Below, in pieces: positions 1 through 64,000 of a DNA stretch of 64,000 bases; within the stretch, counting starts at the first letter, position 1, and every line of letters begins with the position of its first letter. A program made the position numbers and the translations under genes. The notes under the pieces were generated by a model. The model did no database searches and had not been told where the DNA came from. It saw only the letters and a list, made by a program, of their open reading frames with translations. The DNA comes from Candidatus Poribacteria bacterium (GTDB taxonomy: Bacteria > Poribacteria > WGA-4E > PCPOR2b). The stretch is from NCBI GenBank assembly GCA_022826645.1, contig JAJDUM010000117.1, positions 585-64,584 of the forward strand, in the 5' to 3' direction.

Positions 1-2
1 TC

Positions 3-131
3 TTCGTTCATTATTCCAACGTTGAAGGAACTGGCTTCAAAACCCTTGATGAGGGACAAGAGGTCGAGTTTAATGTTGTGGAAGGGGACAAGGGACTCCA
101 GGCCGAAGAAGTCAGAAAAATTGACGGCTGA
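3..131 (+). CDS. cspA: Cold-shock domain protein, 3' part (5' end outside window)
   Basis: Manual translation from position 3 gives [42 protein letters not shown], with the RNP2-like FVH and the typical Csp C-terminus. Confidence 0.9.
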
Positions 132-158
132 TAAAGCTGACAAAAATAAAACCGGGAG

Positions 159-192
159 AAAAAGGCTCTCAAGTAATTGAGAGCCTTTTTTT
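159..192. terminator. Probable bidirectional intrinsic terminator
   Basis: AAAAA-GGCTCTCAA-gtaa-TTGAGAGCC-TTTTTTT between the convergent csp and TPR genes. Confidence 0.85.
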
Positions 193-390
193 ATTGGATT
201 GGATAGACTCAATGAACAATTATGTTCGAGTATCGCATTCCAGCAACTTACCCGCGCATGTGCTATACAAAATCAGAAGTTACTGGTATGGTTTAATAGA
301 ACAGGACTAGCTGAGAAGCTACTGCCTCTGCAAAAAACGAGTCAGATTGGCAGACCTCGTCTCAATTATCTTTCGCTCATGCAAGCGGCT

Positions 391-903
391 TTATCTTTTT
401 CGGAATACACCCCAACCTTGACGAATTCTATTTTTCCATGTAGGCAGGTCGTCGCCATCCTCAACGCTTGCGTTCTCATCACTTTCCGCATCCCCTTCTA
501 TTACATGCTGGTAGGCAGGTATTTCCTCTTCTACGTCAAACTGGGGCGTGCTCTGGATTAACCCAATATTGCGGCGTGCCTCATCAAAATCTGGATTAAT
601 CATTAACGCCTGCTTCCAACAGGCGAACGCCAACCGCGCGTTGCCTTGCTTGTAACAGATAACCCCCAACTTGTTGTAGGCTTCAGTTAAGGTGGGGTCA
701 ACAGAAAGTGCTCGCTTAAATGCTTCGATCGCGCTTTCAGTTTTACCTTGGTTCATGTAAGCACTTCCAAGGTTATAATATATCTCCGCAAGATTCGGAT
801 CTTTACGAACGATTTCTTCCCATTGAGCAATCGCCTCTTCAAAGCGATTCTGTTCCCAATATTCAATGGCTCGGTCGTTAGCGATTTCAGCTTGCTTACT
901 CAT
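391..903 (-). CDS. Tetratricopeptide repeat protein
   Basis: About three TPR units (AEIYYNLGSAY...A, EAYNKLGVICY...A, DP turns) and an acidic C-terminal tail. Confidence 0.85.
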   Translation of the reverse strand: MSKQAEIANDRAIEYWEQNRFEEAIAQWEEIVRKDPNLAEIYYNLGSAYMNQGKTESAIEAFKRALSVDPTLTEAYNKLGVICYKQGNARLAFACWKQALMINPDFDEARRNIGLIQSTPQFDVEEEIPAYQHVIEGDAESDENASVEDGDDLPTWKNRIRQGWGVFRKR

Positions 904-1085
904 GAATCATTCCAATCTGGTGGTATAGGTGGGTTGTGTAGGCTTGATATTAGCATTCACGAACAGCCGATCTGTTGCAGTTTATTTCCACTCTTTGGAG
1001 TTCGCGTAGATCGTATTTGCCCGGCTCTCTTTACCAAGCCACCTCAATATCAAGGAAGGCGATTAATTGTAACATTGCTAAACGA

Positions 1086-1114
1086 ACTATATCACATTTC
1101 GCAATTTCAGTCAA
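1086..1114 (-). promoter_or_regulatory. Putative sigma70 promoter of the TPR gene
   Basis: TTGACT-17 bp-TATAGT with extended -10 TGn on the minus strand. Confidence 0.55.
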
Positions 1115-1201
1115 CACCAAAGTCAAATAAACAGCGACACTTGGAGATACCCGCAGAGGCCCTGTTGGGATTTTAAAACAGCTTCACAAACAGGTTCAAT
1201 T

Positions 1202-1696
1202 TCAGTTGATTCGGATTTCCCTGGCAAGATCCCAGCTAAAGTCAAGGCAGTAGTCATGTTTTTTGCTTTCAGGTACGCAGATGATGCAGTACTTACCGTC
1301 GCGGGCGAAGCGATCGGTGATAGCAACAAGATTGAGTTCGTAGGAATAAATCATTTCAATAGCATCAAAAACGAGGAGATTGCGCGTTTGAAAATGTTTA
1401 TCAAGTAGATCTTCGACAGCGATTTGTATCAGGAGGTGTATCTTTGCTTTTGCGCCGGCGTAGGCGATTGAGGCCCGCTGCTTATCTAATTCATCAAGCA
1501 GATACAGATTCAGGTTCACGTAACAATCTGTAGCGTTGTCGTATCTTTCTTTGAGCAGGTGCTTGACTAAGTTCGTCTTGCCGGACTGGAAATCTCCGAT
1601 GAGACAAATGGTCCCGTGCTCAGGTCCCGAATCAATGTGAGCGATTAGTGCTTGGTAGGCTTTCCATTGATTTTCATCGAGTGGGTATATTGGCAT
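1202..1696 (-). CDS. Small P-loop NTPase-like protein, BREX BrxF-like
   Basis: Walker A GDFQSGKT, YVNLNLYL segment, Walker B-like LLVFDAIE; 164 aa; resemblance to BrxF recalled, not searched. Confidence 0.5.
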   Translation of the reverse strand: MPIYPLDENQWKAYQALIAHIDSGPEHGTICLIGDFQSGKTNLVKHLLKERYDNATDCYVNLNLYLLDELDKQRASIAYAGAKAKIHLLIQIAVEDLLDKHFQTRNLLVFDAIEMIYSYELNLVAITDRFARDGKYCIICVPESKKHDYCLDFSWDLAREIRIN

Positions 1697-1783
1697 GGGG
1701 TTGGACTCATATCAGAGAGGAGATGTCAAGAAATCTTCCCAGTGGAAGTGTGGCAGAGGAAACTCCTCCGTTTCTTTACACTG

Positions 1784-2197
1784 TCAAAAGGTTGCGGCTT
1801 TTTCGAAGAAGTCAATTTCGACCACATCTACGTTCGCTCGTCGGGCATTGTCAGCGACCCGCTGAATAACCATCTCGCGAACAAACGGGATAGGGATACG
1901 TTTGACGCGGTGGACAACTTCCTCTGTGCAGCGGATTGGGGTATTCCCCAAGAATGGGCCTTCTTCCGACTTTGCCTCAGAGGGGTGATCGCATGTCTCC
2001 GGCACAAGCTGCTGCAATCGCATTGAGACGTAATCAGTTACCCAACCTTTGAGCGCTTCTCCTTTCTCCTCATTAACAGCAGTTGGCTGGGGTCTGTCGT
2101 CCAACTTCTGACTAATACCAACCAACAAATCTTCCAAGCGATTCAACCGATCTTCAACCGCAGATAACCGTTCTTCAACTCTGTTTTCGCTGTTCAT
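1784..2197 (-). CDS. Coiled-coil plus PCP_red (BchB/ChlB C-terminal-like) domain protein
   Basis: N-terminal heptads (VEERLSAVEDRLNRLEDLL); C-terminal TEEVVHRVKRIPIPFVREMVIQRVADNARRAN matches the W/CTxEAxxRLxRVPxFVR pattern. Confidence 0.7.
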   Translation of the reverse strand: MNSENRVEERLSAVEDRLNRLEDLLVGISQKLDDRPQPTAVNEEKGEALKGWVTDYVSMRLQQLVPETCDHPSEAKSEEGPFLGNTPIRCTEEVVHRVKRIPIPFVREMVIQRVADNARRANVDVVEIDFFEKAATF

Positions 2198-2318
2198 TAT
2201 TTTTTCTCCTCAACTGTGCAAACATCATGCGTGAAACGCGAAACGTGGTTTAATTTTGAATCCCTGAGTAGATAAAGACTAACACAAACGCACTGAAGGT
2301 ATATCCATCAGCTTTATT

Positions 2319-3620
2319 TTAGCGCCGAGGTCTGAAGGACGGAATTCCTGTCTTATCAAACCGTTTTTTGACAGCTTTCATGATTTCCGGGGTAATTTCA
2401 GAGTAGCCGTGTTCGCGAGCATATTTCTCGACACTTTTGGTGACCATCCCCCGCGCGAAGGAGGGTACCCGGCCTAATCTTTGCTGCGCAGCCTCTGTCC
2501 ATTGTAACTCGTAATCGGTTTCAGCTGCGAACGGGGTAGTCTTCTCAAACTTAATGTTTGTCTCTCCGGCTTGCCCTGGTTGATAATCGCAGGAGGGATC
2601 TTCAGCAAGATAGTTATCAGTGGCGGCATAGGCACGCGCGCGACAGCCGCCGCAGACGTCTCGAAATTCGCAAACCCCACACTTGCCTTCCAGTAATTTT
2701 CGATCTCGCAACTCTTGAAAGACCTTGGACTGATTCCACAGCGTTGCAAAACTGTCCGTCTTTAGATTGCCAACACTGACCGGCATATACGGACACGGCG
2801 TCAGATCGCCTTCAGGAGTGATACGGCAGTAGTAGATACCACAGGGGCACGTGCCGCTCGGATACGCTTGTAGGAAAGGCGAGTCTGATTGTTGTTCATA
2901 AATAACTCGTTTGTAGTGTGGTGCACATTTTGCCGCTACAAGCATTTTACCGCGATATTTCGCCTGTAACTCAAAGAGCGTCGAAAGCATTGTTTCATAT
3001 TGAGCGGGGGTGATGTCCATCACTGTTTTTCCCCTGCCAGTTCTCACAAGGAAATAGAGATTGAAGACCTTGGCACCAAGTTCATAGGCAAAATCAACGA
3101 TTTGTGGGATCTCGTCGTAATTCCAACGGGTCACAGAGGTCTGCACAAGGAAATCGAGGTTTGCGCGCTTCAGTGCTTCGACGCCGTTCATGGTGCCTTC
3201 CCAAGCCCCTTCGATTCCTCGGAACTTGTCGTGATTGACTGGATCTACCGCATCCAAACTAATACCGGCTCCAGCGACACCGTGATCACTCATTCTCTGA
3301 ACCGTTTCGTCGTTCAGCAGGACACCGTTCGTACCCATCACTACTAAGAATCCGGTTCGAGCCGCGTACTCTGAGATTTTCAGAATGTCAGGACGCAGCA
3401 ACGGTTCCCCACCTGTGAGAATCAGGAGGATGTTGGGATTAATTTCGGCAATCTCATCAATCACGCGGAAACACTGGTTTTGGGTCAACTCTGTATCTCG
3501 ATAATATCCGCTCGGAAATTCGTTGGTATCCACAAACCCAGCGGGGAGATAGCAGTGTGTACATTTGAGATTGCATAGCCGTGTGATATTCCATGAAACG
3601 GCTTGGACTTTCGTTTCCAT
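2319..3620 (-). CDS. Radical SAM/SPASM protein (NirJ/AhbD-like) with C-terminal PCP_red domain
   Basis: CNLKCTHC, TGGEPL, KCAPHY, SPASM cysteines CGVCEFRDVCGGCRARA...C; tail WTEAAQQRLGRVPSFARGM. Confidence 0.88.
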   Translation of the reverse strand: METKVQAVSWNITRLCNLKCTHCYLPAGFVDTNEFPSGYYRDTELTQNQCFRVIDEIAEINPNILLILTGGEPLLRPDILKISEYAARTGFLVVMGTNGVLLNDETVQRMSDHGVAGAGISLDAVDPVNHDKFRGIEGAWEGTMNGVEALKRANLDFLVQTSVTRWNYDEIPQIVDFAYELGAKVFNLYFLVRTGRGKTVMDITPAQYETMLSTLFELQAKYRGKMLVAAKCAPHYKRVIYEQQSDSPFLQAYPSGTCPCGIYYCRITPEGDLTPCPYMPVSVGNLKTDSFATLWNQSKVFQELRDRKLLEGKCGVCEFRDVCGGCRARAYAATDNYLAEDPSCDYQPGQAGETNIKFEKTTPFAAETDYELQWTEAAQQRLGRVPSFARGMVTKSVEKYAREHGYSEITPEIMKAVKKRFDKTGIPSFRPRR

Positions 3621-3655
3621 CTATCTGCTTCCTTAATAATGCTTTCCTCAACCGA

Positions 3656-4147
3656 TCAATCCACTCTCAAAATCAAAGACAGTACAAAGACAACAAGCCC
3701 GGCAAGTATCGTAAAAATTCCGAATAGGTCTACTTTCCTTCGCAATTTGGCAACCACTGAAGCATCGAAAGTCGGGTTTGCCACCGCCGACTCTAATCTT
3801 CGATTGAAAACTGCGATATGCAGGCTATGAAACAGCGTCATCAATCCAACAAAGACAAGTTTCGCGATAAAAAGGACAAAATAGCCCTGAGAAAAACCCA
3901 TCTGCGTGTTCAGTCCGACGATGAACAGGTTCATCGCACCGGTAATCAGGAGAACATGGATTGTGAAACGGATAACATGCCGTAGACGATTCCGGATCGC
4001 GGTGGTATGTTGGACACTTTCAAGGATTTGAAAATGCTTTCTCAGAATCGGAGTTGCGACGCTGAGAGAAAAAAAGATTCCACCAAACCAAACGATTGCT
4101 GCGATAAGGTGTATCCAACGGATAAAAAGTTCGACAATTGGACGCAT
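3656..4147 (-). CDS. Four-TM membrane protein, CopD/DUF4149-like
   Basis: RWIHLIAAIVWFGG signature and four hydrophobic helices with His residues. Confidence 0.65.
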   Translation of the reverse strand: MRPIVELFIRWIHLIAAIVWFGGIFFSLSVATPILRKHFQILESVQHTTAIRNRLRHVIRFTIHVLLITGAMNLFIVGLNTQMGFSQGYFVLFIAKLVFVGLMTLFHSLHIAVFNRRLESAVANPTFDASVVAKLRRKVDLFGIFTILAGLVVFVLSLILRVD

Positions 4148-4158
4148 ATTGGATACTA

Positions 4159-4677
4159 CTAGAGAATGTATTGTTCACGCCTTTGGAGGATTCCGTATTC
4201 TTCACATTTCTGGATTATCAACTCTGAATTTTTACAGTTCTCCAAAATGTCATAATTTTCTTTCAAGGCACTTATCTTGTTAATGGAAATACTTTTCTGA
4301 CCCAGAGGTTCAATAAGAACAGTCGGAACAAAATAAAGTTCAAATGAGTTGTCGCCTATGGGATGAACACCAATTACAACATCTGCGGTTTCTGGCGATT
4401 GTATATACTCTTTAACTCCTGATTTATACTCCCTATCCACTCCCCCTCTGGAACCTCCAGTAAAGCTAATACTGCTAGTCGCAGTTTTGACTTGAGCTCG
4501 AATAATGTCATCATTTCCATCTTCATCTTTTTGGACAATGATTATATCATAGGTTGATAGAGGCAAATCAACTAACGAAACATTCTGATATCTTTTCATC
4601 AAAAGCCCAACAACAATGTGCTCATGTGCAAAACCATCTATCGATGCTTGTCGGCCTCTCTCTTCAGCTATCTTCAT
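4159..4677 (-). CDS. Putative type II restriction endonuclease, PD-(D/E)xK fold
   Basis: E...YDIII...RAQVKT nuclease motif; lies immediately downstream of a DNA methyltransferase; AT-rich. Confidence 0.7.
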   Translation of the reverse strand: MKIAEERGRQASIDGFAHEHIVVGLLMKRYQNVSLVDLPLSTYDIIIVQKDEDGNDDIIRAQVKTATSSISFTGGSRGGVDREYKSGVKEYIQSPETADVVIGVHPIGDNSFELYFVPTVLIEPLGQKSISINKISALKENYDILENCKNSELIIQKCEEYGILQRREQYIL

Positions 4678-4689
4678 ATTTCCCCCATC

Positions 4690-6120
4690 TCATTTTCTGA
4701 GTACCAGAATCCAGTCTGTGTTGATTCGTTCCTCTCTGGGGACTTTAATGAAATGTTTGATAATCTCCGACCCAAAATAGTTTTCAATATTAAATCCGAT
4801 ATTTTCTGCCAACGTCATCAGATACTTCCAACTTTCAAATAGCTGGCCACGCATACGATTATTGCCCACGACAATAATGTATCGTCCTCCATCGCGCAAC
4901 ACCGAATAAACTTGGGACAGATTTTTCTGCATATCGTCCAAGTATTTGAAAGCGATATACGCCCGTCTTGGATCCTGTTCAAAAATCTTCTCAATGACAC
5001 TATCCGCCTCCTCCACACCAATCTGATGTCGGGTTCGATAATCCTGCGATGAAACACTTTCCGTTCCAACATGCTTTTTCTTTAAGGGTGTTAAGGTGCC
5101 ATCGGCAAACCCCAACCAATAGAGCTCCAATTGATGGGTTCTCGGATAATCGACTGCATTCGCATACGGCGGTGAAGTCAGAACCAAGTCAAAAGTTCCT
5201 GCATCGTACCTGATATTCCGTGCGTCCATGTTTGCTGGAAAGCTTACGGTTATATCTTGTGGTACGTTTTGAGAAAATTCTATCATCTTGGGCACTTTAA
5301 CTAGCACCGTTTCTACAAATTTTCTCAGGGCATCGGAGGGATTGACCTGTTTTTTTAGTACCTTGCGAATTACAGTCCTCGTGCAATTATCATCAGCATT
5401 GGATATGGAACGGATAATCGAGGAGAAACAGACCTTGAAGAAGTCTTTAACGCGCTCACTCTTATCAAGGGACTCAATAGCCTTTTTTAGGTAAGCCAAT
5501 TCTAAAGTTATTTCTCTGTTGAACCAATTATCCCTGTAAGGGAAGGACGGTATATCCGATTCTGATACTAGAGCGGGTTGATAGGCTTCCACGGCATTAA
5601 AGAGAGATTCTTGAGCTTCAACGAGTTCTTTTTTAGCTAAAGGCGTTACCTTGACTGTTGATATGAAGCGAGAAAATGGATCGACATCAATACCAACAGA
5701 GTTCCGTTTTAGTAAAAGTGCCTCAACGTTTGTGGTCCCGCTCCCCGAAAACGGGTCAAGAATCATATCGTTTTCTTGAGAATACCGTTTGATTAACCAT
5801 CGCGGTAATTCGGGGAAAAACTTGGCGGGATACTTATGCAATCCGTGGGTAAAATGGCTCTGGTCATAGCTAATGAACAGAAATCTATCGCCATCATTAA
5901 CAGGTAACTCCACAGGAATGTCCCCATCGACCTGCACAATTTCCTCGCCGAATGGATTCACAATTTTCTTAACATTGTCCACCGGTTGCTGTGCATGATG
6001 TTCCGGTCGTTTCCGCCTGCCGTTTCTTTTCGCAACCTTCGCTGATATGGCTGACAGTGAAATGGGGTACCATGGTAGATCTATTGGGGCTTGTGTGAGA
6101 CGAATATCTTCCGTTTCCAC
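4690..6120 (-). CDS. DNA methyltransferase, probably N4-cytosine, alpha-type motif order
   Basis: HKYPAKF, motif I DPFSGSGTT, then motif IV TSPPY. Confidence 0.88.
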   Translation of the reverse strand: METEDIRLTQAPIDLPWYPISLSAISAKVAKRNGRRKRPEHHAQQPVDNVKKIVNPFGEEIVQVDGDIPVELPVNDGDRFLFISYDQSHFTHGLHKYPAKFFPELPRWLIKRYSQENDMILDPFSGSGTTNVEALLLKRNSVGIDVDPFSRFISTVKVTPLAKKELVEAQESLFNAVEAYQPALVSESDIPSFPYRDNWFNREITLELAYLKKAIESLDKSERVKDFFKVCFSSIIRSISNADDNCTRTVIRKVLKKQVNPSDALRKFVETVLVKVPKMIEFSQNVPQDITVSFPANMDARNIRYDAGTFDLVLTSPPYANAVDYPRTHQLELYWLGFADGTLTPLKKKHVGTESVSSQDYRTRHQIGVEEADSVIEKIFEQDPRRAYIAFKYLDDMQKNLSQVYSVLRDGGRYIIVVGNNRMRGQLFESWKYLMTLAENIGFNIENYFGSEIIKHFIKVPREERINTDWILVLRK

Positions 6121-6132
6121 TGTGATAAACTC

Positions 6133-6636
6133 CTACATTCCAAAGTTACCCCGTGCAGTATCCATAACTTCGGCAGTGATTTCGGTGTGTCCATTCTCAC
6201 GGGCGAACTCTTCGATGCCAGTCTTCGCCATTGAGCGGACGAAACTAGGTACGCGCTCCAAACGCGCTAAGGCTTCTGGTGTCCATACCGGTCCGGTCGC
6301 CTCCACCGGCTCCTGAAATGCTTCCGCTACAACCGATGTGAACGGGCATTTCCCGCCGCCTTCGGTGGATACCGTCGGTGCTTCGGCGGTCAGATTGTCC
6401 GGGTTCTGCTGATTCAGAAAGGAACGTACCATCTGCATCGGCTGTGCCGCTTCGCTCTTGCCACCGAGTTGAACATCAAGGGATTTTAGCATTTGGGTCT
6501 CCCACGGGTTCATGTGCATTGCGAACTCGGCAAAGCAATCTGGGCACTCGAAAATCGCCGTCAAGGAGCCTTGATCCGGCGTCGCTGTTTCCTTAAATTC
6601 CATCGCTGTGTTGCATTCAAGGCATAAGAATTTCAT
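6133..6636 (-). CDS. Zinc-ribbon plus PCP_red domain protein
   Basis: CLEC...CPDC, a GKCPF motif, and C-terminal WTPEALARLERVPSFVRSM. Confidence 0.8.
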   Translation of the reverse strand: MKFLCLECNTAMEFKETATPDQGSLTAIFECPDCFAEFAMHMNPWETQMLKSLDVQLGGKSEAAQPMQMVRSFLNQQNPDNLTAEAPTVSTEGGGKCPFTSVVAEAFQEPVEATGPVWTPEALARLERVPSFVRSMAKTGIEEFARENGHTEITAEVMDTARGNFGM

Positions 6637-6717
6637 TGATTGACTCCATTTGAAATTGAATCGAATTTTGGCTTATATGATAAAGAAATCTTGTCATGCT
6701 GACAGGGAAATTCACGT

Positions 6718-7203
6718 CTAACGATTCTCATTGACAATCTGATTTAGTTGTTCTTGAAGGATCTGAAGTTGCGGTGTTCCGTTAAGAATACGTATCGCGT
6801 CCATACAACTATCTTTGACAAAAGGGACTTCCTTGGGGCCATTAAGGCATTGATGCAGTGCTGCTCGTGACTCGACATATTTGATGTGGGATAGTGCACT
6901 AGCAGAGAGCATCCGGATGTCGTCGTTTGGATCGTTTATCAGCAGTTCGATTAGTTTTTCTCCAATATCTTGCTTTTCAGGCCAATGACCACCCAACAAA
7001 TGAACCGCATTCAGACGGAATATTTCGTTTGGGGAGTCCAACAGTTCTATCAAGAACTTCCGAAGTGGCTCATAGCGTTTTTCAGCTAATGGATGGGCTA
7101 TCCGATAGAATTTATGCTCTGACACCTGTCCATTTTGACATAGATTCTTTAACTTAGCAAGGTTTTCTGTCAAATCACACAAGATGTATTCCCTCACCGA
7201 CAT
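6718..7203 (-). CDS. HEAT/PBS-lyase repeat protein
   Basis: LLDSPNEIFRLNAVHLLG and LINDPNDDIRMLSASALS repeats. Confidence 0.7.
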   Translation of the reverse strand: MSVREYILCDLTENLAKLKNLCQNGQVSEHKFYRIAHPLAEKRYEPLRKFLIELLDSPNEIFRLNAVHLLGGHWPEKQDIGEKLIELLINDPNDDIRMLSASALSHIKYVESRAALHQCLNGPKEVPFVKDSCMDAIRILNGTPQLQILQEQLNQIVNENR

Positions 7204-7285
7204 TCCATCGAATTGTTCCCATCAACCTCTCCACAATGGACACAACCGGGTGTGTAAAATCCCTAACACTACCCTGTATCGTGCA

Positions 7286-8179
7286 TCATACTTCATGATT
7301 GAAGAACGCTTCAATTTTCTCCGCAAGTGCTATTAATGTCCTACCTGCGGGAGTATCTCGGTGTTGATCAACAAACACGCTACCTTCATCCGACGCAATA
7401 GAGATCCGAGGATCGAACGGTATTTTGCCGAGCAGAGAAACGTCAAATTGACGTGCCATCTCCTCCGTGTGTCCCGATGGAAACAGATCTTCGGTTTTGC
7501 CACAATCGGCGCACACATAGGCGGCCATATTTTCGACGACCCCGATCACCGGTGCGTTGAGTAGTTTTTTTGCCATCGTCAGCGATTTTTTGACGACAAG
7601 CTGGGACACTCCAGAAGGGATTGTAACAACAACTGTGCCGCCAAGATTAGGCAGGAGATCGACAAGATTTGGCAATCGGTCAGTACCGGGGGGAAGATCG
7701 ATTAACAAATAATCAAGAGATCCCCATTCAGTATCGGAGAGAAATTCACGGAGGGCACTCATTTCCATGGTCCCCCGCCAAGTGAAAGCATCCTTCTGCG
7801 TTTGGGCTTCCCAGAGGACCGGCGTTTCGTCGTCCTTGAGGAAGAGATCCATTGACATCACCTTGACCCCAAGTGGACTGAGGGCAGGTTTCACACCATC
7901 GTCACCATAATCAATTCGCTGCCCTCTCACCCCCATCATTTTAGCGATCGAGGGCCCATTGATGTCAGCGTCAATCACGCCAACACTGTGTCCGCGCAAC
8001 CCAAGTGCCGAAGCGAGGTTTGCCGTGACCGAACTCTTGCCGACGCCGCCTTTTCCACTCATGATGGCAACAATGTGGCGGACCGACGCCAATCGTTGTT
8101 GTAAGCGATTGACTTGCTGCGTTACTTGTCCAATGATGTTAGAACCGCCATCGGCGGGGAGGTCTTTGTAGGTTTTCAT
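7286..8179 (-). CDS. mrp: Mrp/NBP35 (ApbC) Fe-S cluster carrier ATPase
   Basis: SGKGGVGKS, DADINGPS, DLPPGTD, ENMAAYVCADCG; start moved to ATG 8179. Confidence 0.9.
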   Translation of the reverse strand: MKTYKDLPADGGSNIIGQVTQQVNRLQQRLASVRHIVAIMSGKGGVGKSSVTANLASALGLRGHSVGVIDADINGPSIAKMMGVRGQRIDYGDDGVKPALSPLGVKVMSMDLFLKDDETPVLWEAQTQKDAFTWRGTMEMSALREFLSDTEWGSLDYLLIDLPPGTDRLPNLVDLLPNLGGTVVVTIPSGVSQLVVKKSLTMAKKLLNAPVIGVVENMAAYVCADCGKTEDLFPSGHTEEMARQFDVSLLGKIPFDPRISIASDEGSVFVDQHRDTPAGRTLIALAEKIEAFFNHEV

Positions 8180-8260
8180 AAGAGGCAATATCTTAACCGT
8201 TATGCGTGAACTTGAGATGTCTGACTTCGGGAACAACCACAACGAGGCGACGAGCGAGGG

Positions 8261-8293
8261 CATGGCAGAAAAAAATCAGCGTTTTCTGCCATG
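8261..8293. terminator. Intergenic hairpin
   Basis: CATGGCAGAAAA...TTTTCTGCCATG inverted repeat between the MetE-like gene and mrp. Confidence 0.45.
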
Positions 8294-8322
8294 CAGGAAG
8301 TGTGTTTGAACGTTTTCATGGG

Positions 8323-9492
8323 TTATGACGCTTCTGAACGCAATATCTCGGCGGCATGATGGATGACCTGTAATTTTTGCGCCGCGATTTTTGTTGTGTT
8401 TACGGGGCGGTCTGCGAATGTTCCAAAGCCACAATCGGGGTTTAGATAGATCTGCTCCGGTTTACGGTGATTTAATAGTGCACGAACCTTGTCTAATACG
8501 AAATCAACCGATTCGACTTCGGTGGTACGCGGGTCAGTGACGCCGAGTCCGATCTCTTTGTCGGGGGGAAGGTCGCCGAGGGCATCAATGCTTCCCGCCC
8601 GCTCTGTCGCGTATTCAAGCACAAACTGATCGACGTCCATCCGGCTAAAATATGGAATCAGAAAATCGTAAGAACCGCGAAGCAGGACATCCTCCTGTTG
8701 GCTCCAGTTGCCGCGGCAGACATGCAGGGCGGTTTTCATTTCACCGTCAATCCCTTCAACCACGCGATTCAGCAGTTCAACCGCGAAGTTGAGTTCTTCT
8801 TCAGGACTGCTCTTTTCTGAAAGTGCAGCACACATAAACGTGTGAGTTTCGTGGGGACCGGTAAAAGCGACTTCGGTCAACACCGGTTCATCGAACTGAA
8901 CAAATTGACACCCCGCGTCCCGTAGCGCATTTAATTCTTCGCGGAGGACCGCAACGACATCGTCCCCCAGAGCTTCTTTATCGGGATAAAAGTCGTAGGA
9001 GAGACGCTTCACCCACATCGACCGGGTCAGGAGATACGGTCCAGGCAAGGTGGCTTTGATCGGTTTGGTTGTGTGCGACTTGAGAAACAGGTAGTCATTC
9101 AACACGAGTGGGAATCTGCGCCCCAGTTGTCCATCGACGACCGGATTTTTCAGGGCGAACGCCGGGACATCCAAAGCGTTGAGCAATTGTTCAAATGCGG
9201 CTTTATCCTCGACATAGTCAAGCATTTCCGCAAGTGTCATCAACCGGATACCGTCAATACACTGGGTGATAAAAGAGTAGAAATTGTCCCGCCGTTGTTC
9301 GCCGTCGCTGACGATATCGACCCCGACGCTTTCCTGCAACTTGAGGGCTTCGAGCACCGCCTCATCCGCAACCGCGTTAAATTCAGCATCCGTGATTCCA
9401 CTTTTCTGTCTGTTACGCAATGCTCTCGAAACCGCCCGCGAGCGGGGTAAACTCCCGACGACAGTTACGGGAAATTGGGGTAGATTTTTCAT
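8323..9492 (-). CDS. Cobalamin-independent methionine synthase II family protein (single-barrel MetE-like)
   Basis: VGSLPR, SDGEQRR, QFDEP, Zn ligands LHVCRGN, LEY and PDCGF; 389 aa, lacking the N-terminal barrel. Confidence 0.88.
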   Translation of the reverse strand: MKNLPQFPVTVVGSLPRSRAVSRALRNRQKSGITDAEFNAVADEAVLEALKLQESVGVDIVSDGEQRRDNFYSFITQCIDGIRLMTLAEMLDYVEDKAAFEQLLNALDVPAFALKNPVVDGQLGRRFPLVLNDYLFLKSHTTKPIKATLPGPYLLTRSMWVKRLSYDFYPDKEALGDDVVAVLREELNALRDAGCQFVQFDEPVLTEVAFTGPHETHTFMCAALSEKSSPEEELNFAVELLNRVVEGIDGEMKTALHVCRGNWSQQEDVLLRGSYDFLIPYFSRMDVDQFVLEYATERAGSIDALGDLPPDKEIGLGVTDPRTTEVESVDFVLDKVRALLNHRKPEQIYLNPDCGFGTFADRPVNTTKIAAQKLQVIHHAAEILRSEAS

Positions 9493-9509
9493 GGCTCAAA
9501 CCTCCTGTA

Positions 9510-9722
9510 CTATTGTCGATGCCGGTCAATGATTTTCCCAAAAGTCCTCAAGGCTTCGTTGACCGATTTGGCATTGGGGAATATTTTGGCGACATCATCA
9601 TCAAGTTTAATGATATTTGTACCTTCGCGGTATCTCTGGGCATATTTGCCCCGAACCCCTTTACGGAAATCGTACTCATCAAGTAGTTCTGGATCGTGTC
9701 GATCAGCCATAGCTTTCTTCAT
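9510..9722 (-). CDS. BrnA-like antitoxin, orphan
   Basis: EYDFRKGVRGKYA...LDDDVAKIFPNAKSVNEALR is a typical small antitoxin pattern; no toxin gene adjacent. Confidence 0.6.
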   Translation of the reverse strand: MKKAMADRHDPELLDEYDFRKGVRGKYAQRYREGTNIIKLDDDVAKIFPNAKSVNEALRTFGKIIDRHRQ

Positions 9723-9738
9723 TTATAAAATGACGCCC

Positions 9739-10479
9739 TTAGATCACGCGCAGATCGACGTTGATGTCAACGGTACGGGTGAGTGTATTGGTCACGGGCG
9801 AGGCAGCGAGCGTTTCTTGCCAGAGGGTTTCTAACACCTCTTCGTCGGCGTCCGCCGCAACATAAATTGTCCCCTTAACCTCTTTGAAACCGCTGTGCCC
9901 GCCCTGCTCTGTGCCGAGAAAGACGAAGATATTGTCGACCTGTCCGCTCAACGAAATCTCCAGTTCATCAATCTCAACTTTCCGCTGAGATGCGCGAATC
10001 TGAAAGCCCATCGCCAAACACGCGCCGAGCGCACCGAGGACGTACTCGACCGCGCTTGGGGCCTCATCCCTCACATCGAAACTAGCGGGCTGACCTACCG
10101 ACCATGAATGATTCCGACAGAAAACCTTCGTCTGCATGCCACCATCCCAGTGAATGCGCGTTCCCCAACGGTAATTCCGCGCTTTTTCGTAGTCGGCATC
10201 CGTTCTCTGCTCGGCTTCGCCTCGCCGAACGAAATACTTATTGTGGTCGGTGGCAGGTCGCCACCCCATGTAAGGATTCTGGGTCATTCGACACCACGCG
10301 GGTAGGTCTTCCTTGACGCTGATTTCCGTGCTGCGAATCTCCAAAACCTCACCGTTTGGCACCCCCTCCATCGATTTGCGAATCAGCAGAAGTAGACCTG
10401 AGCCGCAGTCAAGGTTTCCACCTTTACATACATGGAGCGTCTGAAGATCATCTGACGCTTGTAAATCTTCATCTCGCAT
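9739..10479 (-). CDS. TusA-like plus OsmC-like fusion protein
   Basis: N-terminal GGNLDCGSGLL...GEVLEI...DLPAWC; C-terminal PSAVEYVLGALGACL...ASPVTNTL; start moved to ATG 10479 with GGGGA RBS. Confidence 0.8.
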   Translation of the reverse strand: MRDEDLQASDDLQTLHVCKGGNLDCGSGLLLLIRKSMEGVPNGEVLEIRSTEISVKEDLPAWCRMTQNPYMGWRPATDHNKYFVRRGEAEQRTDADYEKARNYRWGTRIHWDGGMQTKVFCRNHSWSVGQPASFDVRDEAPSAVEYVLGALGACLAMGFQIRASQRKVEIDELEISLSGQVDNIFVFLGTEQGGHSGFKEVKGTIYVAADADEEVLETLWQETLAASPVTNTLTRTVDINVDLRVI

Positions 10480-10603
10480 AACGATCCCCGATAAACGGGA
10501 GACATGAATCAGCCCGAATTTTGTATGATGAAATGACTCATGCGTCGATGCTGCCGAGGCGGATGCCTCTCCCACAGTCGGAGAGACTGCCTTATTCCCG
10601 GTA

Positions 10604-10963
10604 TTAATAGGTAATACAAGAACCGCCGGTCGTCAGAAATTCAACCGCCTTTGCCCCACCGACAATTGTGGCACTATCGACAAGGTTATTTTCATCAAGG
10701 TTGCGTTTTTTGAAGCAAGGGGAGCAGACCCAAATTGTTCCACCCACTTCGGCGAAATCCGCCATGAGTTGTTGAAGGGGTGCGAAGCCTTCTTCGTGAA
10801 TATCATCGGAGTAGCCGTTTTGCGACAGGTGCACACCCTCTGTGCTGAGGAAAACAACTGTTTCAACGCCGGATGCGACTGAGGCGTTGGCAACAACAAC
10901 ACCGACGGTCGCTTTGTCGGTGTTGTCCTTCGCGTGAGTGATACTAATCATCAGTTTAGCCAT
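10604..10963 (-). CDS. DsrE/DsrF-like family protein
   Basis: VVFLSTEGVHL, GGTIWVCSPCFKKR; 119 aa. Confidence 0.85.
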   Translation of the reverse strand: MAKLMISITHAKDNTDKATVGVVVANASVASGVETVVFLSTEGVHLSQNGYSDDIHEEGFAPLQQLMADFAEVGGTIWVCSPCFKKRNLDENNLVDSATIVGGAKAVEFLTTGGSCITY

Positions 10964-11226
10964 TATGGATTCTCTCCTTTTTTGATGTAAAAATAGGCTT
11001 TGTCTTCACCGCAGGAGTCTGCGAGAAGTTCGTTGCCTTTCATGTTGCACCATGCGGCGATATCCACAGGTGCCGCTGGGTCAAGCGCACGAATTTGTGC
11101 TATCTGTCCCGGTTCCAGGGATCGCATGGATTTCAGGAGCGCGATGATCAGGTCACCGCAACCGAGATCCCCTAAATCGACTTTCAAATCTGGAATGATG
11201 TTTGGTGAATCAATCGTTTCTTTCAT
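10963..11226 (-). CDS. TusA/SirA family sulfur carrier
   Basis: DLGDLGCGDL, LEPGQIAQIRALDPAAPVDIAAWC, YFYIKK; stop overlaps the dsrE start. Confidence 0.85.
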   Translation of the reverse strand: MKETIDSPNIIPDLKVDLGDLGCGDLIIALLKSMRSLEPGQIAQIRALDPAAPVDIAAWCNMKGNELLADSCGEDKAYFYIKKGENP

Positions 11227-11331
11227 AAAACGACCTTTTCGTCTGGTTACGCATTACATTGCACATGCTTGGCGCAATACTTCTGTTGCTTGAACTATTA
11301 CTCCGAACTTTAGGACAGACTGTTTTGTATC

Positions 11332-11520
11332 GCAAACTGTTAGTTTGTGCTTTGACATACTCCCAAGCATAAATGCTTGGGATTCTTACGATAGACTGAA
11401 CAGTAGCAGTTGCCCTGTGCTATCTTCCTGATTCACTGATTCGTGCCTTTCGTTAGGACAGGGTCTTACAGAATCTCCACAGGCGTTTATACTCTCCGTG
11501 TGTCCCGCGGCGAGTTGTTT
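11332..11520 (-). ncRNA. Predicted TnpB reRNA/omegaRNA (scaffold over the tnpB 3' end and right end, plus flanking guide); limits approximate
   Basis: Established architecture of TnpB elements; right-end hairpin visible at 11361-11382. Confidence 0.5.
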
Positions 11521-12788
11521 TAGGTTCATTGCGGCGTTAAGGTCTCTGTCTCGCGTGTGCCCACAATCACGGCAATGGTATGTTCTATCTGACAGGGACA
11601 AGTCCGAATCAATTACACCGCAGTTGCTACAGGTCTTGCTCGACGGGTAGAAGGTATCCGCTTCCACAATCTTGATACCAAGCCGGTCTGCCTTAGACTT
11701 CAAGAGCATTAGGAAGTTTGATAATGAAGCGTCCGATAGGGCTTTGGCGAGCCGGTGATTCTTGACCATGCCTGCGACGTTGAGCGATTCGATTCCGATA
11801 CGGCTTGCGTTGTTGACAATGGCTGTGGTTGCCTTCTGTTGTGCGTCTTGACGAATGCAAGCAATTCGGTAGTGCAACTTGGCAATTTTGGTTTTGATCT
11901 TATACCGGTTCCGGCTACCTTTGATGCGTTTGCTCAAACGCCGTTGCAATCGTTTTAACTTTCGCTCGTATCGTGCAAGTGCCTTCGGATTATCATAATA
12001 GACACCTTCGGAAGTAATTGCCATGTGCTTGATCCCTACATCAACGCCAACGACAGGCTTATGTCGATTGTCGGGTATGGGATCATCAACAGAAGTGTCT
12101 ACAAGGATGGATGCGAACCATCGGTGTCCGTGTTTAGATATGACGACTTTACAGATAGTACCGAGGTAGCGAAGGGGTTGAAACATACGGACCCAACCGA
12201 TTTTGGGAAGTTTAATCCGTTGACCTTCAACAGGAATGGTGCCTCTACCACTATCTGCCTGATAACTTTGACCATGAGAACGGTTCTTGAATTTTGGGAA
12301 ACGGTTTTGACCCGACCTCCACCGGGTAATTGCATCTTTGAAGTTGTTGTAGATTACGTTCTTTGAGGCATTCTGCGATAAGGCGTCGCACCATTGGTAA
12401 GTATCACGCTTGATAGAGTTGAACCGCCTCAGCAAATCGCAGTGACTACGCCAATCGTTATTGGCCAGCCCGTCTTTGAAATCCGCAAGTGCGTGATTGT
12501 ACGCAACACGGCTATACCCACAGTGTTGGGCAAATTGTGTGGATTGAACGTTGTTGGGATCTAAAGCAATTTTATGAGTTTTTAGCATTGGGAGGTCTTT
12601 CCATCTTTCGTTTCCCATTGTAGTGGGTGTGAGGGACACCGCCAAGCGACGGTGCTACAATTCCCTCACCGAAAGACAAACCAACTATACGATATTTTGA
12701 TATAGAAAATCAAGAAAAAAACTGCTAAAGCAGCACTCAAGCCCAAACCTAAAGGATTGGGCTTGAGTGCTAAAGCAAACCGCTTTGG
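11352..12788 (-). mobile_element. Non-autonomous IS200/IS605-family element (TnpB only)
   Basis: Right end GAAT-hairpin(CCCAAGCAT tt ATGCTTGGG)-agtatg-TCAA; left-end hairpin CAAG-CCCAATCCTTTAGGTTTGGG preceded by TGAC; no tnpA. The left boundary is inferred. Confidence 0.75.
11386..12588 (-). CDS. tnpB: RNA-guided endonuclease TnpB
   Basis: N-terminal HTH (KTHKIALDPN), RuvC I GVDVG, RuvC II IESL, Zn finger CSNC/CRDC, RuvC III DRDLNAA; start ATG 12588. Confidence 0.95.
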   Translation of the reverse strand: MLKTHKIALDPNNVQSTQFAQHCGYSRVAYNHALADFKDGLANNDWRSHCDLLRRFNSIKRDTYQWCDALSQNASKNVIYNNFKDAITRWRSGQNRFPKFKNRSHGQSYQADSGRGTIPVEGQRIKLPKIGWVRMFQPLRYLGTICKVVISKHGHRWFASILVDTSVDDPIPDNRHKPVVGVDVGIKHMAITSEGVYYDNPKALARYERKLKRLQRRLSKRIKGSRNRYKIKTKIAKLHYRIACIRQDAQQKATTAIVNNASRIGIESLNVAGMVKNHRLAKALSDASLSNFLMLLKSKADRLGIKIVEADTFYPSSKTCSNCGVIDSDLSLSDRTYHCRDCGHTRDRDLNAAMNLKQLAAGHTESINACGDSVRPCPNERHESVNQEDSTGQLLLFSLS

Positions 12789-12873
12789 GTCAGAGCCCCA
12801 TCTCATTATTTATCCGTGGATCGATAACGATTTGCTTAACGATTCTTTTGCCTCTCCTAACTCCCAACCAGAT

Positions 12874-14805
12874 TTACTCTTCCTCCGTTTTCGCCGTGTC
12901 ATTTTTCTTCTGATCCTGCTGGTAATAAGTACCAAGCACCTCATTGTCCAGACTCCGTCCCTCCTCAATCACCTGCGCTGCGAAATCGAGGTTGATTGTC
13001 GTGAGGTCGGCTTCCTGCGCTCGCTGTTCGACACGGGATTGCGTGATGTTACGCATAAATCCAGCGGGTACGAGGTCCAATCGTGCCCGTGCATCCGGTG
13101 TCCATTCAAGCGGACTCTCAAATGTTTCTTCTTGGGAGGTATCATCGGACTCGCGGGACTGCGCGACAGCTTTCAGTTCAGGCGCATCTTCACGGACAGC
13201 GGACGCCTGATCCATACTCTCGTTGATAATCTGCATCGCAAACTCGTTGGTGATTGTACCGATTTTCTGGACACGCGCCGATTTCTCGATTCGCGCTTTG
13301 ACGTTGCGCCGCATATATCCGCGCGGGACATTCCGCAACGCTTTTTTGGCTTGATCAGACCACTGGAGGCGCACACCGTCAAAGGTCTGTTCCTCACTGA
13401 CGCCGCCCTCCTGATCTGCGACCCTTTGGAGTGAATCTTTATCAACCATCTGGAATTTGTCACCGTCTACGCCGCAAACGGGGCATTTTATGGGCTGCTG
13501 GTCTTTGGCAGCATAGCCGCAATCCCCGCAGATGTAGGTCTTAATCGCACTGGAGTCCAAAACCGTTTGCGTTGCAATCTCCTTGGCAACCTTGGTCATC
13601 CGTTCCGCTGAACGTCCCGGCATAAAGGTCTCCATTGCCTGCTCAATAACGCTCTCGGTAATCACAGAGTGTCCACGTTCAATGGCAAAACGGTGGACAG
13701 CGGTGCGTGCAATGCCCTGCACCTGTGGAGGTGCTTTCGACATACGATCCAAGGCTTCCTGTGTCCAGACCACCGTCTCCTCGGCTGTGACATCAATTGT
13801 TGGAACGTATCGTTGGCTCGACAGGAACACATTACACGGGGCGAGTCGTAGCAGGTTTTCGGTGTTGCTGCCGATATCCATATCGGGGTCGCTGTGGACG
13901 CCGATTCTGCCTAACACTAGCATCCACGGTTCGGTTTTTCGGGCATATTGCAAGATCTTCTCAAACGCTTTGCCATCTAGCAAGGTGATTTTTAGATCGT
14001 AGTTGTGGTCTTCTTTGGCGATGGTTCGGGCAATCTCCAGATGAGATTGATAGATTTTGGCAAGTCCGGTGTCGATGACCTCTTCGTGCAGCTGTTCTTG
14101 CTCTTTAAACCGGAAGGTTTTGGATGCACGCTCAGTTAGGACACTGACAACGGAATTAAACACCACATAGTGAAGATAGGGGTCGTATACGCCGACCGCC
14201 TCGACTTGTCTATCAAATTCCTTACCAAGCCGGATGGCTGTTTTCAGTCCGGCGAAGGATTCGGGACTACCATCAATTCCCACGAGAATATGTCCCTTCT
14301 GTTCGTGCATCGCTTCTATATTTCGGACGACAAGGGTATCGGTCTCAATACGCCGCACAACCCGCTCAACAACACCGCCGAGTAGACTGTCCTTAACCGC
14401 CCCCATACCGAGGGCACCCATAATCACAAGATCGTAATCGCTTGCCTGAATGTCCTCCGCCAACTTGATGAAGTGTTTTCCCTCAGGCATTCTGGCTTCA
14501 AAGGGAATGTTGTTCTCAGCGCATTTGTTCTTCATGACCTCCAAGTACGAATCGGAGATTAATTGAAGTCCCATTGTAATCAATGTATCATGGATGCGCC
14601 GCTGCTTCTCAAGCTCAGCTTCATCTTGGTATTCTTCGGGGAGCGTATACTCCATCTGCTTGAACCGAACATCGTGCATTTTCGCAGCATAAACGTGAGA
14701 ACCGACGAGTTGCGATTGGAATTTTTTGGCGAACTCTACAGCAAAATTGACGCTTGCATCGGAATGGTCCGAGTTGTCAACAGGTACATAGATTTTCTTA
14801 AACAT
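12874..14805 (-). CDS. Tandem universal stress protein domains + three PCP_red domains + rubredoxin-like domain
   Basis: Two USP domains (KKIYVPVDNS...LVIMGALG; ILVGIDGS...GSNTENLLR), CGDCGY...CPVCG, and three W(T/S)xxAxxxL/MxxxP repeats. Confidence 0.85.
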   Translation of the reverse strand: MFKKIYVPVDNSDHSDASVNFAVEFAKKFQSQLVGSHVYAAKMHDVRFKQMEYTLPEEYQDEAELEKQRRIHDTLITMGLQLISDSYLEVMKNKCAENNIPFEARMPEGKHFIKLAEDIQASDYDLVIMGALGMGAVKDSLLGGVVERVVRRIETDTLVVRNIEAMHEQKGHILVGIDGSPESFAGLKTAIRLGKEFDRQVEAVGVYDPYLHYVVFNSVVSVLTERASKTFRFKEQEQLHEEVIDTGLAKIYQSHLEIARTIAKEDHNYDLKITLLDGKAFEKILQYARKTEPWMLVLGRIGVHSDPDMDIGSNTENLLRLAPCNVFLSSQRYVPTIDVTAEETVVWTQEALDRMSKAPPQVQGIARTAVHRFAIERGHSVITESVIEQAMETFMPGRSAERMTKVAKEIATQTVLDSSAIKTYICGDCGYAAKDQQPIKCPVCGVDGDKFQMVDKDSLQRVADQEGGVSEEQTFDGVRLQWSDQAKKALRNVPRGYMRRNVKARIEKSARVQKIGTITNEFAMQIINESMDQASAVREDAPELKAVAQSRESDDTSQEETFESPLEWTPDARARLDLVPAGFMRNITQSRVEQRAQEADLTTINLDFAAQVIEEGRSLDNEVLGTYYQQDQKKNDTAKTEEE

Positions 14806-14900
14806 TCTTCTCCCTCCAAAGTCGATTTTCCATTAACGAATTATATTTTTTATCTTTGTTCCAAACATGATGTCTTTTGTCTTTGTTAATTTTCACCTAA

Positions 14901-16289
14901 TTACTTCGGTCCAATCATCTGGCTGGGAACGACAACCCGATCGAATTCCTCCTCGCTCAAGAGATTCAGTTCGACCACAGTCTGCCGTAGCGTCTTGCCT
15001 TCCTGATGGGCAGTTTTGGCGACCAACGCTGCATTGTCATAGCCGATGTAGGGGTTAAGCGCGGTAACAAGCATCAGTGAGTCGTTCAGATATTCTTGGA
15101 TTTTCTCCCGATTTGGCTCGATACCGACAACACAGTTTTCGTTGAACGAATCACAGGCATCCGCAAGTAGGCGAATGGATTGGAGCGCGTTAAAAGCAAT
15201 GACAGGCATAAACACATTCAGCTCAAAATTGCCCGATGCACCTGCAATCGCAACCGTTGTGTCGCTGCCGATGACTTGGGCGCAAACCATCGTCATGGCT
15301 TCGCACTGCGTTGGGTTCACCTTCCCTGGCATAATCGAACTTCCTGGTTCATTCTCCGGTAACAGGAGTTCGCCAATGCCGCAGCGGGGGCCGCTGCCAA
15401 GCCAGCGCAGGTCGTTTGCGATCTTGTTCAGCGCACATGCCAGCGTTTTGATCGCACCACTCGCCTCGACGATAGCGTCCCTGGCACCGAGCGCTTCAAA
15501 CTTGTTGGGCGCGGTAACAAAGGAAAATCTGGTGCGTTTTGAGATTGCATCGGCGGCTTTTGTCGCATATTCAGGGTGGGTGTTCAACCCAGTACCGACC
15601 GCTGTTCCACCAATTGGTAGCTCATAGAGGTGTGGCAACACATGATCAATTGCTCGAAGCGAGTTATTCAACTGCGTGACATATCCAGAAAACGCCTGCC
15701 CCAACGTTAGCGGGGTGGCATCTTGGAGATGGGTGCGCCCAGTTTTGACAATATCCTTAAAGGCTTCAGCTTTGGCTGAGAGCGCCTCCCGCAGAGCAGT
15801 CACTGAAGGAATTAGATGGTTGTGGATGCGATCGACGACAGCAACATGGATAGCGGTTGGGAAGGCATCGTTGGTAGACTGAGATTTGTTGACATGGTCG
15901 TTTGGGTGGATAGGTTCCTTGCTGCCGAGCACCCCACCAAGCATTTCGATGGCACGGTTCGATATGACTTCATTGACGTTCATATTGGTCTGGGTGCCGC
16001 TGCCGGTCTGCCAGACAACCAGCGGAAAGTGATCGTCGAGGCTGCCATCGATGACTTCCTGTGCAGCTTCGATTATAATTTCAGCCAGACCTGTATCCAG
16101 TGTACCCAACTCTGCATTCACTTCAGCGACAGACTGCTTAACGATCCCAAGTGCCCAGATCATCTCACGGGGAAAGCGTTCACCGCCAATCTTAAAATTC
16201 TGCAATGACCGCTGGGTTTGTGCGCCCCAATACCGATCCGTCGGGACCTCAATCTTCCCCATGCTGTCTGATTCAGTTCTTGTTTCCAT
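14901..16289 (-). CDS. fumC: Fumarate hydratase class II
   Basis: [11 protein letters not shown] signature, [19 protein letters not shown]. Confidence 0.97.
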
Positions 16290-16308
16290 CTATTTCTCCA
16301 CACCTACA

Positions 16309-17055
16309 TCATTGTTTCGGGCGAAAGATCCGAAATAGCTTCTTGATTGGGTCATAGAATTGGTCGACAACCCGTTCTTTGAGTGGGATGATGGCATTAT
16401 CAGTAATCGTGATGTGCTCGGGACAGACTTTTGTGCAACATTTGGTAATGTTGCAATAGCCGATGCCATCCGTATTTTTTAACTCCTCCAGCCGATTTTC
16501 AGTGTCGAGGGGGTGCATTTCCAGTGCCGCAGCGTAGACAAAAAACCGGGGTCCAATGAACTTATCGTGCAGATCATGCTCACGCAACACATGACACACA
16601 TCCTGACACAGGTAACATTCGATACATTTGCGAAATTCTTGAACGCGATCGATGTCCTCTTGCGCCATGCGCCAAGTGCCATCTTCGGCGTCGGCTGGTC
16701 TCGGATTGAACGGTTTAATTTTTTTCTTGACCTCAAAGTTCCACGAGACATCCGTTACCAAATCCTTGATAAGTGGAAATGCGTGCATTGGCTCAACGGT
16801 GACTGGTGCGTCAAGCGGAATCTCGTTAAGCCGGGTCATACACATCAATTTGGGATTTCCGTTGACCTCCGCTGAACAGGATCCGCACTTGCCGGCTTTG
16901 CAGTTCCAGCGAACAGCGAGATCGTTAGCCTGCTCCGCCTGAATCTTATGAACTGCGTCCAGGACCACCATCCCCTCAGAAACTTCGGTGTCATAATCGA
17001 CGAATTTTCCTTCGTTAGCGTCGCCTCGCCATATTCTGAAAGTTGCTGTTGCCAT
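16309..17055 (-). CDS. sdhB: Succinate dehydrogenase iron-sulfur subunit
   Basis: CKAGKCGSC, CIECYLCQDVC, CNITKCCTKVCP. Confidence 0.93.
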   Translation of the reverse strand: MATATFRIWRGDANEGKFVDYDTEVSEGMVVLDAVHKIQAEQANDLAVRWNCKAGKCGSCSAEVNGNPKLMCMTRLNEIPLDAPVTVEPMHAFPLIKDLVTDVSWNFEVKKKIKPFNPRPADAEDGTWRMAQEDIDRVQEFRKCIECYLCQDVCHVLREHDLHDKFIGPRFFVYAAALEMHPLDTENRLEELKNTDGIGYCNITKCCTKVCPEHITITDNAIIPLKERVVDQFYDPIKKLFRIFRPKQ

Positions 17056-18869
17056 TAGCCCATCTCCTCTATTACATCTTGGAGGTCTTCACGAAGTTCT
17101 GGTATCGACTCCCGGCTGACCTCCATTTCACCGTCCGCATTCTTGCGAACAACGGTGTTATACTTGCCTGCACCCGGCTCCTCTTTCTCAGGATAATCGT
17201 CGCGCGAATGGGCACCAATGCTGGCTCTTCGCTCTAACGCTGCAAGCGCAATGGCTTCGGATATTGTGAGCATGTGTTCCAAATCCAACGCTGTGTGCCA
17301 TCCCGGATTATACTCACGATTGCCGCCGACCCCTGCTTGGCCTGCGCGTTGCGCGAGCTTGTGGATTTCTTCCCCCGCATTATTTAACCCTTCGTCGCTC
17401 CGAGCGATACCGACGAGGTCTTGCATCATATCCTGCAAATCGTACTGGATTTGGAATGGATTCTCGCCATCTGGATTGTCGAACGGCTTTAACGCTTCAC
17501 TTGCAACCGCCTCAATCTCTGCTTCGTCCACTTTACCTGCACCGTTTTCTTTGGCAAACTGTGCAGCATATTCACCCGCCCGTTTACCGAAAACCAGCAG
17601 GTCGGAGAGCGAGTTACCGCCCAAACGATTCGCACCGTGCAAGCCCGCGCCACATTCGCCACCTGCAAAAAGTCCCGGTACTGAGGTCATCTGTGAATCC
17701 GCATCGACACGAATTCCACCCATGACATAATGCGTTGTTGGTCCTACCTCCATCGGTTCTTTGGTGATGTCAATATCCGCCAACTGCATGAATTGGTGAT
17801 ACATGCTGGGTAACTTCCGTCTGATATGCTCTTCGGCATTGGATATTTTCTCCGAAATCCATGAAATATCGAGGAAGACACCGCCGTGGGGACTTCCACG
17901 TCCTTCTTGCACCTCGCGGACAATACAGCGAGCTACATGGTCACGGGTGAGGAGTTCTGGGGGCCTGCGAGCATCTCGATCGCCTTGTGTGTATCGCCAC
18001 CCTTCTTCGGGGTCATCGGAGGTTTGATTCTGATAGAGTTCCGGTATATGGTCAAACATAAATCGATTCCCCTCGCTATTCGTTAGAATTCCTCCCTCAC
18101 CGCGGACGCCTTCTGTTACTAATATGCCTCGCACACTGGGGGGCCAGACCATGCCGGTTGGATGAAATTGCACGAACTCCATGTCAATCAGTTCCGCGCC
18201 TGCATGGTATGCGAGCGAGTGTCCATCGCCGGTGTATTCCCAGCTATTGCTCGTAATTTTAAATGCCTTGCCAACGCCGCCGGTGGCTAACACAACCGCT
18301 TTGGCGGAGAAGATCTTGAACCGTCCTTTTTCGCGCTCGTAACCGAATGCCCCAACAACGCGACCATCGTCTTTCAGCAGAGATATGACTGTGCACTCCA
18401 TATGCACATCAACGCCTTGATGGATACCGTGGTCTTGCAGAACACGAATCATTTCCAAGCCAGTACGGTCACCGACGTGGGCAAGTCGAGGATATTGATG
18501 ACCGCCGAAATTGCGCTGTAAAATGCGTCCGTCTTGTGTTCGATCAAACAGTGCACCCCATGCTTCCAGCTCACGAACCCGGTCCGGTGCTTCTTTAGCG
18601 TGGAGTTCTGCCATGCGCCAGTTGTTAAGATACTGACCGCCCCGCATAGTGTCGGCAAAGTGGACTTTCCATCCATCCCTCTCGTCCACATTTGCAAGGG
18701 CAGCGGCAACCCCGCCTTCAGCCATAACGGTATGTGCTTTGCCAAGCAGCGATTTACAGACCAGACCTACAGACACCCCGGCAGCGGAGGCTTCGATAGC
18801 GGCTCTCAGACCTGCACCACCTGCACCGATGACTAACACATCATATTCATGCGTTTCGTATTGTACCAC
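17055..18869 (-). CDS. sdhA: Succinate dehydrogenase flavoprotein subunit
   Basis: GAGGAG, AHTVMAEGG (covalent FAD His), QFHPTG, HGANRLGGNSL; start GTG 18869 overlaps the upstream TAG. Confidence 0.95.
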   Translation of the reverse strand: MVQYETHEYDVLVIGAGGAGLRAAIEASAAGVSVGLVCKSLLGKAHTVMAEGGVAAALANVDERDGWKVHFADTMRGGQYLNNWRMAELHAKEAPDRVRELEAWGALFDRTQDGRILQRNFGGHQYPRLAHVGDRTGLEMIRVLQDHGIHQGVDVHMECTVISLLKDDGRVVGAFGYEREKGRFKIFSAKAVVLATGGVGKAFKITSNSWEYTGDGHSLAYHAGAELIDMEFVQFHPTGMVWPPSVRGILVTEGVRGEGGILTNSEGNRFMFDHIPELYQNQTSDDPEEGWRYTQGDRDARRPPELLTRDHVARCIVREVQEGRGSPHGGVFLDISWISEKISNAEEHIRRKLPSMYHQFMQLADIDITKEPMEVGPTTHYVMGGIRVDADSQMTSVPGLFAGGECGAGLHGANRLGGNSLSDLLVFGKRAGEYAAQFAKENGAGKVDEAEIEAVASEALKPFDNPDGENPFQIQYDLQDMMQDLVGIARSDEGLNNAGEEIHKLAQRAGQAGVGGNREYNPGWHTALDLEHMLTISEAIALAALERRASIGAHSRDDYPEKEEPGAGKYNTVVRKNADGEMEVSRESIPELREDLQDVIEEMG

Positions 18870-19675
18870 TACAAAATCCTCCAGTCCGACAAAACTCCCA
18901 TCGAACACAACCGCACATAAACGTCCGAAAGTCCAACCCAGCAGAGGCTCATCCACGCCCAGAGCATGTGTCGACGATTCAAACAGCTGACGCAGTTGTA
19001 CGCGGTTCTACGAATGGGGGCTCCTGAAAGTCTATCGCGGATGCCCCCAACAAGATGGCGTAGCGAATGGCAACCGAGTGTATAGCCACCGAGCAAGATA
19101 GCGTTGCCCGTTAAGATTAGTGTGCCGATGCCGATACCGAACGATTTTCCACCGTTCCCGTTGTCAAACCACATTGCTTTCCAAGCATCGTAGGCAAGAA
19201 TCACTACGAAAATAAGTGCAAGATACAGAAAGTATCGATGTACATTTTGAATAATCAGCGGAAATGAGCCTTCGCCCCGGTATCCCTTACGAGGTTCGCT
19301 GACAGTACATGAAGGTGGATCCGCCCAAAAGGCTTTGTAATAAGCACCGCGATAATAGTAACAGGTGATACGAAAACCGAGTGGCGCCCAAAGAATAAGG
19401 AGGCTCGGTGGAACCCAGAGTGGCAACCAGTCGGGTCTCCCTGCCAACCAACTATGTCCCGAACTATGTCCTGCCGTATCAAAGAGCAGCGGAGCATAGA
19501 AGGGAGACAGATATGGTCCGGAGTGATAGTGATCTCCTTGAAAGACCGCCCATGTCGCATAGAGACCAAAGACAGACAATCCCAGAAAAACCGCCAAGGG
19601 CTGGAGCCACCAAGCGTCATGGCGTCTGGTTTGACCGAATCGACGGTCGGTTAAGGTTAATTCTGGATGATTCAT
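18869..19675 (-). CDS. SDH membrane anchor, mycobacterial Sdh1 (Rv0249c)-like, type F
   Basis: RITCYYYRGAYY, QNVHRYF, GCHSLRH and RHMLWAW motifs; translationally coupled to sdhA. Confidence 0.85.
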   Translation of the reverse strand: MNHPELTLTDRRFGQTRRHDAWWLQPLAVFLGLSVFGLYATWAVFQGDHYHSGPYLSPFYAPLLFDTAGHSSGHSWLAGRPDWLPLWVPPSLLILWAPLGFRITCYYYRGAYYKAFWADPPSCTVSEPRKGYRGEGSFPLIIQNVHRYFLYLALIFVVILAYDAWKAMWFDNGNGGKSFGIGIGTLILTGNAILLGGYTLGCHSLRHLVGGIRDRLSGAPIRRTAYNCVSCLNRRHMLWAWMSLCWVGLSDVYVRLCSMGVLSDWRIL

Positions 19676-19686
19676 AAACAGACTCC

Positions 19687-20352
19687 TTACTGTTCAAGCA
19701 ACGTTCTTATATCCTTACGCAATCGCTGCAGCGAGCCCTCACTTCGGCTCTCATAGTAACCTCGCACCTGCTGGTCCCGATCCACAAGCACAAATCGTGT
19801 GCTATGAAGAATCTCACTCCCACGATGACCGGCCGCCAAGTTAAACCCATCTTGAGCCAGTTGGTAGATAGCGTCTCTCTGTCCTGTTAGGAAAGACCAA
19901 CGATCGCCATCCGCGCCATAATGATCTGCATAACGAAGAAGGGCTTCAGGAGTATCCCGTTCCGGATCTACAGAAAAGGAAACGAAATGGACATCCTCCG
20001 CAGCGAATTCGTTTTGGAGGTTCGCCATTTGGATAGTCATTGGCGGACAAATTGTCGCACAAGTGGTAAAGATGAAATCCGCGACCCAAATTTTGTCGTG
20101 GAGATCGGACAGCGCAAAGGGTAAACCACTCTGATCGGTCAAGGAAAAGTCCGGTAGTTGTTGTTGAGCCGCGAGTTCCGACAACGAACGTGTCGACTCC
20201 AAGGTTGCGCCGGACTTTTGATGAACGAATGACCAGAGATTAGCACCCAAGATACCAACAATCACAAGGGCTAACACGCCCCAGAGAAGTCCACGGAGTA
20301 CCCGGTGGGTGGACGTAGCAGCCTGTTCTGGAGATTTAACTTTGGTTTCCAT
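19687..20352 (-). CDS. sco: SCO1/SenC copper chaperone
   Basis: FTTCATICP, SVDPERDTPE, distal His (ILHS), N-terminal TM. Confidence 0.92.
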   Translation of the reverse strand: METKVKSPEQAATSTHRVLRGLLWGVLALVIVGILGANLWSFVHQKSGATLESTRSLSELAAQQQLPDFSLTDQSGLPFALSDLHDKIWVADFIFTTCATICPPMTIQMANLQNEFAAEDVHFVSFSVDPERDTPEALLRYADHYGADGDRWSFLTGQRDAIYQLAQDGFNLAAGHRGSEILHSTRFVLVDRDQQVRGYYESRSEGSLQRLRKDIRTLLEQ

Positions 20353-20420
20353 AGATATAAAGCGTAAAACCCAGGACGCGGAGCAAACAATTTCTTCACG
20401 TTTCACGCATCACGTTTTAC

Positions 20421-20750
20421 TTAGTGAGATGTATCAACAACCTGAGATTCCGCTTTAGCTCCTTCATGGCGAGCCCCAGCCATTAGATCCGGAAGCAGCA
20501 TAAACACGAGAAAAACACAGATAATAAACGGCGTCAGCGCAATCATCATCAAGGTCTTCTGCTCAAATTTTAGGTGCATGAAATAGAGCGCGACATAAAG
20601 TGCCTTAGAACATGCCATGCCGATCAGCAAGAGTGCGATCACAATCTTGGGAAAAGGCATGTAAACTACGGCAACTTCGGCGATGGTGAGTATGATGAGA
20701 ATCACAAATATTCTCATATATTTCGGATGTTCTTTATGAGCGTGTTCCAT
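20421..20750 (-). CDS. Cytochrome c oxidase subunit IV family
   Basis: KALYVALYFMHLKFE motif; three TMs. Confidence 0.85.
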   Translation of the reverse strand: MEHAHKEHPKYMRIFVILIILTIAEVAVVYMPFPKIVIALLLIGMACSKALYVALYFMHLKFEQKTLMMIALTPFIICVFLVFMLLPDLMAGARHEGAKAESQVVDTSH

Positions 20751-20770
20751 CTTGATTCTCCATGTGGTGA

Positions 20771-21397
20771 TTACAGTAGATAGACAAAGGTAAAAACCAT
20801 GATCCAGACAAGGTCAACAAAGTGCCAATATAGCCCCAAGATCTCGACCTTGTGATTATTCTCTGCTGTGTATGTTCCCCGCAGCCCCTGAATCAGGATA
20901 ACAATGAGGTAAATGACACCACCGGTGACATGTGCACCGTGGAAACCTGTAATTGTGTAGAAGGTAGGACCAAATAGTGTGGAACCTGACATCCCGTGGG
21001 GAAGCGTGGTGAAGGTTAGACCGTGCGTAATCAGGTGAGTCCACTCATACGCTTGCAGCCCCAAGAAGATTAGACCGCCCAGAATAGTCAAACCGAGGAA
21101 AGTACACATCCTCGATTGGTTGCCGTTCTGGATGGCTTCGAGGGCTTTGACCATCGTAACACTACTACAAATCAGCAAAAAGGTCATAGCCGCAGTGAGG
21201 TTAATTCCGAGTACTTCGGATGGGGGTGCCCATTCCGCTGCGCCAGCGCGTATAGCACCGTAAGCAGCGAGCAGTGCACCAAAGGACATCGCGTCGCTAA
21301 TAAGAAAGAGCCACATCCCCAACTTGCCCAGACTATCGGGGGTGAGGGACGGTTCGTAAACATCGGCAGAATGATCGAGTGTCGTGGTTTGTTCCAA
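20771..21397 (-). CDS. ctaE: Cytochrome c oxidase subunit III
   Basis: TGFHGAHV and LYWHFVDLVW. Confidence 0.9.
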   Translation of the reverse strand: MEQTTTLDHSADVYEPSLTPDSLGKLGMWLFLISDAMSFGALLAAYGAIRAGAAEWAPPSEVLGINLTAAMTFLLICSSVTMVKALEAIQNGNQSRMCTFLGLTILGGLIFLGLQAYEWTHLITHGLTFTTLPHGMSGSTLFGPTFYTITGFHGAHVTGGVIYLIVILIQGLRGTYTAENNHKVEILGLYWHFVDLVWIMVFTFVYLL

Positions 21398-21400
21398 TTT

Positions 21401-21655
21401 TCACACTCCTTTCACATTTGAAGGTGGTTTACGATTATCGGTCCGATGTGTGCGGTAGTATACGAGAAACACACCACCACCAATTAGACCGGAAACAATA
21501 TAGGGCATCGCCATAAGGAATAAAATGCTCCATTTGAAGCCCTGAACAATTGGGTCATCTATCGTTTTACACGAGGGACAGGCTTCCACAACTGCTGGTG
21601 CCAGCAGTGCAAGGACCAGAATCCCTACTATGAATGAAAAATATCGACAAATCAT
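21401..21655 (-). CDS. Small CxxC membrane protein of the oxidase cluster
   Basis: Signal-like N-terminus, ACPSCK, SILFLMAMPY TM segment. Confidence 0.7.
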   Translation of the reverse strand: MICRYFSFIVGILVLALLAPAVVEACPSCKTIDDPIVQGFKWSILFLMAMPYIVSGLIGGGVFLVYYRTHRTDNRKPPSNVKGV

Positions 21656-21975
21656 AAGAAAATCTCCTTACTCACGAAATGAAGATAATAATTTGTGTGA
21701 ATTCGCAATTTATGATTTTTTTTGGGTTTTCCGTGAAGATAATGCTTAAAGTTGACAGAAGCATCATCGGGCACTTTCTCCCACGTTGTCAAGGGAATTT
21801 ACTCTCCAATTTCAGCAACAACTTTCCAAATCGGTTTTTGTGGCTGACATTGCATGACAGCTTCTTCATTTATCGGGTCAAGATTTTTTTATGGTGAATC
21901 CTATAATTACTTATACACCTTCAATACACAGCCAACCCCTAAATCCCCCTTATCAGGGGGACTTTTGAGACTTCA

Positions 21976-22827
21976 CTAAGAGGAGTCACTAACCGACTTG
22001 GCACAACGGAAACCGTAATTAAAAATATTACCCCTCGGCTTCGGGTTTCTACCCTTTCGAGTTACACACGCCAGCCATTTTGCCACGTCGAACCAACCCG
22101 CGCCACGCACGACACGCCGACCATGAAATCCTGAATCGGGACCTTTCGGGTTCCGTTGTGGGGAGTTTTGATAGTAATCAGGACGATACCAATCATAACA
22201 CCATTCCTCAACATTTCCCGCCATGTCGTGAAGACCATAGCCGTTGGGCGGATAACTTCCTACAGGCGTTGGGTGTCCAACATACCTATCAAAGTTGGCC
22301 ATCGTTTCGTCAGGCGGTTCATCTCCCCATGGATATTTCTTCCCTTTCAACCCGCCCCGCGCGGCTTTCTCCCACTCCGCTTCAGTTGGAAGCCGTTTTC
22401 CCGCCCACTGGCAATAGTCCATCGCTGTCTGCCACGCCAAACCCATCACCGGGTGATTGGGTTGACCATATCCGGGTAAACCGTCACTCCAATGCCCCAT
22501 GGGACTACGCCCGGTTAGTTTGCAAAATTTTTGGTACTGTGCATTCGTCACCGTATAGATATCCATGTAAAACGCATCGAGATAGACGGTGTGAACCGGT
22601 TTTTCGTCATCTTTACCTTCGGCACTTCCCATTTGAAACTCACCGGCAGGGATTAGTACCATCGGGGTGCCATCTTTACCAATGATACGTTTGGCAATCT
22701 TTTCCTTCGGTGATTCACCCGGTGGTGCTGACGTTCCATCAGAACCGAGCACATTCACTTGAAACATTGAAAGAGACAAAAATAACGATACGGATAAAAA
22801 AATAGTTAAGATCGTTTTGCACTTCAT
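21976..22827 (-). CDS. Secreted FGE-sulfatase (SUMF1/CLec-fold) domain protein, copy 1
   Basis: Signal peptide, IPAGEFQMG, RLPTEAEWEKAARGG, NGYGLHDMAGNV, GFRC. Confidence 0.9.
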   Translation of the reverse strand: MKCKTILTIFLSVSLFLSLSMFQVNVLGSDGTSAPPGESPKEKIAKRIIGKDGTPMVLIPAGEFQMGSAEGKDDEKPVHTVYLDAFYMDIYTVTNAQYQKFCKLTGRSPMGHWSDGLPGYGQPNHPVMGLAWQTAMDYCQWAGKRLPTEAEWEKAARGGLKGKKYPWGDEPPDETMANFDRYVGHPTPVGSYPPNGYGLHDMAGNVEEWCYDWYRPDYYQNSPQRNPKGPDSGFHGRRVVRGAGWFDVAKWLACVTRKGRNPKPRGNIFNYGFRCAKSVSDSS

Positions 22828-23037
22828 AGTGAATACCCCCCATTCAAACTATGGTGGATTCCAAAAATAAATAGACACTTTCGCCACCCGGTAGGTGCGG
22901 GTGCCTAATCGCACCGAATAGGCGTAGTTGGAAACAGTGCCTACCAAACGGGACAACAGTAGTTTCGTTTTTCGCCCCCCGGTTTGGCGTGTCTCATTAA
23001 TTCTAAGATCCACTATAAGTAGACAAGCACTGGTAAT

Positions 23038-23736
23038 TTAATAATTCGCCGAACTCCACAATTTTACCTTATTGGCGTTTGACGAATGCCTAAAATTAGG
23101 ATCATTGCCACTTTCTGGTGAAAAATCATTTCCGGGTATAGTCCTGACATTTCCCGTTGATGTCTCCCGGTATTCGGCTGGTCCAAATTCAAAGGGGTTG
23201 CCGCTAGTCCCCGGCAGTTCAATACTGGGGGGAGAGGGCGTACCCCAAAAAGCTTCAATCTGCTCACGAATCCAATAAATCTTGGTATTGTCGGTCCAGT
23301 CAAAACCGGGTGCACCAGAGCCGATCCAATCAACACTATGCGGATCCCACGTTAATGTTTCGACGTTATTACCAAAATGAAAGTCAACGCTTTGTCCCTT
23401 TGGAACCATCTTCAAAACCGTGTTGTCAGTGACAGTATGATTATAGTCCCGAAGTAGACTCCCTTCTCGAAGTCCAACGCTGTAACCGAGCTCAGCGAAA
23501 GCTTTACCATTGCTATCCACCCCAATCTGATACCAAACTGTCCTAGTATTTGCGTCCCTGCTAAGAGCACTGACACCGAGCAGCCCTGCCGCTTTGCCTG
23601 CTTCAGCACCCCCGGGAACTGCACCCCAGGTGCCCTGTCCTATTGTGGTTTGGACATAATCTATCTCTTTTTTGTCTCCGACACTCGGAGCTCCCACTGT
23701 CTTACGTAATGTCCCAAGCTTGTTGCCTCCAGCCAT
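23038..23736 (-). CDS. Hypothetical protein
   Basis: Long open frame with a GGAGG RBS before ATG 23736; no recognised motif. Confidence 0.6.
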   Translation of the reverse strand: MAGGNKLGTLRKTVGAPSVGDKKEIDYVQTTIGQGTWGAVPGGAEAGKAAGLLGVSALSRDANTRTVWYQIGVDSNGKAFAELGYSVGLREGSLLRDYNHTVTDNTVLKMVPKGQSVDFHFGNNVETLTWDPHSVDWIGSGAPGFDWTDNTKIYWIREQIEAFWGTPSPPSIELPGTSGNPFEFGPAEYRETSTGNVRTIPGNDFSPESGNDPNFRHSSNANKVKLWSSANY

Positions 23737-23817
23737 TGCATTCACCTCCATACTAAAATAAATTGTTACTGTAAATAGGAATCGTAATCGAAACGATTAG
23801 GGAGTTAAGCACCGAAC

Positions 23818-24678
23818 TTAATCCGAAAACGACTTGGCACAACGAAACCCCGAACTATAAGGCAAGTCCCTCCGCTTCGGCTTCGGAGTAGCACCTGATC
23901 GGGCCGCACACCTAATCCACATCGGTATGGATTGCCAAGTTCCACCGCGCACGACACGCTCACCATGAAATCCTGAATCGGGACCTTTCGGGTTCCGTTG
24001 TGGGGAGTTTTGATAGTAATCAGGACGATACCAATCATAGCACCATTCCGGAACATTTCCCGCCATGTCGTGGAGCCCATAGCCGTTGGGAGGATAGCTC
24101 CCTACAGGTGTTGAGTATCCAGTAATATACTTACCAAAGTTGGCCATCGTTTCGTCAGCCGGTTCATCTCCCCATGAGTATTTCTTCCCTTCCAATCCGC
24201 CCCGCGCGGCTTTCTCCCATTCCGCTTCAGTTGGAAGCCGTTTTCCCGCCCACTGGCAATAGTCCACCGCTCTCTGCCATGTTACGCCTATAGCCGGTTG
24301 ATTGGGGCGGTCATATCCGGGTCTCCTCTGAGTCCAATATCCCCGGGGGTCACGACCCGTAGCCGTAGCCGCAAGGAATTTTTGATATTGTGCATTGGAC
24401 ACTTCATAGATATCCATGTAAAACGCATCGAGATAGACGGTGTGAACCGGTTTTTCGTTAGCTTCATCCATATCACCTCCCATCTGAAACTCGCCAGCAG
24501 GGATTAGCACCATCGGGGTGCCATCTTTACCGGTGATGCGTTTGGGAATCTTTTCCTGCGGGGATTCACCCGAAAGTGCTGACGTTTCATCAGAACCAAG
24601 CACATTCACTTGAAGCATTGAAAAAGACAAAAACAATGATACTAATAAAAAAATAGTTAAGATGTTTTTGTACTTCAT
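23818..24678 (-). CDS. Secreted FGE-sulfatase domain protein, copy 2
   Basis: Same motifs as copy 1, with long stretches of identical DNA. Confidence 0.9.
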   Translation of the reverse strand: MKYKNILTIFLLVSLFLSFSMLQVNVLGSDETSALSGESPQEKIPKRITGKDGTPMVLIPAGEFQMGGDMDEANEKPVHTVYLDAFYMDIYEVSNAQYQKFLAATATGRDPRGYWTQRRPGYDRPNQPAIGVTWQRAVDYCQWAGKRLPTEAEWEKAARGGLEGKKYSWGDEPADETMANFGKYITGYSTPVGSYPPNGYGLHDMAGNVPEWCYDWYRPDYYQNSPQRNPKGPDSGFHGERVVRGGTWQSIPMWIRCAARSGATPKPKRRDLPYSSGFRCAKSFSD

Positions 24679-24694
24679 GGTGAACACCCGTCAT

Positions 24695-25300
24695 TTAGAT
24701 TAAATAGACAAGAATATAAAGCAGGGGCCATAACACAACAACAAACGCCCAGTAAATTGCACAAACCTCAACTCCAGCATAGTGATTCACAGAAAACCGA
24801 CCGGCTATTGCCTTAGCGAAAACGGCTAACAGCCAGAGAACGGCTACCAGAACATGCAAGGCATGACAACCGATGAGGACATAGAAGACTGAGCCGTATA
24901 CTCCTGACGAAAGCGTAAAGCCGTGATGGACCAAGCGCACCCATTCAGACCCTTGGACAACAAGGAAAATTATACCAAGAATCCCCGTCGCGAAAAGCCA
25001 GTTTTTCAGTGCTCTCTGATGGTCTTGTCGAATCGCTCGGAGTCCCTGAAGCATCGTGTAGCCGCTCAAGAGCAAGACGATTGTATTGAGTCCAGTTATG
25101 CCAACGGGCAAACGAACATCTGCCTGCGAGGGCGGGGGCCATGTGACGCTCCCCAAACGGAACACAAGGAACGTTCCGATCAACCCAGCAAAAAACATGA
25201 TCTCGGCACCTAAAAGTACCAGCACAGCTAGGCGTGCATTGCTGATGGGACGGCTTGCCCCCTCGGTACGTTCGAATGATGTATGTTCTAGCTCGTTCAT
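24695..25300 (-). CDS. Cytochrome c oxidase subunit III-like, second copy
   Basis: EIMFFAGL, IGCHALHV, IYWAFV; start moved to ATG 25300. Confidence 0.85.
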   Translation of the reverse strand: MNELEHTSFERTEGASRPISNARLAVLVLLGAEIMFFAGLIGTFLVFRLGSVTWPPPSQADVRLPVGITGLNTIVLLLSGYTMLQGLRAIRQDHQRALKNWLFATGILGIIFLVVQGSEWVRLVHHGFTLSSGVYGSVFYVLIGCHALHVLVAVLWLLAVFAKAIAGRFSVNHYAGVEVCAIYWAFVVVLWPLLYILVYLI

Positions 25301-25374
25301 TGGAATAGAAGATAAAACATGAAAAAAAGGAGAAAAGCCTCTATTGCACAACAGTCAAGGTTAGAAAACCTCGA

Positions 25375-25515
25375 TTACAATCCATTATTCTTGACAAGCG
25401 CAAGAATCGTTGCAAGAATAAATAGGACGACAAATACCGCGAATAAGAACCAACCGATACGTCGGTTTTGACTCTGTTTTTCTTGGTTATTCTTAATTTG
25501 GTGATCTTGTTCCAT
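25375..25515 (-). CDS. 46-aa single-TM protein, absent from the ORF track
   Basis: MEQDHQIKNNQEKQSQNRRIGWFLFAVFVVLFILATILALVKNNGL*; its ATG overlaps the ctaB stop (TAATG). Confidence 0.65.
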   Translation of the reverse strand: MEQDHQIKNNQEKQSQNRRIGWFLFAVFVVLFILATILALVKNNGL

Positions 25516-26417
25516 TACGTGACCTTATCAAGTGCCATCATTAAAAACACGAGCGGCAAGTATATCAATGAGGCGTAGAGCAATCGTTTTGCTGCTATCG
25601 TTGATCGAGAGATCGATAGGTTGACCCCGAACCCAAGAAAGACAATACCCAATATCAGAGCGGCATAAAAATAAACGATGCCAGCGATGCCTATTAGCGT
25701 AGGCAGCAGGGCTACAACAAGGAGTCCAAGACAGTTGATGACAATTTGTCTGTTCGTGCTTCTGCCATCGGGATGAATGACTGGCAACAAACGGAATCCA
25801 GCTTGCGCGTATTCATCGCGGTAGATACATGCGATCGACAACGAGTGGGGCAATTGCCAAAGGAACAGAATTGCAAAAAGCACACCCGCCTCAATATTGA
25901 GTGTTCCTCGCGCTGCAACCCAACCGATAACAGGCGGCAATGCGCCCGGAAACGCACCTGCAACGGTGCAAAGTGACGTTTTCTGCTTCAGCGGTGTATA
26001 AACAAAGAGATAGGTTACAACAATGGCTGAAGTGACCAATGCGCTTAAGGGATTTACAAAAAACGTCAGATAGAGCAAACCGCCACCAGTGAGCAAGACT
26101 CCGAAAAACAGCGCTGCAGTCGGCTGAATCCGTTGATCCGGTAATGGACGGTGACATGTTCGCCCCATGCGGGCATCTAAATCGCGTTCGAGGTATTGGT
26201 TCAGGGCTAATACTCCTGCCGCCGACAACCCTGTGCCGATAATGGCGCATATCAGTTGCATCCAATTAAGCGTTTGTGGTGAAGCGATATAAAAGCCAGC
26301 TGAGGTTGTAATGAGTATCATCGAAACGAGCCGCGGCTTCGTCAACTCGACAAAAGTCGACACACGTCGGCTCATTTGAGACAGGTCAATTCCTACGGTT
26401 TGTGTCGTCGATATCAT
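25515..26417 (-). CDS. ctaB: Protoheme IX farnesyltransferase (heme O synthase)
   Basis: ELTKPR, ERDLDARMGRTCHRPLP, YTPLK, FLWQLPH. Confidence 0.95.
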   Translation of the reverse strand: MISTTQTVGIDLSQMSRRVSTFVELTKPRLVSMILITTSAGFYIASPQTLNWMQLICAIIGTGLSAAGVLALNQYLERDLDARMGRTCHRPLPDQRIQPTAALFFGVLLTGGGLLYLTFFVNPLSALVTSAIVVTYLFVYTPLKQKTSLCTVAGAFPGALPPVIGWVAARGTLNIEAGVLFAILFLWQLPHSLSIACIYRDEYAQAGFRLLPVIHPDGRSTNRQIVINCLGLLVVALLPTLIGIAGIVYFYAALILGIVFLGFGVNLSISRSTIAAKRLLYASLIYLPLVFLMMALDKVT

Positions 26418-27556
26418 GCAGACACCTCATCGGAAACAAGCCCTCGACTTGTAACAAGCTTTGATCTGCTTGCGAACTGAAAAACGTTCAAGGTCAGTAT
26501 AACGGAGATGATTAGCATTAAAGCACCGATTGCAACGTGAGAAGTTGTGATAGTTACACCAGTAACCGGGGAAATACCCCTTCCAAAAGCAGTGAACTCA
26601 GCGAGATACGCACCGAAACCCAATGTCAACTGTACGACAAGCAGACCACTCAGTAGCAAAGCGGGACGAACAAAAGCCTGATTTTCCAAATGATTCTTCA
26701 CGGTCCGCCTCAAGAGCAGAAATATGTGAATTGTTACAAGCCCTGCGAAAAGCAGATGGGCATCCAGTCGTTCTCCCGTATGCCTCAATATAGCACCGAA
26801 GATGAATTGGAGGTAGATAAGCCCCAACGTAATGAGTGCCAAACGTCTCAACCGCCCAGTATCCGTAGTCTCAGTTTGCCCCGATGTTTGCAGCCAGCCG
26901 CGCGAAGTGAACAGCGCAAGACTTGCGATCAAGCTAAAAAACGCTTGAGCAAAGCAGGCGTGTATGATAGCGAGAATTCTACTGAGGTTAGTCACACGAA
27001 GGCCGCCCATCACCCCTTGCACAATGACAGCAACGAGAGCGATGACGCCCAGCCATTTCATCCATGTGCGCGCATCTTTCACCCAGATTGAGACCATCAA
27101 CGCAATCGTCAGCAAACCGACAATAGAACCAATCAACCGATGGCTATGTTCGTACAGAACACCATGAACATATACATCGAGCCGCTCACCTGATTTTATA
27201 AGCGTATAGGTACGCTCATTCGCTCTATCCGCGAGGCCCCACCTGCTTCCTTGTTCTTGGATTGAGATTATAACATTTTCTGAAACAGAAATCTCGTTTT
27301 TTTCGAGTGCCTCCCGTAACCGCCCGGATAGTGTGAGACTCTCCAGATCAGCTTGGAGATTCGGGTCGATACTGAAGAGGAAACCGCTGACTGTTTTGGA
27401 AAGCGGATAGAGAAACATGTTGTATCCGAAGGTCGTGGGCCAATCGGGAACAGCGAGTCCTGAATCTGTGCTGGTTACAAGTCCACCCATGCAAATTAGG
27501 ATAAAAGTCGTTACAGCGGTGAGTACAGCAAGTCTATGAAGCCATGGACGATACAT
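26414..27556 (-). CDS. ctaA: Heme A synthase (COX15/CtaA) with a ~70-aa insertion
   Basis: GLAVPDWP, YEHSHR, QGVMGGLRV, IHACFAQ, QFIFGAILRH, SHVAIGAL. Confidence 0.9.
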   Translation of the reverse strand: MYRPWLHRLAVLTAVTTFILICMGGLVTSTDSGLAVPDWPTTFGYNMFLYPLSKTVSGFLFSIDPNLQADLESLTLSGRLREALEKNEISVSENVIISIQEQGSRWGLADRANERTYTLIKSGERLDVYVHGVLYEHSHRLIGSIVGLLTIALMVSIWVKDARTWMKWLGVIALVAVIVQGVMGGLRVTNLSRILAIIHACFAQAFFSLIASLALFTSRGWLQTSGQTETTDTGRLRRLALITLGLIYLQFIFGAILRHTGERLDAHLLFAGLVTIHIFLLLRRTVKNHLENQAFVRPALLLSGLLVVQLTLGFGAYLAEFTAFGRGISPVTGVTITTSHVAIGALMLIISVILTLNVFQFASRSKLVTSRGLVSDEVSA

Positions 27557-27756
27557 TGAACCAGTTCTATTCCTCTTACGCTTTAGCAGCTTGATTTGTT
27601 AATTCTGTATTTTTGGATACGGCTTAGCCTTTGTGATAAAGCGAACCAAGTTTATTTGGAGATATTCAGAGTTGCTCTGAATATCAAGCACTATTTGCTC
27701 TCTATGCCGCGCGATTCGAATGACGGTACTAGTTTTCACAAAGAATGCAGCGAACA

Positions 27757-28599
27757 TCAAACAAGTGCTGTTGCAATGGCCTGATCAACGTTCACTGACT
27801 TGAGTTCAGCGTGGAGGCTACCGTCAATCGAGACGGTGTCATCAAGCGAGAATCCAAGTGTCAGTTTGAGGTTTTCTTCGGCGAGTTTGCGCTGGTTCTG
27901 TGCTTGAATCAGCTGCGAGCGGGTATTAACCACTTGGACGTTTGCTCGAATCACTTCCAACCGTGTGGTAACGCCTGCGGCTTTCTGTTGTTGTGTAAGG
28001 GTGTAGCGTCTTTCAACTTGAGCCAGTGATTGCTCGGCGACATCAACGAAAGCCTGCGCCAACAGCACGCCGTGGAATGCTTGGCGAACCTTCAGTTCAA
28101 TATCAAGTTGAACCGCTTCTAACGTTCGTTCCGCTGCCTGCTTGCCTAAGACTGCTTGCCGGTAAATATTGCCGAGTTGCCCCCATGTAAATAGAGGATA
28201 CGTTGCCTGGGCACGCCCCTGAAAATTGTGTGTTGCACCCATTTCAATTTCGATCGGTTCGGCTTCGGCTGGCAGCCCCCCAAGATTCAATGGGAAGTCT
28301 CCATCTAACACAATCGTCGGTAGATCGCCATTGAATGTGTAGCCGGTATCTAACATCAGCTGCGGCAGCAACGCGGCGCGGGCTTCCTTCACCTTCTCGT
28401 TGGCAAGTTCGACATCTTTCTGGGCAACTTGAAACTCCCGACTGTTGCTCAAGGCGTGGCCAATGCCTTGAGCAATCGTGAAAGTGTATACAGATTCTTG
28501 TGCCGCGACCAATCTCCAAGCAAGGGTAGGAATCAGAATTGAGCCAAGTATGTGAAGCAACAGAACCACTCCACATCTGAGGCATTGTCTAAATAACAT
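27757..28599 (-). pseudogene. Truncated TolC-family outer membrane efflux protein (N-terminal repeat only)
   Basis: Signal peptide, EARAALLPQL, YPLFTWG, AGVTTRLEVIRA; stops at 280 aa where the second OEP repeat should begin. Confidence 0.65.
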
Positions 28600-28786
28600 A
28601 TATATTTCCTGATACGTGATGCGTACATGGTCAGGAGTTCACTATGAGTTTATTGAAAAGAATGTGTCAGGCAGCGGGAGGACGAGGGTCTTCACCCATA
28701 TTTTTCCCAAGACCCGCTGCCTCAAAAATGATGAGCGCTTGAACGATGTGGAAACGCTATCCCCACTAACTCGCATCAACGGTTTC

Positions 28787-30640
28787 TTAGTCTGCCGTGG
28801 CTCCGGCAGGGACCGGCTCCCCCTCACCGTGCTCCGATTCACCGTTCGGCTGCGTCTGCGGAATCCAATCCGCTTCAGCGTCGGGAACACTGTACTCATA
28901 GGGGCCGTGATATACGTGCGGAATCGCATCGAAATTGCCGTGAGGCACAGGTGTTGGCGCATGCCATTCGAGAGTTGTCGCTTCCCAGGGATTCTGTTCA
29001 GCGACTTTCCCGCGGAATATACTCCAGAACACATTGATTAGCAGTAGAATCTGAGCCGCACCCAAAATAAATGCACAGACTGTAATAAACACATTTATCG
29101 GTTGCATCGGTTGTAAGAATTCGTACTGCATCGGGTTAGCGATACGTCGCATGTGTCCCCCAACACCGAGGATGTGCATCGGGAAAAAGACACCGTTAAA
29201 AGCGAGGAATGAGATCCAGAAATGGATCTTGCCAAGGGTCGCATTCATGTGTCGTCCATACATTTTGGGGAACCAGTGGAAAATGCCACCAAAGATAGCG
29301 AAGACGCTCCCGCCAAAGACAACATAATGGATATGCGCCACAATGTAGTATGTATCGTGGATGTAGATGTCTACCGGCGAGTTTGCCATATAGATACCGC
29401 TGAGACCGCCAATGACAAACATCGAGATAAAAGCGAGTACGTTTAGCATCGGCACAGTGAATCGGATCGACGCACGGTGCAGGGTACCGAGCCAATTAAA
29501 GGTTTTGATTGCCGAAGGAACGGCAATTAACATGGTAGTAGTCATGAAGCTTGCCCCGAGTGCAGGGTTCATCCCACTCTGGAACATGTGGTGTCCCCAT
29601 ACAATCCAACTGAGAAAGGCGATTGCTATCATAGCAAAAACCATTGACTTATATCCGAAGACCGGCTTTCTGGCAAAGACAGGGAGCATTTCGGATGCCA
29701 TACCCATGCCGGGCAGAATGAGGATATACACCTCTGGATGTGCAAAGAACCAGAAGAGATGCTGCCATAGTAACGGTTCGCCACCACCTGCCGCAGCAAA
29801 GAACGAAGTTCCTGCCATCCGGTCAAAGAGGATCAGCGCGAGCGCGGAAGCGACAACAGGGAATGCGAGCAGTAGAAGAATTGCCACGATAAAGAGCGCC
29901 CAAATCGCAAGCGGGAGACGGAACCAGGTCATGCCCGGTGCACGCATGTTGATAATCGTAGTAATATAGTTGATAGATCCCATCAGCGATGAGATCCCCA
30001 TGACGATAAGGCTGATGCACCAGAGATTCTGTCCCCAATCCACGCCGCTATACTCAGCGATTGAGGAGAGTGGGGCGTACCCAGTCCAACCTGCTGCAGC
30101 GTGCCCACCGGGGACAAAGAATCCAGCCATCATGATAATAGTTCCCAGTATATTGGACCAGAAGGAGAGCATATTCAGGACAGGGAAAGCCATATCCCTG
30201 GTCCCGATCATCAGTGGGATGAGGAAATTACCAAACGCACCAACCAACAAGGGAACAACGACGAAGAAGACCATGATGGTGGCATGCATTGTGAACAGTG
30301 AATTGAAAAACGCTGGGTCTATCACGCCGCTGGGCATGTTAGTCTCTAACCACGTTTCTTTATCGTCATCGAACCGTTCTTCCCACTTTCGGTCTGCCGC
30401 GGTTGTAACCTCGCCTTCCTCCTGATATGCTTTGGAGACCCCAATAATAGGGAGAGGCTTGTCGGGCCAAGCAAGTTGCCAACGGAAAAGCATCGCAAGC
30501 CCGCCCCCGACCATGAACATAATCAGACCAAAGATCAGGAACTGCTTACCGATCATTTTATGATCAAGCGAAAAGATGTATTTACTAACAAAACTCTCTT
30601 CATGATGATGATCATGAGATTCATGTGCGTGATCATTCAT
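28787..30640 (-). CDS. ctaD: Cytochrome c oxidase subunit I, A1 type
   Basis: FTMHAT, HPEVY, WGHHM, AHIHY; D-channel DMAFPVLN; K-channel AIKTF. Confidence 0.97.
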   Translation of the reverse strand: MNDHAHESHDHHHEESFVSKYIFSLDHKMIGKQFLIFGLIMFMVGGGLAMLFRWQLAWPDKPLPIIGVSKAYQEEGEVTTAADRKWEERFDDDKETWLETNMPSGVIDPAFFNSLFTMHATIMVFFVVVPLLVGAFGNFLIPLMIGTRDMAFPVLNMLSFWSNILGTIIMMAGFFVPGGHAAAGWTGYAPLSSIAEYSGVDWGQNLWCISLIVMGISSLMGSINYITTIINMRAPGMTWFRLPLAIWALFIVAILLLLAFPVVASALALILFDRMAGTSFFAAAGGGEPLLWQHLFWFFAHPEVYILILPGMGMASEMLPVFARKPVFGYKSMVFAMIAIAFLSWIVWGHHMFQSGMNPALGASFMTTTMLIAVPSAIKTFNWLGTLHRASIRFTVPMLNVLAFISMFVIGGLSGIYMANSPVDIYIHDTYYIVAHIHYVVFGGSVFAIFGGIFHWFPKMYGRHMNATLGKIHFWISFLAFNGVFFPMHILGVGGHMRRIANPMQYEFLQPMQPINVFITVCAFILGAAQILLLINVFWSIFRGKVAEQNPWEATTLEWHAPTPVPHGNFDAIPHVYHGPYEYSVPDAEADWIPQTQPNGESEHGEGEPVPAGATAD

Positions 30641-30664
30641 TCTATATCGACTCCTTTCTTTCGA

Positions 30665-31345
30665 TTATTCTGTCCATCTTTCATTTTTCCATGCTTCGTA
30701 ATCTTCAGCCGTGTGGACGGTGAGGTATCCGAGCATCCCGGAGTGTCCAAAACCACAGAGCTCAGCGCAGGGGATTTCATACGTGCCCGGTTTCGTTGCT
30801 TCAAACCACATGTTTATAAACCTACCGGGAAGGGCATCCTGCTTGAGTCTAAGCTGAGGGACAAAGAAGCTATGAATAACATCATCGGCCGTGAGCCTGA
30901 TATGCACGACCTCATTGACGGGGACGTGCAGTTGGTTCTCAAGCTGTAGGTCATCGTCGGTGCCCCATTCGCCATCGGGTCCCGGGTAGGTCATGTCCCA
31001 GTTAAATTGTTTCCCGTTCACCTGAACGACGGCACCGGGGTTGCCGGGAAACTGTGAAGGGAACTTAATTCTGTTCCATTGGGGCAAACTCAACATCGCG
31101 AGTGCGAACACAATGACGGTGGTAGCAGCAGTCCATACGATTTCAAGGGTTGTGCTGCCTTCAATGTATTCCGCCTTGCGGCCTTCTTGGAAACGATACT
31201 TAACGATGAAAACAATGAGTACTGCCATAACAGCCAGAAATACAATTGACGTAACCCAGTAGATTAGAACAAAGAGGTTATCCACCCCTTGTCCAAAAGT
31301 TGAGACATTCTCTGGAAGCCATGCAGGAAAATTCAGCCACTTCAT
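30665..31345 (-). CDS. ctaC: Cytochrome c oxidase subunit II (CuA), no fused cytochrome c
   Basis: DVIHSF and CAELCGFGHSGM; start ATG 31345 with AAAGGAG RBS. Confidence 0.95.
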   Translation of the reverse strand: MKWLNFPAWLPENVSTFGQGVDNLFVLIYWVTSIVFLAVMAVLIVFIVKYRFQEGRKAEYIEGSTTLEIVWTAATTVIVFALAMLSLPQWNRIKFPSQFPGNPGAVVQVNGKQFNWDMTYPGPDGEWGTDDDLQLENQLHVPVNEVVHIRLTADDVIHSFFVPQLRLKQDALPGRFINMWFEATKPGTYEIPCAELCGFGHSGMLGYLTVHTAEDYEAWKNERWTE

Positions 31346-31389
31346 TAAGAGCTCCTTTCTAGACTGCTGAATTTGTAGGTCAATCTCTT

Positions 31390-32184
31390 TTACGCTGCAT
31401 TCGGACGGCGATGTGCGGTTAGAGCAGCGCCCAAATATGTTACAACACAGAACAAGCCAGTAACGAGCAGCGATAACGTGAGTTGAGGAATCTCCTGAGA
31501 GATCGTGGATGCGTTGAAATACAAACAACGACGCAAGGCTGCAATTCCGTAGGTGAGTGGGTTCAATTTCATCGTCCACTCAAGCAATATCGGCACACCA
31601 GACACGGGGAAAAAGGCACCGGAGAGCAGCCAGATAGGGATGAGGATAAGATTCATAATCGCATGGAAACCTTGTGTTGAATCCATGCGCCATGCGATAA
31701 TTAGTCCTAAGTTTGTCAGACCAAAGGCCAAGGTCAACATCACACCGAGTGTTGAGACCACAGAAAAAGGACTCAGCGGCACACCCACCATCGGTGCGAG
31801 AAACAGTAAGAGGGTTCCCTGAAAGAGTGCCAAAGTTGTACCGCCAAGTGCTTGTCCCAGCACAAGAACGGATCGTGAAACTGGTGCGACAAGCACACCT
31901 TGTAGAAAACCTTCTCGACGGTCTTGGACGATCGAGATTGTTGCGAAAATTGTTGTAAACAGTAGCGCAAGCGTGATGATACCGGGGTAAAAATATTCTA
32001 TGTAGCTCGTTCCCTCAGGAACACCGGGAGGATTGAATGAAGCGTTTAATCCACCTCCCAAAAGCAGCCAAAAAATTAGCGGCTGACTGATCGCGCTGAC
32101 TAGACGACTCCGTTGGCGCAGGAACCGGATAATTTCACGCCACCAAATTGTCGCCACAGGGAGTAAAAATCTTGCTATTAACAA
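31390..32184 (-). CDS. ABC-2 type transporter permease
   Basis: REIIRFLRQRSR, DRREGFLQGVLVAPV, LSGAFFP, NPLTY. Confidence 0.9.
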   Translation of the reverse strand: MLIARFLLPVATIWWREIIRFLRQRSRLVSAISQPLIFWLLLGGGLNASFNPPGVPEGTSYIEYFYPGIITLALLFTTIFATISIVQDRREGFLQGVLVAPVSRSVLVLGQALGGTTLALFQGTLLLFLAPMVGVPLSPFSVVSTLGVMLTLAFGLTNLGLIIAWRMDSTQGFHAIMNLILIPIWLLSGAFFPVSGVPILLEWTMKLNPLTYGIAALRRCLYFNASTISQEIPQLTLSLLVTGLFCVVTYLGAALTAHRRPNAA

Positions 32185-32222
32185 AGTTCAGTTGAGTGCG
32201 TTGTAAACAGTGAGATAAATTG

Positions 32223-32954
32223 TTAGCTATCTTTACGCTCAAAATGATTGCGTAGTACATTCTTAACATACTGGGGGATTTCTTCTTGAGCCTTTGCTGC
32301 TTCTCCTCGTAGTCTGTCATACTCAACGATATCCTCATCCACCCATAGAATATCTAATCTCCGAATATCTCGCAACGCAATATGACTGTATGATTCTGGA
32401 TATGCCCAATAGCACGACTCGCAAATACTGATTTCTCTTTTCCTCCAATTTTCACAATTTTCGCAGCTCCATGATTTCGCTCTATTTGCAGATGCACAAA
32501 GGAGCATATAATCATCCACATCATCAAGGTTAATATTCTCACCAGCAATTTCAAATGGAACTCTGTGATCGATTTGCAATTCCCGTTCTGGAAACGATTC
32601 AAGATATATGTTGCAACGGGCACCATACTTTTTAATTAGTGCCTCCTTTAGTTGGGAGGAGAAAACTGTTCTACCATACAACTGGGTTGTTCGTACTTCT
32701 GAAGGATCACCGAACTTGTATGCGGCGATTTTTCTGCCATCAGATCCAGTTACACGGAAGGTCTCCACTGGAATACCGTGCTCACGAACATCTCTTATTG
32801 CTCGTGGTGGATGGTTATAACCATATATCTCCCTCAGTTCCTCTGTTGTGATTTGACCGTATTTAAGAATGTGGTCAATTACCGTTCGGGGTCTTTTCGC
32901 TGTAACCCTCTTTAGTAACTCTAGAAATTCTGGAGGAAGTTTTGGGCTAGTCAT
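32223..32954 (-). CDS. HNH endonuclease, putative restriction enzyme
   Basis: N-terminal wHTH-like region; LQIDHRVP...LLCASANRAKSWSCENC; overlaps the MTase stop. Confidence 0.75.
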   Translation of the reverse strand: MTSPKLPPEFLELLKRVTAKRPRTVIDHILKYGQITTEELREIYGYNHPPRAIRDVREHGIPVETFRVTGSDGRKIAAYKFGDPSEVRTTQLYGRTVFSSQLKEALIKKYGARCNIYLESFPERELQIDHRVPFEIAGENINLDDVDDYMLLCASANRAKSWSCENCENWRKREISICESCYWAYPESYSHIALRDIRRLDILWVDEDIVEYDRLRGEAAKAQEEIPQYVKNVLRNHFERKDS

Positions 32955-33877
32955 ATACGGGCAAACTCTAGCTGAATTTGTGATTCTTTTTCAAAATTAC
33001 GTTCTTCACCGTCCAAACGCTCTACCAATGCGGGAGACAGATATAGAGATTCAACAGTTTCATGATTGTAACCTAAGAGGGTAGCTTGACTTGATCTGCC
33101 AGCATGTATATTCAGGTGTTTTAGAGAGAGTCTACGAGGAAGTGACTTCCCATGAGTTTTTCCGCCGGTTTGTCCATCATAGCTAATAATATATGAAGTA
33201 TCTTTCCCATTCATTATTTGAAGGGTATCTATAAATTCATCATAGGAAAGCCCATTGTAGTATCTATGATCTCTCGTAAAGGATATGCCTTGGTAAGGCG
33301 GATCCATATAAACTAAATCGTTTTTATCAACTTTCTCCACAACCATGCGAAAATCAACTGCCGAAAGCGTTGTCTTCCCACCGAGCAGAGTAGAGATACC
33401 AAAAATTTGTTGCCGCATGGTTTTGGGGCGCATACCCAAACGCCGATTATCAGCACTCTGATTGAATTTGCCTTCAGTACTGTATCTTACGGAACCTTTT
33501 ACGATTCGCGCCAGAAGATAAAGCAGGTGATGCGGTTGATGCGTTGCGTTGAATTCGTCACGTATTTGGAAGAAGAATTCTTTTTTATTAGGATATTGTT
33601 CATTCCAAAGTTTTTCATAATCTCCTGTCAACTCGTTGGGGCTTTCTAATATTTCTCTCCACAGTTCCATCAGGGGTTCATTTAAGTCATTAAGCCAAAA
33701 CTGTTTTGCGAGTCCGTGTGCAGCAGCGGCAATGGAAACCGCACCAGAGCCACAGAATGGTTCCATCAGACAATGCACAGAATTTGGGAAATATGGAAGA
33801 ATATACTGAGCAATTCCCCGCTTACTTCCCTGATATGGAAAAGGATGTGGAATCGAGATATTATTTAGCGTTTTCAT
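32951..33877 (-). CDS. Dam-like (D12 class) DNA adenine methyltransferase
   Basis: PYQGSKR, EPFCGSGAV, YMDPPY. Confidence 0.9.
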   Translation of the reverse strand: MKTLNNISIPHPFPYQGSKRGIAQYILPYFPNSVHCLMEPFCGSGAVSIAAAAHGLAKQFWLNDLNEPLMELWREILESPNELTGDYEKLWNEQYPNKKEFFFQIRDEFNATHQPHHLLYLLARIVKGSVRYSTEGKFNQSADNRRLGMRPKTMRQQIFGISTLLGGKTTLSAVDFRMVVEKVDKNDLVYMDPPYQGISFTRDHRYYNGLSYDEFIDTLQIMNGKDTSYIISYDGQTGGKTHGKSLPRRLSLKHLNIHAGRSSQATLLGYNHETVESLYLSPALVERLDGEERNFEKESQIQLEFARI

Positions 33878-33903
33878 GGGAGTTCGGTCGTTGCAATAGC
33901 AAA

Positions 33904-34131
33904 CTAGCGTTCTCTCTGAGCATAATTGGAGCGAACAGTCGTATTGATGAATGAATTTAACTCCTCGCCCTTGCTAGCTAATTCCTTCATCAGTTCAATG
34001 TTTTCAGAGCCTGCGCTCTCATAGGTGTACAGGTAAACCGAGCCACTAGCAAACTGGGCCCTAATAAAATCTGGTCCGCTTTCATACGCCACTACGCCAG
34101 AACCTCCACTAAGATTTTTATAGCGTTCCAT
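33904..34131 (-). CDS. Small KTSC-like protein
   Basis: SGVVAYE...QFASGSVYLY...LNSFIN pattern; AGGAGG RBS before ATG 34131. Confidence 0.55.
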   Translation of the reverse strand: MERYKNLSGGSGVVAYESGPDFIRAQFASGSVYLYTYESAGSENIELMKELASKGEELNSFINTTVRSNYAQRER

Positions 34132-34169
34132 AGGGACCCTCCTATGTAAATATAGGATATTTTGCAAAC

Positions 34170-34652
34170 CTAACGAACAGATGCCTCAAGCGTCTTGTTT
34201 CTCGTGTCTCGAATGTGCCTTCCGATACGTTGATAGAAGATTAATTCAACTAAGGCAATAAAAAGAACATCGAACCCATCTGTTTCAAGTGTCTCCGTTG
34301 TTTCCTTAATTCCCAAGACTACCCAGACTATAAGAAGGACTATAAGAACTGAGAGCAAAACTAAGAGGAACCGAAAGGATACTACCCAGCCTAAAACAAC
34401 AAATTTCTGAATCAGATCAAATCCTTTTTTTCTTTCATTCTGCTCATACGCATAAAGAACACCCCCGATTGCGAAAATAACACTCAGACCACCTGATACC
34501 ATATCGAATTCATTAAAATCTTCTATTGTTGGAAATACATGGGCCACCGTGAAGCCGGCGAAGAAAAGAACGAAATAGGGCAGTGCCTCTCGATCACTGA
34601 GGGCTCTTTCTCTTAATTTTTCTTTAAGTGGATGGTATCGAACAAAATACAT
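34170..34652 (-). CDS. Hypothetical four-TM membrane protein
   Basis: Four hydrophobic segments; AT-rich. Confidence 0.65.
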   Translation of the reverse strand: MYFVRYHPLKEKLRERALSDREALPYFVLFFAGFTVAHVFPTIEDFNEFDMVSGGLSVIFAIGGVLYAYEQNERKKGFDLIQKFVVLGWVVSFRFLLVLLSVLIVLLIVWVVLGIKETTETLETDGFDVLFIALVELIFYQRIGRHIRDTRNKTLEASVR

Positions 34653-34663
34653 GCCTCAACCTC

Positions 34664-35596
34664 CTAATACGGCTTTTGACTAGCGTGATCTTCCTCAAAG
34701 TGGCGTCCTGTCAACTTGATGAAGACATCTTCCAACGTCGGCTTTGCAAAACGTACGGATCGAATTTCGGTTGGAAAGGCGGCGACAACATCTCGAACAA
34801 ATTCATGTCCACTCTGACATTCGATGCGCAGCGTTCCCTCAATTGAAGCAACTACATACCCAAACTGTTGACTTATTTTCGGTGCAAGCTGCTCGGGGGC
34901 CGGAGAATCAACGATAACAATATCTCCGCTGACCTGCCTTTTCAACTCGTCGGGTGTTCCGACAGCGACCAATTGTCCTTCATTGAGAATTCCAACACGG
35001 TTACACGCTTCGGCATCGTCCAAGATGTGGGTTGTCAGCACCACCGTTGTTTCCCGCAAGTCAGCCAAATAGGTTCTGAGGTTCCGGCGTGCCCCCGGAT
35101 CGAGTCCGGTACTCGGTTCATCCAACAATAAGAGTTTCGGTTTGTGGAGGGTTGCTTTTGCGAGTTCCACGCGCCGCTGTAATCCACCAGAGAGTGTTTC
35201 CACACACTCAGAAGCGCGATCCCTCAATTCAAATTGGTCGAGCACTTCTTGGATACGCCGCTTCAGCGTCTTGCCCTGTAGCCCGTACAGATGACCGTGA
35301 TGTCGGAGGTTCTCTGTGACGGTGAGTTTTAGATCCAAACTCGGATGCTGAAAAACCACACCCAGATACTGCCTGATGTCCTGCGATCCGCTGCCAAGCT
35401 CATAACCAAGAATATTTACCGCAGCCGGATCAGCCGAAATCAGGGTGGAGAGTATCTTAAAAAGTGTGGTTTTACCGCTGCCATTTGGGCCTAGAAACCC
35501 AAAGACTTCCCCTTGCGAAATGTTAAAGGTTACATCTGCAAGTGCACGTCGAGTCCCGTAAGCGTAGGACAGGTTCTCGACTTTGACAGGGAACAT
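34664..35596 (-). CDS. ABC transporter ATP-binding protein (DrrA/NodI-like)
   Basis: GPNGSGKT, LSGG, LLLLDEP, TTH, PTLEDVF. Confidence 0.93.
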   Translation of the reverse strand: MFPVKVENLSYAYGTRRALADVTFNISQGEVFGFLGPNGSGKTTLFKILSTLISADPAAVNILGYELGSGSQDIRQYLGVVFQHPSLDLKLTVTENLRHHGHLYGLQGKTLKRRIQEVLDQFELRDRASECVETLSGGLQRRVELAKATLHKPKLLLLDEPSTGLDPGARRNLRTYLADLRETTVVLTTHILDDAEACNRVGILNEGQLVAVGTPDELKRQVSGDIVIVDSPAPEQLAPKISQQFGYVVASIEGTLRIECQSGHEFVRDVVAAFPTEIRSVRFAKPTLEDVFIKLTGRHFEEDHASQKPY

Positions 35597-35610
35597 CTTC
35601 CCTCATTTGC

Positions 35611-36393
35611 TTATTTTAGCGCGAGTGTAAAGTCTTGGGTAACCGTTCCTCCGGCTTCAACAGTCACTGAAACAGGTTCGGCTTTATTTGTACCACAGGC
35701 TTCTTGCCAATACGCCAACTTATAGGTTCCCGGTGGGACATTCTCAAGCGTATATTTCCCATTCTCGTCGGTAACCGCAAAATAGGGATGGGGGATATAC
35801 GCGATCCAAGCTTTCATCCACCCGTGCACATCGCATTTAACGGCCACGGGTCCTTCCGCTTTCTTTACTGCCTTAACATTCATCTTACGCCTGGTTCCCG
35901 GCTGCGATTTATTAAATGCGGGATTCATCGAGCTAAAGATGTGGACATTATGATTGATTCTGTCGGGGTTGATCATGGTCAATCGTTTTCCAACCGGCAG
36001 GAGGCGCACGTGTGGATTAAAATGGCATCCTTTCTGGTCAATTTCGTATTTAGCATCGCTTGGAAAATCCGCTCCTGATGAGATGTCGGTTAGATAAACG
36101 ATGGTGTTTTTCAAACCATTTCCTTCGCCAAGGACAATTGATTCATCAAACTTGTCAGTCTTACCACACACTTGCACATCTTTGGTAATTTCCAGCTTTT
36201 TCATCTCAGGCGCGGTGCCATCAAATTTTACCATCCCGCTGATAGTACCACCGTTAGAAACACTCATTGCTTTATAGGAAGCCGGGAAGACCAGAGATTC
36301 GACCTCTTCGTTTCCACCGGCAGCAGCGGCTGTGGTAACGTAAACACATGCAATGAGCAGGGTCAGGATTGTAACAACTTTGGTTTTCATCAT
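35611..36393 (-). CDS. Secreted cupredoxin-like / carboxypeptidase-regulatory-like domain protein
   Basis: Signal peptide, DQKGCHFNPH, HNVH, KCDVHGWM, HPYFAVTDENGKY. Confidence 0.75.
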   Translation of the reverse strand: MMKTKVVTILTLLIACVYVTTAAAAGGNEEVESLVFPASYKAMSVSNGGTISGMVKFDGTAPEMKKLEITKDVQVCGKTDKFDESIVLGEGNGLKNTIVYLTDISSGADFPSDAKYEIDQKGCHFNPHVRLLPVGKRLTMINPDRINHNVHIFSSMNPAFNKSQPGTRRKMNVKAVKKAEGPVAVKCDVHGWMKAWIAYIPHPYFAVTDENGKYTLENVPPGTYKLAYWQEACGTNKAEPVSVTVEAGGTVTQDFTLALK

Positions 36394-36552
36394 TGAACTC
36401 CTTTTGAAATTATTGTTGAAACAGGTTATAAGTGAGAGGAACCATATCTGATTGCTTCAAATGCAGTCAAGACATTTGAACCTTCTTCCTATAAGAGAAA
36501 TTTTCTCTTTTTTTATGATTTACCTCTCATTTGTTGCAGTTGAACAGTATTC

Positions 36553-38307
36553 TTATGTATCTTGTCGTCTCCTGACGCTACTTTTCAAACCGAAAAGGAG
36601 GCCAACAGAAATAAGGGCAATCAGTGGTGGATAGACAAATCGTTTGTTTGATGGAACAGGATCGAGGACAAATGTGTACCACGTTGAAATCGCTCGTTTT
36701 GTGTTCACATCACCGTTCGCGCCATCCCATGCGGAGAAAGCGATGGGTATGAACACACCAGGGGCAAACTGCACGTCATTTCTTTTATCCTCGGTTATGA
36801 GCGACCTTTTTACCCATAGTTGATATTGTCCATCTTTGTACACACCTTCAGCCTGTATCGGACTTTGGTCAGACTGGACGGTCGCTGTATTGATTCCCTT
36901 CGCATTCATCTCTGTAACCGTTGACGGCTCGGCGACCTTCCAACTCCAGAGATAAACGGGACGACGATCACCATAGATAAAGTAGGGTTTCGGATCTGTT
37001 GGACCCTCAGAAATTTTCACCGGAAATTGAATTGCTAAAGCATCTTCAACCGTTTCTCCGGTCTCGTCATCTGCCTGAGGCAGCGTTTTAGTTCGATCAT
37101 CCCATGCGAAGAGGAACGCGATTTCGCTATCGTTATAGAATGACTTCGCCATTACCGAATCGATTGAAGGATTGAACTGCCGGGGATCAATCACAATCTG
37201 ACCGACCAGTGGAAAATAACTGGCTTCTTTAATTTCGTTCCAAGCTTCATCGTTCATACCCGGCAACGTACCTTCCCGATATTGTGACCGTAGCACTTTG
37301 TCACCGACCGCCGCTTGTGGTCGCTCTTCAGGTCCTAAAGATTTTACATAATTTGCCAGATGCCAGCTTTTCTCAAAAATTGGCTTTAGGGCTGTATCCA
37401 GTTTAGTCTGTTCTTCTGGAGTGAGTTCCACGCCTTCCTCAACGTTGAGCATGATGTCCTCAAACATAAACAACTTTTCCTCAAGCCCCGCGTATTCTTC
37501 CTCTTCCGCTTCTGAAAGACCCTCGCCATCCATTTTGAGTTCTAGCTCATTCATACGCGCCGATTCCTCATCCGTCAGACCGAGCCGGAAACTTGAGATG
37601 AACGAGGGCATCGGCGAGCCAGCGATACCGCCGATGAATCGCTTGAAGATATCCTCAGTTGTAGAGCCGCCGCGATAATTCCACTGCTCCCATAGATTGG
37701 CGGGCCATGTGCGAAAGCCCCACTCATCCGTAAGATCTGGGGCAGACGTGCCATCACCTCTGCCAACTACTCCGTGACAATCAACACATCCAAGATTGGT
37801 GTAAAATTCTTTCCCTTTTGTAACACTTTCTTCAGAGTACGGCACTTTGTCCGACACATCAATTAACCGTGGTGAAGCATCTTCAAAGCCATCGTAGAAT
37901 GTTTTGATATGGGCAACGAGTTGCCACTGCTCATTCTCCGTCAGGATTTCGCCCCAAGCTGGCATCGAGGAGCCCGGCATACCATTGGATATGATATCGA
38001 AGATATCTTGATCAGTGGGCAGTTGAGCACTTTCTGTTGAACGAATTTTGTAGAGGCCCCGCGTGAAATCTCTCGGTCTTGGCAACAGGTTTTCGGCTGC
38101 AGATCCGTCGCCTGCCCCGTCTACACCGTGGCAATGCGCACACTTATCTTCATACAGCACCTTTCCTTCTTCCGAAGCGGCGGGTGCCTGCTTCCCTTGA
38201 GCAAGAACTGGAATTGGAAAAACCGCTAACAACAAAATAAGACCGGCGACTGAAATCAACATTGTATTATAAGATTGCTTTTTCATTGTTTTTTCCTTCC
38301 GCTCCAA
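36553..38307 (-). CDS. Diheme cytochrome c fused to an ethylbenzene-dehydrogenase-gamma (DOMON-like) domain, C-terminal TM
   Basis: CAHCH, CVDCH, PRPRDFT, MPGSSMP; WDD, DALAIQFP, IAFSAWDG. Confidence 0.82.
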   Translation of the reverse strand: MERKEKTMKKQSYNTMLISVAGLILLLAVFPIPVLAQGKQAPAASEEGKVLYEDKCAHCHGVDGAGDGSAAENLLPRPRDFTRGLYKIRSTESAQLPTDQDIFDIISNGMPGSSMPAWGEILTENEQWQLVAHIKTFYDGFEDASPRLIDVSDKVPYSEESVTKGKEFYTNLGCVDCHGVVGRGDGTSAPDLTDEWGFRTWPANLWEQWNYRGGSTTEDIFKRFIGGIAGSPMPSFISSFRLGLTDEESARMNELELKMDGEGLSEAEEEEYAGLEEKLFMFEDIMLNVEEGVELTPEEQTKLDTALKPIFEKSWHLANYVKSLGPEERPQAAVGDKVLRSQYREGTLPGMNDEAWNEIKEASYFPLVGQIVIDPRQFNPSIDSVMAKSFYNDSEIAFLFAWDDRTKTLPQADDETGETVEDALAIQFPVKISEGPTDPKPYFIYGDRRPVYLWSWKVAEPSTVTEMNAKGINTATVQSDQSPIQAEGVYKDGQYQLWVKRSLITEDKRNDVQFAPGVFIPIAFSAWDGANGDVNTKRAISTWYTFVLDPVPSNKRFVYPPLIALISVGLLFGLKSSVRRRQDT

Positions 38308-38309
38308 TC

Positions 38310-39089
38310 TTAATGCGCTGCCTCACCAAACGTCCTCGGTCGATACCCTGTGTACTCAGATAAAAAGAGGATGACATCCCAAATTTCCTCCTCTGTCAGG
38401 TGATCCTCCCAGACCGGCATGGCAGAATCCCACGGGGTGGCGGCTGGTGGCAAACCGGGACCGCCTTTACTGATACGCCAAAAGAAGAAAGATTCTTGAT
38501 AGTTCGGAATGATCCCAGGATCTTGGAAATTTGCAGGCGGCGGGTTGAAGCCGTGCGCGAAATGCCCCTCTCCGTCGAGGTCATCACCGTGGCAATAAAA
38601 GCAGTTCTGATAATAGACGCGACGTCCGTTATCTACATGTGCCTTGAATGCTTCCGTGTCATCCTTTTCGAGATGCCGGAAGGGATTTTCCACCTCTTGC
38701 GTGAGACCAATAACCTTATCACGGTACTCCAATTCAGTGGGAGGCGCGGGGTGAGCAGTCCGCAATACGGCTGGTGGATCTGCTTTTGTCGACAACCTAG
38801 AAAAGCTTAAACCAAGCATAACCAAAGGAATAAGGACAAACAACACAGTACGCCTTGTCCGCCTATCATCATCAGCCAAGGTCTCCTTGACGGGACGCAG
38901 AAATTCTCGAAACCTATCATCTTCGACGGATACGTGGACTAATATCGCCAATAGAATAAGCCCCAGATACATTGAGATCACGCTGGCAGGTAACGGCACA
39001 GACCACACACTACCGATGAAGAATCTTAAAAAGAGCCAAAGCACTACAAATATGATTAGGCATTTTGTGAAGAGGGATAATCTTTGCAT
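38310..39089 (-). CDS. Membrane-anchored monoheme cytochrome c
   Basis: Three N-terminal TMs, CFYCH, SAMP. Confidence 0.85.
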   Translation of the reverse strand: MQRLSLFTKCLIIFVVLWLFLRFFIGSVWSVPLPASVISMYLGLILLAILVHVSVEDDRFREFLRPVKETLADDDRRTRRTVLFVLIPLVMLGLSFSRLSTKADPPAVLRTAHPAPPTELEYRDKVIGLTQEVENPFRHLEKDDTEAFKAHVDNGRRVYYQNCFYCHGDDLDGEGHFAHGFNPPPANFQDPGIIPNYQESFFFWRISKGGPGLPPAATPWDSAMPVWEDHLTEEEIWDVILFLSEYTGYRPRTFGEAAH

Positions 39090-39105
39090 AGCGATTTAAC
39101 TTTCC

Positions 39106-40608
39106 TTATTCGGCGGTTTCCTCTGCTCCTTCAGGCGCGGTTACATCTGTCGTGCCCGTTAGGCTTAATAGATACGCAAGCAAATCGCTCATATCCGAAA
39201 CCGATAGTAACAGCGGGAAGTTACTCGGCATCGGAGAAGTAACAACCAGCCGCTTACCAAAAGCGCGACTGTAGGTCGGTCCTTCGTCGATATCGAATGT
39301 ATCGATGATCTGCTCCTCGCCATCAACAATTAAGATGATTTCGTCCTCATTTTCCGACACCAACTCCCCGACAATAACATTCTCATCGAAGTCAGTCAGC
39401 GTCGCCTGAACCTTCACATTCGACTTGGAAATAATTTGGTCTTCTCCACCCACCTGAAGCGTAATGTTTTCGTCGTCCTCTCCTACAAGGTCTCCACTCA
39501 CGGTGGTTCCCGTATCAGCAAGCACTACTTGGATCCAGAAGTATCCTTCCCCTGTCAGATCTGTCAGCTCTTCGATCGGCTCCGGATCGAGTTCGCTCAG
39601 TAGAATGGTGCGCTCTTCTTCGTTGCCGGCTGCGTCCTTAACGCGCACGTCGATCTTCTCATTGTCTTGCGTAACAAGCGTCCCCTGAATCGTAGCACCG
39701 CCGGTTTTCACCGTAACGGAACCGTATCCGCTCACAATTTGCGCGTTCGGCAATAGGACGGACTCTTCGATATACCGGGGCTGGTTCAACGCAGCGATAT
39801 CCGTCAAGTCAGGCGCGGCGACAACTTCAACGCCATCATCAAGTGTTTGCCCAGCAGGTTGCTCGATGCCAGCAACAGCGTGACAGGCGATGCACTTTGC
39901 GCCTTCTACGAAAACTCTTTCGCCACGTGCAACGTCGCCGGTGAGGAGCGGGGGCAGTTCCTCTACTACAGCTGCTGCACTTCCAATATCGACGGGGGGC
40001 TCGAACGGGGTCAGATCGACCTCTCCTCCTTGACTCTGGAGGAAGGCGATAACCGTTTCGATTTCCAACTCGGTTAAACTGATAGGTGGCTTCCAAACGG
40101 GAGGCATGATGTTCCCGTAACCGGCGACGAGGAATTTATGGGGTTCATAGGCGGATTCAATGAGGTATTCTTTTGCTGTCAGCCCCGGCTGGCGTGTTGC
40201 AGCACGAGTGCCAACATCTGTTAAATCGGGACAGCGACCTGGTGGCGCAGACGTATCGAGCGTGTGACAGGTGTTACATTTCCCTTTTCCGTTAAAGATC
40301 GCTTCTCCAGCCTCAATAAACGCATCCGGTGTCCGCTCTATACTCGAGAGGTCCACCGTTGCAGTCGATGTTTCGGGAACAATGCTAGCGGCAAATGCAT
40401 AAAACCAGATGACCATCAACGAAAATGACAGGAGTTTGACTACACTCTGCCAAAGTATAATATTCGCCAAAGCGAAGATAAAAAACCATGTCGACCACGG
40501 CAGCAGGTTTTCCGAAGCAATCGGGAAAGCCGGCGCTTTCGCGATGTAGAGGATAAAACTTACAACCATTAAAATTAAGGCTACAATTCTAATTAGTTTT
40601 CTTTGCAT
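39106..40608 (-). CDS. Membrane-anchored diheme cytochrome c with acidic beta repeats
   Basis: N-terminal TMs; CNTCH with IMP; CIACH with SPMP. Confidence 0.85.
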   Translation of the reverse strand: MQRKLIRIVALILMVVSFILYIAKAPAFPIASENLLPWSTWFFIFALANIILWQSVVKLLSFSLMVIWFYAFAASIVPETSTATVDLSSIERTPDAFIEAGEAIFNGKGKCNTCHTLDTSAPPGRCPDLTDVGTRAATRQPGLTAKEYLIESAYEPHKFLVAGYGNIMPPVWKPPISLTELEIETVIAFLQSQGGEVDLTPFEPPVDIGSAAAVVEELPPLLTGDVARGERVFVEGAKCIACHAVAGIEQPAGQTLDDGVEVVAAPDLTDIAALNQPRYIEESVLLPNAQIVSGYGSVTVKTGGATIQGTLVTQDNEKIDVRVKDAAGNEEERTILLSELDPEPIEELTDLTGEGYFWIQVVLADTGTTVSGDLVGEDDENITLQVGGEDQIISKSNVKVQATLTDFDENVIVGELVSENEDEIILIVDGEEQIIDTFDIDEGPTYSRAFGKRLVVTSPMPSNFPLLLSVSDMSDLLAYLLSLTGTTDVTAPEGAEETAE

Positions 40609-40635
40609 CGGTCTCGTCCTAACTGTGTTTGATTG

Positions 40636-42453
40636 TTAATCATCCCCTGTGGTGGCTTCTGCCTCAATAGACGGCTGCTGCTCTTTTTTCTTGTCGCCCC
40701 ACAAACCGAGCCAGAAAATAAAGCCTACCAAAGCGAAGAAAATTACCATAATAACAGAAATCATGTTAACAGCATCAGCAAGCAAAGGGGTGTGCGCATC
40801 CGGAGAGGTGTCAGGCATTACACCAAAAATATGCCACGCCTCTCGAAGTCCCGACCGGGCGTAGCCCATCAATCCCATGAGTGAGGTGAAGGTAATGGCG
40901 AGTAGAATCAACACATATTGGGACCGGTCTGTCATCTGTCCCCAGCTGATTTCGCTTGAGCGCATCGCTTTCCGATACATAATCAGATCGATTATCGTTA
41001 CCAAAATCATGACAGCTAATGCGATTATGACCTGTATCGGCGTCAGCACGTTGACGCGAAAATCGCTAGCGACTTTGAATCCTGCAATACCGATGGTGAC
41101 AATTGCTGCGACAGCCAGTCCAACAATAGCTGCGATGACGATGTTACCCACTTTGCTCCAACCCACTGTCGGCGTTTTACCGGATCGTCGGTAAAAGAGA
41201 AAACTAAGAAACGTGGTCAAGATAATGAGATTGACAACCGTATTTTTCGCCGTCATCAAGCCGAAAAGTCCAACGAGCGGGTGATTTGGTCCTCCTATTG
41301 CAGCCAACTCCGTGGGCGACATAATCAATGTGCGCGGCGTCATCCAGACCGCGACAGATAGAACGATGATAGCGATCATGTAGGGACGATAGCGAGCGTA
41401 CCTCTCCCCGCCGGCGATGCGGGTCATGCCTGACCAGAGATAGTAATTCGCTCCGATAAACAGGACACCGATCATCACCGCCTGAATGATGAACAACCAC
41501 GAGAAGAGACTCCCCATCATGTTAATGCCCATCGTGTTATTGAACATATAGATTTCTCGTCCCAACCAGTATCCGGCGAAGGGAAGCGGAATCAGTCCAC
41601 ACAGCGCGATAAAGTTGCCCGTATATCCCATCCAGTCGTAATGCGCTTTATCCTCCCGCGTCTTAGCGGCAAGGAAACGAAAGGCGGAATAAGCACCGAC
41701 GATTGCACCGCCGAACGCTATATTCCCAATGAGCCGATGGATATTGACAGGCATCCATGTATAGTTATTGACTGCCTGCCACAGGGTTCCGATGAATGCA
41801 CCCGACTCATCATGGAGTGGAATTGGCTCGTGGTCGGATCCCATAATCGCTGGACTTGTCTGGTAAGTCAGCCACGAGTTAGAAACGAACATAATCGCTG
41901 TACCGAACACATTCAGGAGCACACCGAGAAATAGGTGCCACATTTTCGACACCCTGCCCTGCATCCGATCCCACCCGTAAGAATAGAGATAGAGCGTAAA
42001 GGTCTCTCCGAAAAACAGGATGACGTAGAAAATCATCGTTGGGCCGAAGATTCCTGACAGTTTGTTCATTACCTTCGGGTAGCACCAGATGAGGATAAAA
42101 ACAAGTACCCCACCCATCAGGGCGGTCGTCGAAAACGCGCCCATGCATAGCTTGATGAACTCCTGTGCCATCTTATCATACCGTTTGTCCTTCGTTTTCA
42201 TCCCGACAAACTCAATGACAACTGCGAACATCGGAACACCCAAGATGAAGGAACCGAACAATAGATGCAATTGAGCAGCGATCCACGCGGCGTTGCGGCT
42301 GCCGATCCCTGGGAAGGGACGGTACTCTGTGTCGGTCACATCTTGGGCAAAGACAGTCACAACTGTCAACAACAGATACATGACAAGCAGACCGAACAAA
42401 AGATATAATCTGTTTTTGGATCCGTTCATACTGGAATGTTTGGTGAGATACAT
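40636..42453 (-). CDS. Cytochrome bd-like oxidase subunit I (CydA superfamily, non-quinol type)
   Basis: QLHLLFGSFILGVP, FFGETFTLYLY.YGW, HLFLG...NSWL..P, NIHRLIGN, GYARSGLREAWH; no Q-loop motif. Confidence 0.8.
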   Translation of the reverse strand: MYLTKHSSMNGSKNRLYLLFGLLVMYLLLTVVTVFAQDVTDTEYRPFPGIGSRNAAWIAAQLHLLFGSFILGVPMFAVVIEFVGMKTKDKRYDKMAQEFIKLCMGAFSTTALMGGVLVFILIWCYPKVMNKLSGIFGPTMIFYVILFFGETFTLYLYSYGWDRMQGRVSKMWHLFLGVLLNVFGTAIMFVSNSWLTYQTSPAIMGSDHEPIPLHDESGAFIGTLWQAVNNYTWMPVNIHRLIGNIAFGGAIVGAYSAFRFLAAKTREDKAHYDWMGYTGNFIALCGLIPLPFAGYWLGREIYMFNNTMGINMMGSLFSWLFIIQAVMIGVLFIGANYYLWSGMTRIAGGERYARYRPYMIAIIVLSVAVWMTPRTLIMSPTELAAIGGPNHPLVGLFGLMTAKNTVVNLIILTTFLSFLFYRRSGKTPTVGWSKVGNIVIAAIVGLAVAAIVTIGIAGFKVASDFRVNVLTPIQVIIALAVMILVTIIDLIMYRKAMRSSEISWGQMTDRSQYVLILLAITFTSLMGLMGYARSGLREAWHIFGVMPDTSPDAHTPLLADAVNMISVIMVIFFALVGFIFWLGLWGDKKKEQQPSIEAEATTGDD

Positions 42454-42609
42454 TTTTTCTCTGTTACTCCAGACTTAATATCAAGACTTATGTCAAAAGC
42501 AAGCGTCACACATTAAGGACCTAAAACGTGATGCGTAAAACATAAAAACAACTTGTTCATCGGTGTCTGGTCTACGGAGTTCATGCAAAAAAAAGTGCAA
42601 AACGTTAAG

Positions 42610-42643
42610 AGAAACCGAGTTTTGAAGAAAAAACTCGGTTTCT
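42610..42643. repeat. REP-like palindrome or terminator
   Basis: AGAAACCGAGTTTT-gaagaa-AAAACTCGGTTTCT; the same arms recur at 46815-46913. Confidence 0.6.
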
Positions 42644-42655
42644 GTGTCGGCGATG

Positions 42656-43405
42656 TTACTTCTTCTTAAAATCGGCACTTGTAAAGTTGATTTCAACATC
42701 TCCGTCCGCAACTTCGACAACTTGGGCTTTTGTCGTTCCAAGTTCCTCGTGCCACGCTTGGACGCGGTACTTACCGGCGGGGACATCTTTAATCATGTAA
42801 GTCCCCGTATCGTTTGAACCTTCGTAAGCGTCGGAGCTGATCCATTTGCCATCTTTGTCTTTGTAGCCTGTCACAGCGTAATAGTCATTGTCTGTAACAA
42901 AGATATAGCCTGTCATCCAGTTGTGGATATCGCAGGTGAACTTGATCGCTTCACGTTTTTCGAGTTTCAGAGGTAACTTTTTACCGGGCCCCGGTATTTG
43001 CCAGTTCGGAGCCTCGTTTTTTGTGGCATGGGAATGGACGTTATGCGCAACTGGATCGCTGGAGGTCACATCTACTGTGGTCCCTGCGGTTACAACAAGG
43101 ACATGCGGGTAATACATGCAGTCAACCTGATCCATGACTGGATTTTTGGCAGGGATTGTTGGCTCCGCGCCGCGTGCCCGCAAGTAAACAACAACGTTTT
43201 TAATTCCTTTGCCTTTGGACACCACAAGGGCTTCAGATTTACCATTTTTTAGGGAATCAACACAGTGTTGGTCTTTGGTTGCACTCAGTGCTGGGCGTGC
43301 TGGTGCAGCTCCATCATACATCACGGTTCCGCTGATTGCACCGGCATATACCATGCTCGTGATTAATATAAAGCTGAGTGCGGTCAGAGTTATTGTAGTT
43401 TTCAT
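42656..43405 (-). CDS. Secreted cupredoxin-like / carboxypeptidase-regulatory-like protein, paralog of 35611-36393
   Basis: DQVDCMYYPH, HNVH, TCDIHNWM, AWHEELG. Confidence 0.75.
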   Translation of the reverse strand: MKTTITLTALSFILITSMVYAGAISGTVMYDGAAPARPALSATKDQHCVDSLKNGKSEALVVSKGKGIKNVVVYLRARGAEPTIPAKNPVMDQVDCMYYPHVLVVTAGTTVDVTSSDPVAHNVHSHATKNEAPNWQIPGPGKKLPLKLEKREAIKFTCDIHNWMTGYIFVTDNDYYAVTGYKDKDGKWISSDAYEGSNDTGTYMIKDVPAGKYRVQAWHEELGTTKAQVVEVADGDVEINFTSADFKKK

Positions 43406-43469
43406 GATTCGAACGGATCCTTTCTTTATTCAAGTCCGACATTGAAATGATTGTATGTTGATGGTGTTT

Positions 43470-43533
43470 ATGATAGCAGCATATGAAAGGGGGAATCAAG
43501 TGTTAAAAAGGGCAATGTCACGGATATCCGTGA
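43470..43533 (-). promoter_or_regulatory. sigma70 promoter with upstream palindromic operator (bd-like oxidase operon)
   Basis: TTGATT(43499-94)-18 bp-TATCAT(43475-70) with TGn; TCACGGATATCCGTGA at 43518-43533. Confidence 0.7.
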
Positions 43534-43628
43534 ACGCTGTTTTCCTGTGGCTGGCGCGCGCTATTAGATCACATAAATGCGAGTCACATGCGTCAATGAC
43601 AAGGAATCACCGAATTAAAACCGAAGCA

Positions 43629-43657
43629 CCTGCCCTCAGCGAGTCGCTGAGGACAGG
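43629..43657. terminator. GC-rich hairpin downstream of the substrate-binding protein gene
   Basis: CCTG(C)CCTCAGCGA-g-TCGCTGAGG(A)CAGG. Confidence 0.45.
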
Positions 43658-43683
43658 GACCGGTTAACATCTAATATTGAAGA

Positions 43684-44853
43684 TTATTCAAAATCCACAA
43701 ACTCGCCGTTTTCAACAGTCAGTACAATCGGATCGTAAACCGCGTCTCCGACCTCATTAAAAGAGAACTGACCGAGAATGGTATCGAGATCCATGATATT
43801 GGCTAACGCATCTCGAACCGCCGTTGCCTCGGTGGATTGTGCATTCGTAATTGCTTCTGCTAGAATATAAAGGGTAGCGTACGACTGTGCAGCCCAAGAA
43901 TCAGGTTCGATATCATACGTCGCCCGGTAATTCTGGACGAAGGATTGATTGCCCGGTGTGTCAGCCGTAGCGCGCCAATTGGTGAAAGTAATTGCCCCTT
44001 CGGCGGCCTTCCCCGCGATTGCCACTTCAATTCCCGTCAAATCGGGAACAATCAACTGCACAGAGGCAGGGATACCGATCTCACGCCCTTGAATCATAAT
44101 CTGAGCCATATCCGCGGACAAAGCGGAGATAAAGATAGCCTCAGGATTCGCCTCCATTATCGCAGTTAATTGCGCTGAAAAGTCGGTCTCGCGGGTTTGG
44201 AAGGTTTGTGTAGTCACAATATCAACACCATTAGCAACAAGGGCTTTACTTATCTCATTATTGCTACTCGTGGCATAGACATCAATGTCATCATATATTA
44301 GTGCCACTCGTTGGTAGCCAAGTTTCTCTAGAGTTATCTTGACACCATTTGGATTTAGTACATCAGTAGTGAGCCCTGTGCGAAAGATAAAATCGCTAAG
44401 CGCACTCAGACCGGCAGCGGAAGAGAGCGAGCTAAAACATACAACTCCGTTCTCTTCTACGATCGGAGCTAGCTCTCTGAGCTGAGTTGAGAAAGTGATA
44501 CCGGTGATAATGGACACGCCATCTTGATGAATCAGTTTATTAAAGGCCGCTTTCGCACCTTCAATGGTGCTCTGATCATCCTCAATGATGAAGGTGATTT
44601 GGGGACCGCCATAGTGGTTAAGTTCTGCTTGAGCGAGCTCAAAGCCACGTTTCATCGGTAAGCCGTACAGAGGCCCGTTTGTGTCGTCCAGCGGCAGGGA
44701 GACACCGATGATAATTTCTCCGGGAAGCCCTGTCTCAGGTGGTGTAGGGGTGGGGACGAGAAGTTGTCCAATCTGGTCACAGGCGGAAAGCCCGACAATC
44801 AAGGCGCCTATTGCCAATACATAAGTGAATTTGGTGAATCTGCTGATGCTCAT
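43684..44853 (-). CDS. Branched-chain amino acid-type ABC substrate-binding lipoprotein (LivJ/K-like)
   Basis: Lipobox LSAC, TDFSAQLTAI, AAQSYA, LGQFSF. Confidence 0.88.
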   Translation of the reverse strand: MSISRFTKFTYVLAIGALIVGLSACDQIGQLLVPTPTPPETGLPGEIIIGVSLPLDDTNGPLYGLPMKRGFELAQAELNHYGGPQITFIIEDDQSTIEGAKAAFNKLIHQDGVSIITGITFSTQLRELAPIVEENGVVCFSSLSSAAGLSALSDFIFRTGLTTDVLNPNGVKITLEKLGYQRVALIYDDIDVYATSSNNEISKALVANGVDIVTTQTFQTRETDFSAQLTAIMEANPEAIFISALSADMAQIMIQGREIGIPASVQLIVPDLTGIEVAIAGKAAEGAITFTNWRATADTPGNQSFVQNYRATYDIEPDSWAAQSYATLYILAEAITNAQSTEATAVRDALANIMDLDTILGQFSFNEVGDAVYDPIVLTVENGEFVDFE

Positions 44854-45033
44854 TTTGAACCTCCTCGGTTTCGAATGAAAAAATTAAGGAGGGGCAGATT
44901 CAGACAATCTACCCCAACCTGATTCATTGTTGATTGATATTCGGAACAGGTTATCAAAAAATCCCTTGGATCGACGATCAAAGTCGTAATCCCTACAGGA
45001 TACAGATTCCGATTCCATTACCCCTGCGGAAAA

Positions 45034-46206
45034 TTACTCAAAGGCTACGAAAGCACCGTTTTCGACAAGCAGTATATTCGGATCATAAACTGCGTCTCCA
45101 TCAGCACCAAAAGAGAAATTCCCTAAAACAGTAGGAACATCCATAGTATGCGCCAGCGCGTCCCGAATCGCCGCTGCATCGATGGAATGGGTTGTCGCAT
45201 ACGCCTGCCCAATTGCTGCAGCGAGAATATTGAGCGTGGCATACGACTGCGCTGCCCAAGCAACCGGTGCCTCTCCGTATTTCTCAGTATAGCTCTGGAT
45301 GAACGCCTGATTCATTGGGTTGTCATTCATGCTGAACCAACCGATAGAAGTAACTACTCCCTCGGCAGCATCACCCGCGCCTGCCACCTCGATATCGGTC
45401 AATTCGGGAACAATGATGCGCACATCAGGCATGAGCTGGCGCGCTTCGATTATAATCTGAGGTATATGAGCGCCTAACGCGGAGATGAAGAGGGCACCGG
45501 GATTTAACTCCATTATCCGAGTTAATTCCTCCGTATAATCGGTAGCGTCACCTTGGTATGTCTCCATGGCCACAATTTCGACACCGCCCTCGACAAGCGC
45601 ATCCCTGAACGCTTTATCACTAAGTGTAGAGTAGGTATCTCCGTCGTGATATATTGTAGCTGCCGTTTCGTAGCCCAATTTCGCCTGAGTCGCCATGACG
45701 AGAGGCGGGTTAAGCACAGCGGAGGTAAGTCCCGAGCGGAAGGTAAAATTGCCACGTCCCTCCAGCACCGGAGCAGATGAAACAGAGCTAAAAAGGACAA
45801 CCCCGTTGTCTTGGGCAATTTGAGTTACGCCTTCAAGCTGAGTAGAGATAGCAAAACCGACAATCGTAGATACACCTTCTCCAATCAGCTCATTCACAGG
45901 ACCAACAGCGCTCACGCTTTGGTCATCTTTTTCGACGAGCTTAAGTTGTGCCGAGCCGAGCATCCCTGAGTGGTTAATATGTTCGCTAGCGAGTCTAAAG
46001 CCATCTAGCATTGGTAACCCATACGCGGCAGCGAATGGCCCAGTCTGTGCTACAACGACCCCGATCGGAATCTCTACCACCTCAGGTGGCATCTCAGGTT
46101 GTGGGGGAAGTAGAACTTGTTGAATTTGATCACAGGCAGAAAGCCCCACAATCAGAGCAACAACCGCCAGTACGTATGCGAATTTGGTGAATCTTCTGAC
46201 CTTCAT
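45034..46206 (-). CDS. LivJ/K-like substrate-binding lipoprotein, paralog
   Basis: Lipobox LSAC; shares the RBS region GGAGGTTCAAAATG and signal peptide with its neighbour; start 46206. Confidence 0.88.
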   Translation of the reverse strand: MKVRRFTKFAYVLAVVALIVGLSACDQIQQVLLPPQPEMPPEVVEIPIGVVVAQTGPFAAAYGLPMLDGFRLASEHINHSGMLGSAQLKLVEKDDQSVSAVGPVNELIGEGVSTIVGFAISTQLEGVTQIAQDNGVVLFSSVSSAPVLEGRGNFTFRSGLTSAVLNPPLVMATQAKLGYETAATIYHDGDTYSTLSDKAFRDALVEGGVEIVAMETYQGDATDYTEELTRIMELNPGALFISALGAHIPQIIIEARQLMPDVRIIVPELTDIEVAGAGDAAEGVVTSIGWFSMNDNPMNQAFIQSYTEKYGEAPVAWAAQSYATLNILAAAIGQAYATTHSIDAAAIRDALAHTMDVPTVLGNFSFGADGDAVYDPNILLVENGAFVAFE

Positions 46207-46367
46207 TTTGAACCTCCTTGGTTCTGAGCCTAAAAAATGGCATGGATAAAACAGGTACGTACTTCTCGCATCTGTTCTCCACACCTATCCAACAACCAAT
46301 TTAGAGATAAATTGGTTGAGACCACCTCACTCTTTTCTGACGATGCACGACTAAACCAAGAAATGGT

Positions 46368-46742
46368 TCAATCACGCCTCGGCGTTGGTCGGAAATTCTC
46401 TTTGATGAATTTGAACAATTCTCGCTGTTCTTCATCTGTTAAATAATAAAAAAATGCCGGCATATTGTCTTTGCCGGCATCGATACTATGTATGAGTTGC
46501 TCGTCGGTACGCCCCTCCCAAAACTCGGTTGTCGTCAGATTTGCAGGTTCTAGCTTTTTGAACCGTCCAATTCGTCCATTGCCTTGCCCGTTTGCACCGT
46601 GACAACCGGCACAATATCTTGCATAATTGTACTCGACTTCGGAGCCGTATCGGGTGCTGGGATCTACCGCCCGACAGAGCCAGATTAGCCAACTCATACT
46701 AGCGGCAAATATCCCAACGATGATGAGAAGATGTCGAATCAT
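46368..46742 (-). CDS. Small monoheme cytochrome c
   Basis: N-terminal TM or signal, CAGCH, NMPAF. Confidence 0.85.
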   Translation of the reverse strand: MIRHLLIIVGIFAASMSWLIWLCRAVDPSTRYGSEVEYNYARYCAGCHGANGQGNGRIGRFKKLEPANLTTTEFWEGRTDEQLIHSIDAGKDNMPAFFYYLTDEEQRELFKFIKENFRPTPRRD

Positions 46743-47063
46743 TTAAGTGATCCCACCTTTGTGATTTTAAAACAAGTTAAGCAAGAGTGAAATCTCCTGA
46801 TGAATCGGCACGTCAAAAACCGAGTTTCATGCCTGGAATACACACGATTTAAGGAAAAAATCAACCCATCTTCCCACACGCGGAGGATATGAGGATCGAA
46901 AAACTCGGTTTTTCATTATGTTCTATTCCCTCAAAAGGGAATAATCCGTATCTCGAAGCTCACGAATCGGATTCAACTGTTCACTAATTCCTCTCCTGTT
47001 TTGAAGATTGAATCCCAAAACTCGGGAAGGAACAATTGCTGCTTGGACAAAACCTTGGAAGAT

Positions 47064-47501
47064 TTACATGTTATAAACCAAAAGCACCCACAGATCGCCC
47101 TGTTTTACGAAGTGGATCTGGTCTCCGAGCTTAATTTCTTCTTCGTGCTCAAATATCCTAATTGCTATCACTACGCCTCGCCCTTGGTCATTATGGGCGA
47201 TAACGACGCCATTTGTAGGGTCTGCCCCGAAAGTATCTTCAGGTAGTTCAAGCCCAACTGTCAACATGGGTGCCTGTGCCACCAATTGCTGAATTCGAGC
47301 GTCATCTGCTGCTTCAAGTGCCGCAGTGAAATCACTGAACGCCGGGAACATATCATCGACATCGGACATGTCCATATCAGGGGTTTCAGGGACAATCGCT
47401 TCAGGTGTATCCGGTTGTAATATGAGTTGTTGAAAGTCTGCACAACCGACTAAAAACAGTAAGGCGAACAAGCTCATGATGCTTGGGGACATACGATTCA
47501 T
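47064..47501 (-). CDS. Hypothetical lipoprotein
   Basis: Lipobox LVGC. Confidence 0.6.
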   Translation of the reverse strand: MNRMSPSIMSLFALLFLVGCADFQQLILQPDTPEAIVPETPDMDMSDVDDMFPAFSDFTAALEAADDARIQQLVAQAPMLTVGLELPEDTFGADPTNGVVIAHNDQGRGVVIAIRIFEHEEEIKLGDQIHFVKQGDLWVLLVYNM

Positions 47502-47774
47502 GGTTATAACCTTTCATTTAGCACGATCGTTAATGGATCGAAATTATAAGGCCAACAATCTCAATCCGTTAGGGATCGCACCTGTGATAAAAAGCACTTC
47601 TTATCACAGATGCTGAGAGACAATTGGGCTGTATTTAAGAACTTCCTACGGCGTTTTTTGCCTGCGGATTTAGTAATTGTTGGGTTTCACTATTGTTCCA
47701 TCCAACCTACGTGCGATCGAGATGTGAATATAGACCTGCAATATAGTCAACACGCCCTAGCAACTTGCGTTATT

Positions 47775-49415
47775 TTAACCCTGTGGCACGGGAGGGTCTT
47801 GTTCTGGGGCAGCCCTCGATTCGAGTGTCTCAATAACACCGGCACCGATACTATCGCCCCAGACGTTGATGGTTGTCCGGCATCGGTCAAGGAACCAATC
47901 GATAGTCAGGATTAACCCGATACCCTCAATCGGCAGCCCAACAGCTTTTAAGACAATCACCATTGTCACCAGACCCGCTTCCGGGATACCTGCGGCACCG
48001 ATGGCAGCAATCGTCGCCGTCAGAAAGATCACGACCTGCTCCACAGGACCTAAGGTGATTCCATAGACCTGCGCGATGAACATTGCAGCGACAGCTTCGT
48101 AGAGGGCAGTGCCGTCCATGTTAATTGTCGCACCAAGTGGTAAGACGAAACTTGAAGTCCGATTGGATATGCCGTTTTTCTTCTCGGTGCCTTCCATCGT
48201 CAACGGCAGCGTCGCTGAACTTGATGCTGTGGAGAAAGCGTTTAACAGGGCTGCCCCCATCCCTTTTGCATAGGCCAACGGATTGCGCCTGCCGACTAGA
48301 AAAAGGATTATCGGCAACACAACCAAGGCGTGTATAGCAAGTCCAAATATGACAGTGAAACTATATTTCCCAACGGCAAGCAGCTCCGGCAGAAATTTGG
48401 TGAATCCACCGGCGCGCCCAATGCGCCCTGCAACTAATCCAAAGATGCCAATGGGTGCGAAAATCATAATCCAGTGCACAATACGCATAACGCCATCGTT
48501 CAGCACTGAAATAAAATTAATGGCATTCTGTCCCCGTTCACCCAAGATGGAAAATGCACAGCCAATCAGCAGTGAGAAAAAGATCAGCGGGAGGATATCC
48601 GTCCGCACCATCGCGTTGAACAGGTTTCGCGGAATCAAGCCCTCTTTCCCGGTCTCCTCGTTTCCAATCAAGACTTCCGACAAGATATTGCCGATGTTTC
48701 TCTCTTCTTTTCCACGCACCGCTCCGGCGATAGGCAGATCAATCTTTACGCCTTTTCCTTCGGGTTGAAGTTCCGGTTCATCGGAAACAAGTTGTCCTCC
48801 AACACGCCGGAAGGGCAGGCGTGTGCCATCCTCCGCTTCGATATAGACTTCCTCGCCGCCTTGGGTAGGTTCCCACAATTTTACTGTGGCAGAGTTTCCA
48901 GTCATTGACTGAATTGCACCCTGCACCCCTTGATCAGGTAGAATCAGCGCATACCTGTCATCATAACCTGTTTGTTCCCAAGTACCGTCCGTTAAAGTGA
49001 CAGTGCGATTGTTTTCACCACCAACTGTATACGTATACTCTGGATGATCTGCGCCGCGAGAAATCCCTTTTCCCGGTTGTACAATATTGACCAAGATGAT
49101 GCCGATGAGCACCGAAATCCCAGTGGTCGCCATGTAATAGAGGACGGTGCGTCCGCCTATTGGACCGAGGTTGCGGATATCGCCTAAGCCGGTAATGCCA
49201 ACAACCATCGAAAACATGACCAGCGGGACGACAATCATTTTCAGGGCATTTAGGAATATGTCACCAAGAAGAGTAGTTTTTGCAGCGAAATTTGGTATCC
49301 AACCGCCAACGACAAGCCCAAGGATGATAGCAATGACGATGCCGATGAGAATACGCTGCCCACCACTTCCTCCCGTTGAGGCTTCGTCAGATACGGAGGG
49401 ATCTGTTTGGAGCAT
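47775..49415 (-). CDS. Dicarboxylate/amino acid:cation symporter (DAACS, GltP/EAAT family) with a large loop insertion
   Basis: FSTASSSATLP, GATINMDGTALYE, IGAAGIP, DRCRTTINVWGD. Confidence 0.93.
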   Translation of the reverse strand: MLQTDPSVSDEASTGGSGGQRILIGIVIAIILGLVVGGWIPNFAAKTTLLGDIFLNALKMIVVPLVMFSMVVGITGLGDIRNLGPIGGRTVLYYMATTGISVLIGIILVNIVQPGKGISRGADHPEYTYTVGGENNRTVTLTDGTWEQTGYDDRYALILPDQGVQGAIQSMTGNSATVKLWEPTQGGEEVYIEAEDGTRLPFRRVGGQLVSDEPELQPEGKGVKIDLPIAGAVRGKEERNIGNILSEVLIGNEETGKEGLIPRNLFNAMVRTDILPLIFFSLLIGCAFSILGERGQNAINFISVLNDGVMRIVHWIMIFAPIGIFGLVAGRIGRAGGFTKFLPELLAVGKYSFTVIFGLAIHALVVLPIILFLVGRRNPLAYAKGMGAALLNAFSTASSSATLPLTMEGTEKKNGISNRTSSFVLPLGATINMDGTALYEAVAAMFIAQVYGITLGPVEQVVIFLTATIAAIGAAGIPEAGLVTMVIVLKAVGLPIEGIGLILTIDWFLDRCRTTINVWGDSIGAGVIETLESRAAPEQDPPVPQG

Positions 49416-49492
49416 TTGTTAGCCCCCTTTCAGCGGCGCGATACGAAGGATTGGATAAAAGTCCTTATCTACATTCAAGAAAGACTTCAGAA

Positions 49493-52400
49493 TCACTCGC
49501 CCAACGAGTTGAGGTAATCTCTCACCAGCCGGATCTGTTCTTCGGCATCGTCGACCCCAAAGCCGTCAACAGGTTGATGTACGCCACCAATCTTGGGCCA
49601 TGCTTGCGGCATTGCAGTTCCCGGTTGGAAGGATTGTGGATCTTTGAGCCAGTCAATGACCCAGTCAGCTTTGAGACGACTCTTTGCCAGTGCAAGGTCG
49701 GGGCGGCCTGTTTTATCGCTGCCCGGTGGGATAACTTCACCTTGTTCCGGATGACAGGAGATACACTGGAGCACGTCAAAAATCCGCTTTCCGACACGGA
49801 GTTCCCTTTGAGACGATGGCTGTAATGCAATGGTCTCATAGGGGAACACCTCATCGTCAAGTGCGGAGAAGTATTTTACAAGTGCAGTCGCTTCCTCGTC
49901 TGAGAAGCCGAAAGTCGGCATCCGGACTTCAAGCCCGTAGCGGATAGGGGTTGGTGTTTTGAGGAACTCGAACAACCAATCTGGATAAACCTTGGCACCT
50001 TGCGCTTGCAAAGTAGGTGGGGCAAAGCGCTTGGCATTCAGCATGTCCAAGTCTTGGTTAGCAGCGACCACATTTACGAAATCGCCGCCTTTCCCTTCAA
50101 TGTCATGGCATCCGGTACAGTTGTATTTTTTCGCTAACCGGCGCCCAGCATCGATTTGCCGCGTCTTCTCGCTCGGTTGATGGATGTAGCTCACCGGGTA
50201 TTTTGTAGGTTGGAAACTCTTGAGTAGAACAGCAAGGGCGCGCGCCTCCTCGTCACCGATGGTGTGTTCGCTAAAGACAGGCATTCGGGAGACGATGCGG
50301 CGTGTTTGGTAGCGCCTGGGGTTGGTTACTTTGCCGACCGTCCAACCGTGCCAGCTGTGTTCAACATCTGCCGTATCTCCGAAGTCCAATTCATCAACGG
50401 TTTTGGCCCCAAATTCACCGAGATCCGCACCGACCTTTGATTCATTCTCAAAGCCGGGGATACTATGACACCCAAAGCAACCGTACGTGCGAACCAGCTT
50501 TTCGCCTTCCATTGGATCCACCGCTGCGTGCGGGTTTTCGTTGCCGGCAATAGGAGATGGTGTTGTCTCTTGCAGCGACATTAGATAGGCTACTGCATTG
50601 CTCACCTCAGTCTTAGTAAGACGTAGACTGGGCATAACGGTGTCGGGGTCGTAAGCTCTTGGATCGCTGATCCATTGGCGTAGGAATTGTGGTGTGAGTT
50701 TGCTGCCGACACCATCCAATGTTGGGGCGAAATCACTTCCGAGCCCGTCAACAGTATGACATGACAGACAGCCAACTGATTTTACAACCTGCTCACCTGC
50801 GGCAATTGTACGGGGCGCTGTTGAGTATGAGGCATCGCCTTGATCTATTGCCGGGTCTTTCATCTGCGCCAAGTATGCGGCAATTGATTTCACTTCATCA
50901 ACAACGCGGTCAACGGCAGTGTCAGGATAAGGATACTTCGTGCCGTCGTCCTTTTGGAGGATAATGCCGGTGTCGGTTTTGGTGACGATGCCGTAGTGCT
51001 TATTTCCATTTTTGAGGTACACCGCTTGGGTCAACTTTTCGACGGGGAAGAAATCTGGCATCTTGGTCTCTGGCAGATAGGCGGTCGGCTGTTTAATCCA
51101 CCCTTCCAACCAATCAACGCTGTTAACTTTACTGCCGATTTTGGCGAGCGACGGGCCAACTTTGTCGAGGTCTGCTAACACCGAATATCCCTCAACAGCA
51201 TGACAGCCGTGACACCCGACATCTTCAAATAGCGCCATCCCCTTCGAGAGGACAGGCGAATAATCTTGGAGCTGCCCGGTCTCCGGATTGACGGCATCCA
51301 ACATCATCACGCCATCGTGGCAGCGACGACAGTTGGACTCCATATAGCCGTGTAATTCTTCTGAGACTTTACCGGTGTGTTCATCCAACCCCAAGACAGG
51401 CGTCAGCCAAAATTCTTTCTTGTGGTCTAGAGCGTGTGCGGCTATTTCAGTTAGCCCTTGTCCCTGCCCACCGTGGCAGGGGGTGCATCCAAATCTTTCA
51501 CCGGGGTGTTTACCGAGCAGCACATCCCGGTGAGGATGCGTCCGAAGCACGGGATCGTATCCAGTCTCATAAGCGATTTCGACGAGGTCGGCATAAACAT
51601 CCGGATCGGTAAAGGTCAACTTGCCATCTTCGCTTAACTCATAACTACCCTCTTCGGCATCTTCCTCATCAATAAACACCGTCTCACTCCCCGTTTTAAT
51701 GTAGGGATGTTTTAGTTGGAGCGTAAGGTTGTTTTCGCCGTCCCCTTCAATCTCCTCAAACTGCTCTTTAGCATATCCGTCGTATCCCGCTTTATCCGAA
51801 GCGAAGTGACAGGTGGCGCATCGGTCTGCCGTATAATCAAAATCTTCAATGTAGTACTGCACAACTGTACGTGTCTTTGTGAAGGGGCTTTCCGCCAATG
51901 TGCCGATGAAAGTGCGCTTAATGCCGCCAACGGAATGGAGTTTCGCCTCAAGTCTATCGACCTCCGCGTATTTCGCTTTATCTGCTTTCGCAGCCTCGAT
52001 TTTCGCCTGAAGTTCACCAATCTTTGCAGCAGATTTGGTATCTGCTGCATTGTATTTTCGGACTAGGAGATATTCGGCTAAAGCTGCCTCAACGTGTCCG
52101 TTGGCGTCATAAACCTCGGCGAGGTCTTTATAGGCATCGGCGAGGTTCCGTTGTGCTGCGAGCACTGCATCGGTCAGTCCTCCCTCAATCCGGCTTTCAA
52201 ACTCATCTAATTTCTTTTTCCATTTTTCGGCTCCCTCTTTGTCGCCGTGGTGTAGCGCATACTGATACTTATAGTTGACTGCATCCGACTCACTCTGGTC
52301 AAATTTACGTTCCTGCAAGGCTTCTTCCAGTTTTATCTGTAACCCTGCAATTGTACCTCTTAGCGTTTTCTCCTGTTTAGGGTCAATCTCTTGAGGCGCT

Positions 52401-52618
52401 TCAATCTCAGGCAGATCCTGTTTTGCATTTTCCAACTCAATTTTGGTTTTCTGATATTCGTATTCGTAGAATTGCCGCTGAATCTCCTTCCATGGTCGTC
52501 TGGTAATGGTTTCGTTATAGAAGCCCCACAGAGTTACAAATCCCAACAAACCGGAAAGGATAAAAAATAGCGCTGCGTAAGATTTTTCCTCAACCCGAAC
52601 TTCTTTATTGCTCCTCAC
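49493..52618 (-). CDS. Membrane-anchored octaheme cytochrome c of the Rieske/cytochrome b complex
   Basis: Eight CxxCH motifs (CATCH, CTPCH, CRRCH, CHGCH, CLSCH, CFGCH, CTGCH, CISCH), N-terminal TM and coiled coil. Confidence 0.88.
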   Translation of the reverse strand: MRSNKEVRVEEKSYAALFFILSGLLGFVTLWGFYNETITRRPWKEIQRQFYEYEYQKTKIELENAKQDLPEIEAPQEIDPKQEKTLRGTIAGLQIKLEEALQERKFDQSESDAVNYKYQYALHHGDKEGAEKWKKKLDEFESRIEGGLTDAVLAAQRNLADAYKDLAEVYDANGHVEAALAEYLLVRKYNAADTKSAAKIGELQAKIEAAKADKAKYAEVDRLEAKLHSVGGIKRTFIGTLAESPFTKTRTVVQYYIEDFDYTADRCATCHFASDKAGYDGYAKEQFEEIEGDGENNLTLQLKHPYIKTGSETVFIDEEDAEEGSYELSEDGKLTFTDPDVYADLVEIAYETGYDPVLRTHPHRDVLLGKHPGERFGCTPCHGGQGQGLTEIAAHALDHKKEFWLTPVLGLDEHTGKVSEELHGYMESNCRRCHDGVMMLDAVNPETGQLQDYSPVLSKGMALFEDVGCHGCHAVEGYSVLADLDKVGPSLAKIGSKVNSVDWLEGWIKQPTAYLPETKMPDFFPVEKLTQAVYLKNGNKHYGIVTKTDTGIILQKDDGTKYPYPDTAVDRVVDEVKSIAAYLAQMKDPAIDQGDASYSTAPRTIAAGEQVVKSVGCLSCHTVDGLGSDFAPTLDGVGSKLTPQFLRQWISDPRAYDPDTVMPSLRLTKTEVSNAVAYLMSLQETTPSPIAGNENPHAAVDPMEGEKLVRTYGCFGCHSIPGFENESKVGADLGEFGAKTVDELDFGDTADVEHSWHGWTVGKVTNPRRYQTRRIVSRMPVFSEHTIGDEEARALAVLLKSFQPTKYPVSYIHQPSEKTRQIDAGRRLAKKYNCTGCHDIEGKGGDFVNVVAANQDLDMLNAKRFAPPTLQAQGAKVYPDWLFEFLKTPTPIRYGLEVRMPTFGFSDEEATALVKYFSALDDEVFPYETIALQPSSQRELRVGKRIFDVLQCISCHPEQGEVIPPGSDKTGRPDLALAKSRLKADWVIDWLKDPQSFQPGTAMPQAWPKIGGVHQPVDGFGVDDAEEQIRLVRDYLNSLGE

Positions 52619-52675
52619 GATTCCTATTGACTCCTTACTGTTTGAATGGACGAATTACATATTATCCAATACGCC

Positions 52676-53542
52676 TTAGATATTAAACCACGGAGAAACC
52701 CAAATGTACTTGATATTCAATGTCCACCGAAGAATCATCTTGATTGGCAAAGACATCATCGTTAAGAACAGGAATGAAACCACGATGTATCGCACCAATC
52801 CCAACTCTTGAAGAAATTTGCTGGTTCCTCTTTTCAGAAAATAATAGATGGGACCTAAAGCAAAATATCCGACGACAACACACATACCGAAGATACCGGC
52901 GGGCTGTTCATTGCGGATGCCAAATAGGTAAGAGAGGTTGACGTTGGTTAACGGTACGATTTTGTGCGGATCCCACTCTTTCCATGGGGCGAAAAAGTTC
53001 CAACCGGGTCCTCTCAGGAAGGTACCGACGACCATTAACACAATCCATAACACGAAAAAGCCGAAACAGAAGGTTATAAGTGCGAACGGACGCTCTTTTA
53101 GGGTATAGTAACCTTTCCCTTTGGGATTGATATCTATATAGGGAATGGCAATTAAACCGGCGATAATCAACCCTGGCAAAACAACGCCTGCAATCCACGG
53201 ATCAAAGTAAACCAACATCTCTTGTAATGCGAGGAAATACCATGGAGCTTTAGATGGATTCGGGGTTATTGTCGGGTCGCTCGGCTCTTCGAGTGGGGCA
53301 TCAATGGTAATAGACCATATCCCCAGAACGAGCATTGTAATGATTGCACAGAGAAATTCGTTGCGGCAAAGGTAGGGCCAGCAGTAGACTTTATCGTTAA
53401 GTGCTGCTTCTGCGGGTGTGCCGGCTAGGTCATTTCTGCGTCCTTGGCTGAATGCGAGCCAAGTGAAGAAAGGTAACAACAACACAATCGCAACAATCGG
53501 AACGTTATCCGGCTTCGTAACCAATAAAAGAAAATACTCCAT
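52676..53542 (-). CDS. Cytochrome b subunit IV-like (PetD/QcrC-like), extended
   Basis: TPNPSKAPWYF (PEWY equivalent), PYID; extra C-terminal TMs. Confidence 0.85.
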   Translation of the reverse strand: MEYFLLLVTKPDNVPIVAIVLLLPFFTWLAFSQGRRNDLAGTPAEAALNDKVYCWPYLCRNEFLCAIITMLVLGIWSITIDAPLEEPSDPTITPNPSKAPWYFLALQEMLVYFDPWIAGVVLPGLIIAGLIAIPYIDINPKGKGYYTLKERPFALITFCFGFFVLWIVLMVVGTFLRGPGWNFFAPWKEWDPHKIVPLTNVNLSYLFGIRNEQPAGIFGMCVVVGYFALGPIYYFLKRGTSKFLQELGLVRYIVVSFLFLTMMSLPIKMILRWTLNIKYIWVSPWFNI

Positions 53543-53583
53543 ATATCACCTCACTGAAAATAGGTATTGAAATGAATTCAGTT

Positions 53584-54357
53584 CTACAGGGGTCCAGAAA
53601 TACCGCCATCCTTGCGGACACGCCAGAAGTGTAGAGCCATCAACACGCTTGCCAAAAGCGGCACAGCAACACAGTGCAGGATGTAAAATCGCAAGAGCGT
53701 TGAGGGCCCGACAATTGTCCCACCAAGGAGGGCAAATCGCACATCATTCGCTTGCGTGACAATATCCTGCGGGGCGAAGGGCCCTTCATGCCCTAAGACG
53801 GGTGTCGCTCGCGCCATGTTTGTTCCAACAGTGACCGCCCAGAATGCGAGCTGATCCCACGGTAGCAGGTAGCCGGTAAAACTGAGAAAGAAGGTGACAA
53901 GCAGTAGGATGACGCCGACACCCCAGTTAAATTCACGAGGTTTTTTATAGGATCCTGTCAGGAAAACACGGAACATGTGGAGCATAACTGCGATGACCAT
54001 GCCGTGGGCTGCCCAACGGTGCATATTGCGCAGGAGCATTCCGAACGGGATGTCAAACTCAAGATATTGTATATCGCGGAATGCGTATTCTGCGGTGGGA
54101 CGATAATAGAACATTAACAACACACCGGTAACGGCGGTGACAAGAAACATCAGAAAGGTGATCCCGCCCATGCACCATGTAAATCGGAAGTTAATCGCGT
54201 GGCGGGTGACGCGGGGAGGATGCAGATGGAGCCAGACATTTTGGAGAACTTGAAGGGTGTATCGTCTTCCTGTTTTCTCGTAGCCGTGGCGAAACATCGA
54301 CTGCCAGATTTGGTTGTTTGTGATTTTCTCTTTTAATCCATTACGTCTTTCATTCAT
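53584..54357 (-). CDS. petB: Cytochrome b6-like subunit (split cytochrome b)
   Basis: WCMGG (heme ci Cys), MHRWAAH...LHMFR, TGYLLPWDQ, helix D His pair separated by 14 residues. Confidence 0.92.
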   Translation of the reverse strand: MNERRNGLKEKITNNQIWQSMFRHGYEKTGRRYTLQVLQNVWLHLHPPRVTRHAINFRFTWCMGGITFLMFLVTAVTGVLLMFYYRPTAEYAFRDIQYLEFDIPFGMLLRNMHRWAAHGMVIAVMLHMFRVFLTGSYKKPREFNWGVGVILLLVTFFLSFTGYLLPWDQLAFWAVTVGTNMARATPVLGHEGPFAPQDIVTQANDVRFALLGGTIVGPSTLLRFYILHCVAVPLLASVLMALHFWRVRKDGGISGPL

Positions 54358-54520
54358 AGCAACGACTCAGCCTACCTCGCTTCAGCATAACCAAGGCTGT
54401 ATAGCTCCTTTCTTGCTCAATTCAAGTTTACCATCAAGACTGTACCAAGGAAGTATAATTTAATTGGATAGGGCATAACAACGGTCAGGAGAGAATGTAA
54501 TTGATGAGTTTGCCACTTCA

Positions 54521-55018
54521 CTAAATCCTTAAAGTAGATCCTGGCTTCCCCCAATCGCCCCGCTCCTCTAGAAATTTCACGGATTTATCAATCAGGAGTT
54601 GTCCATCCTCCGCCAGTGTAATTTGCACACGCTCAAGGGGTCTCGGTGCGGGCCCTTCAAAGTGCATCCCTTCGCGGTCAAATCCGCTACCGTGACAAGG
54701 ACATTTAAATTTATTTTCAGATGCAAACCATCGAGGGGTGCAGCCGAGATGCGTGCAGATTGCGACCAACGCATAAAACTCACCATCCTCTTTCCGAACA
54801 ATCCAGACACCATATGGATTTTTTTTGAACTTCTCGCTAACCGTTCCGGGCGGATATTCACCGGGAAATCCGGCCTTAAAGACCGAGGATGGTTCAAAAA
54901 GGACTCGCGGATATAAGAATCGAATCAATCCAGGACCAAAGGCAAGCCCAGCGGCGGCGAGGAAATTCCCCCAGCCCAAAAACTTAAAAAATGAACGTCG
55001 AGATAACACCAAGTTCAC
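54521..55018 (-). CDS. petC: Rieske [2Fe-2S] subunit
   Basis: Tat motif SRRSFF, CTHLGC, CPCHGS, GPAPRPL. Confidence 0.93.
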   Translation of the reverse strand: MNLVLSRRSFFKFLGWGNFLAAAGLAFGPGLIRFLYPRVLFEPSSVFKAGFPGEYPPGTVSEKFKKNPYGVWIVRKEDGEFYALVAICTHLGCTPRWFASENKFKCPCHGSGFDREGMHFEGPAPRPLERVQITLAEDGQLLIDKSVKFLEERGDWGKPGSTLRI

Positions 55019-55112
55019 CTCAGATTGAAAGTTTGTGGAATTTAGTCAAACGGTGTGTAAACAGCAAAGGACACGATCCGAGTATTTAAACTGCATTATC
55101 GAACCGGCAGTC

Positions 55113-55175
55113 ATTATAGCACGACATAAAAGAGAGATCAAGGCATAAAATAGAGGGGTTCACGGATATCCGTGA
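55113..55175 (-). promoter_or_regulatory. sigma70 promoter with upstream palindromic operator (bc complex operon)
   Basis: TTGATC(55141-36)-17 bp-TATAAT(55118-13) with TGn; TCACGGATATCCGTGA at 55160-55175. Confidence 0.75.
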
Positions 55176-55349
55176 CTTCTATTTAGGGTGTAGATCGGAA
55201 AGAACACGACCGTGAAAATTGGCTGATAGCTCTGACCTCGGAGCGAAAAAAGCACCCAGAATTCACCAATGATATTTTTCGATATTCATATGTGGATATG
55301 GTGCGATGTGAATCAACGCACGCCGTGCATATGTGCAGATTTCTATGGC

Positions 55350-55994
55350 TCAAGCATTCACCTTGACGTGTGTCCCCTCCATCTGCTCTACAACGTGCTG
55401 AATCATATCCTCAACTGTCTTGAAGGGATGGTCCGGATATTGTTCCAAACTAAAGTTCATGTCATTCGCCCCAAAGACGAACATATCAATACCCGGTTTG
55501 CCGAGGTGCCGTGCATTGGTTACAGCATCAATCGACTCCAGCTGTATGGCGAGGATGCCGTTATTGTTCCACCATTCGGCATATTCGAGCCGGTCCATAT
55601 CTGGCTTGAATCCGTATCCTGAACTGGGTCCCCAACTTCTTTTTCCGACTGGTGGGTAGTAGAACGCGTCTATCGCCTCATCGACCGTTTCCTCGTCCTC
55701 AACCTGTGGCACCACAATAGCGAATGGTCCGAGGTCAAGGTAATTACCAATCAGGTATGCCTGACGCGTATTTTTGATACGAAATTGGGTAGGCACGCCC
55801 AATTCGGTTGCCATCGCGCAAAATGAGACCAATCGATCTTCATTGAACGCTGCGTGCTGGCTGTCAATAGAGACCAGATCGTAGGAATCTTGACTAAGAA
55901 GGGCTTCGAGGTCGCTCTTGGATGCATCTATGGAAGATCCTGCGATTTTGAGGCTCCCGCCCTGATGTAGACGTTGCTTCAATGATTCTGCCAT
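55350..55994 (-). CDS. HpcH/HpaI aldolase/citrate lyase family protein
   Basis: IDSQH, YPPVGKRSWG, IQLES, FGANDM. Confidence 0.85.
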   Translation of the reverse strand: MAESLKQRLHQGGSLKIAGSSIDASKSDLEALLSQDSYDLVSIDSQHAAFNEDRLVSFCAMATELGVPTQFRIKNTRQAYLIGNYLDLGPFAIVVPQVEDEETVDEAIDAFYYPPVGKRSWGPSSGYGFKPDMDRLEYAEWWNNNGILAIQLESIDAVTNARHLGKPGIDMFVFGANDMNFSLEQYPDHPFKTVEDMIQHVVEQMEGTHVKVNA

Positions 55995-56212
55995 GCCTTG
56001 TTACCTCCTTGATGTTGTTTGATAAATTATCTTCGTTCTTTATAGAAGTTTCTTGTCGCGATTTGAAAATCGCTCCTACCGTACGTTTTGTCTAGGATGG
56101 AATTCCAATTCCTGGCTATTGCGTCGGTTGTTGGTATCCCAATAAATTGGGATTTCACTTATATCCAACTTGCGGTTTATCAATTAGCAACTTGGGTTAT
56201 TATACCAACTCC

Positions 56213-57628
56213 TCATTGGGAGGTCTGTTTCCCGGTTGGTGGGGATGATTCTTCGCTTTCTCCCTTTATCCGCACCGTAGTCATCACATCCCCCTTGCTA
56301 AGTTGATCGACCACATCCATACCGGCGGTGACCTTTCCAAAGGTAGTATACTGACCGTTGAGGCTAAAATAGCGAGATGGTTTTGCGTTCAAACAGATGT
56401 AAAATTGGCTTCCTGCGGAATCCGGAGCGTTTGCCCGCGCCATAGCAACCACCCCTCTTCGGTGTCGGGGCATCTTCGTGCGGAGCTTTGGATTTTGAAA
56501 TTCACCTGGTATCGTCCACCCGGGACCGCCGCTACCACTACCGTCCGGATCCCCGCCCTGAATCACAAAGCCCTCTACATACCGATGAAAGGTGAGACCA
56601 TCGTAGAACTTCATTTTAATTAGCTTGAGAAAGTTAGCAACGGTTTTTGGGGCAACATCCGGGTAGAGTTCCATCTCGATAGTACCGTTGTCTGTTTCGA
56701 GTACAACGACAGGATGTTCAATACGTAACCGTGCAAGGACTGCGCGGTGATCCGACAGTTCACCGACATCAATAATTTCACACCGCTTAGCCTTCTCAAC
56801 GGTGCGGAACTCATCCCGTAGGCTCGGACTGATAAGGATGTGATCGAGCAGATTTTTCTGATCTTTATAGATATATGTATACCGTTCGGCTGCTTCGACT
56901 GCATTGGCTGTCTGTAGCAAATCACCCCAGATATCATCGAACCCACGGACTCTGTTGACTACCGGTGTCCCCGGCGTGTCGTTCATATCCCCCATGACAA
57001 TGACATGCTTATCCGCCATCATTGCCTTGACAGCGTGCCGGCGGATGATGGTAGCTTGTGCAAGCCGCTTGGGGTCATTGGAGCTGCGACGAGAGATAAG
57101 GTGTGTAATCAGGACATAGAACGGTTGATTGTCAACCTTCAACTCGACACCCAAGATCTTGGAAGGATTTACATCGCGCTCTTGGCCATCCACAAAATAC
57201 ACCTCGCGCTCGTTCGGAAAGTTTGTGACGCTCCCTCGTACGATCGAAAATTTTGTAAGGATGGCAACATCCTGACCGGTATAGGTATCCCTGCCTTCAT
57301 CGAAGGCAATTTCCCATTCACCGGGATCAGCGAGGTAAGATTTGACTTTTTCAAGAACAGCTCGGTTCTCGACCTCAACAAGACCGACGATATCCGCCTC
57401 GTGGGTATCAATGAGGCGAGCGATCGTTTTGGCTTTTGTCTCATATTGCTCGGCGGTTGACACGGGCACCGATTTGCCGACGACCTCTCCATGCGGTTCC
57501 TCAGTATCAAAAAAGAATTCAGTGTTCAGTAAGAAGATATCAATTTCAACATCCGCCCTTGCGAGACCAAGTGAAGATGACACCACGCAGAAAATCACAA
57601 GGATTGTAGAAACGGCACTCCGGTGCAT
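56213..57628 (-). CDS. Secreted endonuclease/exonuclease/phosphatase domain fused to a cyclophilin-type PPIase
   Basis: DIVGLVEVEN, MGDMND, LDHIL, SDH; then FHRYVEGFVIQGGDP and SAGSQFYI; start ATG 57628. Confidence 0.87.
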   Translation of the reverse strand: MHRSAVSTILVIFCVVSSSLGLARADVEIDIFLLNTEFFFDTEEPHGEVVGKSVPVSTAEQYETKAKTIARLIDTHEADIVGLVEVENRAVLEKVKSYLADPGEWEIAFDEGRDTYTGQDVAILTKFSIVRGSVTNFPNEREVYFVDGQERDVNPSKILGVELKVDNQPFYVLITHLISRRSSNDPKRLAQATIIRRHAVKAMMADKHVIVMGDMNDTPGTPVVNRVRGFDDIWGDLLQTANAVEAAERYTYIYKDQKNLLDHILISPSLRDEFRTVEKAKRCEIIDVGELSDHRAVLARLRIEHPVVVLETDNGTIEMELYPDVAPKTVANFLKLIKMKFYDGLTFHRYVEGFVIQGGDPDGSGSGGPGWTIPGEFQNPKLRTKMPRHRRGVVAMARANAPDSAGSQFYICLNAKPSRYFSLNGQYTTFGKVTAGMDVVDQLSKGDVMTTVRIKGESEESSPPTGKQTSQ

Positions 57629-57668
57629 CTCATTTCCTTCCTTCACAATATACATCCCGTTCAGCATT

Positions 57669-59114
57669 CTATTCTTGTCCCTTTTCCCAGTCAAGATTGT
57701 TCTCATTCCACTCAAATACGTCAAGTGGACCGAATTTCAGGTTAATGGTCAGACTTCTTGGGGTGGGTGAACTGTCAAAACGATTGAAGTCGCGGATGAC
57801 CACATAGGTATGCTGTCCATCCGAAATCTCCGCACAAGCGTTGATAAAATCGTCAAGATTCCCAATCGCGCGTCCATTAATTTCCTGAATGACTACTTTT
57901 GAGTTGCCGCTGCGTTCGCGGATACCAACACGGGAAAAGCTGCTCCCTGCATCTGCATGTGGGAGATAGACCCCATCAGCCTCAAAGTAAAGCAGATGCC
58001 TGAGTTGAGGGGTTACATCGTGAAAGACTGATCCTGCGAAGCGGACAAATCGGCGAACTTTCTTTAACTCGATATCTTCTACAAGGACGTCAACCGTTAC
58101 AGCCTGCCCATTACGATAGATATCCAAGGTCACATTTTTCCCAGCATTTTCGTTGAGAATTGCGTCAAAAGTATATAGATCATCCCTAATTAACTTCCCA
58201 TTAATCCTATAGATAATATCGGAGGCGAGCAGGCTTGCCTCGCCTGTCGTCTTAGGAATAATTGACTCAATTTGAATCACCTTCGGCGTTCCTGAATCTG
58301 AGGGACCAATCTCCGCGCGGGAAGTTTCGGGTAGTCCAAAATGCTTAATAGCCTCTCCGATGGAGATTAACTCCAAATCCACGCCAATCTCCCCACGTTG
58401 AATTATCTCGCCCCCCTGGATCTGTTCGAGGGCGTCAACTACATAATTGATTGGTAGTTCAAAACTGGAGGTATCGGTTCCCCGCGCATGGATGGCAATG
58501 ACTTCGCCTTCTGTGTTCCATACTGGACTCCCGCTCGAGCCGCCGGTGCGATCAAAAGTCGTATGGATATAACTGGAATGGCGATCCCCTTTATTAACGT
58601 TGAGATTGGCAACTGTACCAAACTTGATGGAGTATTCCTCTTTTTCATTGTTGCCGATCAGGAGCAGCTCATCCCCTAGCGCAAGATCGTGCCATGAACC
58701 GAGTTGCACAGCTTGGAGTTCGAACAATACTTCCTTCGGGTCTACCTTATAAAATCCGAAGTCGTGCGTTGGGTCATAGTAAAGGACTTGTGCTTCTGTA
58801 AAACTGCCGTCATAAAAGTTTATCTTGACATAAGAAGGACTGCTGCCGGTGACATGCCGATTGGTTGCAATAATTCCCTGTGCTGCATCAACGATGAAGC
58901 CGGTAGCGAAACTGGTGCCTTTTGCTTCCGTTTCAAACACAACCTCCGAAGAGGTCTCCACATTCACGACCATGGGTTTGAAAGCGGCAATCTGTTCTGT
59001 CCAGTCGTGTTCTGCGAGACTTTCCAAAACGATTCCCCCGCTCGCCAAAACAGATACCAGAAACCAGACTACAATCTGTCGTTTAATTTTCGGTCGCCCC
59101 AACCTTAAAAACAT
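57669..59114 (-). CDS. HtrA/S1C serine protease with PDZ domains, Nma111/Deg7-like
   Basis: ATGFIVDA..GII.TNRHV, DPTHDFGF, GGSSGSPV. Confidence 0.85.
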   Translation of the reverse strand: MFLRLGRPKIKRQIVVWFLVSVLASGGIVLESLAEHDWTEQIAAFKPMVVNVETSSEVVFETEAKGTSFATGFIVDAAQGIIATNRHVTGSSPSYVKINFYDGSFTEAQVLYYDPTHDFGFYKVDPKEVLFELQAVQLGSWHDLALGDELLLIGNNEKEEYSIKFGTVANLNVNKGDRHSSYIHTTFDRTGGSSGSPVWNTEGEVIAIHARGTDTSSFELPINYVVDALEQIQGGEIIQRGEIGVDLELISIGEAIKHFGLPETSRAEIGPSDSGTPKVIQIESIIPKTTGEASLLASDIIYRINGKLIRDDLYTFDAILNENAGKNVTLDIYRNGQAVTVDVLVEDIELKKVRRFVRFAGSVFHDVTPQLRHLLYFEADGVYLPHADAGSSFSRVGIRERSGNSKVVIQEINGRAIGNLDDFINACAEISDGQHTYVVIRDFNRFDSSPTPRSLTINLKFGPLDVFEWNENNLDWEKGQE

Positions 59115-59194
59115 TATTATTCCTCCATTATTAGATATTTGTCGTCCTGTTGGGGGTTTAGGGTATTAGTGTTGGACATACTTTGCTTACACAT

Positions 59195-59293
59195 TGCGCT
59201 CCTCTGGAGCGCACGGATTGGCCCCATTGCCCTCCTATAGACATATCCGCTCCTCTGGAGCGAAAGGAATGAGGCCAACCACAAGGGCTGCCC
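59195..59293. repeat. Cluster of REP-like short palindromes
   Basis: CGCTCCTCTGGAGCG twice (59197-59211, 59248-59262), followed by a degenerate GGCCAACCACAAGGGCTGCCCC hairpin. Confidence 0.6.
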
Positions 59294-59299
59294 CATCAA

Positions 59300-61279
59300 C
59301 TATCCAAGCTTTTCGCGGACTACATGCGCTCCTTCATTAATTGCATCAAAGAAATTTCGGACATCAACGCAGTCTCCGACCTCGTAGACTTGGCATCCCA
59401 GATCGGAGGCTTCAATAGCTCGCTTGAGTTGCTTTCGTGGTGTATAGCCACGACTAATTATCAGGGTCTCAACGGGATGGAATTCCTCCGCGCCATCTCC
59501 CGTAGTAAGCACAACCCCCGTCTCGTCAGCTCGCTTCAGTTCGCGGCTTGCCAGTATTTTCGTTCCTGAATCGCGAACCCCTTTTCTAAGCGCAGCTAAG
59601 TTGGTTCCGTGCTCCTTCAATTTAATCACATCTTCTTCATTTCGGCGGGAAACCAGAACAACATCACGTCCCTGTTGCGCCGCAAACCACGCGACCTCAT
59701 ATCCGACAAGGCCGGCGCCGAGCACCATAACCCGCTCGCCTATGCTGAGTTCGTCCCAATGCACTATCGCATCAATCGCGGTGATAACATTGTCTCCATC
59801 AATTCCGGGAATATCCGGGATGACTGCCTCGCCGCCTGTAGCAAGGATAACGACCTCCGGACCCTCGGCTTTCAGTGTATCCAGCGTAACCGTCGTCCCT
59901 GTCTGAACATCCAAACCCACCTTTTGAACCTCTGTGATATAATACTGAAGTAACCGTTTAACATCCCACTTGAAATCGGGAATTGATGCCGAGATTAACT
60001 CTCCCCCAATCACATCCCGTTTTTCATACACGACCACATCGTGCCCCATTTCCTTAGCACGCAAACCCGCCTCCAAACCTCCGGGTCCTGCTCCGACGAC
60101 GACTACCTTTTTGGGCGCATCCGTTCTATCGAATGCTATCAACTTCTCTCTGCCCACAATGGGGTTCGTTGTACACTGGACGCCACCACGGTCCATGACT
60201 ACAAATGTGTGGCAAAAATTACAGCGAATGCACGGGATGATATTTCCGCCTGCGCGCGCTTTCTTTGCCCAGTGGGGATCAGCAATTAGCGTACGGCCAA
60301 GGGCAACCATATCAGCGCGTTCCTGCGAAATAATCTCCTCTGCATGTGACGGGTCGGTGATTCCCCCTGTGGCGATAACAGGAATTTCTGCGCCATTCTG
60401 CTTAATCTCCTCTGCTAGATCAACCAGTGTATTGGGCTTGATATAAAGCGGCGGTACGGATGGATGCGTGCATTCCACGAATCCTTTGACCTGCATAATC
60501 GTTGCAGAGGTGGTTGCCACATGTAGGTAGGCGACACCGAGCTCCTCCATGTATTTCGCGATCCGCAGATGCAGGTCATCTTTCACGTCTTCGTCGTATC
60601 GGTCATTCACACCGCCGTGGAGGTGTTCGTGCGCACTGAATTTAAAACCGACTGGAAAATCTTCACCACAGACCTGTTTGATCCCTGTGACAATTTCGGT
60701 GCCAAACCGCATACGACGTTCAAAATCACCGCCGTAGTCATCGTCCCGCCGATTTGTATGGGGTGACATAAACTGTCCACCGAGATAGGAATGTGCACAG
60801 TGATACTCCACGCCATCAAAGCCTGCCCGTTTTGCCCGTGCTGCCCCTAAAATGAAGGCTTCTATTACCCTCTCAATATCATCAACCGTCATTTCGCGCG
60901 GCACTTCGGTATACAGTTCACTCTCAATCGCGGAGGGCGCAAACGGTTCAACATACGATTTTCCGCCAAGCACGGCGATTTGCATGAATATCTTTGATCC
61001 GGCATCCTTAACTGCCTCCGCCATGCGTGTAAGCCCCGGAACGAATTTATCATCCCAAACCGCTGTGGTAATTACACGTTGTTCGGGCCAAACAGAAGTG
61101 AATTCAGTGATAATCAGGCTGGTTTCGCCTTTTGCCCGTTCAACCAGAAAATCTATGTAGCGGTCAGTAACATGCCCTTCTGGATCATGTAATCCTACAT
61201 CAAGAGGAGCTAAAACAACGCGATTTTTTAGTTCTAATGAATCAAGCTTTATTGGAGAAAAAAGATGAGGAAACGGCAT
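59300..61279 (-). CDS. NADH:flavin oxidoreductase (OYE barrel + 4Fe-4S + FAD/NAD domain; enoate/dienoyl-CoA reductase-like)
   Basis: AGFDGVEYHCAHSY, NRRDDDYGG, CIRCNFC...C, GAGPGGLEA, GAGLVG. Confidence 0.9.
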   Translation of the reverse strand: MPFPHLFSPIKLDSLELKNRVVLAPLDVGLHDPEGHVTDRYIDFLVERAKGETSLIITEFTSVWPEQRVITTAVWDDKFVPGLTRMAEAVKDAGSKIFMQIAVLGGKSYVEPFAPSAIESELYTEVPREMTVDDIERVIEAFILGAARAKRAGFDGVEYHCAHSYLGGQFMSPHTNRRDDDYGGDFERRMRFGTEIVTGIKQVCGEDFPVGFKFSAHEHLHGGVNDRYDEDVKDDLHLRIAKYMEELGVAYLHVATTSATIMQVKGFVECTHPSVPPLYIKPNTLVDLAEEIKQNGAEIPVIATGGITDPSHAEEIISQERADMVALGRTLIADPHWAKKARAGGNIIPCIRCNFCHTFVVMDRGGVQCTTNPIVGREKLIAFDRTDAPKKVVVVGAGPGGLEAGLRAKEMGHDVVVYEKRDVIGGELISASIPDFKWDVKRLLQYYITEVQKVGLDVQTGTTVTLDTLKAEGPEVVILATGGEAVIPDIPGIDGDNVITAIDAIVHWDELSIGERVMVLGAGLVGYEVAWFAAQQGRDVVLVSRRNEEDVIKLKEHGTNLAALRKGVRDSGTKILASRELKRADETGVVLTTGDGAEEFHPVETLIISRGYTPRKQLKRAIEASDLGCQVYEVGDCVDVRNFFDAINEGAHVVREKLG

Positions 61280-61395
61280 ACAGTATCTCCTATCATATAA
61301 GGGGGTGCTCTGTCAGACACAAACCAAGCGTTACAGAATTAAGGGTAGGTTTTCGATCACTCTTTTCTGTGGAGAGCTGACGCCAAATCGGATAA

Positions 61396-62520
61396 TTACC
61401 AATCCTGTACCGAACCGTCTTCCCGTCGCAAATGTGGGGGTTCACCCGGTGTGGGTGGGTATGCAGCTGCAGCTTCTTCGTTCAGGTCAATCCCTAAACC
61501 CGGTGCATCGGTGGGTAGGAGATAGCCATCTTCGGTTCGCAAATCATGCTGAATGACTTCGTCCATCCAGCCCGACGATGGGGCATACTCCTGCACAGCA
61601 CAGTTGGGAATCGACATATTTAGATGTAACATTGCTGCTGAACTAACGGGACTTGCGGTGTAATGACAGGCGAGTTCTTGGTAATGAACCTCCGCCATCG
61701 TGGCAATTTTCTTTCCTTCGGTGATTCCGCCGGTGTGACAGATGTCTACCCGGATGTAGTCGATTAATTCCTGCTCAATCAGTTCCCGAAACATCCATTT
61801 CGTTGGGAGTTGTTCGCCGGTGCCAATCGGGACATTTGTGTGCTCGCGTAGCGTCGCAAACGATGCCGGGTTCTCGGAACGGATGGGATCCTCGACAAAG
61901 AATGGGTGATATTCTTCAATCCCATTGCACAATTCAATGGCGCGGGTTGGTGTTAAGCGGGTATGGACCTCGAAGATGATTTCGACCTCATCTCCGATTG
62001 CCTCGCGCAATGCACTGAAATGTTCAATTCCGCGCATTACAGCGAGTTTTTGATTGAATCCGCCCTCAATTGTATCAATGGGTGAAATCCGTAAGACCTT
62101 CCACCCCTCTTCCAGCTGTTGCTGTGCCGTTTCAATGAGTTGTTCCGGCGTACTTCCACCTGTATGCCGATAAACCAGCACCTTATCCCGCGTGGCACCA
62201 CCAAGTAGACGGTAGGTTGGTACGCCAAGAGCCTTACCTGCCAGATCCCACAGCGCAATGTCGACCCCGGCGAGCGCAGATTGTAGCACAGGCCCACCGC
62301 GCCAGAACGTTCCGCGGAAGATGTCCTGCCATATATGTTCGATTCGGGTCGCATCCTGCCCAATCAAGAGGGGTTTAATGTGATGCTCCAACGCCCCGAC
62401 AACAGCAAGCGATCTGCCGCTTAATGAGGCTTCTCCAATGCCATATATCCCTTCGTCAGTAATAACTTTAACGTATATGAACTGACTCACTGGGAATATT
62501 TTGAGATCTGTGATTTTCAC
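61396..62520 (-). CDS. Mandelate racemase/enolase-superfamily acid-sugar dehydratase (DgoD/ManD-like)
   Basis: WRGGPV, DIALWDL.GK, EVH, EDP, GEQ, PGLGID; start GTG 62520. Confidence 0.88.
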   Translation of the reverse strand: MKITDLKIFPVSQFIYVKVITDEGIYGIGEASLSGRSLAVVGALEHHIKPLLIGQDATRIEHIWQDIFRGTFWRGGPVLQSALAGVDIALWDLAGKALGVPTYRLLGGATRDKVLVYRHTGGSTPEQLIETAQQQLEEGWKVLRISPIDTIEGGFNQKLAVMRGIEHFSALREAIGDEVEIIFEVHTRLTPTRAIELCNGIEEYHPFFVEDPIRSENPASFATLREHTNVPIGTGEQLPTKWMFRELIEQELIDYIRVDICHTGGITEGKKIATMAEVHYQELACHYTASPVSSAAMLHLNMSIPNCAVQEYAPSSGWMDEVIQHDLRTEDGYLLPTDAPGLGIDLNEEAAAAYPPTPGEPPHLRREDGSVQDW

Positions 62521-62585
62521 GACTTCCCTCCCGATTAATTTGCTAACGCGTGTTGACAAACTTGAGAAAAAGATTTCCCAAGCTA

Positions 62586-62614
62586 ATAGTAGCATGACCA
62601 TATATACCGGTCAA
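62586..62614 (-). promoter_or_regulatory. sigma70 promoter with overlapping inverted repeat
   Basis: TTGACC-17 bp-TACTAT with TGn; TGACC-N9-GGTCA at 62595-62613. Confidence 0.55.
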
Positions 62615-62679
62615 GCCCAAAATCGGCGTAAAAACAGCAGCATGGCACACACCTATCGTCGATAAATTGATCTCACGAT

Positions 62680-64000
62680 TTACATCGATATGCCGAGCAA
62701 TCCCCGCGTAAATTGGAAATCTGTGTTTCCTTTGCCATAGAGTTTAGGTGTATAGCTGCGCGAGGCAACCTCTAAGATAATTCCCAGCATTTGCGCTGAA
62801 AAGCTCTCCGGCGTCCAATTCTCATCGGCGGGCAGGAGGTCCAAATCAGCCTCGTAAATGGATTCTGTAGTTTGATCCGTTGTGGCTTGGATCAGTGGAA
62901 TCATTCGGTGTGCCTGAAGTGGATGACCTACGACATGCGCGAACATCAGATCCACGCCCGTCGCACCTAATCCGGTTAGTGTCTCTACAACATGATCGGT
63001 CGGTGCCTCCATGATATGGAATCCAGGCTCGGGAATACTTTGACCGTAAGACAGGGTATTCCTCAGTGAAACTCTGGGGGCGTCACCGAGCACGTGGGCT
63101 GCATAGGCAGGCGAGGTCAAGAAACTGGCATTCGAGGGAACGACAACCGTTCCACCCGCTCGGACGAGGGTTTGGGTGAGATGTGCTAGCCCCTGTGCAA
63201 TTTCCTCCGTTACTTTTCCGCTCGACGTTAATCCGATCCGAAGGTGTTCTAAACCGACATCGGCATAATCAGGTTGAGGCATCGACGATAGAGATTGGCT
63301 GAACCAATCTTCCACTTTCCGAAGGACGGCATCAATGCCACCATCCAACTGTACACTTGCCCAGCCGTATCGCTCAAGCGGGATTCCGTGCTCTGTGAGC
63401 GCGTGACGTAGGTAGTCGTTATGGGTCTTCTCACAGCCGTGCTCTAAGGGCAGACCGAGGGCAACCATTGGATGAATCAGATGCCCGATGAGTGTGCGCC
63501 TGTAGATGTCTTCCGAGTTGCCACCCGATACCCCACATCCCTCCGTATGTGCCAGTGCAACATAGCGGGAAATTCCGTGCTCGCGTCCGAGCTCCTTTTG
63601 GTTAAGTTGGTCGGCAATCATCTGGGCGATCTGCCCAGAACAGAGGCTTGTTGGCAAAACCAACCCGATCTGATCGCTGCGGTAGCCACTTTCGGTCCGT
63701 ATGGCGCTAAAAGTGTGTTCGGATCGTGGTGCATCAAGTTGAATTGGAATCGGCTTGCCTGTCGGGATGTCGGCTGCGAGCGCGTCTTCTGTATTGATAG
63801 GTCCCGTCTGCTTCCAGTTTCGCCAGATTGATACCTGCGAATGTCCAGCTTTTTCTCCGACAGATCGTTCTCCAGCAGCGACGCTAACGGTGAGATCGAG
63901 CATTTGCTGCCCCAACTCATCCATCGGTATACCGTCTTGGTAAGCCCCAGCGTTGACATCCATGTCTTTCTTCAACATTTCATATCGCCCGGTGGTAGTG
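62680..64000 (-). CDS. UxaA/GarD (altronate/galactarate dehydratase) family protein, 5' end outside window
   Basis: DMDVNAG, HTEGCG, HGCEK, TGLGATG; frame stays open to the window edge. Confidence 0.75.
   Translation of the reverse strand, partial: TTTGRYEMLKKDMDVNAGAYQDGIPMDELGQQMLDLTVSVAAGERSVGEKAGHSQVSIWRNWKQTGPINTEDALAADIPTGKPIPIQLDAPRSEHTFSAIRTESGYRSDQIGLVLPTSLCSGQIAQMIADQLNQKELGREHGISRYVALAHTEGCGVSGGNSEDIYRRTLIGHLIHPMVALGLPLEHGCEKTHNDYLRHALTEHGIPLERYGWASVQLDGGIDAVLRKVEDWFSQSLSSMPQPDYADVGLEHLRIGLTSSGKVTEEIAQGLAHLTQTLVRAGGTVVVPSNASFLTSPAYAAHVLGDAPRVSLRNTLSYGQSIPEPGFHIMEAPTDHVVETLTGLGATGVDLMFAHVVGHPLQAHRMIPLIQATTDQTTESIYEADLDLLPADENWTPESFSAQMLGIILEVASRSYTPKLYGKGNTDFQFTRGLLGISM

Follow-up and report, generated by a model that had tools for sequence, protein, structure and literature searches.

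Cofactor maturation by a radical SAM enzyme, a P-loop NTPase and carriers is exemplified by the NifB/NifH/NifEN/NifX and HydE/G/F systems. The six-gene set described here has like parts, namely a radical SAM enzyme, a nucleotide-dependent Fe-S protein and small carriers, and is likewise co-inherited with the enzyme that it appears to serve, but its carriers are non-homologous and its putative client is a CydA-like membrane complex. It comes from Poribacteria, heterotrophic sponge symbionts that are not known to oxidise nitrite. The set shares a small helical domain, PCP_red, by both sequence and fold with the C-terminal part of DPOR subunit BchB/ChlB and with the stand-alone PCP_red proteins 2KRU and 2L09. 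In DPOR as in the set, PCP_red accompanies an Fe-S enzyme that acts, or likely acts, on a tetrapyrrole, together with a SIMIBI-class P-loop ATPase; however, the set lacks the nitrogenase-like core, and its PCP_red is multiplied on USP, Zn-ribbon, coiled-coil and radical SAM proteins. In BchB, the helix covering protochlorophyllide spans 398-420 (PMC12022308), and the PCP_red stretch lies downstream of it at 446-522. The radical SAM enzyme of the set resembles AhbD, the haem b synthase, and NirJ and NirJ2 of haem d1 synthesis in the catalytic core, the CX3CX2C motif and the SPASM cysteines, but differs from AhbD and NirJ in an extra C-terminal PCP_red, in its genomic tie to a bd-like module and in lacking AhbA/B/C or Nir partners, none of which was found by genome search. 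The Mrp of the set is like the Mrp/NBP35/ApbC carriers, including MrpORP of Desulfovibrio, in its P-loop domain and CxxC motif, but lacks the C-terminal domain of MrpORP, the match covering positions 2-248 of 365. A cluster of alt-NxrC, two cytochromes c and a bd-like oxidase has been described as common to Nitrospira, Nitrospina and anammox bacteria and conserved among them (PMC6606698); the bd-like module analysed here has the same four gene kinds, and that account, in the parts consulted, mentions no radical SAM, Mrp or PCP_red partner. No published account of a six-gene PCP_red system was found in the literature, and the new result is the link of such a set to a bd-like module (CydA-like protein, two cytochromes c and an NxrC-like haem-b protein).

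In the window, the 64,000-nt stretch of DNA analysed here, the six genes are as follows.

12874..14805, minus strand: USP-PCPx3, 643 aa, arranged as USP-USP-PCP_red-rubredoxin-like-PCP_red-PCP_red (Pfam), with PCP_red copies at 13636-13767, 13240-13362 and 12982-13104
7286..8179, minus strand: dedicated Mrp/NBP35 P-loop ATPase, 297 aa from the conserved start (PF10609, 261.5 bits)
6133..6636, minus strand: Zn-PCP, 167 aa, a Cys4 Zn-ribbon, a conserved CPF motif and PCP_red (6151-6285)
3656..4147, minus strand: CopD/HemJ-like four-helix membrane protein, 163 aa (sub-threshold Pfam)
2319..3620, minus strand: rSAM-SPASM-PCP, 433 aa, a radical SAM/SPASM enzyme with a C-terminal PCP_red (2367-2501)
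1784..2197, minus strand: coil-PCP, 137 aa, a coiled-coil, a Cys/His motif and a divergent PCP_red (1796-1924)

The initial annotation had seen six PCP_red repeats in four of these genes and traced the domain to the C-terminal part of BchB/ChlB, and on all these points it was right. Profile searches gave six copies in four minus-strand genes. Against the Pfam model (PF08369, cut-off 32.5 bits), three proteins score above the cut-off: USP-PCPx3 with 97.9 bits over three stretches, Zn-PCP with 69.8 bits (residues 118-162) and rSAM-SPASM-PCP with 58.7 bits (residues 374-418). The copy in coil-PCP, at 21.3 bits, falls below the cut-off, and its assignment is backed by hhalign of an eight-ortholog alignment against the PCP_red part of the Zn-PCP family (93%, E 3.5e-7, 51 columns). 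Searching the full 6.04-Mb genome in six frames returned exactly six matches, all inside 12 kb, and no further one, so the genome has no BchB. The copies share 13-41% pairwise identity and are old paralogs. The domain matches the BchB/ChlB C-terminus in sequence with E values of 1e-10 to 3e-8, and the Zn-PCP structure model (pLDDT 83.9) superimposes on 2KRU with a TM of 0.79 and an rmsd of 1.1 Å, in addition to matching 2L09 and 2YNM chain D (rmsd 1.0 Å to the latter). Of 20 longer family members examined, 19 join PCP_red to USP, rSAM-SPASM, rubredoxin-like or Zn-ribbon modules and to nothing else, and the last one joins it to the C-terminal part of an Mrp.

Beyond PCP_red, USP-PCPx3 matches Usp (123.9 bits, two stretches) and RUBY_RBDX (27.4 bits), and its orthologs are 77-95% identical in 8/8 loci. 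The Zn-PCP family counts 1221 representatives (E<=1e-3), and the four N-terminal cysteines are invariant among 36 aligned members. Eight orthologs of coil-PCP share invariant C69, H71, C90 and H96. The CopD-like protein, modelled with four long helices and carrying a single invariant His in helix 1, has only sub-threshold matches: CopD at 27.5 bits (cut-off 32.1), UPF0093/HemJ at 22.9 (34.2) and DUF2269 at 18.6. Mrp is of the Mrp/NBP35 P-loop class, as annotated. Its ORF extends to 8263, but ortholog alignment places the start at 8179, from which it has a conserved 30-residue N-terminal extension of its own, as well as the CxxC motif. Its scores against MrpORP (261.6 bits, cut-off 450) and ApbC (188.8 bits, cut-off 348) are both sub-threshold. 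It is a second copy besides the housekeeping paralog, which is the sole Mrp in genomes lacking the set and is 36-45% identical to it. In rSAM-SPASM-PCP, Radical_SAM (86.3 bits) and SPASM (36.6 bits) precede the C-terminal PCP_red.

Three groups of further genes lie among the six.

8323..12645, minus strand: strain-specific insert of MetE-like, OsmC-TusA, DsrE, TusA and TnpB genes (Pfam)
6718..7203, minus strand: HEAT-repeat protein, an occasional accessory gene (HEAT_2, 63.4 bits)
4159..6120, minus strand: insert of an N6/N4 DNA methyltransferase (N6_N4_Mtase, 81 bits) and a 172-aa ORF

These had been set aside as inserts, correctly so: they are real and strain-specific. One relative's contig joins 4141 directly to 6078 across the methyltransferase insert, which is present in 7/80 related loci; others bridge the HEAT gene (6651 to 7344, with 63 other letters in between), which is found in 4/80. 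Across the MetE-sulfur-TnpB segment, relatives run from 8157/8182 to 12915 with 972/947 other letters instead, and carry at this site a tandem-USP gene or a beta-propeller gene; the insert replaces the tandem-USP gene (283-293 aa), which was not found within the window. Removing the inserts leaves the order USP-PCPx3, Mrp, Zn-ribbon-PCP, CopD-like, rSAM-SPASM-PCP and coil-PCP, exactly as first proposed, with the same order and strand in 8/8 fetched loci from three families and, among Poribacteria loci, wherever the genes occur. Co-conservation and clustering in relatives are also confirmed: 66 of 80 Poribacteria loci have all six genes in order and no more than 10 kb from the Zn-ribbon gene, Mrp adjoins Zn-PCP in 80/80, and eight of the 80 loci with full flanks show a split or interrupted set. 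In the compact locus L013, the intergenic gaps are 9-122 bp. The six genes very probably form one functional unit.

Two respiratory gene groups lie on the same strand.

36553..43405, minus strand: bd-like respiratory module, including a 249-aa protein (Pfam, synteny, phyletic match)
40636-42453, minus strand: CydA-like 'bd-like' protein
39106-40608 and 38310-39089, minus strand: two cytochromes c of the module
36553-38307, minus strand: cytochrome c fused to an NxrC/EbdC-like haem-b domain
19687..31579, minus strand: aa3-type oxidase and assembly genes, COX2, COX1, CtaA, CtaB, COX3 x2, COX4 and SCO1 (Pfam)

The bd-like module matches Cyt_bd_oxida_I (68.6 bits, profile positions 3-237 of 418), in addition to EB_dh (62.2 bits) and DMSO_red_II_gam (79.1 bits). 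The set lies downstream of the bd-like/cox supercluster, on the same strand, in 4/4 genomes checked, and most genomes have it as a transcription unit of its own, some 20 kb away from the bd-like module. Phyletic comparison of PCP_red and the bd-like protein across 176 Poribacteria genomes revealed 152 with the former and 149 with the latter: 149 with both, three with PCP_red alone, none with the bd-like protein alone and 24 with neither. No bd-like gene was found in the three PCP_red-only genomes (G132, G134 and G157), even at E 1e-3; they are 84-91% complete in 150-420 contigs, and its absence may be assembly loss. Related genomes do not count as independent observations, so few events underlie the 149/0 pattern, and at least three separate events lie behind the 149/3/0/24 pattern.

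Family f4 has neither the set nor the bd-like module (0/7) and keeps the aa3 oxidase with SCO1. Within family f1, G020 is missing the five-gene bd-like module and retains the set only as pseudogene stubs, namely USP residues 1-44, an Mrp fragment interrupted by two in-frame TGA codons and an rSAM fragment (residues 1-229) with a frameshift, whereas COX1 (77% identical), CtaA, CtaB, COX3 and COX4 persist. Outside the order, only G050 has either feature, and it carries both, the rSAM-SPASM-PCP gene sitting within the bd-like operon with NxrB-like and NarJ-like genes beside the module; its congeners G051 and G052 have neither. Zn-PCP, USP-PCP and the dedicated Mrp were not found in G050 (79% complete), which has rSAM-PCP alone, so the full set is not always needed. 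The cluster is gained and lost, and decays, together with the bd-like module. Of the earlier proposals, a tie to the bd-like oxidase and not to other respiratory enzymes is the best supported, by the 176-genome pattern, the co-decay in G020 and the operon in G050, and we consider this tie likely.

The six-gene set is probably a dedicated helper system of the bd-like complex in sponge-associated Poribacteria, and we lean slightly towards an accessory role, in maturation or assembly, for the bd-like respiratory module. We infer that rSAM-SPASM-PCP is an AhbD/NirJ-like enzyme served by the dedicated Mrp. The initial annotation further suggested that the system may make or insert a modified haem or metal site. 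The enzyme would modify a haem or other tetrapyrrole bound for the module in a reaction independent of oxygen, and Mrp would load or repair its iron-sulfur clusters and perhaps also the Cys4 sites. The PCP_red domains might be a common adaptor joining the soluble parts, with the multi-copy USP-PCPx3 as a nucleotide-sensing scaffold, while the CopD/HemJ-like protein could supply the membrane complex with the product or with a metal.

Among family models, the radical SAM enzyme scores highest against AhbD (323 bits) and NirJ2 (303.3 bits; core residues 8-348), both below the cut-off of 500, and no other AhbD-like gene occurs in the genome. The chances that its substrate is a tetrapyrrole are about even; a link to haem is also suggested by the HemQ/ChdC-like neighbour described next. 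AhbD as the top match suggests general haem b synthesis, in which the enzyme would be an oxygen-independent coproheme decarboxylase, helped by the other genes and backing up the peroxide-dependent ChdC/HemQ under anoxia in the sponge, the bd-like tie reflecting shared ecology only. The genome holds a ferrochelatase and a ChdC-like gene and no AhbC-like gene, and coil-PCP has a HemQ/ChdC-like gene immediately after it in G026 and G023, such a gene being no more than 10 kb away in 14/80 loci. However, the score is far below the AhbD cut-off, the set decayed in G020 where only the bd-like module was lost, it is absent from 24/176 genomes that still need haem for the aa3 oxidase, and the G050 gene sits inside the bd-like operon, which makes this explanation unlikely.

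The PCP_red proteins and Mrp might instead be working cytoplasmic parts of the bd-like complex, carrying electrons between the membrane module and the cytoplasm along an iron-sulfur or rubredoxin-like path. Such a path fits the strict co-occurrence and co-loss with the module, as it does the Cys4, Cys/His or Fe-S site that every PCP_red protein has beside the domain; yet radical SAM/SPASM enzymes and Mrp cluster carriers typify cofactor making rather than electron transfer chains, and in most genomes the transcription unit stands apart from the module, so that we regard this reading as improbable.

Equally improbable is a protein- or peptide-modifying enzyme, for instance one cross-linking a bd-like subunit, with PCP_red as recognition element or even substrate. 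SPASM enzymes mostly mature peptides or proteins, PqqE (77 bits) and SkfB (66 bits) are the nearest relatives with solved structures, and among peptide maturase models, all at <=162 bits, MftC, PqqE and GeoRSP score 126-162 bits; but scores are roughly double for the tetrapyrrole-acting AhbD and NirJ2 models, PCP_red folds into a domain of known structure and is unmodified in DPOR, and the cluster has no conserved small precursor gene. Copper or haem a delivery to the neighbouring aa3-type oxidase is very improbable: SCO1 directly precedes the USP-PCP gene in 59/80 loci, the set has a CopD-like member and CtaA and CtaB are nearby, but COX1 occurs in 40/41 relatives, including those without the set, and both G020 and family f4 keep the aa3 genes without an intact set, so the aa3-type oxidase is genomic context and not tied to it.

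Returning to the helper system, PCP_red had been proposed as a docking tag for Mrp, which is weakly borne out by a complex prediction, the 80/80 adjacency, overlapping reading frames and one apparent Mrp-ZnPCP fusion. The Mrp dimer with Zn-PCP scored 0.51, against 0.02 for the best of three controls, and was classed as weak support, by a mark that 58/80 solved complexes and 2/110 mismatched pairs reach, and that at scores <=0.60 only 7 of the 80 solved complexes and both passing mismatches reach. The runs agree in >=69% of contacts, with a partner pLDDT of >=64. Docking of PCP_red on Mrp is a tentative possibility, somewhat less likely than not.

The expected gene neighbourhood holds across Poribacteria loci but not outside them, where Zn-PCP is mostly separate from the rest of the set. 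Among 80 soil metagenome contigs, of which 20 are >=8 kb, no rSAM, USP-PCP, CopD-like or coil-PCP neighbour of Zn-PCP was found; 76/80 show Zn-PCP with no partner gene beside it, and only four have Mrp adjacent. The overlap of the Mrp and Zn-PCP frames is seen in soil contigs, and one (L175) runs Mrp, Zn-PCP, cytochrome c and cytochrome c+EB_dh. Clusters with rSAM-SPASM-PCP outside the phylum are commonest in Methylomirabilota, Nitrospinota, Pseudomonadota and Acidobacteriota, and forms about 50% identical, with three PCP_red domains, are labelled Ca. Brocadiaceae/Brocadiales.

The PCP_red set occupies the minus strand of the window together with the interspersed genes of interest, and reads from USP-PCPx3 through Mrp, Zn-PCP, CopD-like and rSAM-PCP to coil-PCP.

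Genes of the PCP_red set and genes interspersed among them, with domain calls from Pfam and NCBIfam scans; positions are those of the window.
12874-14805, minus strand: 643-aa USP-USP-PCP_red-rubredoxin-like knuckle-PCP_red-PCP_red protein (USP-PCPx3)
8323-12645, minus strand: insert with TnpB, TusA, DsrE, OsmC-TusA and MetE-like genes
7286-8179, minus strand: Mrp/NBP35 ATPase (Mrp), start taken from orthologs
6718-7203, minus strand: HEAT-repeat gene
6133-6636, minus strand: 167-aa protein with N-terminal Cys4 ribbon, conserved CPF motif and PCP_red (Zn-PCP)
4159-6120, minus strand: insert with a DNA methyltransferase (N6/N4 MTase) and a 172-aa ORF
3656-4147, minus strand: 163-aa four-helix membrane protein with sub-threshold CopD, HemJ (UPF0093) and DUF2269 matches (CopD-like)
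2319-3620, minus strand: radical SAM/SPASM enzyme with C-terminal PCP_red (rSAM-PCP)
1784-2197, minus strand: 137-aa coiled-coil protein with a divergent PCP_red (coil-PCP)

Comparison of eight loci from three families of the order revealed one and the same arrangement on a single strand: USP-PCPx3, one variable gene (tandem-USP or beta-propeller), Mrp, Zn-PCP, CopD-like, rSAM-PCP and coil-PCP. Among 80 Poribacteria loci centred on Zn-PCP, Mrp adjoins Zn-PCP in all 80, and the six genes are complete and in order within 10 kb in 66, spanning 6.7-15.6 kb (median 9.1 kb). Among the remaining 14 loci, six run into a contig end; the other eight have full flanks, so that the set is split or interrupted there, and in split sets it is most often the CopD-like/rSAM/coil half that lies elsewhere (genomes G003 and G022, for example). 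The scan of genome contigs returned close relatives alone, 77 of 80 titled Poribacteria and three 'uncultured bacterium'. Promoter and terminator candidates in the compact locus were no more numerous than in shuffled sequences (6 vs 7.8 and 7 vs 7.7).

The genes interrupting this order, which the initial annotation had taken for inserts, are indeed strain-specific: the MTase occurs in seven, the HEAT gene in four, MetE in three and TnpB in one of the 80 loci. Contigs of relatives, assembled from 4 of 13 listed runs (RNA runs with small shares of 0.05-0.16), were used for the joints across the inserts alone, and their uncovered parts are not interpreted. The aligned pieces are 90-99% alike to the window, 48 of 52 being below 95%, and one contig of 28.8 kb may be DNA within the RNA library. 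These contigs run straight across the MTase site, bridge the HEAT site with 63 other letters, and hold ~950-970 other letters instead of the 4.7-kb sulfur/TnpB segment, a size that agrees with the ~880-bp USP gene of relatives that is absent from the window. In gene terms, a 4.3-kb segment (8323-12645: MetE-like, OsmC-TusA fusion, DsrE, TusA and an IS605-type TnpB) stands in place of the relatives' tandem-USP gene between USP-PCPx3 and Mrp, and the sulfur-trafficking trio appears to travel with TnpB. A second DNA methyltransferase insert, a D12 MTase with an HTH protein (32223-33877), lies inside the cox cluster. Within the oxidase cluster, a 237-aa ORF and two FGE-sulfatase (formylglycine-generating enzyme-like) genes (21976-24687) separate the COX3 genes from each other, and no counterpart was found at that place in four other genomes compared.

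The repeated domain is PCP_red (PF08369), as first suggested from the sequence. In a whole-genome search, five of the six copies exceed the Pfam gathering threshold (32.5 bits) with 72.3, 62.9, 44.1, 37.2 and 35.2 bits, and the sixth and weakest, at 22.9 bits, is confirmed by a profile-profile match (hhalign 93%, E 3.5e-7). The 6.04-Mb genome has six PCP_red matches in total, all in this set; they are 13-41% identical to each other and are thus old paralogs rather than recent repeats. In both sequence and fold, the domain corresponds to the C-terminus of BchB/ChlB, a subunit of dark protochlorophyllide reductase (DPOR), and to the stand-alone structures 2KRU and 2L09. BchB models matched at their last 56-66 positions only, and the genome holds no BchB-like protein: the frames with the six domains are of 141-652 aa, and none has the nitrogenase-like core with NB-cluster ligands and the BchN and BchL partners that define the DPOR subunit. 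The idea that PCP_red is the protochlorophyllide-covering helix of DPOR (from PMC4071322) is rejected, as the domain lies at residues 446-522 of 3AEK chain B and the covering helix is BchB 398-420 according to cryo-EM (PMC12022308). A statement on the role of the DPOR C-terminal domain was not found in the accessible portions of the DPOR papers searched.

In every PCP_red protein of the set, a metal-type site adjoins the domain. Of 150 family members listed, 20 longer ones were examined; among these, PCP_red is joined to USP in 11, to nothing else in five, to a rubredoxin-like knuckle alone in two and to rSAM-SPASM in one; in the remaining one (P0223, a 275-aa database representative), the C-terminal part of an Mrp with its CxxC motif appears to be fused in frame to a full Zn-PCP, a single case that could be a sequencing or gene-calling artefact. 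These fusion partners fit a shared adaptor domain. In coil-PCP, the Trp at the start of the other PCP_red copies is exchanged for Cys, and Cys69, His71, Cys90 and His96 are invariant among eight orthologs, forming a possible metal site.

Judged by profile scores, the parts of the set belong to known superfamilies and none passes a curated equivalog cut-off. The rSAM enzyme is a radical SAM/SPASM protein (Radical_SAM 86.3 bits, SPASM 36.6 bits) with the CX3CX2C motif at Cys16, Cys20 and Cys23 of the translation and a full SPASM domain. Its top scores are on haem b synthase AhbD (TIGR04545, 323 bits) and NirJ2 (TIGR04055, 303.3 bits), about double its scores on peptide maturases and below the equivalog cut-off of 500 in both cases. 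The substrates of AhbD and NirJ2 are haem-type tetrapyrroles. Ferrochelatase and a ChdC-like gene are present in the genome and AhbC is absent, which places the rSAM enzyme outside the sirohaem route. In some genomes, a divergent chlorite-dismutase/HemQ/ChdC-like gene follows coil-PCP (L184:397-1158 and L188:320-1075, two fetched loci; 45-65 bits, C-terminal half only), so that a haem link stays plausible. Further downstream in these two loci are an ABC-2 permease, a GldG-like ABC auxiliary protein and a DUF4340 protein.

The CopD-like protein scores below the gathering cut-offs of both CopD (PF05425, 27.5 vs 32.1 bits) and HemJ (PF03653, 22.9 vs 34.2 bits). It had no match in a sequence search of solved structures, and a Foldseek search returned designed or generic helix bundles alone, with E >0.1. 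The USP protein is a Usp family member with two domains (PF00582, 123.9 bits). The Usp nucleotide-binding motif is G-x2-G-x9-G-S/T; by eye, it is full in the second Usp domain, and the first domain ends in G-G.

Mrp belongs to the Mrp/NBP35 family (PF10609, 261.5 bits), with a deviant Walker A P-loop domain and a CxxC motif; GKGGVGKS and C-x-x-C are invariant in 12 aligned sequences. It falls short of the equivalog cut-offs of MrpORP (NF041136, 261.6 vs 450 bits) and ApbC (NF008669, 188.8 vs 348 bits), and is a second, dedicated copy whose N-terminal extension is conserved. The housekeeping paralog lacks this 30-residue stretch, which is kept even in soil relatives with 50% overall identity. 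The aligned orthologs indicate that translation probably begins 28 codons downstream of the listed ORF start at 8263. Mrp proteins carry Fe-S clusters, and a SPASM enzyme needs up to three of them. Complex prediction for an Mrp dimer with Zn-PCP gave a score of 0.51, compared to 0.02 for the best control, with at least 69% of contacts agreeing between runs and a partner pLDDT of at least 64. In calibration, 58 of 80 solved complexes attained the mark, as did 2 of 110 mismatched pairs; only seven of the 80 solved complexes, but both passing mismatches, attained it with scores of 0.60 or lower. This lends weak support to a putative Mrp dimer-Zn-PCP complex, and to the proposal of the initial annotation that PCP_red is a docking tag for Mrp.

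Upstream of the set, on the same strand of the window, are cytochrome b6/petD-like genes, a 1041-aa multihaem cytochrome, the bd-like module and an aa3-type oxidase cluster including CtaA, CtaB, COX3, COX4 and SCO1, in that order. Five genes make up the bd-like module. They encode a 249-aa protein and a CydA-like protein, along with two cytochromes c and a further cytochrome c that carries a fused NxrC/EbdC-like haem-b domain. The CydA-like protein matches cytochrome bd subunit I (PF01654) with 68.6 bits at profile positions 3-237 of 418 only and has no NCBIfam family match, hence the name bd-like; subunit I proper is a full-length CydA with a CydB partner. The respiratory series is collinear in four genomes of three families, with the PCP_red set directly after SCO1, and FumC and SdhAB are inserted between the two in the window's genus. 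Position alone would suggest the aa3 oxidase as client of the set, but the phyletic pattern is contrary, since COX1 is present in 40 of 41 relatives and the bd-like protein and PCP_red each in the same 35.

Of 176 Poribacteria genomes, 149 encode the bd-like protein and 152 encode PCP_red: 149 have both, three PCP_red alone, none the bd-like protein alone, and 24 neither. The three with PCP_red alone (G132, G134 and G157) are 84-91% complete in 150-420 contigs, and two of them recover part of the set only. The pattern rests on few events, but telling ones. Neither feature occurs in family f4 (0 of 7), which has a more distant aa3 oxidase of its own, together with SCO1. Genome G020, inside family f1, is a natural decay case (L189/L190, G020:C10:22000-61999): the five-gene bd-like module is exactly lost, the flanking cytochromes, aa3 oxidase, cytochrome b6 and SdhAB are intact, and the set is down to three pseudogene stubs, namely residues 1-44 of the USP protein, part of Mrp interrupted by two in-frame TGA codons, and part of the rSAM with a frameshift; the Zn-PCP, CopD-like and coil-PCP genes were not found there. 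G050, from a distant family and of 64% GC, is the sole genome outside the order with either feature among the 176, and two genomes of its genus have neither. Its locus (L192, G050:C25:1-20000) holds a series resembling an NXR operon, which reads NxrB-like, NarJ-like, two NxrC-like cytochromes, bd-like, two cytochromes c and a 480-aa rSAM-SPASM-PCP. A 151-aa frame after this rSAM gene was considered as CopD-like and rejected, as it has no similarity and looks like an Arg-rich chance frame.

The set is associated with the bd-like module, and what is shown ends with this association. The initial functional interpretation, a maturation system for a modified haem or metal site of adjacent respiratory enzymes, holds in part, and its best-supported part is the link to the bd-like oxidase (the 149/0 pattern, G020 and G050). 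Judging from the protein families, we file the set as a putative cofactor-maturation system of a radical SAM enzyme and a P-loop carrier, with the bd-like module as client. The tie provides a concrete handle on the cofactors and role of bd-like complexes; the rSAM enzyme and Mrp are open to expression and assay, and the set can be used as a genomic marker of functional bd-like modules. It also gives a first functional context for hundreds of non-photosynthetic PCP_red proteins and hints at a possible role of the BchB/ChlB C-terminal domain. No description of the system was found in the literature searched; subscription journals and supplements lay beyond reach and may hold mentions. Relative to the literature reached, the gene combination, the multiplied PCP_red outside photosynthesis and the bd-like tie are not described.

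Outside Poribacteria, the phyla richest in rSAM-SPASM-PCP clusters are Methylomirabilota, Nitrospinota, Pseudomonadota and Acidobacteriota, and ~50% identical forms that hold three PCP_red domains bear the labels Ca. Brocadiaceae ('nirJ 3') and Brocadiales. Coarse as they are, these taxon labels point the same way as the bd-like tie. PMC6606698 describes a cluster of alt-NxrC, two cytochromes c and bd-like protein conserved in Nitrospira, Nitrospina and anammox bacteria, and counts bd-like complexes among the respiratory genes that Nitrospira transcribes most highly. A bolder and, in our estimate, rather unlikely reading is that the set would be the maturation machinery of bd-like/alt-NxrC complexes in nitrite oxidisers, anammox bacteria, Methylomirabilota and others, in which the AhbD/NirJ-like rSAM enzyme would make their defining modified haem or unusual haem-metal site, and PCP_red would be an ancient adaptor of tetrapyrrole-processing Fe-S enzymes, later borrowed by DPOR.

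The expected clustering of the genes holds within Poribacteria but not in the soil contigs retrieved. A scan with a distant Zn-PCP query retrieved 80 soil contigs, 20 of them of at least 8 kb, and in none of the 80 does Zn-PCP have an rSAM, USP-PCP, CopD-like or coil-PCP gene as neighbour, so that the set as a whole is not generally clustered. The usual neighbours, read from translations, look like a small membrane protein and HU-like, D-Ala-D-Ala carboxypeptidase-like and HAD-like proteins. Also telling for the bd-like tie, a soil contig of another lineage carries Mrp, Zn-PCP, a cytochrome c and a cytochrome c+EB_dh protein in that order. In a high-GC soil lineage (L138, L140, L154, L162 and L176), a small three-helix membrane protein precedes Zn-PCP and overlaps its start, and HU-like, carboxypeptidase-like and HAD-like genes follow, a different, conserved context.

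Follow-up and report, generated by a model that had tools for sequence, protein, structure and literature searches.

A TusA-DsrE-OsmC cassette with a single-barrel MetE-like zinc enzyme in Poribacteria: a candidate system for sulfur exchange at homocysteine

Background

Which chemistry is carried out by a relative of methionine synthase that is encoded in one run with proteins of sulfur-carrier families? This question is raised by a cassette of four genes in a window of 64,000 nucleotides (the whole stretch of DNA analysed here) from a Candidatus Poribacteria bacterium, a sponge symbiont. A sequence-only reading of the window had proposed a pathway that makes or cleaves a C-S bond with protein-bound sulfur or methylthio groups, which is reasonable as a class of hypotheses and is not a demonstrated function. 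The operon is widespread, yet unstudied; a literature search for the cassette found no paper on it.

Results and discussion

Organization of the locus

Translations and a Pfam profile search located the four genes, all on the minus strand, where the sequence-only reading had placed them. The first (10963-11226) encodes a TusA-like carrier of 87 aa (Pfam TusA, 35.9 bits against a cut-off of 28.6), and its stop codon overlaps the start of the second as TAATG. The latter (10604-10963) encodes a DsrE-like protein of 119 aa with a CxxC motif (Pfam DsrE, 51.9 bits against 22.7) and is followed by a TusA-OsmC fusion of 246 aa (9739-10479), whose open frame extends to 10575; judging from 10 homologues, the start is most likely the ATG at 10479 and not the GTG at 10575. 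The last gene (8323-9492) encodes a single-barrel MetE-family zinc enzyme of 389 aa (Pfam Meth_synt_2, 128.7 bits against 21).

All four genes are present in the run, as had been described, but a fifth open reading frame of 70 aa (9510-9722, minus strand), which has no Pfam or NCBIfam match, intervenes between the fusion and the MetE-like gene. This frame is found in the same place only in loci L001-L003, and relatives at 55-59% lie elsewhere in loci L043, L047 and L048. In the other (metagenome) loci mostly 2-33 nt separate the fusion from the MetE-like gene, and an RNA-library contig (X6 record 27) skips positions 9536-9711. The 70-aa frame is thus lineage-specific and no part of the conserved cassette. 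Just upstream, on the same strand, an IS200/IS605-type TnpB (11386-12645; NCBIfam guided_TnpB, 260 bits against a cut-off of 100) is flanking sequence outside the cassette system; the insertion is missing from loci L001-L003, which are otherwise collinear with the window.

Sponge RNA-library contigs from three studies cover the cassette at 90-99% identity, one of them, of 2661 nt, spanning 9005-11351; DNA carry-over is possible in such libraries, and these contigs are taken as a hint of expression only.

The MetE-like enzyme

As the sequence-only reading had noticed, the MetE-like protein has no N-terminal barrel (Pfam Meth_synt_1 gives 20.9 bits over 37 residues, under the cut-off of 27) and keeps the zinc ligands H257, C259, E293 and C354. 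S14, E65, D201, H257, C259 and E293 are present in 81/81 sequences and C354 in 80/81; these residues have zinc- and homocysteine-binding roles in MetE and MesD (PMC7857596). The AlphaFold model (pLDDT 87.2) predicts a TIM barrel of the MetE C-terminal type, and its top Foldseek matches are MetE C-terminal barrels and MesD (PDB 3RPD), at ~22% identity.

Compared with MetE (EC 2.1.1.14), the protein has the zinc and homocysteine-binding residues but one barrel in place of two; compared with the core methionine synthases MesA-MesD, it has the single barrel with the zinc/homocysteine residues. Nine NCBIfam methionine-synthase models match it, all below cut-off, the best being PRK04326 (198 bits against 406), and TIGR01371 (MetE) gives 108 bits against 929.95. 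With such scores, and with its low identity to 3RPD, membership in the MesA-MesD families by sequence was rejected; moreover, no MesX-type (DUF1852) neighbour is found in the window or in the annotated loci, where the partners are TusA, DsrE and OsmC.

Conservation and distribution of the cassette

In metagenome loci collected starting from the fusion, the MetE-like gene is the next gene in 58/58, the DsrE gene is present in 62/62 and the TusA gene in 55/55, an arrangement that is far beyond chance. Starting from the MetE-like protein, 44 of 80 genome loci have both the DsrE gene and the fusion in the 6 kb upstream, on the same strand, and these loci belong to Poribacteria, Brocadia, Gallionella, Nitrosomonadales, Nitrospinales, an Anaerolineales-labelled MAG and Desulfobulbaceae. 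In the Poribacteria genomes where the genes are not adjacent, the fusion is encoded elsewhere (5/5), with a weak TusA-like match ~1 kb or less from it in 4/5. Among 31 Brocadiaceae genomes, 3 encode the fusion, and the same 3 and no others have any Meth_synt_2 match. A TusA::MetE-like fusion protein (P0244) was also found, and relatives of the TusA-OsmC fusion amount to 879 (clusters at 90% identity) at E <= 0.001 among 1160 candidates. The neighbourhood comparison that had been suggested as a check therefore finds the genes keeping together in both directions, from the MetE-like gene in genomes and from the fusion in metagenomes, and the objection that they might not be co-conserved falls away. 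Taken together, the four genes constitute a single operon and a single machine.

The cassette is sporadic, the fusion being found in 1/61 Gallionellaceae and 3/31 Brocadiaceae. MetH or full-length MetE is encoded in 3 of 5 cassette genomes tested and a fourth has two short S-methyl_trans frames. Because of this sporadic spread and the usual coexistence with MetH or MetE, we infer that the cassette is an accessory, horizontally spread trait and not a housekeeping methionine synthase. The alternative methionine route that had been suggested could consequently exist only as an accessory one, like that of MesD/MesX.

Such a route would correspond to a fifth family of folate-independent "core" methionine synthase that still transfers methyl groups to zinc-bound homocysteine, taking them from a small molecule or from a donor encoded elsewhere. 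The carriers, together with the Cys/Sec residue of the lid described below, would bring in the methyl group or maintain the enzyme in a reduced, active state, as MesX does for MesD. We regard this explanation as unlikely, though several findings speak for it: the full set of zinc and homocysteine residues is invariant, and a true methionine synthase would keep precisely such an intact homocysteine/zinc site; methionine synthases are the best family and fold matches; the MesD/MesX pair demonstrates that a core synthase may require an obligate accessory protein and may occur alongside MetH or MetE; in the one Brocadia genome examined in detail (G001), no further methionine synthase is recognisable; and a PLP enzyme of Cys/Met metabolism lies directly downstream of the cassette in two metagenome loci. 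Against it, neither a methyl-generating nor a corrinoid protein is encoded in the cassette, S- or Se-methyl-cysteine donates its methyl group very poorly, and to our knowledge TusA and DsrE proteins do not act as methyl carriers. In addition, 28 of the 31 Brocadiaceae are without the cassette and also without Pfam Meth_synt_2 and S-methyl_trans, so that it is not the general solution of that family, and a scan of 22 loci found no SAM or cobalamin riboswitch.

The lid loop and residue 221

The enzyme has a lid loop (residues 211-229; 8806-8862, minus strand), which carries an invariant F-M-C-A motif with the codon of C221 at 8830-8832. The extra TFMCA cysteine pointed out earlier has gained in importance, because within HTFMCAAL it is invariant apart from six relatives where it is replaced by selenocysteine. 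Among 81 sequences residue 221 is Cys in 75 and an in-frame TGA in 6 (6 of 80 genome loci: L071, L072, L075, L076, L077 and L078), and in the metagenome loci it is Cys in 58/58; the window's own gene has TGT at codon 221, not TGA. A conserved CCCGC/GCGGG hairpin lies 16 nt after the TGA, with the third-codon positions of the stem invariant, and SelB is found above cut-off in 4 of 5 genomes with a TGA-type cassette. The combination expected of a selenoprotein (aligned TGA, SECIS-like hairpin and Sec machinery) is thus present in the relatives and not in the window gene. TGA, hairpin and SelB together identify residue 221 as a Cys/Sec catalytic residue, and C221 is functionally central.

In the model, mean pLDDT is ~55 over residues 211-230 and falls below 50 at residues 221-223; the C221 loop is probably mobile. 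The lid loop with F-M-C-A is clade-specific. HMMER left residues 210-273, lid included, unaligned to T. maritima MetE, and the lid stretch amounts to what we take to be ~15 extra residues with respect to MetE. The Cys-to-Sec swap in the relatives points to an as yet unknown sulfur chemistry on homocysteine.

Selenium itself could be the cargo, in a trafficking or detoxification module where TusA and DsrE move selenium and a seleno-amino acid is the substrate of the MetE-like enzyme; we hold this to be very doubtful. The Sec forms of the enzyme speak for it, as does the window's genome, which encodes a SelD with an in-frame TGA and, beside SelD and SenB, another MetE-like paralog, in which TGA stands at the position of the zinc-ligand cysteine. 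A model for the carriers would be YedF, a SirA/TusA-like plus DsrE-like protein with a CGxC motif for which selenium transport has been proposed; the accessible text of PMC5322559 describes it as statistically linked to SelD. On the other hand, SelD above cut-off was not found in 3 of 5 further cassette genomes (Gallionella, Nitrospinales and Nitrosomonadales MAGs, possibly incomplete), the YedF model is unmatched by the DsrE-like and TusA-like proteins even at E <= 10, the loci examined have no gene of the Sec pathway in their flanks, and most members have Cys at 221 (75/81 genome loci and all of the metagenome loci).

The same MetE-like clade, with C221 kept, is also found in a second (type-2) context in Armatimonadota, Chloroflexia, Acidobacteria and a Paenibacillus. 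There the partners are an OsmC-like protein, an Rv1679-type acyl-CoA-dehydrogenase-like flavoprotein and an Rv1680-type binding-protein-like protein, without TusA or DsrE. A supply of persulfide does not easily explain this second context, and the flavoprotein and binding-protein-like partners recall the oxygen- and flavin-linked MesX system, which favours the methionine synthase explanation.

The carrier proteins

Both TusA domains have the non-canonical CG motifs previously described, GDLGCGD (C23) in the TusA-like protein and LDCGSG in the fusion. C23 (11158-11160) and C60 (11047-11049) of the former are found in 47/47 aligned sequences, and C25 and C63 of the TusA domain of the fusion are invariant. 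The stand-alone protein belongs to TusA/SirA (PF01206) by domain score and active-site cysteine; the TusA domain of the fusion gives 22.7 bits, under the cut-off of 28.6, and the fusion frame (9739-10575) matches Pfam OsmC with 54.9 bits against 27.5. A canonical TusA identity was rejected, since the motifs are GCGD and DCGSG and the score of the TusA-like protein for the NCBIfam TusA equivalog NF001423 (36.8 bits) is under the cut-off of 78; the motif of the TusA/SirA family is CPXP in the accessible text of PMC5322559.

The CxxC of the DsrE-like protein is borne out as VCSPCF, with C80 (10724-10726) and C83 (10715-10717) in 45/45 sequences. The protein has the Pfam DsrE/TusD domain (PF02635) and matches no NCBIfam family at E <= 0.01; at E <= 10 neither YedF nor any TusD/DsrE model is reached, the marginal matches being DsrE2 (13.5 bits against 210) and TusC (12 against 94). 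With a single DsrE-like gene in the cassette and the TusD/DsrE equivalog models unmatched, membership in a DsrEFH/TusBCD trio was set aside. The closest solved chains are 3mc3, an uncharacterised DsrE/DsrF-like protein, for the DsrE-like protein and 2opl, a "hypothetical protein", for the fusion.

In the OsmC domain of the fusion, with motifs GACLAMG and AASPV, the first cysteine had been said to be kept and the resolving position to read SPV. This holds for the window protein, but the first cysteine is not conserved in the family: C154 (10018-10020) is found in 41/48 fusions, in 0/8 of the type-2 OsmC-like proteins aligned, and is lost in all Sec-type cassettes. The OsmC domain is therefore not a peroxidase in this cassette, and with Ser at the resolving site an identity as a two-cysteine OsmC/Ohr peroxiredoxin (PF02566) was also rejected.

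A CxxC of the DsrE type suits a dithiol reductant no less well than it suits a carrier of persulfide, and the cassette could encode a thiol-dependent reductase. Its substrate would be an oxidised derivative of homocysteine or methionine, for instance S-sulfohomocysteine, free methionine sulfoxide, or homocystine or a mixed disulfide. Zinc would polarise the substrate and Cys/Sec221 would attack it, with TusA and the DsrE CxxC working as a dithiol electron relay and not as carriers of sulfur atoms. We consider this improbable. Thiol oxidoreductases typically show Cys/Sec pairs, the CxxC of DsrE does not vary, 2/34 long metagenome loci have an AhpC/TSA-type gene upstream, and an accessory, stress-type distribution fits as well; in the accessible text of PMC13188914, UxxC DsrE-like and OsmC-like proteins are listed among the selenoprotein families. 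There is, however, no conserved adjoining reductase to recharge the relay, and the OsmC cysteine is dispensable in the family. Moreover, a zinc-dependent reductase of sulfoxides or disulfides with this fold is not known to us, and TusA domains are better known as sulfur carriers.

Proposed function

Our best guess on the chemistry is the exchange of a sulfur atom or of an S-S bond at zinc-bound homocysteine. We propose, with a probability of about 0.4, that the cassette adds sulfane sulfur to a homocysteine skeleton, or takes it off, through the lid residue Cys/Sec221 and the TusA-type carriers. The lid residue would swing between the zinc-bound sulfur of a homocysteine-type amino acid and the carrier cysteines, handing on a sulfur atom (persulfide) or an S-S (Se-S) bond, in analogy with the mobile-loop cysteine of a cysteine desulfurase that gives sulfur to TusA; loading or removal of sulfane sulfur on homocysteine would follow from this exchange. 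Homocysteine might be made from activated homoserine and a carrier persulfide, or homocysteine might be interconverted with its persulfide or an S-conjugate. The MetE-like enzyme would carry out no folate-type methyl transfer, and the OsmC-like domain would serve as a cysteine-independent module for docking or ligand binding.

Against sulfur transfer, the cassette encodes neither a sulfur source (desulfurase, rhodanese) nor a homoserine-activating enzyme, and all members of the fold known to us move alkyl groups, not sulfur atoms, to a zinc thiolate.

A bolder version, which we think quite improbable, is a PLP-independent, persulfide-dependent system that forms homocysteine or homocysteine persulfide by the zinc-thiolate alkyl transfer of MetE with the roles reversed. 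Here the carrier-loaded persulfide on the Cys/Sec221 lid would be the zinc-activated nucleophile, and the electrophile would be an activated homoserine held by the conserved Ser/Glu/Asp triad. If true, sulfane sulfur bound to protein would reach an amino acid by a new route, and the system would represent a new family of selenoproteins.

Comparison with known systems

Several known systems share parts of this architecture. With the OsmC/Ohr thiol peroxidases the window's fusion has in common the Pfam OsmC fold and a cysteine at the peroxidatic position, but the second, resolving cysteine is Ser. The NCBIfam families Rv1679, Rv1680 and Rv1681 are, respectively, acyl-CoA-dehydrogenase-like, binding-protein-like and a radical SAM protein with a TusA-like N-terminus, which is weakly matched by the window's TusA domains; the Rv1679- and Rv1680-type proteins remain under the equivalog cut-offs (e.g. 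411 against 600 and 240 against 400), none of the three is found in the window itself, and we found no published function for these families in the accessible literature.

YedF (TIGR03527), according to the accessible text of PMC5322559, likewise joins a TusA-type and a DsrE-type domain, with a CxxC redox motif in the latter. The cassette uses separate genes instead, has CG in the TusA motif, where YedF has CPxP, and CSPC in the DsrE motif, and is not consistently accompanied by SelD; as neither protein matches the YedF model, this identity was rejected.

MesD/MesX (Price et al. 2021, PMC7857596; PDB 3RPD) is a core methionine synthase. MesD, too, is a single MetE-type barrel without folate domain, shares the zinc and homocysteine-binding residues with the MetE-like protein and is among its top fold matches, and the MesD/MesX system also depends on an obligate neighbouring accessory gene and is sporadic, usually alongside MetH or MetE. 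The two differ in their partners (TusA, DsrE and TusA-OsmC in place of DUF1852/MesX), and identity is only ~22%; the four families MesA-MesD are under 30% identical to one another (Price et al. 2021, PMC7857596). Furthermore, MesD/MesX requires oxygen (PMC7857596), whereas the cassette is found also in strict anaerobes (Brocadia, Desulfobulbaceae). The C-terminal barrel of T. maritima MetE (1XPG/1XDJ) has the same fold (TM-score 0.77 normalised to the query) and the same GS.P, DGE, DEP, H.C, E and DCG motifs, but the MetE-like protein is without the N-terminal barrel and has residues 93-113 inserted; the lid with Cys/Sec221 is missing from the MetE chains aligned.

Finally, the relay from TusA through TusBCD (DsrEFH) to TusE in E. 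coli and sulfur oxidisers resembles the cassette in the joint encoding of a TusA-family and a DsrE-family protein whose cysteines do not vary; what the known families do is summarised in the accessible part of bioRxiv 2022.07.06.499078. By analogy, the TusA and DsrE proteins of the cassette presumably exchange sulfur. They do so, if at all, with a CG(D/S) motif in place of CPxP and with a single CxxC-bearing DsrE-like subunit in place of a trio, and the end acceptor of the relay would be the MetE-like enzyme instead of MnmA or DsrC.

Organization of the cassette and its surroundings

The four-gene run that the sequence-only reading had placed at 8323-11226 is found there with all four genes on the minus strand, and every motif it quoted (GCGD, DCGSG, CSPC, GACLAMG, ASPV and TFMCA) is present in the translations. 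In transcription order the cassette begins with a TusA-like gene (87 aa; 10963-11226), whose stop codon overlaps the start of the DsrE-like gene (119 aa; 10604-10963) in the sequence TAATG. The third gene, the TusA-OsmC fusion, lies in an ORF at 9739-10575; because ten homologues begin at the position matching the ATG at 10479, a protein of 246 aa starting from this codon is its most likely product. The last gene encodes a MetE-like Meth_synt_2 protein of 389 aa (8323-9492), which is 98-99% identical to its versions at the related loci L001-L003; the best matches mark the source organism as a Candidatus Poribacteria bacterium. Between the fusion and the MetE-like gene, on the same strand, there is a 70-aa ORF (9510-9722) without family match, found at this position in the closest relatives only; its interpretation as an antitoxin was dropped, as no family match supports it.

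Immediately upstream, an IS200/IS605-family tnpB gene of the RNA-guided nuclease type (11386-12645, minus strand) is inserted between a universal-stress-protein gene and the cassette, and it is missing from the collinear loci L001-L003. The minus-strand gene at 12874-14805 encodes a 643-aa protein of unusual architecture, composed of two universal-stress domains, three repeats of PCP_red (the protochlorophyllide-reductase C-terminal domain) and a rubredoxin-like zinc ribbon. A 167-aa protein with a PCP_red domain is encoded at 6133-6636 (minus strand), and these two genes flank the cassette in the closest relatives only. Directly downstream of the MetE-like gene lies the gene of an Mrp/ApbC-type iron-sulfur cluster carrier ATPase (7286-8263, minus strand), whose best NCBIfam model, MrpORP, is matched with 262 bits, under the cut-off of 450; a gene of this type follows the MetE-like gene in L001 and L003 only.

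Sponge metatranscriptome contigs from three studies cover the cassette at 90-99% identity. One of 2661 nt spans 9005-11351, another spans 10070-11291, and one RNA-library contig omits 9536-9711, inside the region of the 70-aa ORF. These contigs are compatible with transcription of the cassette, with the proviso that they cannot show a single transcript and that DNA carry-over is possible. RNA-library contigs stop near 11351-11391, by tnpB.

Conservation and spread of the four genes

Neighbourhoods were searched from both sides of the cassette. Starting from the MetE-like gene, with one genome per species, 44 of the best 80 of 92 relatives have the DsrE-like gene and the fusion on the same strand, no more than 6 kb upstream. 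The order TusA-DsrE-fusion-MetE-like, with short gaps, is also kept outside Poribacteria, at 52-78% identity, in loci labelled Brocadia, Gallionella, Nitrosomonadales, Nitrospinales, Anaerolineales and Desulfobulbaceae/Desulfocapsaceae. Many Poribacteria loci have no such adjacency within 6 kb; the fusion was found elsewhere in all five non-adjacent Poribacteria genomes tested, from about 7.5 kb to megabases away, with a weak TusA-like match within about 1 kb of it in four of the five.

Starting from the fusion, at least 576 metagenome stretches encode a relative. Among the best 80 of these, the MetE-like gene comes next in all loci with at least 700 nt downstream (58/58), the DsrE-like gene is present wherever at least 500 nt lie upstream (62/62) and the TusA-like gene wherever at least 900 nt do (55/55); the intergenic gaps are mostly 2-33 nt. 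Of 31 Brocadiaceae genomes sampled, only three have any Meth_synt_2 match; these are exactly the three with the fusion, and both genes stand side by side in them. A search for longer, fused proteins gave four matches at E <= 1e-30, of which one database protein (P0244) is informative, having a CG-type TusA domain fused straight to the MetE-like barrel; another (P0245) resembles a read-through. The sequence-only reading had treated the four genes as one module, and the counts from both directions therefore bear out their co-conservation.

Public data contain 879 relatives of the fusion, counted as clusters at 90% identity. The cassette ranges over at least six phyla, including anammox bacteria, iron/nitrite oxidisers, relatives of sulfate reducers and sponge symbionts. 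Its fusion gene was found in only one of 61 sampled Gallionellaceae genomes, the source genome itself, and in three of the 31 sampled Brocadiaceae. Since the fusion is sporadic and protein identity between phyla is 72-78%, this distribution fits the horizontal spread of an accessory unit.

A MetE-type barrel with a Cys/Sec lid

AlphaFold models the MetE-like protein as a confident barrel (pLDDT 87.2), which in fold most closely resembles the C-terminal barrels of MetE and the MesD structure 3RPD (about 22% identity). Price et al. (PMC7857596, section 11) list the residues with which MetE and MesD bind zinc and homocysteine; their equivalents are H257, C259, E293 and C354 for zinc, and S14, E65 and D201 for homocysteine. 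With the exception of C354, kept in 80 of the 81 sequences, none of them varies, and a family search found no N-terminal barrel; the enzyme thus has the retained ligands and the missing barrel first read from the sequence. All NCBIfam methionine-synthase models remain under their cut-offs. With respect to T. maritima MetE there is an insertion at residues 93-113, and the lid (211-229) falls within residues 210-273, which HMMER leaves unaligned to that protein.

The extra cysteine of the TFMCA motif, C221, is present as described earlier and belongs to a segment, F219-M220-C221-A222, that is invariant in the 81 sequences. In six loci (L071, L072, L075, L076, L077 and L078) codon 221 is TGA in an otherwise open frame; a seventh, L050, whose reading extended beyond the gene end, was left out of this count. 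A hairpin, CCCGC-(6-nt loop with GU)-GCGGG, starts 16 nt after the TGA in all six, and third-codon positions are constant inside its stem and variable in the loop and outside the hairpin. SelB was above the curated cut-off in four of five genomes of TGA-type loci. A Cys/Sec pair is the mark of a nucleophilic or redox-active residue, and on this comparative basis C221 appears to be a catalytic Cys/Sec residue. The AlphaFold model is least confident in the loop around this residue (pLDDT below 50 at residues 221-223), as would fit a mobile lid.

In the accessible parts of a 2026 review of the prokaryotic selenoproteome (PMC13188914), of the 2007 Olavius symbiont paper (PMC1976440) and of a 2022 preprint on eight new selenoprotein families (bioRxiv 2022.07.06.499078), the terms 'methionine synthase', 'MetE' and 'homocysteine' do not occur. 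The cassette enzyme is seemingly an unlisted selenoprotein family.

Partners of the enzyme

The MetE-like clade, with C221 kept, also occurs at 46-58% identity in a second context (L063-L067, L069, L073, L074 and L080), hosted by Chthonomonadaceae, Fimbriimonadaceae, Chloroflexia, an Acidobacteria MAG and Paenibacillus puldeungensis. Its partners there are an OsmC-like protein, an acyl-CoA-dehydrogenase-like protein (best model 'Rv1679 family') and a binding-protein-like one ('Rv1680 family'), the last two matches being under their cut-offs. This context, whose OsmC-like protein has no cysteine, ties the clade to the uncharacterised mycobacterial trio Rv1679-Rv1681; the TusA domains of the window show a weak match to the N-terminal part of the 'Rv1681 family radical SAM' model. 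Judged by their entries in the literature search, the papers naming these mycobacterial genes seem to be of a diagnostic or proteomic kind and to offer no function.

Among the carriers, the invariant cysteines are C23 and C60 in the stand-alone TusA-like protein and C25 and C63 in the 246-aa fusion, and the DsrE CxxC is kept in 45/45 sequences. Both features noted earlier for the OsmC domain are present in the window: the SPV that replaces the resolving CP is conserved as 'SP', but the first cysteine is found in only 41 of 48 fusions, is gone from every Sec-type cassette, and is Asp or Ser in the eight stand-alone OsmC-like partners of the second context. Because this cysteine is not conserved, OsmC as a peroxidase or a member of a thiol relay was rejected. 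The OsmC-like module nevertheless appears, from its recurrence, to be the most constant partner of the clade, and it would act without a cysteine. All three carriers fall short of the NCBIfam equivalogs, with no match to the YedF model even at E <= 10, and their closest solved structures are uncharacterised structural-genomics entries. Complex prediction between the MetE-like protein and the fusion scored 0.01 (mark 0.32), which speaks neither for nor against binding.

Flanking genes were discarded as a functional clue, the Brocadia, Gallionella, Nitrospinales, Nitrosomonadales and Desulfobulbaceae neighbours being unrelated housekeeping genes or without Pfam family. RNA-family searches of 22 loci at gathering thresholds turned up no riboswitch for SAM or B12, the only matches being a tRNA and one sRNA. 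The sole recurrent extra gene is transglutaminase-like, in 13 of 34 long metagenome loci (L110, L111, L119, L128, L156, L158, L159, L161, L163, L164, L169, L173 and L174) and also in L058 and L068. Its product, of about 370 aa, has a hydrophobic, signal-like segment at the N-terminus. The gene mostly precedes TusA; in L058 it separates the fusion from the MetE-like gene. As a clue it too was set aside, because the genome of the window lacks it save for a 24-26% match on another contig. Two of the long metagenome loci have a Cys/Met PLP enzyme, and two an SMR transporter.

Housekeeping or accessory function

Other methionine-synthase genes accompany the cassette to different extents in five further genomes. 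The Gallionella and Nitrosomonadales MAGs each have a full-length MetH-type frame, the Nitrospinales MAG has a full-length MetE, the Desulfofustis MAG two short S-methyl_trans frames, and in the Brocadia MAG none was found. The genome of the window has five Meth_synt_2 paralogs with a single barrel (345-395 aa), along with two S-methyl_trans genes that stand alone; this set of homocysteine-type zinc enzymes, on contigs C102, C120, C90, C13 and C115, is unusually large. In the Brocadiaceae (G001 and G076-G105), 28 of 31 genomes have no Meth_synt_2 match and none has S-methyl_trans; judged with these two Pfam models, methionine synthesis in most of these autotrophs is not explained by the usual families.

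The sporadic distribution, with one in 61 Gallionellaceae and three in 31 Brocadiaceae, led us to reject a housekeeping methionine synthase. By analogy, an accessory synthase could still be encoded, because only 22% of the hosts of MesD/MesX rely on it as their sole synthase (Price et al. 2021, PMC7857596). A fifth core methionine synthase is in our view rather unlikely; if the enzyme were one, it would be relevant to the methyl-group source of folate-independent synthases.

Selenium in the same genome

SelD of the window's genome has an in-frame TGA. On another contig (G000:C13:1245-4920; loci L085 and L094), TGA occupies precisely the codon of the zinc-ligand cysteine (H-L-TGA-R-G-N) in another, different MetE-like paralog with a single barrel. 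The neighbours of this paralog are SelD and a selenosugar synthase of the SenB type (TIGR04348, 401 bits; cut-off 300), and the region may be a cluster for small selenium compounds that includes a MetE-like enzyme with Sec. That the cassette itself serves selenium specifically is however very improbable: SelD is above cut-off in only two of the five other cassette genomes, and the Gallionella, Nitrospinales and Nitrosomonadales MAGs, which may be incomplete, yielded none; the flanks examined contain no Sec-pathway gene; and most members have Cys at position 221.

A candidate reaction and its relation to known systems

The operon is conserved, its zinc and homocysteine site is intact, and the Cys/Sec on the flexible lid and the carrier cysteines are invariant. 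Residue 221 would move back and forth between the TusA-type carriers and the sulfur by which a homocysteine-like amino acid is bound to zinc, and we give a probability of about 40% to an exchange of sulfur atoms or S-S bonds at a homocysteine-type substrate, through lid and carriers. This exchange is favoured because TusA and DsrE carry sulfur, because Sec lends itself to the chemistry of persulfides and selenosulfides, and because S-methyl-cysteine donates methyl groups poorly. The partners of the second context and the lack of a sulfur source in the cassette weigh against it. A thiol-driven reductase of oxidised homocysteine or methionine derivatives, for which a redox-active lid residue would also serve, seems to us unlikely. 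The interpretation made from the sequence is partly supported: the co-conserved unit, the zinc site and the conserved Cys/Sec stand, the OsmC cysteine is not conserved, and the making or cleaving of a C-S bond with protein-bound sulfur or methylthio groups is a hypothesis.

Taken together, the comparisons argue that the cassette is a real, widespread and undescribed operon, whose MetE-type enzyme would have a Cys/Sec catalytic lid. A full-text literature search, with most subscription journals outside its coverage, found no description of TusA, DsrE or OsmC genes with a MetE-like gene; the three names do not occur in Price et al. 2021 (PMC7857596), nor do TusA and DsrE in the accessible part of GapMind 2026 (PMC13759103).

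Two well-studied and so far unconnected fields meet here, the trafficking of sulfur by TusA/DsrE and the zinc-dependent chemistry of methionine synthases. Should the lid Cys/Sec pass sulfur to or from zinc-bound homocysteine, the MetE fold would gain a new type of reaction, and the hand-over would be a new point of entry or exit between protein-bound sulfane sulfur and amino-acid metabolism. Other sulfur-carrier routes to homocysteine, namely MetO/MetM and a persulfide-forming aspartate-semialdehyde sulfurtransferase, are described in GapMind 2026 (PMC13759103).

What the first reader, a model, noticed from the sequence alone, without database searches (positions are those of the whole stretch)
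35611..43405. Non-canonical bd-like oxidase module: one CydA-like subunit, no CydB, three membrane c cytochromes and two cupredoxin-like proteins
Seen: the 605-aa subunit keeps His residues equivalent to the b595 and b558 ligands. It lacks the Q-loop K..E quinol motif and has GYARSGLREAWH where CydA has E.GRQPW. No cydB or second cydA is in the window. Downstream genes supply five c hemes. Established: bd-superfamily branches without quinol sites, thought to take electrons from cytochrome c, are described from genomes of Nitrospira and relatives (OR-N type) but, to my knowledge, remain biochemically uncharacterised. Inference: a cytochrome c-fed O2 (or NO) reductase of new composition in an organism whose neighbouring genes look heterotrophic.
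Basis: partly seen in the sequence, partly recalled or inferred. Interest (0 to 1): 0.8.

Follow-up and report, generated by a model that had tools for sequence, protein, structure and literature searches.

The report
bd-like respiratory module in Poribacteria
A sponge-associated Poribacteria genome carries a six-gene membrane respiratory module built around a cytochrome bd-like protein without a quinol site; the module is already known from nitrite oxidisers and anammox bacteria, its chemistry has never been measured, and here it sits beside an ordinary cytochrome c oxidase.

Summary
Six minus-strand genes (35611-43405) encode a 605-aa CydA-like protein, three membrane-anchored c cytochromes with 5 CxxCH in all, and two cupredoxins. 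The genome (94.4% complete) gave no CydB match and only this one CydA-family match.

The claim of "new composition" does not hold. The same parts list is described for the nxr clusters of Kuenenia, Nitrospira and Nitrospina, and for "TO_1" of Manganitrophaceae. That list is a 14-helix bd-like protein, mono- and dihaem c cytochromes, an NxrC-like domain and two cupredoxins. The 500-aa cytochrome is a homologue of Kustd1711, a solved dihaem protein of about +350 mV.

It is an OR-N-type module, so a new member of a known but biochemically untested kind.

New here:
- The module occurs in 149 of 176 Poribacteria species genomes, and relatives occur in at least 597 species genomes of other phyla.
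- No NXR-type enzyme was found in this genome.
- In 43 of 62 loci with enough flank, aa3-type cox genes follow the module on the same strand.
- Gene fusions and a controlled complex prediction place the 259-aa cytochrome c on the helices that replace the Q-loop.

Most likely function: a cytochrome c-fed O2 reductase working beside aa3 (confidence about 0.5). Main rival: an electron-input or connector complex for aa3.

The parts
42656..43405 (-). cup1: secreted cupredoxin (type-1 Cu ligand set H121, C158, H161, M164) with a C-terminal prealbumin-like (CarboxypepD_reg) domain. An upstream copy like this was found only in Poribacteria loci.
   Evidence: ORF. Pfam CarboxypepD_reg and Copper-bind are both sub-threshold. 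Ligand columns are invariant in 31 sequences. An upstream copy is seen in Poribacteria loci only.
42612..42641 (.). 30-nt palindromic hairpin just after the cup1 stop. It is one copy of a dispersed repeat and may act as a terminator between cup1 and the CydA-like gene.
   Evidence: Sequence. The genome holds 79 copies at up to 3 mismatches against 0 for the reversed control. Depth spikes here in all four runs laid.
40636..42453 (-). CydA-like (OR-N-type, bd-like) membrane subunit of 605 aa: an N-terminal signal or anchor helix plus 14 helices. Three helices (about 290-370) replace the Q-loop.
   Evidence: Pfam PF01654 on the N-terminal half only. AlphaFold pLDDT 89.7, pTM 0.88. VIA-align Z 32-35, rmsd 3.3-4.0, 346-362 residues aligned, spanning the whole of 10 solved CydA chains. 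hhalign residue map.
39106..40608 (-). c500: membrane-anchored dihaem cytochrome c (C111xxCH, C239xxCH). It is a homologue of Kustd1711 of the Kuenenia nxr cluster, with a longer C-terminal beta-rich extension.
   Evidence: PDB 7ZS0 at E 9.7e-37, residues 55-352 against 4-293. Kustd1711 is a dihaem protein of about +350 mV (passages seen). Some relatives carry a cytochrome c domain like it fused to the C-terminus of the CydA-like protein (P0121, P0128, P0133).
38310..39089 (-). c259: monohaem cytochrome c with three N-terminal hydrophobic helices. It is the best-conserved partner and is predicted to dock on the inserted helices of the CydA-like subunit.
   Evidence: C163, C166, H167, M224, R110 and H113 are invariant in 19 sequences. 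Complex prediction scored 0.72 against a best control of 0.00. It is fused to c584 in Rokubacteria/NC10 loci L057, L058, L067 and L078.
36553..38307 (-). c584: signal peptide, dihaem cytochrome c domain (C56xxCH, C174xxCH), an EB_dh/NxrC-like domain (about 354-547) and a C-terminal membrane anchor.
   Evidence: Pfam Cytochrom_C and EB_dh at 62.2 bits against a cut-off of 33.3. PDB 6H5L chain B at E 3e-47 and Kuenenia NxrC 7B04_C at E 6.7e-9. The expected haem-b ligand positions are not conserved.
35611..36393 (-). cup2: cupredoxin (H148, C187, H190, M193) with a CarboxypepD_reg domain. The N-terminus reads LIAC, which looks like a lipobox. This is the copy shared with other phyla.
   Evidence: A downstream cupredoxin is present in 51 of 62 loci with at least 7.5 kb of flank.
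28787..31579 (-). Linked neighbour: A-type haem-copper oxidase genes COX2 (30665-31579, CuA motif present, no cytochrome c domain) and COX1 (28787-30640). COX1 is the only COX1 match in the genome.
   Evidence: The same-strand downstream position is conserved in 43 of 62 loci.
49493..55018 (-). Linked neighbour upstream: Rieske protein (54521-55018), cytochrome b (53584-54357), a subunit IV-like protein (52676-53542) and a 1041-aa multihaem cytochrome c (49493-52618).
   Evidence: The multihaem gene lies upstream of the module in 33 of 80 loci, all Poribacteria-type.

Best explanation
The six genes encode an OR-N-type "bd-like" respiratory membrane complex. It is the same module that sits in the nxr gene clusters of anammox bacteria, Nitrospira and Nitrospina, and that is called TO_1 in Manganitrophaceae.

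Shown:
- The core subunit keeps the full nine-helix CydA fold.
- It keeps the residues equivalent to H19, E107 and H186.
- The Q-loop is replaced by three membrane helices, and there is no CydB.

Predicted with controls: the inserted helices carry the membrane anchor of a monohaem cytochrome c (c259).

Inferred:
- High-potential periplasmic carriers deliver single electrons to c259. The candidates are the Kustd1711-like dihaem c500, the dihaem c584, and possibly a cupredoxin. They would be fed by the Rieske/cytochrome b complex encoded upstream.
- c259 passes the electrons to the b558-type haem (H239, probably M400).
- They then reach the H63-ligated haem, where O2 is reduced.

On this reading the complex is a second, cytochrome c-oxidising terminal oxidase beside the aa3 oxidase. 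It may be the high-affinity branch, because neither a cbb3 oxidase nor a canonical bd oxidase was found in this genome.
For: Identity of the module:
- PF01654 covers the N-terminal half only.
- VIA-align gives Z 32-35 over the whole of 10 solved CydA chains, against Z 19-23 for the next family, ACIII.
- hhalign pairs H63/H19, E150/E107 and H239/H186.
- The protein has no CxxCH motif, and the model has 14 helices after the N-terminal one.
- The genome has no CydB and no second CydA.
- c500 matches Kustd1711 at E 1e-36, a protein of about +350 mV encoded in the nxr cluster.
- c584 matches Kuenenia NxrC and a Kuenenia dihaem chain.
- The parts list equals those in Luecker 2013 and Yu 2021.

A real, selected unit:
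- The order CydA-like, c500-like, c259, c584 is conserved in loci of at least 10 named phyla.
- The CydA-like protein was found in 149 of 176 Poribacteria species genomes.
- At least 597 stretches in the species-genome collection encode a relative.

Physical association:
- CydA-like fused to cytochrome c occurs in P0121, P0128 and P0133.
- c259 fused to c584 occurs in 4 loci.
- The complex prediction scored 0.72, best of 3 controls 0.00. That mark was reached by 58 of 80 solved complexes and 2 of 110 mismatched pairs. The runs agree in at least 48% of contacts, and partner pLDDT is at least 77. The interface is CydA-like 333-394 with c259 25-60 and 104-112.

Oxidase rather than NXR accessory or complex III:
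- No type II DMSO-reductase alpha subunit was found; the best match to TIGR03479 scored 59 bits against a cut-off of 985.
- This genome has two cytochrome b genes.
- Of 27 other module-bearing genomes, 27 have NrfD-family genes and 15 have cytochrome b, so none lacks a candidate complex III.
- This genome has one COX1 and no FixO or CydB.
- The literature treats bd-like proteins as the cytochrome c oxidase of Nitrospirales, most of which lack haem-copper oxidases (passage seen).

Weak support: metatranscriptome assemblies X18 and X19, both from one study, hold contigs of a relative at about 90% identity across most of the module. DNA carry-over is not excluded.
Against: - No activity has been measured for any OR-N enzyme.
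- The canonical E99 position is Tyr (Y143).
- The E445 (b595 ligand) position has no acidic equivalent in a weak, non-significant local alignment (E 0.015-0.03). The dihaem O2 site is therefore not canonical.
- cox genes follow the module on the same strand in 43 of 62 loci. Two terminal oxidases in one operon is less expected than a donor complex plus an oxidase.
- All 14 tested genomes without adjacent cox genes still have COX1 elsewhere. The module was never seen as the only oxidase candidate.
- 111 of 176 Poribacteria genomes also have CydB, so there is no complementary distribution.
- The module also occurs in strictly anaerobic anammox bacteria.
- Nitrospirota-named sequences, the ones for which the oxidase role was proposed, fall in two separate deep clades and are only about 34-37% identical to this protein.
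- The EB_dh-like domain lacks conserved residues at the expected haem-b ligand positions. Position 445 reads W 27, M 15, F 11, G 8, Y 5 of 74, and position 537 reads K 50, R 16 of 74. The ligand identities themselves are recalled.
Confidence: 0.5

Rival explanations
1. Electron-input or connector complex for the aa3 oxidase. On this reading the bd-like subunit does not reduce O2. It would link the quinone pool, or the Rieske/cytochrome b complex, to the c cytochromes and cupredoxin that reduce CuA of the COX2 encoded downstream. That is the role of alternative complex III, or of a supercomplex adaptor. In nitrite oxidisers and anammox bacteria the same module would connect NXR with the quinone pool.
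For: - COX2-COX1 follow the cupredoxin on the same strand in 43 of 62 loci with at least 7.5 kb of flank: Gemmatimonadota 9/9, Rokuibacteriota 3/3, Methylomirabilota 2/3, Chloroflexota 1/1, Poribacteria 25/29.
- In L049 successive genes abut or overlap by a few bases.
- The window COX2 has a CuA site but no fused cytochrome c, so it needs an external one-electron donor.
- Cupredoxin and cox genes appear and disappear together across phyla.
- In Poribacteria the module lies between the complex III genes and the cox genes.
- E99 and E445 equivalents are missing.
- The model resembles the quinone-interacting ActC and ActF at Z 19-23.
- Luecker 2013 raised an ACIII-like role.
Against: - No quinol site is recognisable, and the Q-loop is absent.
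- Every genome checked already has a candidate complex III.
- The four-gene core stands without cupredoxin or adjacent cox genes in 8 of 8 Acidobacteriota loci with enough flank.
- The similarity to CydA (Z 32-35) far exceeds that to ActC/ActF.
- The H19 and E107 equivalents of the O2-reducing site are conserved in at least 90% of 57 sequences.
Confidence: 0.25
2. A cytochrome c-fed reductase of another acceptor, such as NO, nitrite-derived species or peroxide, or a detoxifying enzyme rather than an energy-conserving oxidase.
For: The module is present in anaerobic anammox bacteria beside NXR. The active-site residues are non-canonical. The Nitrospinota paper leaves open whether OR-N enzymes share the O2 and NO detoxification roles of canonical bd oxidases (passage seen).
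Against: Nothing in the sequence points to a specific alternative substrate. No denitrification genes were seen in the parts of the window that I annotated. The near-universal presence in aerobic heterotrophic Poribacteria, next to the core respiratory genes, fits a main-chain role better.
Confidence: 0.1
3. A canonical quinol-oxidising cytochrome bd oxidase whose cydB lies in the unassembled part of the genome.
For: The genome is 94.4% complete, so a gene could be missing. 8 of 19 same-genus genomes do have a CydB.
Against: - Only the first 200 or so residues align to CydA.
- The Q-loop is replaced by helices.
- E. coli CydA sits on a branch of length 10 away from the whole family.
- Only one PF01654 gene is in the genome, and it lies in a conserved operon with c cytochromes in 80 loci.
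- 11 of 19 same-genus genomes, six of them single-contig assemblies, also gave no CydB match.
Confidence: 0.02

Closest known systems
bd-like oxidase module of the nxr gene clusters of Kuenenia stuttgartiensis, Nitrospira defluvii and Nitrospina gracilis (Luecker et al. 2013, PMC3578206; Kustd1711 structure, PMC11791136)
   Same: The parts list is the same: a bd-like protein with 14 helices in which three helices replace the Q-loop, a mono- and a dihaem cytochrome c, an NxrC-like (EB_dh) domain and two cupredoxin-like proteins. c500 is a sequence homologue of Kustd1711 (E 1e-36). The EB_dh domain matches Kuenenia NxrC. A Nitrospinae-labelled protein, P0133, is 44-45% identical to the CydA-like protein.
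   Different: No NXR or other type II DMSO-reductase alpha subunit was found in this genome. The neighbours are an aa3 oxidase and a Rieske/cytochrome b complex instead. The NxrC-like domain is fused to a dihaem cytochrome. The organism's other genes look heterotrophic.
OR-N family, subfamilies N1/N2, of the cytochrome bd superfamily (Murali, Gennis and Hemp, bioRxiv 10.1101/2021.01.16.426971)
   Same: No quinol site, no haem c motif in CydA, 14 helices, an operon with alternative electron donors, and a single cydA-like gene as reported for OR-N2.
   Different: The subfamily could not be assigned, because the reference alignments and HMMs are in supplements that I could not see. Nitrospirota-named sequences form two other deep clades in my tree.
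TO_1 terminal-oxidase cluster of Candidatus Manganitrophus (Yu et al., bioRxiv 10.1101/2021.11.15.468770)
   Same: A bd-like protein plus two cytochromes c plus a periplasmic EB_dh-type "cytochrome b". A Nitrospira/Manganitrophaceae-named protein (the P0143/P0271 cluster) aligns over its full length at 34% identity.
   Different: It falls in a different clade. Here there are cupredoxins and adjacent cox genes. Haem-b ligation by the EB_dh domain is doubtful in this clade.
Canonical cytochrome bd quinol oxidase CydAB(X) (E. coli, Geobacillus, Mycobacterium structures)
   Same: The CydA fold (Z 32-35) and the H19, E107 and H186 equivalents.
   Different: No Q-loop, no CydB, five extra helices, and E99 replaced by Tyr. 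The electron donors are c cytochromes rather than quinol, which is an inference.
Alternative complex III with a downstream oxidase (act-cox clusters)
   Same: A multi-subunit membrane complex with membrane-anchored c cytochromes encoded directly upstream of cox genes. There is some fold resemblance to ActC and ActF (Z 19-23).
   Different: This genome has no NrfD-family, ActB-like molybdopterin or FeS subunit in the module. The membrane core belongs to the CydA family.

Membership tests
Cytochrome bd superfamily (CydA fold) | Sequence match to Cyt_bd_oxida_I above the curated cut-off | tested here: met
   PF01654 at 68.6 bits against a cut-off of 26.2, N-terminal half only.
Cytochrome bd superfamily (CydA fold) | Nine-helix CydA architecture | tested here: met
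   AlphaFold model with pLDDT 89.7. VIA-align Z 32-35, rmsd 3.3-4.0, 346-362 residues aligned, model 39-595 against the whole of 10 CydA chains.
Cytochrome bd superfamily (CydA fold) | His19 and His186 haem ligands | tested here: met
   H63 and H239 align to them. Both are at least 90% conserved in 57 sequences.
Cytochrome bd superfamily (CydA fold) | Met393 (b558) and Glu445 (b595) ligands | tested here: inconclusive
   Only weak local alignments (E 0.015-0.03) are available. They pair M393 with M400, R448 with R537 and W451 with W540, and they give no acidic residue at the E445 position.
Canonical quinol-oxidising bd oxidase (qOR) | Q-loop with the quinol-binding residues | tested here: not met
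   No alignment exists beyond CydA residue 212. Model helices 290-370 occupy the place of the loop.
Canonical quinol-oxidising bd oxidase (qOR) | CydB partner subunit | tested here: not met
   0 matches to PF02322 in the 94.4%-complete genome. None lies in the operon.
Canonical quinol-oxidising bd oxidase (qOR) | Both proton-channel glutamates (E99, E107) | tested here: not met
   The E99 position is Y143. The E107 position is E150.
OR-N (N1/N2) of Murali et al. | No quinol site and no CxxCH motif in the CydA-like subunit | tested here: met
OR-N (N1/N2) of Murali et al. | 14 transmembrane helices | tested here: met
   The model has 14 helices after the N-terminal signal or anchor helix. The family feature is quoted.
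OR-N (N1/N2) of Murali et al. | Operon with alternative electron donors | tested here: met
   Three c cytochromes and two cupredoxins, with synteny in 80 loci.
OR-N (N1/N2) of Murali et al. | Placement with the authors' reference sequences or HMM classifier | not testable with these tools
   The references are in supplements that I could not see. Indirect evidence only: the three nearest Atlas clusters are commonest in Nitrospirota, and named Nitrospirota and Nitrospinae relatives exist.
nxr-cluster bd-like module (Kuenenia, Nitrospira, Nitrospina) | Parts list: bd-like protein, mono- and dihaem c, NxrC-like domain, two cupredoxins | tested here: met
   against the description.
nxr-cluster bd-like module (Kuenenia, Nitrospira, Nitrospina) | Adjacent NxrAB | tested here: not met
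   The best TIGR03479 match in the genome scored 59 bits against a cut-off of 985, and it lies on another contig.
EB_dh / NxrC haem-b subunit | Domain match | tested here: met
   PF09459 at 62.2 bits against a cut-off of 33.3, and TIGR03477 at E 2.7e-22, which is below its cut-off.
EB_dh / NxrC haem-b subunit | Conserved Met/Lys haem-b ligands (identities recalled, taken from no call) | tested here: inconclusive
   The putative Met position 445 is variable, with Met in 15 of 74. Position 537 is K in 50 and R in 16 of 74.
Type-1 (blue) copper cupredoxin | Cupredoxin fold | tested here: met
   cup2 model with pLDDT 90.2. Foldseek gives amicyanin, pseudoazurin and plastocyanin at E 1e-4 to 1e-3 and TM up to 0.72.
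Type-1 (blue) copper cupredoxin | His, Cys, His, Met ligand set | tested here: met
   H148, C187, H190 and M193 are invariant in 31 sequences. Copper binding itself was not tested.
Alternative complex III | NrfD-family ActC/ActF and ActB subunits | tested here: not met
   The genome has no PF03916 match. No module protein matches these families.

The most novel reading that the evidence does not exclude
The bd-like core is not a stand-alone oxidase. It would be the membrane heart of a previously unrecognised, bd-derived electron-input or adaptor complex that works with A-type haem-copper oxidases in many heterotrophic phyla (Poribacteria, Gemmatimonadota, Rokubacteria/NC10, Chloroflexota, Latescibacterota). 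It may form a Rieske/b - module - aa3 supercomplex, with the cupredoxin as the donor to CuA. The same adaptor would have been recruited to NXR in nitrite oxidisers and anammox bacteria. That would make it a third type of "complex III-like" coupling device, derived from an oxygen reductase.
Probability: 0.2. Interest if true: 0.8.

Novelty: new member of a known kind. Interest (0 to 1): 0.45.

Why it matters
bd-like (OR-N) complexes are proposed to be the main terminal oxidases of globally important nitrite oxidisers, yet none has been characterised biochemically.

This analysis shows three things:
- The same module is near-universal in Poribacteria, where it was found in 149 of 176 species genomes.
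- It is common in Gemmatimonadota, Acidobacteriota, Rokubacteria and other heterotrophs, with no NXR-type enzyme found in this genome.
- In most lineages it is physically linked to aa3 oxidase genes.

Together this widens the question from "how do nitrite oxidisers respire" to "what does this widespread respiratory module do".

It also points to more tractable organisms than Nitrospira or anammox bacteria for an experiment. It yields one concrete structural hypothesis to test: the helices that replaced the Q-loop dock a cytochrome c subunit.

Tried and rejected
- The first attempt to scan genome contigs with a 19-sequence alignment failed because it had no conserved stretch. A closer 11-sequence alignment worked.
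- Subfamily assignment (OR-N1 or OR-N2) was not possible. The reference sets are in supplements I could not see. My tree (quick method, SH-aLRT only, E. coli outgroup on a branch of length 10, base unresolved) shows only that the window protein groups with Poribacteria and Latescibacterota, apart from two Nitrospirota-named clades.
- No model coordinates were available, so I could not measure distances between conserved His residues or test the CuB-like site that I recall being proposed for Nide0901.
- A "missing complex III" argument for the ACIII-like reading was tested and failed.
- A complementary distribution with canonical bd oxidase was tested and failed. CydB is present in 111 of 176 Poribacteria genomes and in 0 of 24 genomes of the families in which the module is absent or rare (f3, f5-f11; the module occurs in 1 of these 24).
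- The promoter and terminator scan was not clearly above shuffles: 17 against 12.2 +/- 3.2, and 15 against 9.7 +/- 3.7.
- The ABC-2 transporter between cup2 and COX2 resembles DrrAB or PedC-type exporters below their cut-offs. No copper-maturation (Nos-type) family appeared among the matches shown, which were the best 25 of 190 for the ATPase and all 10 for the permease.
- One Acidobacteriota locus (L059) showed no informative flanking enzyme.
- Paper search was badly posed: none of the 15 papers listed held "bd-like". It says nothing about whether the cox linkage is in print. I make no claim that it is unpublished.
This call repeats it with that field filled in.

Full report
WHAT IS THERE

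Six minus-strand ORFs fill 35611-43405:
- cup1, 249 aa
- a 605-aa CydA-like protein
- c500, 500 aa with 2 CxxCH
- c259, 259 aa with 1 CxxCH and three N-terminal hydrophobic helices
- c584, 584 aa with 2 CxxCH, an EB_dh domain and a C-terminal anchor
- cup2, 260 aa

The four central genes are separated by 27, 16 and 2 nt. cup1 and cup2 are set off by 202 and 159 nt.

Pfam finds Cyt_bd_oxida_I only on residues 53-301 of the 605-aa protein. It finds cytochrome c domains on the three cytochromes and EB_dh on c584. For the two end proteins it finds only sub-threshold Copper-bind or amicyanin signals plus a CarboxypepD_reg domain.

The organism is a Poribacteria MAG. The nearest proteins and loci carry that name. 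Its genome is 6.04 Mb in 127 contigs and 94.4% complete. It has this one PF01654 gene and no CydB.

THE CORE SUBUNIT

An AlphaFold model built on a 57-sequence alignment is confident (pLDDT 89.7, pTM 0.88). It shows an N-terminal signal or anchor helix followed by 14 helices.

All ten Foldseek hits at E <= 0.001 are CydA chains. VIA-align gives Z 32-35 (rmsd 3.3-4.0, 346-362 residues aligned), spanning model residues 39-595 and the whole of each CydA chain. The next family is ACIII ActF/ActC at Z 19-23. The full CydA fold is therefore kept, with extra helices inserted.

A profile comparison with E. coli CydA aligns only residues 52-253. It pairs R53/R9, H63/H19, Y143/E99, E150/E107, H173/H126 and H239/H186. 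Three model helices (about 290-370) lie where the Q-loop would be.

Weak, non-significant local alignments pair M400 with M393, R537 with R448 and W540 with W451. They leave no acidic residue at E445.

Taken together, the b558-type site looks intact. The H19-type site is kept. The second haem of the canonical dihaem O2 site is uncertain.

THE PARTNERS

c500 matches the solved Kuenenia protein Kustd1711 (PDB 7ZS0) at E 9.7e-37 over residues 55-352. Passages of PMC11791136 describe Kustd1711 as a dihaem cytochrome c of the nxr gene cluster, with both haems near +350 mV and an Hfq-like "nose" domain.

The dihaem part of c584 matches chain B of 6H5L at E 3e-47, and its EB_dh part matches Kuenenia NxrC (7B04_C). 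A 2026 preprint cites 6H5L as the Kuenenia HAO structure (passage seen). That chain B is the dihaem partner of that enzyme is my recollection.

In 74 homologues of c584 the positions where I expect the EB_dh haem-b ligands are not conserved. The ligand identities, Met and Lys, are recalled. "Periplasmic cytochrome b" is therefore uncertain for this clade.

c259 is the most conserved partner. C163, C166, H167, M224 and an R110..H113-P-x-P-P motif are invariant in 19 sequences.

Both end proteins carry an invariant His/Cys/His/Met set. The cup2 model has a cupredoxin fold.

ARE THE PIECES ONE MACHINE?

Synteny. tblastn of the six proteins against 80 loci from named species genomes shows the order CydA-like, c500-like, c259, c584 in these named groups: Poribacteria, Latescibacterota, Acidobacteriota, Gemmatimonadota, Rokubacteria, NC10/Methylomirabilota, Chloroflexota, Myxococcota, Thermodesulfobacteriota and a Spirochaetaceae MAG. 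Part of the order is rearranged in the Myxococcota and Spirochaetaceae loci. A second, upstream cupredoxin occurs only in Poribacteria.

Fusions. Three database proteins join the CydA-like protein to a C-terminal cytochrome c domain resembling c500. Four Rokubacteria/NC10 loci join c259 and c584 into one protein with 3 CxxCH.

Complex prediction. A prediction of the CydA-like protein with c259 scored 0.72, against 0.00 for the best of 3 controls. That mark was reached by 58 of 80 solved complexes and 2 of 110 mismatched pairs. The runs agree in at least 48% of contacts, and partner pLDDT is at least 77. My own alignments were used, so those counts hold only roughly. The interface is CydA-like 333-394 (the inserted helices and the loop after them) with c259 25-60 and 104-112. 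This supports binding but does not show it.

COMPARISON WITH WHAT IS KNOWN

Murali et al. define OR-N as bd-superfamily enzymes without a quinol site, found in operons with alternative donors. OR-N1 and OR-N2 have 14 helices, and OR-N2 often stands without a second cydA (passages seen).

Luecker et al. 2013 list, for the nxr regions of Kuenenia, Nitrospira and Nitrospina, an alternative NxrC, one mono- and one dihaem cytochrome c, two cupredoxin-like proteins and a 14-helix bd-like oxidase in which three helices replace the Q-loop. They call its function enigmatic and name both a terminal-oxidase and an ACIII-like possibility (passage seen).

Yu et al. describe TO_1 of Manganitrophus as a bd-like protein, two cytochromes c and a periplasmic cytochrome b, expressed at the 98th percentile (passage seen).

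The 2024 Nitrospinota and 2025 Nitrospirales papers still treat OR-N as uncharacterised.

The window's module is therefore this known module, not a new composition.

In my tree the window protein groups with Poribacteria (SH-aLRT 100), and that group is sister to Latescibacterota (100). Nitrospirota-named proteins fall in two other deep clades. E. coli CydA is far outside. A Nitrospinae-labelled fusion protein is 44-45% identical to the window protein. Atlas look-alikes are clusters commonest in Nitrospirota.

WHAT IS DIFFERENT HERE

1. No NXR. The best match to the type II DMSO-reductase alpha model scores 59 bits against a cut-off of 985.

2. The window is a respiratory island. It holds:
   - a Rieske protein, cytochrome b, a subunit IV-like protein and a 1041-aa multihaem c upstream of the module;
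   - downstream of it an ABC-2 exporter, COX2 with a CuA motif, COX1 (the only one in the genome), CtaA, CtaB, two COX3 genes, SCO1, succinate dehydrogenase and fumarase.

3. The linkage to cox genes is conserved. Among 62 loci with at least 7.5 kb downstream, COX2 follows on the same strand in 43:
   - Poribacteria 25/29
   - Gemmatimonadota 9/9
   - Rokuibacteriota 3/3
   - Methylomirabilota 2/3
   - Chloroflexota 1/1
   - unlabelled 3/5
   - Latescibacterota 0/2 on the same strand, but 2/2 on the opposite strand
   - Acidobacteriota 0/8, Myxococcota 0/1, Spirochaetota 0/1

   A downstream cupredoxin is present in 51 of the 62, and it tracks the cox genes. In a Gemmatimonadales locus the genes run bd-like, c, c, c584-like, cupredoxin, COX2, COX1, COX4, with abutting or overlapping ends.

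4. The CydA-like protein is in 149 of 176 Poribacteria species genomes, and in 120 of 133 high-quality ones. It is concentrated in three families.

FUNCTION

For a cytochrome c-fed O2 reductase:
- the CydA fold is retained, with the H19, E107 and H186 equivalents;
- the quinol site is lost;
- a cytochrome c is docked where the Q-loop was;
- the carriers are high-potential;
- the oxidase role has been proposed for Nitrospirales, most of which lack haem-copper oxidases;
- this genome has one aa3 oxidase and no cbb3 marker or canonical bd;
- no checked genome lacks a complex III candidate, so the module is not needed as a complex III.

Against it, and for a donor or connector role towards aa3:
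- the operon-level linkage to cox genes;
- the co-variation of cupredoxin with cox genes;
- the non-canonical E99 and E445 positions;
- the module's presence in anaerobic anammox bacteria;
- all 14 genomes without adjacent cox genes still have COX1 elsewhere;
- no complementary distribution with CydB.

I put the oxidase reading at about 0.5, the connector reading at about 0.25 and another acceptor at about 0.1.

EXPRESSION

Two metatranscriptome assemblies from one study hold contigs of a relative at about 90% identity over most of the module. These are contigs from RNA libraries, and DNA carry-over is not excluded.

VERDICT

This is a new member of a known, still uncharacterised kind. Its value lies in the broad heterotrophic distribution, the cox linkage and a testable docking model.

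Noticed in passing
window 42612-42641 (intergenic, after the cup1 stop): A 30-nt AT-rich palindromic hairpin. It is a dispersed repeat with 79 copies at up to 3 mismatches in this genome and 0 for the reversed control. Depth is very high at this spot in all four sequencing runs laid. It looks like a REP-like or terminator element.
   Followed up: partly
window 32223-34652: A low-GC insert (GC 0.42 in the 32001-34000 bin of the composition profile). It holds an HTH protein, a D12-class N6-adenine DNA methyltransferase and two small ORFs of unknown function. It splits the ABC ATPase (34664-35596) from its ABC-2 permease (31390-32184). The methyltransferase is present in only 3 of 80 related loci (L005, L009, L034).
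   Followed up: partly
window 12874-14805; L049 5629-7626 and 4753-5226: A 643-aa protein combines universal-stress (Usp) domains, three PCP_red domains and a rubredoxin-like motif, and it lies in the respiratory island. A similar Usp + PCP_red protein lies just upstream of the bd-like module in a Gemmatimonadales locus. The function is unknown.
   Followed up: no
window 49493-55018: A Rieske/cytochrome b complex with split cytochrome b and a 1041-aa multihaem cytochrome c in place of a normal c1 or f subunit. In most Poribacteria loci it lies directly upstream of cup1. In this genus a DctA-type symporter and two periplasmic binding proteins (43684-49415) are inserted between them.
   Followed up: partly
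window 21976-22827 and 23818-24687: Two formylglycine-generating-enzyme (FGE-sulfatase) family genes sit among the cox, cta and SCO1 genes.
   Followed up: no
genome contig C111:7809-9146 (outside the window): A molybdopterin oxidoreductase reading frame of 919 aa with one in-frame TGA. It could be a selenocysteine-containing enzyme of the formate dehydrogenase type.
   Followed up: no
window 39106-39600 (C-terminal third of c500): The Poribacteria c500 is about 200 aa longer than its 260-290-aa counterparts in other phyla. The extension seems to repeat a beta-rich motif like the Hfq-like nose domain described for Kustd1711.
   Followed up: no
Poribacteria species genomes: Canonical CydB is variably present: 8 of 19 in the window's genus and 111 of 176 in the phylum. 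It co-exists with the bd-like module in many genomes. It is absent from this genome and from several complete single-contig relatives.
   Followed up: partly
model of window 40636-42453: The CydA-like model aligns to the NrfD-family subunits ActF and ActC of alternative complex III at Z 19-23 over about 311-324 residues, and to polysulfide reductase PsrC at Z 14.7. This suggests a shared helical architecture between the CydA and NrfD folds.
   Followed up: no
CydA-like H391-P392 and c259 H113-P114: Two conserved His-Pro motifs, one on each subunit, lie in or beside the predicted interface of the two proteins (c259 residues 104-109 and 112, core residues 391-394). They could bind a cofactor at the interface. 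This is speculation.
   Followed up: no
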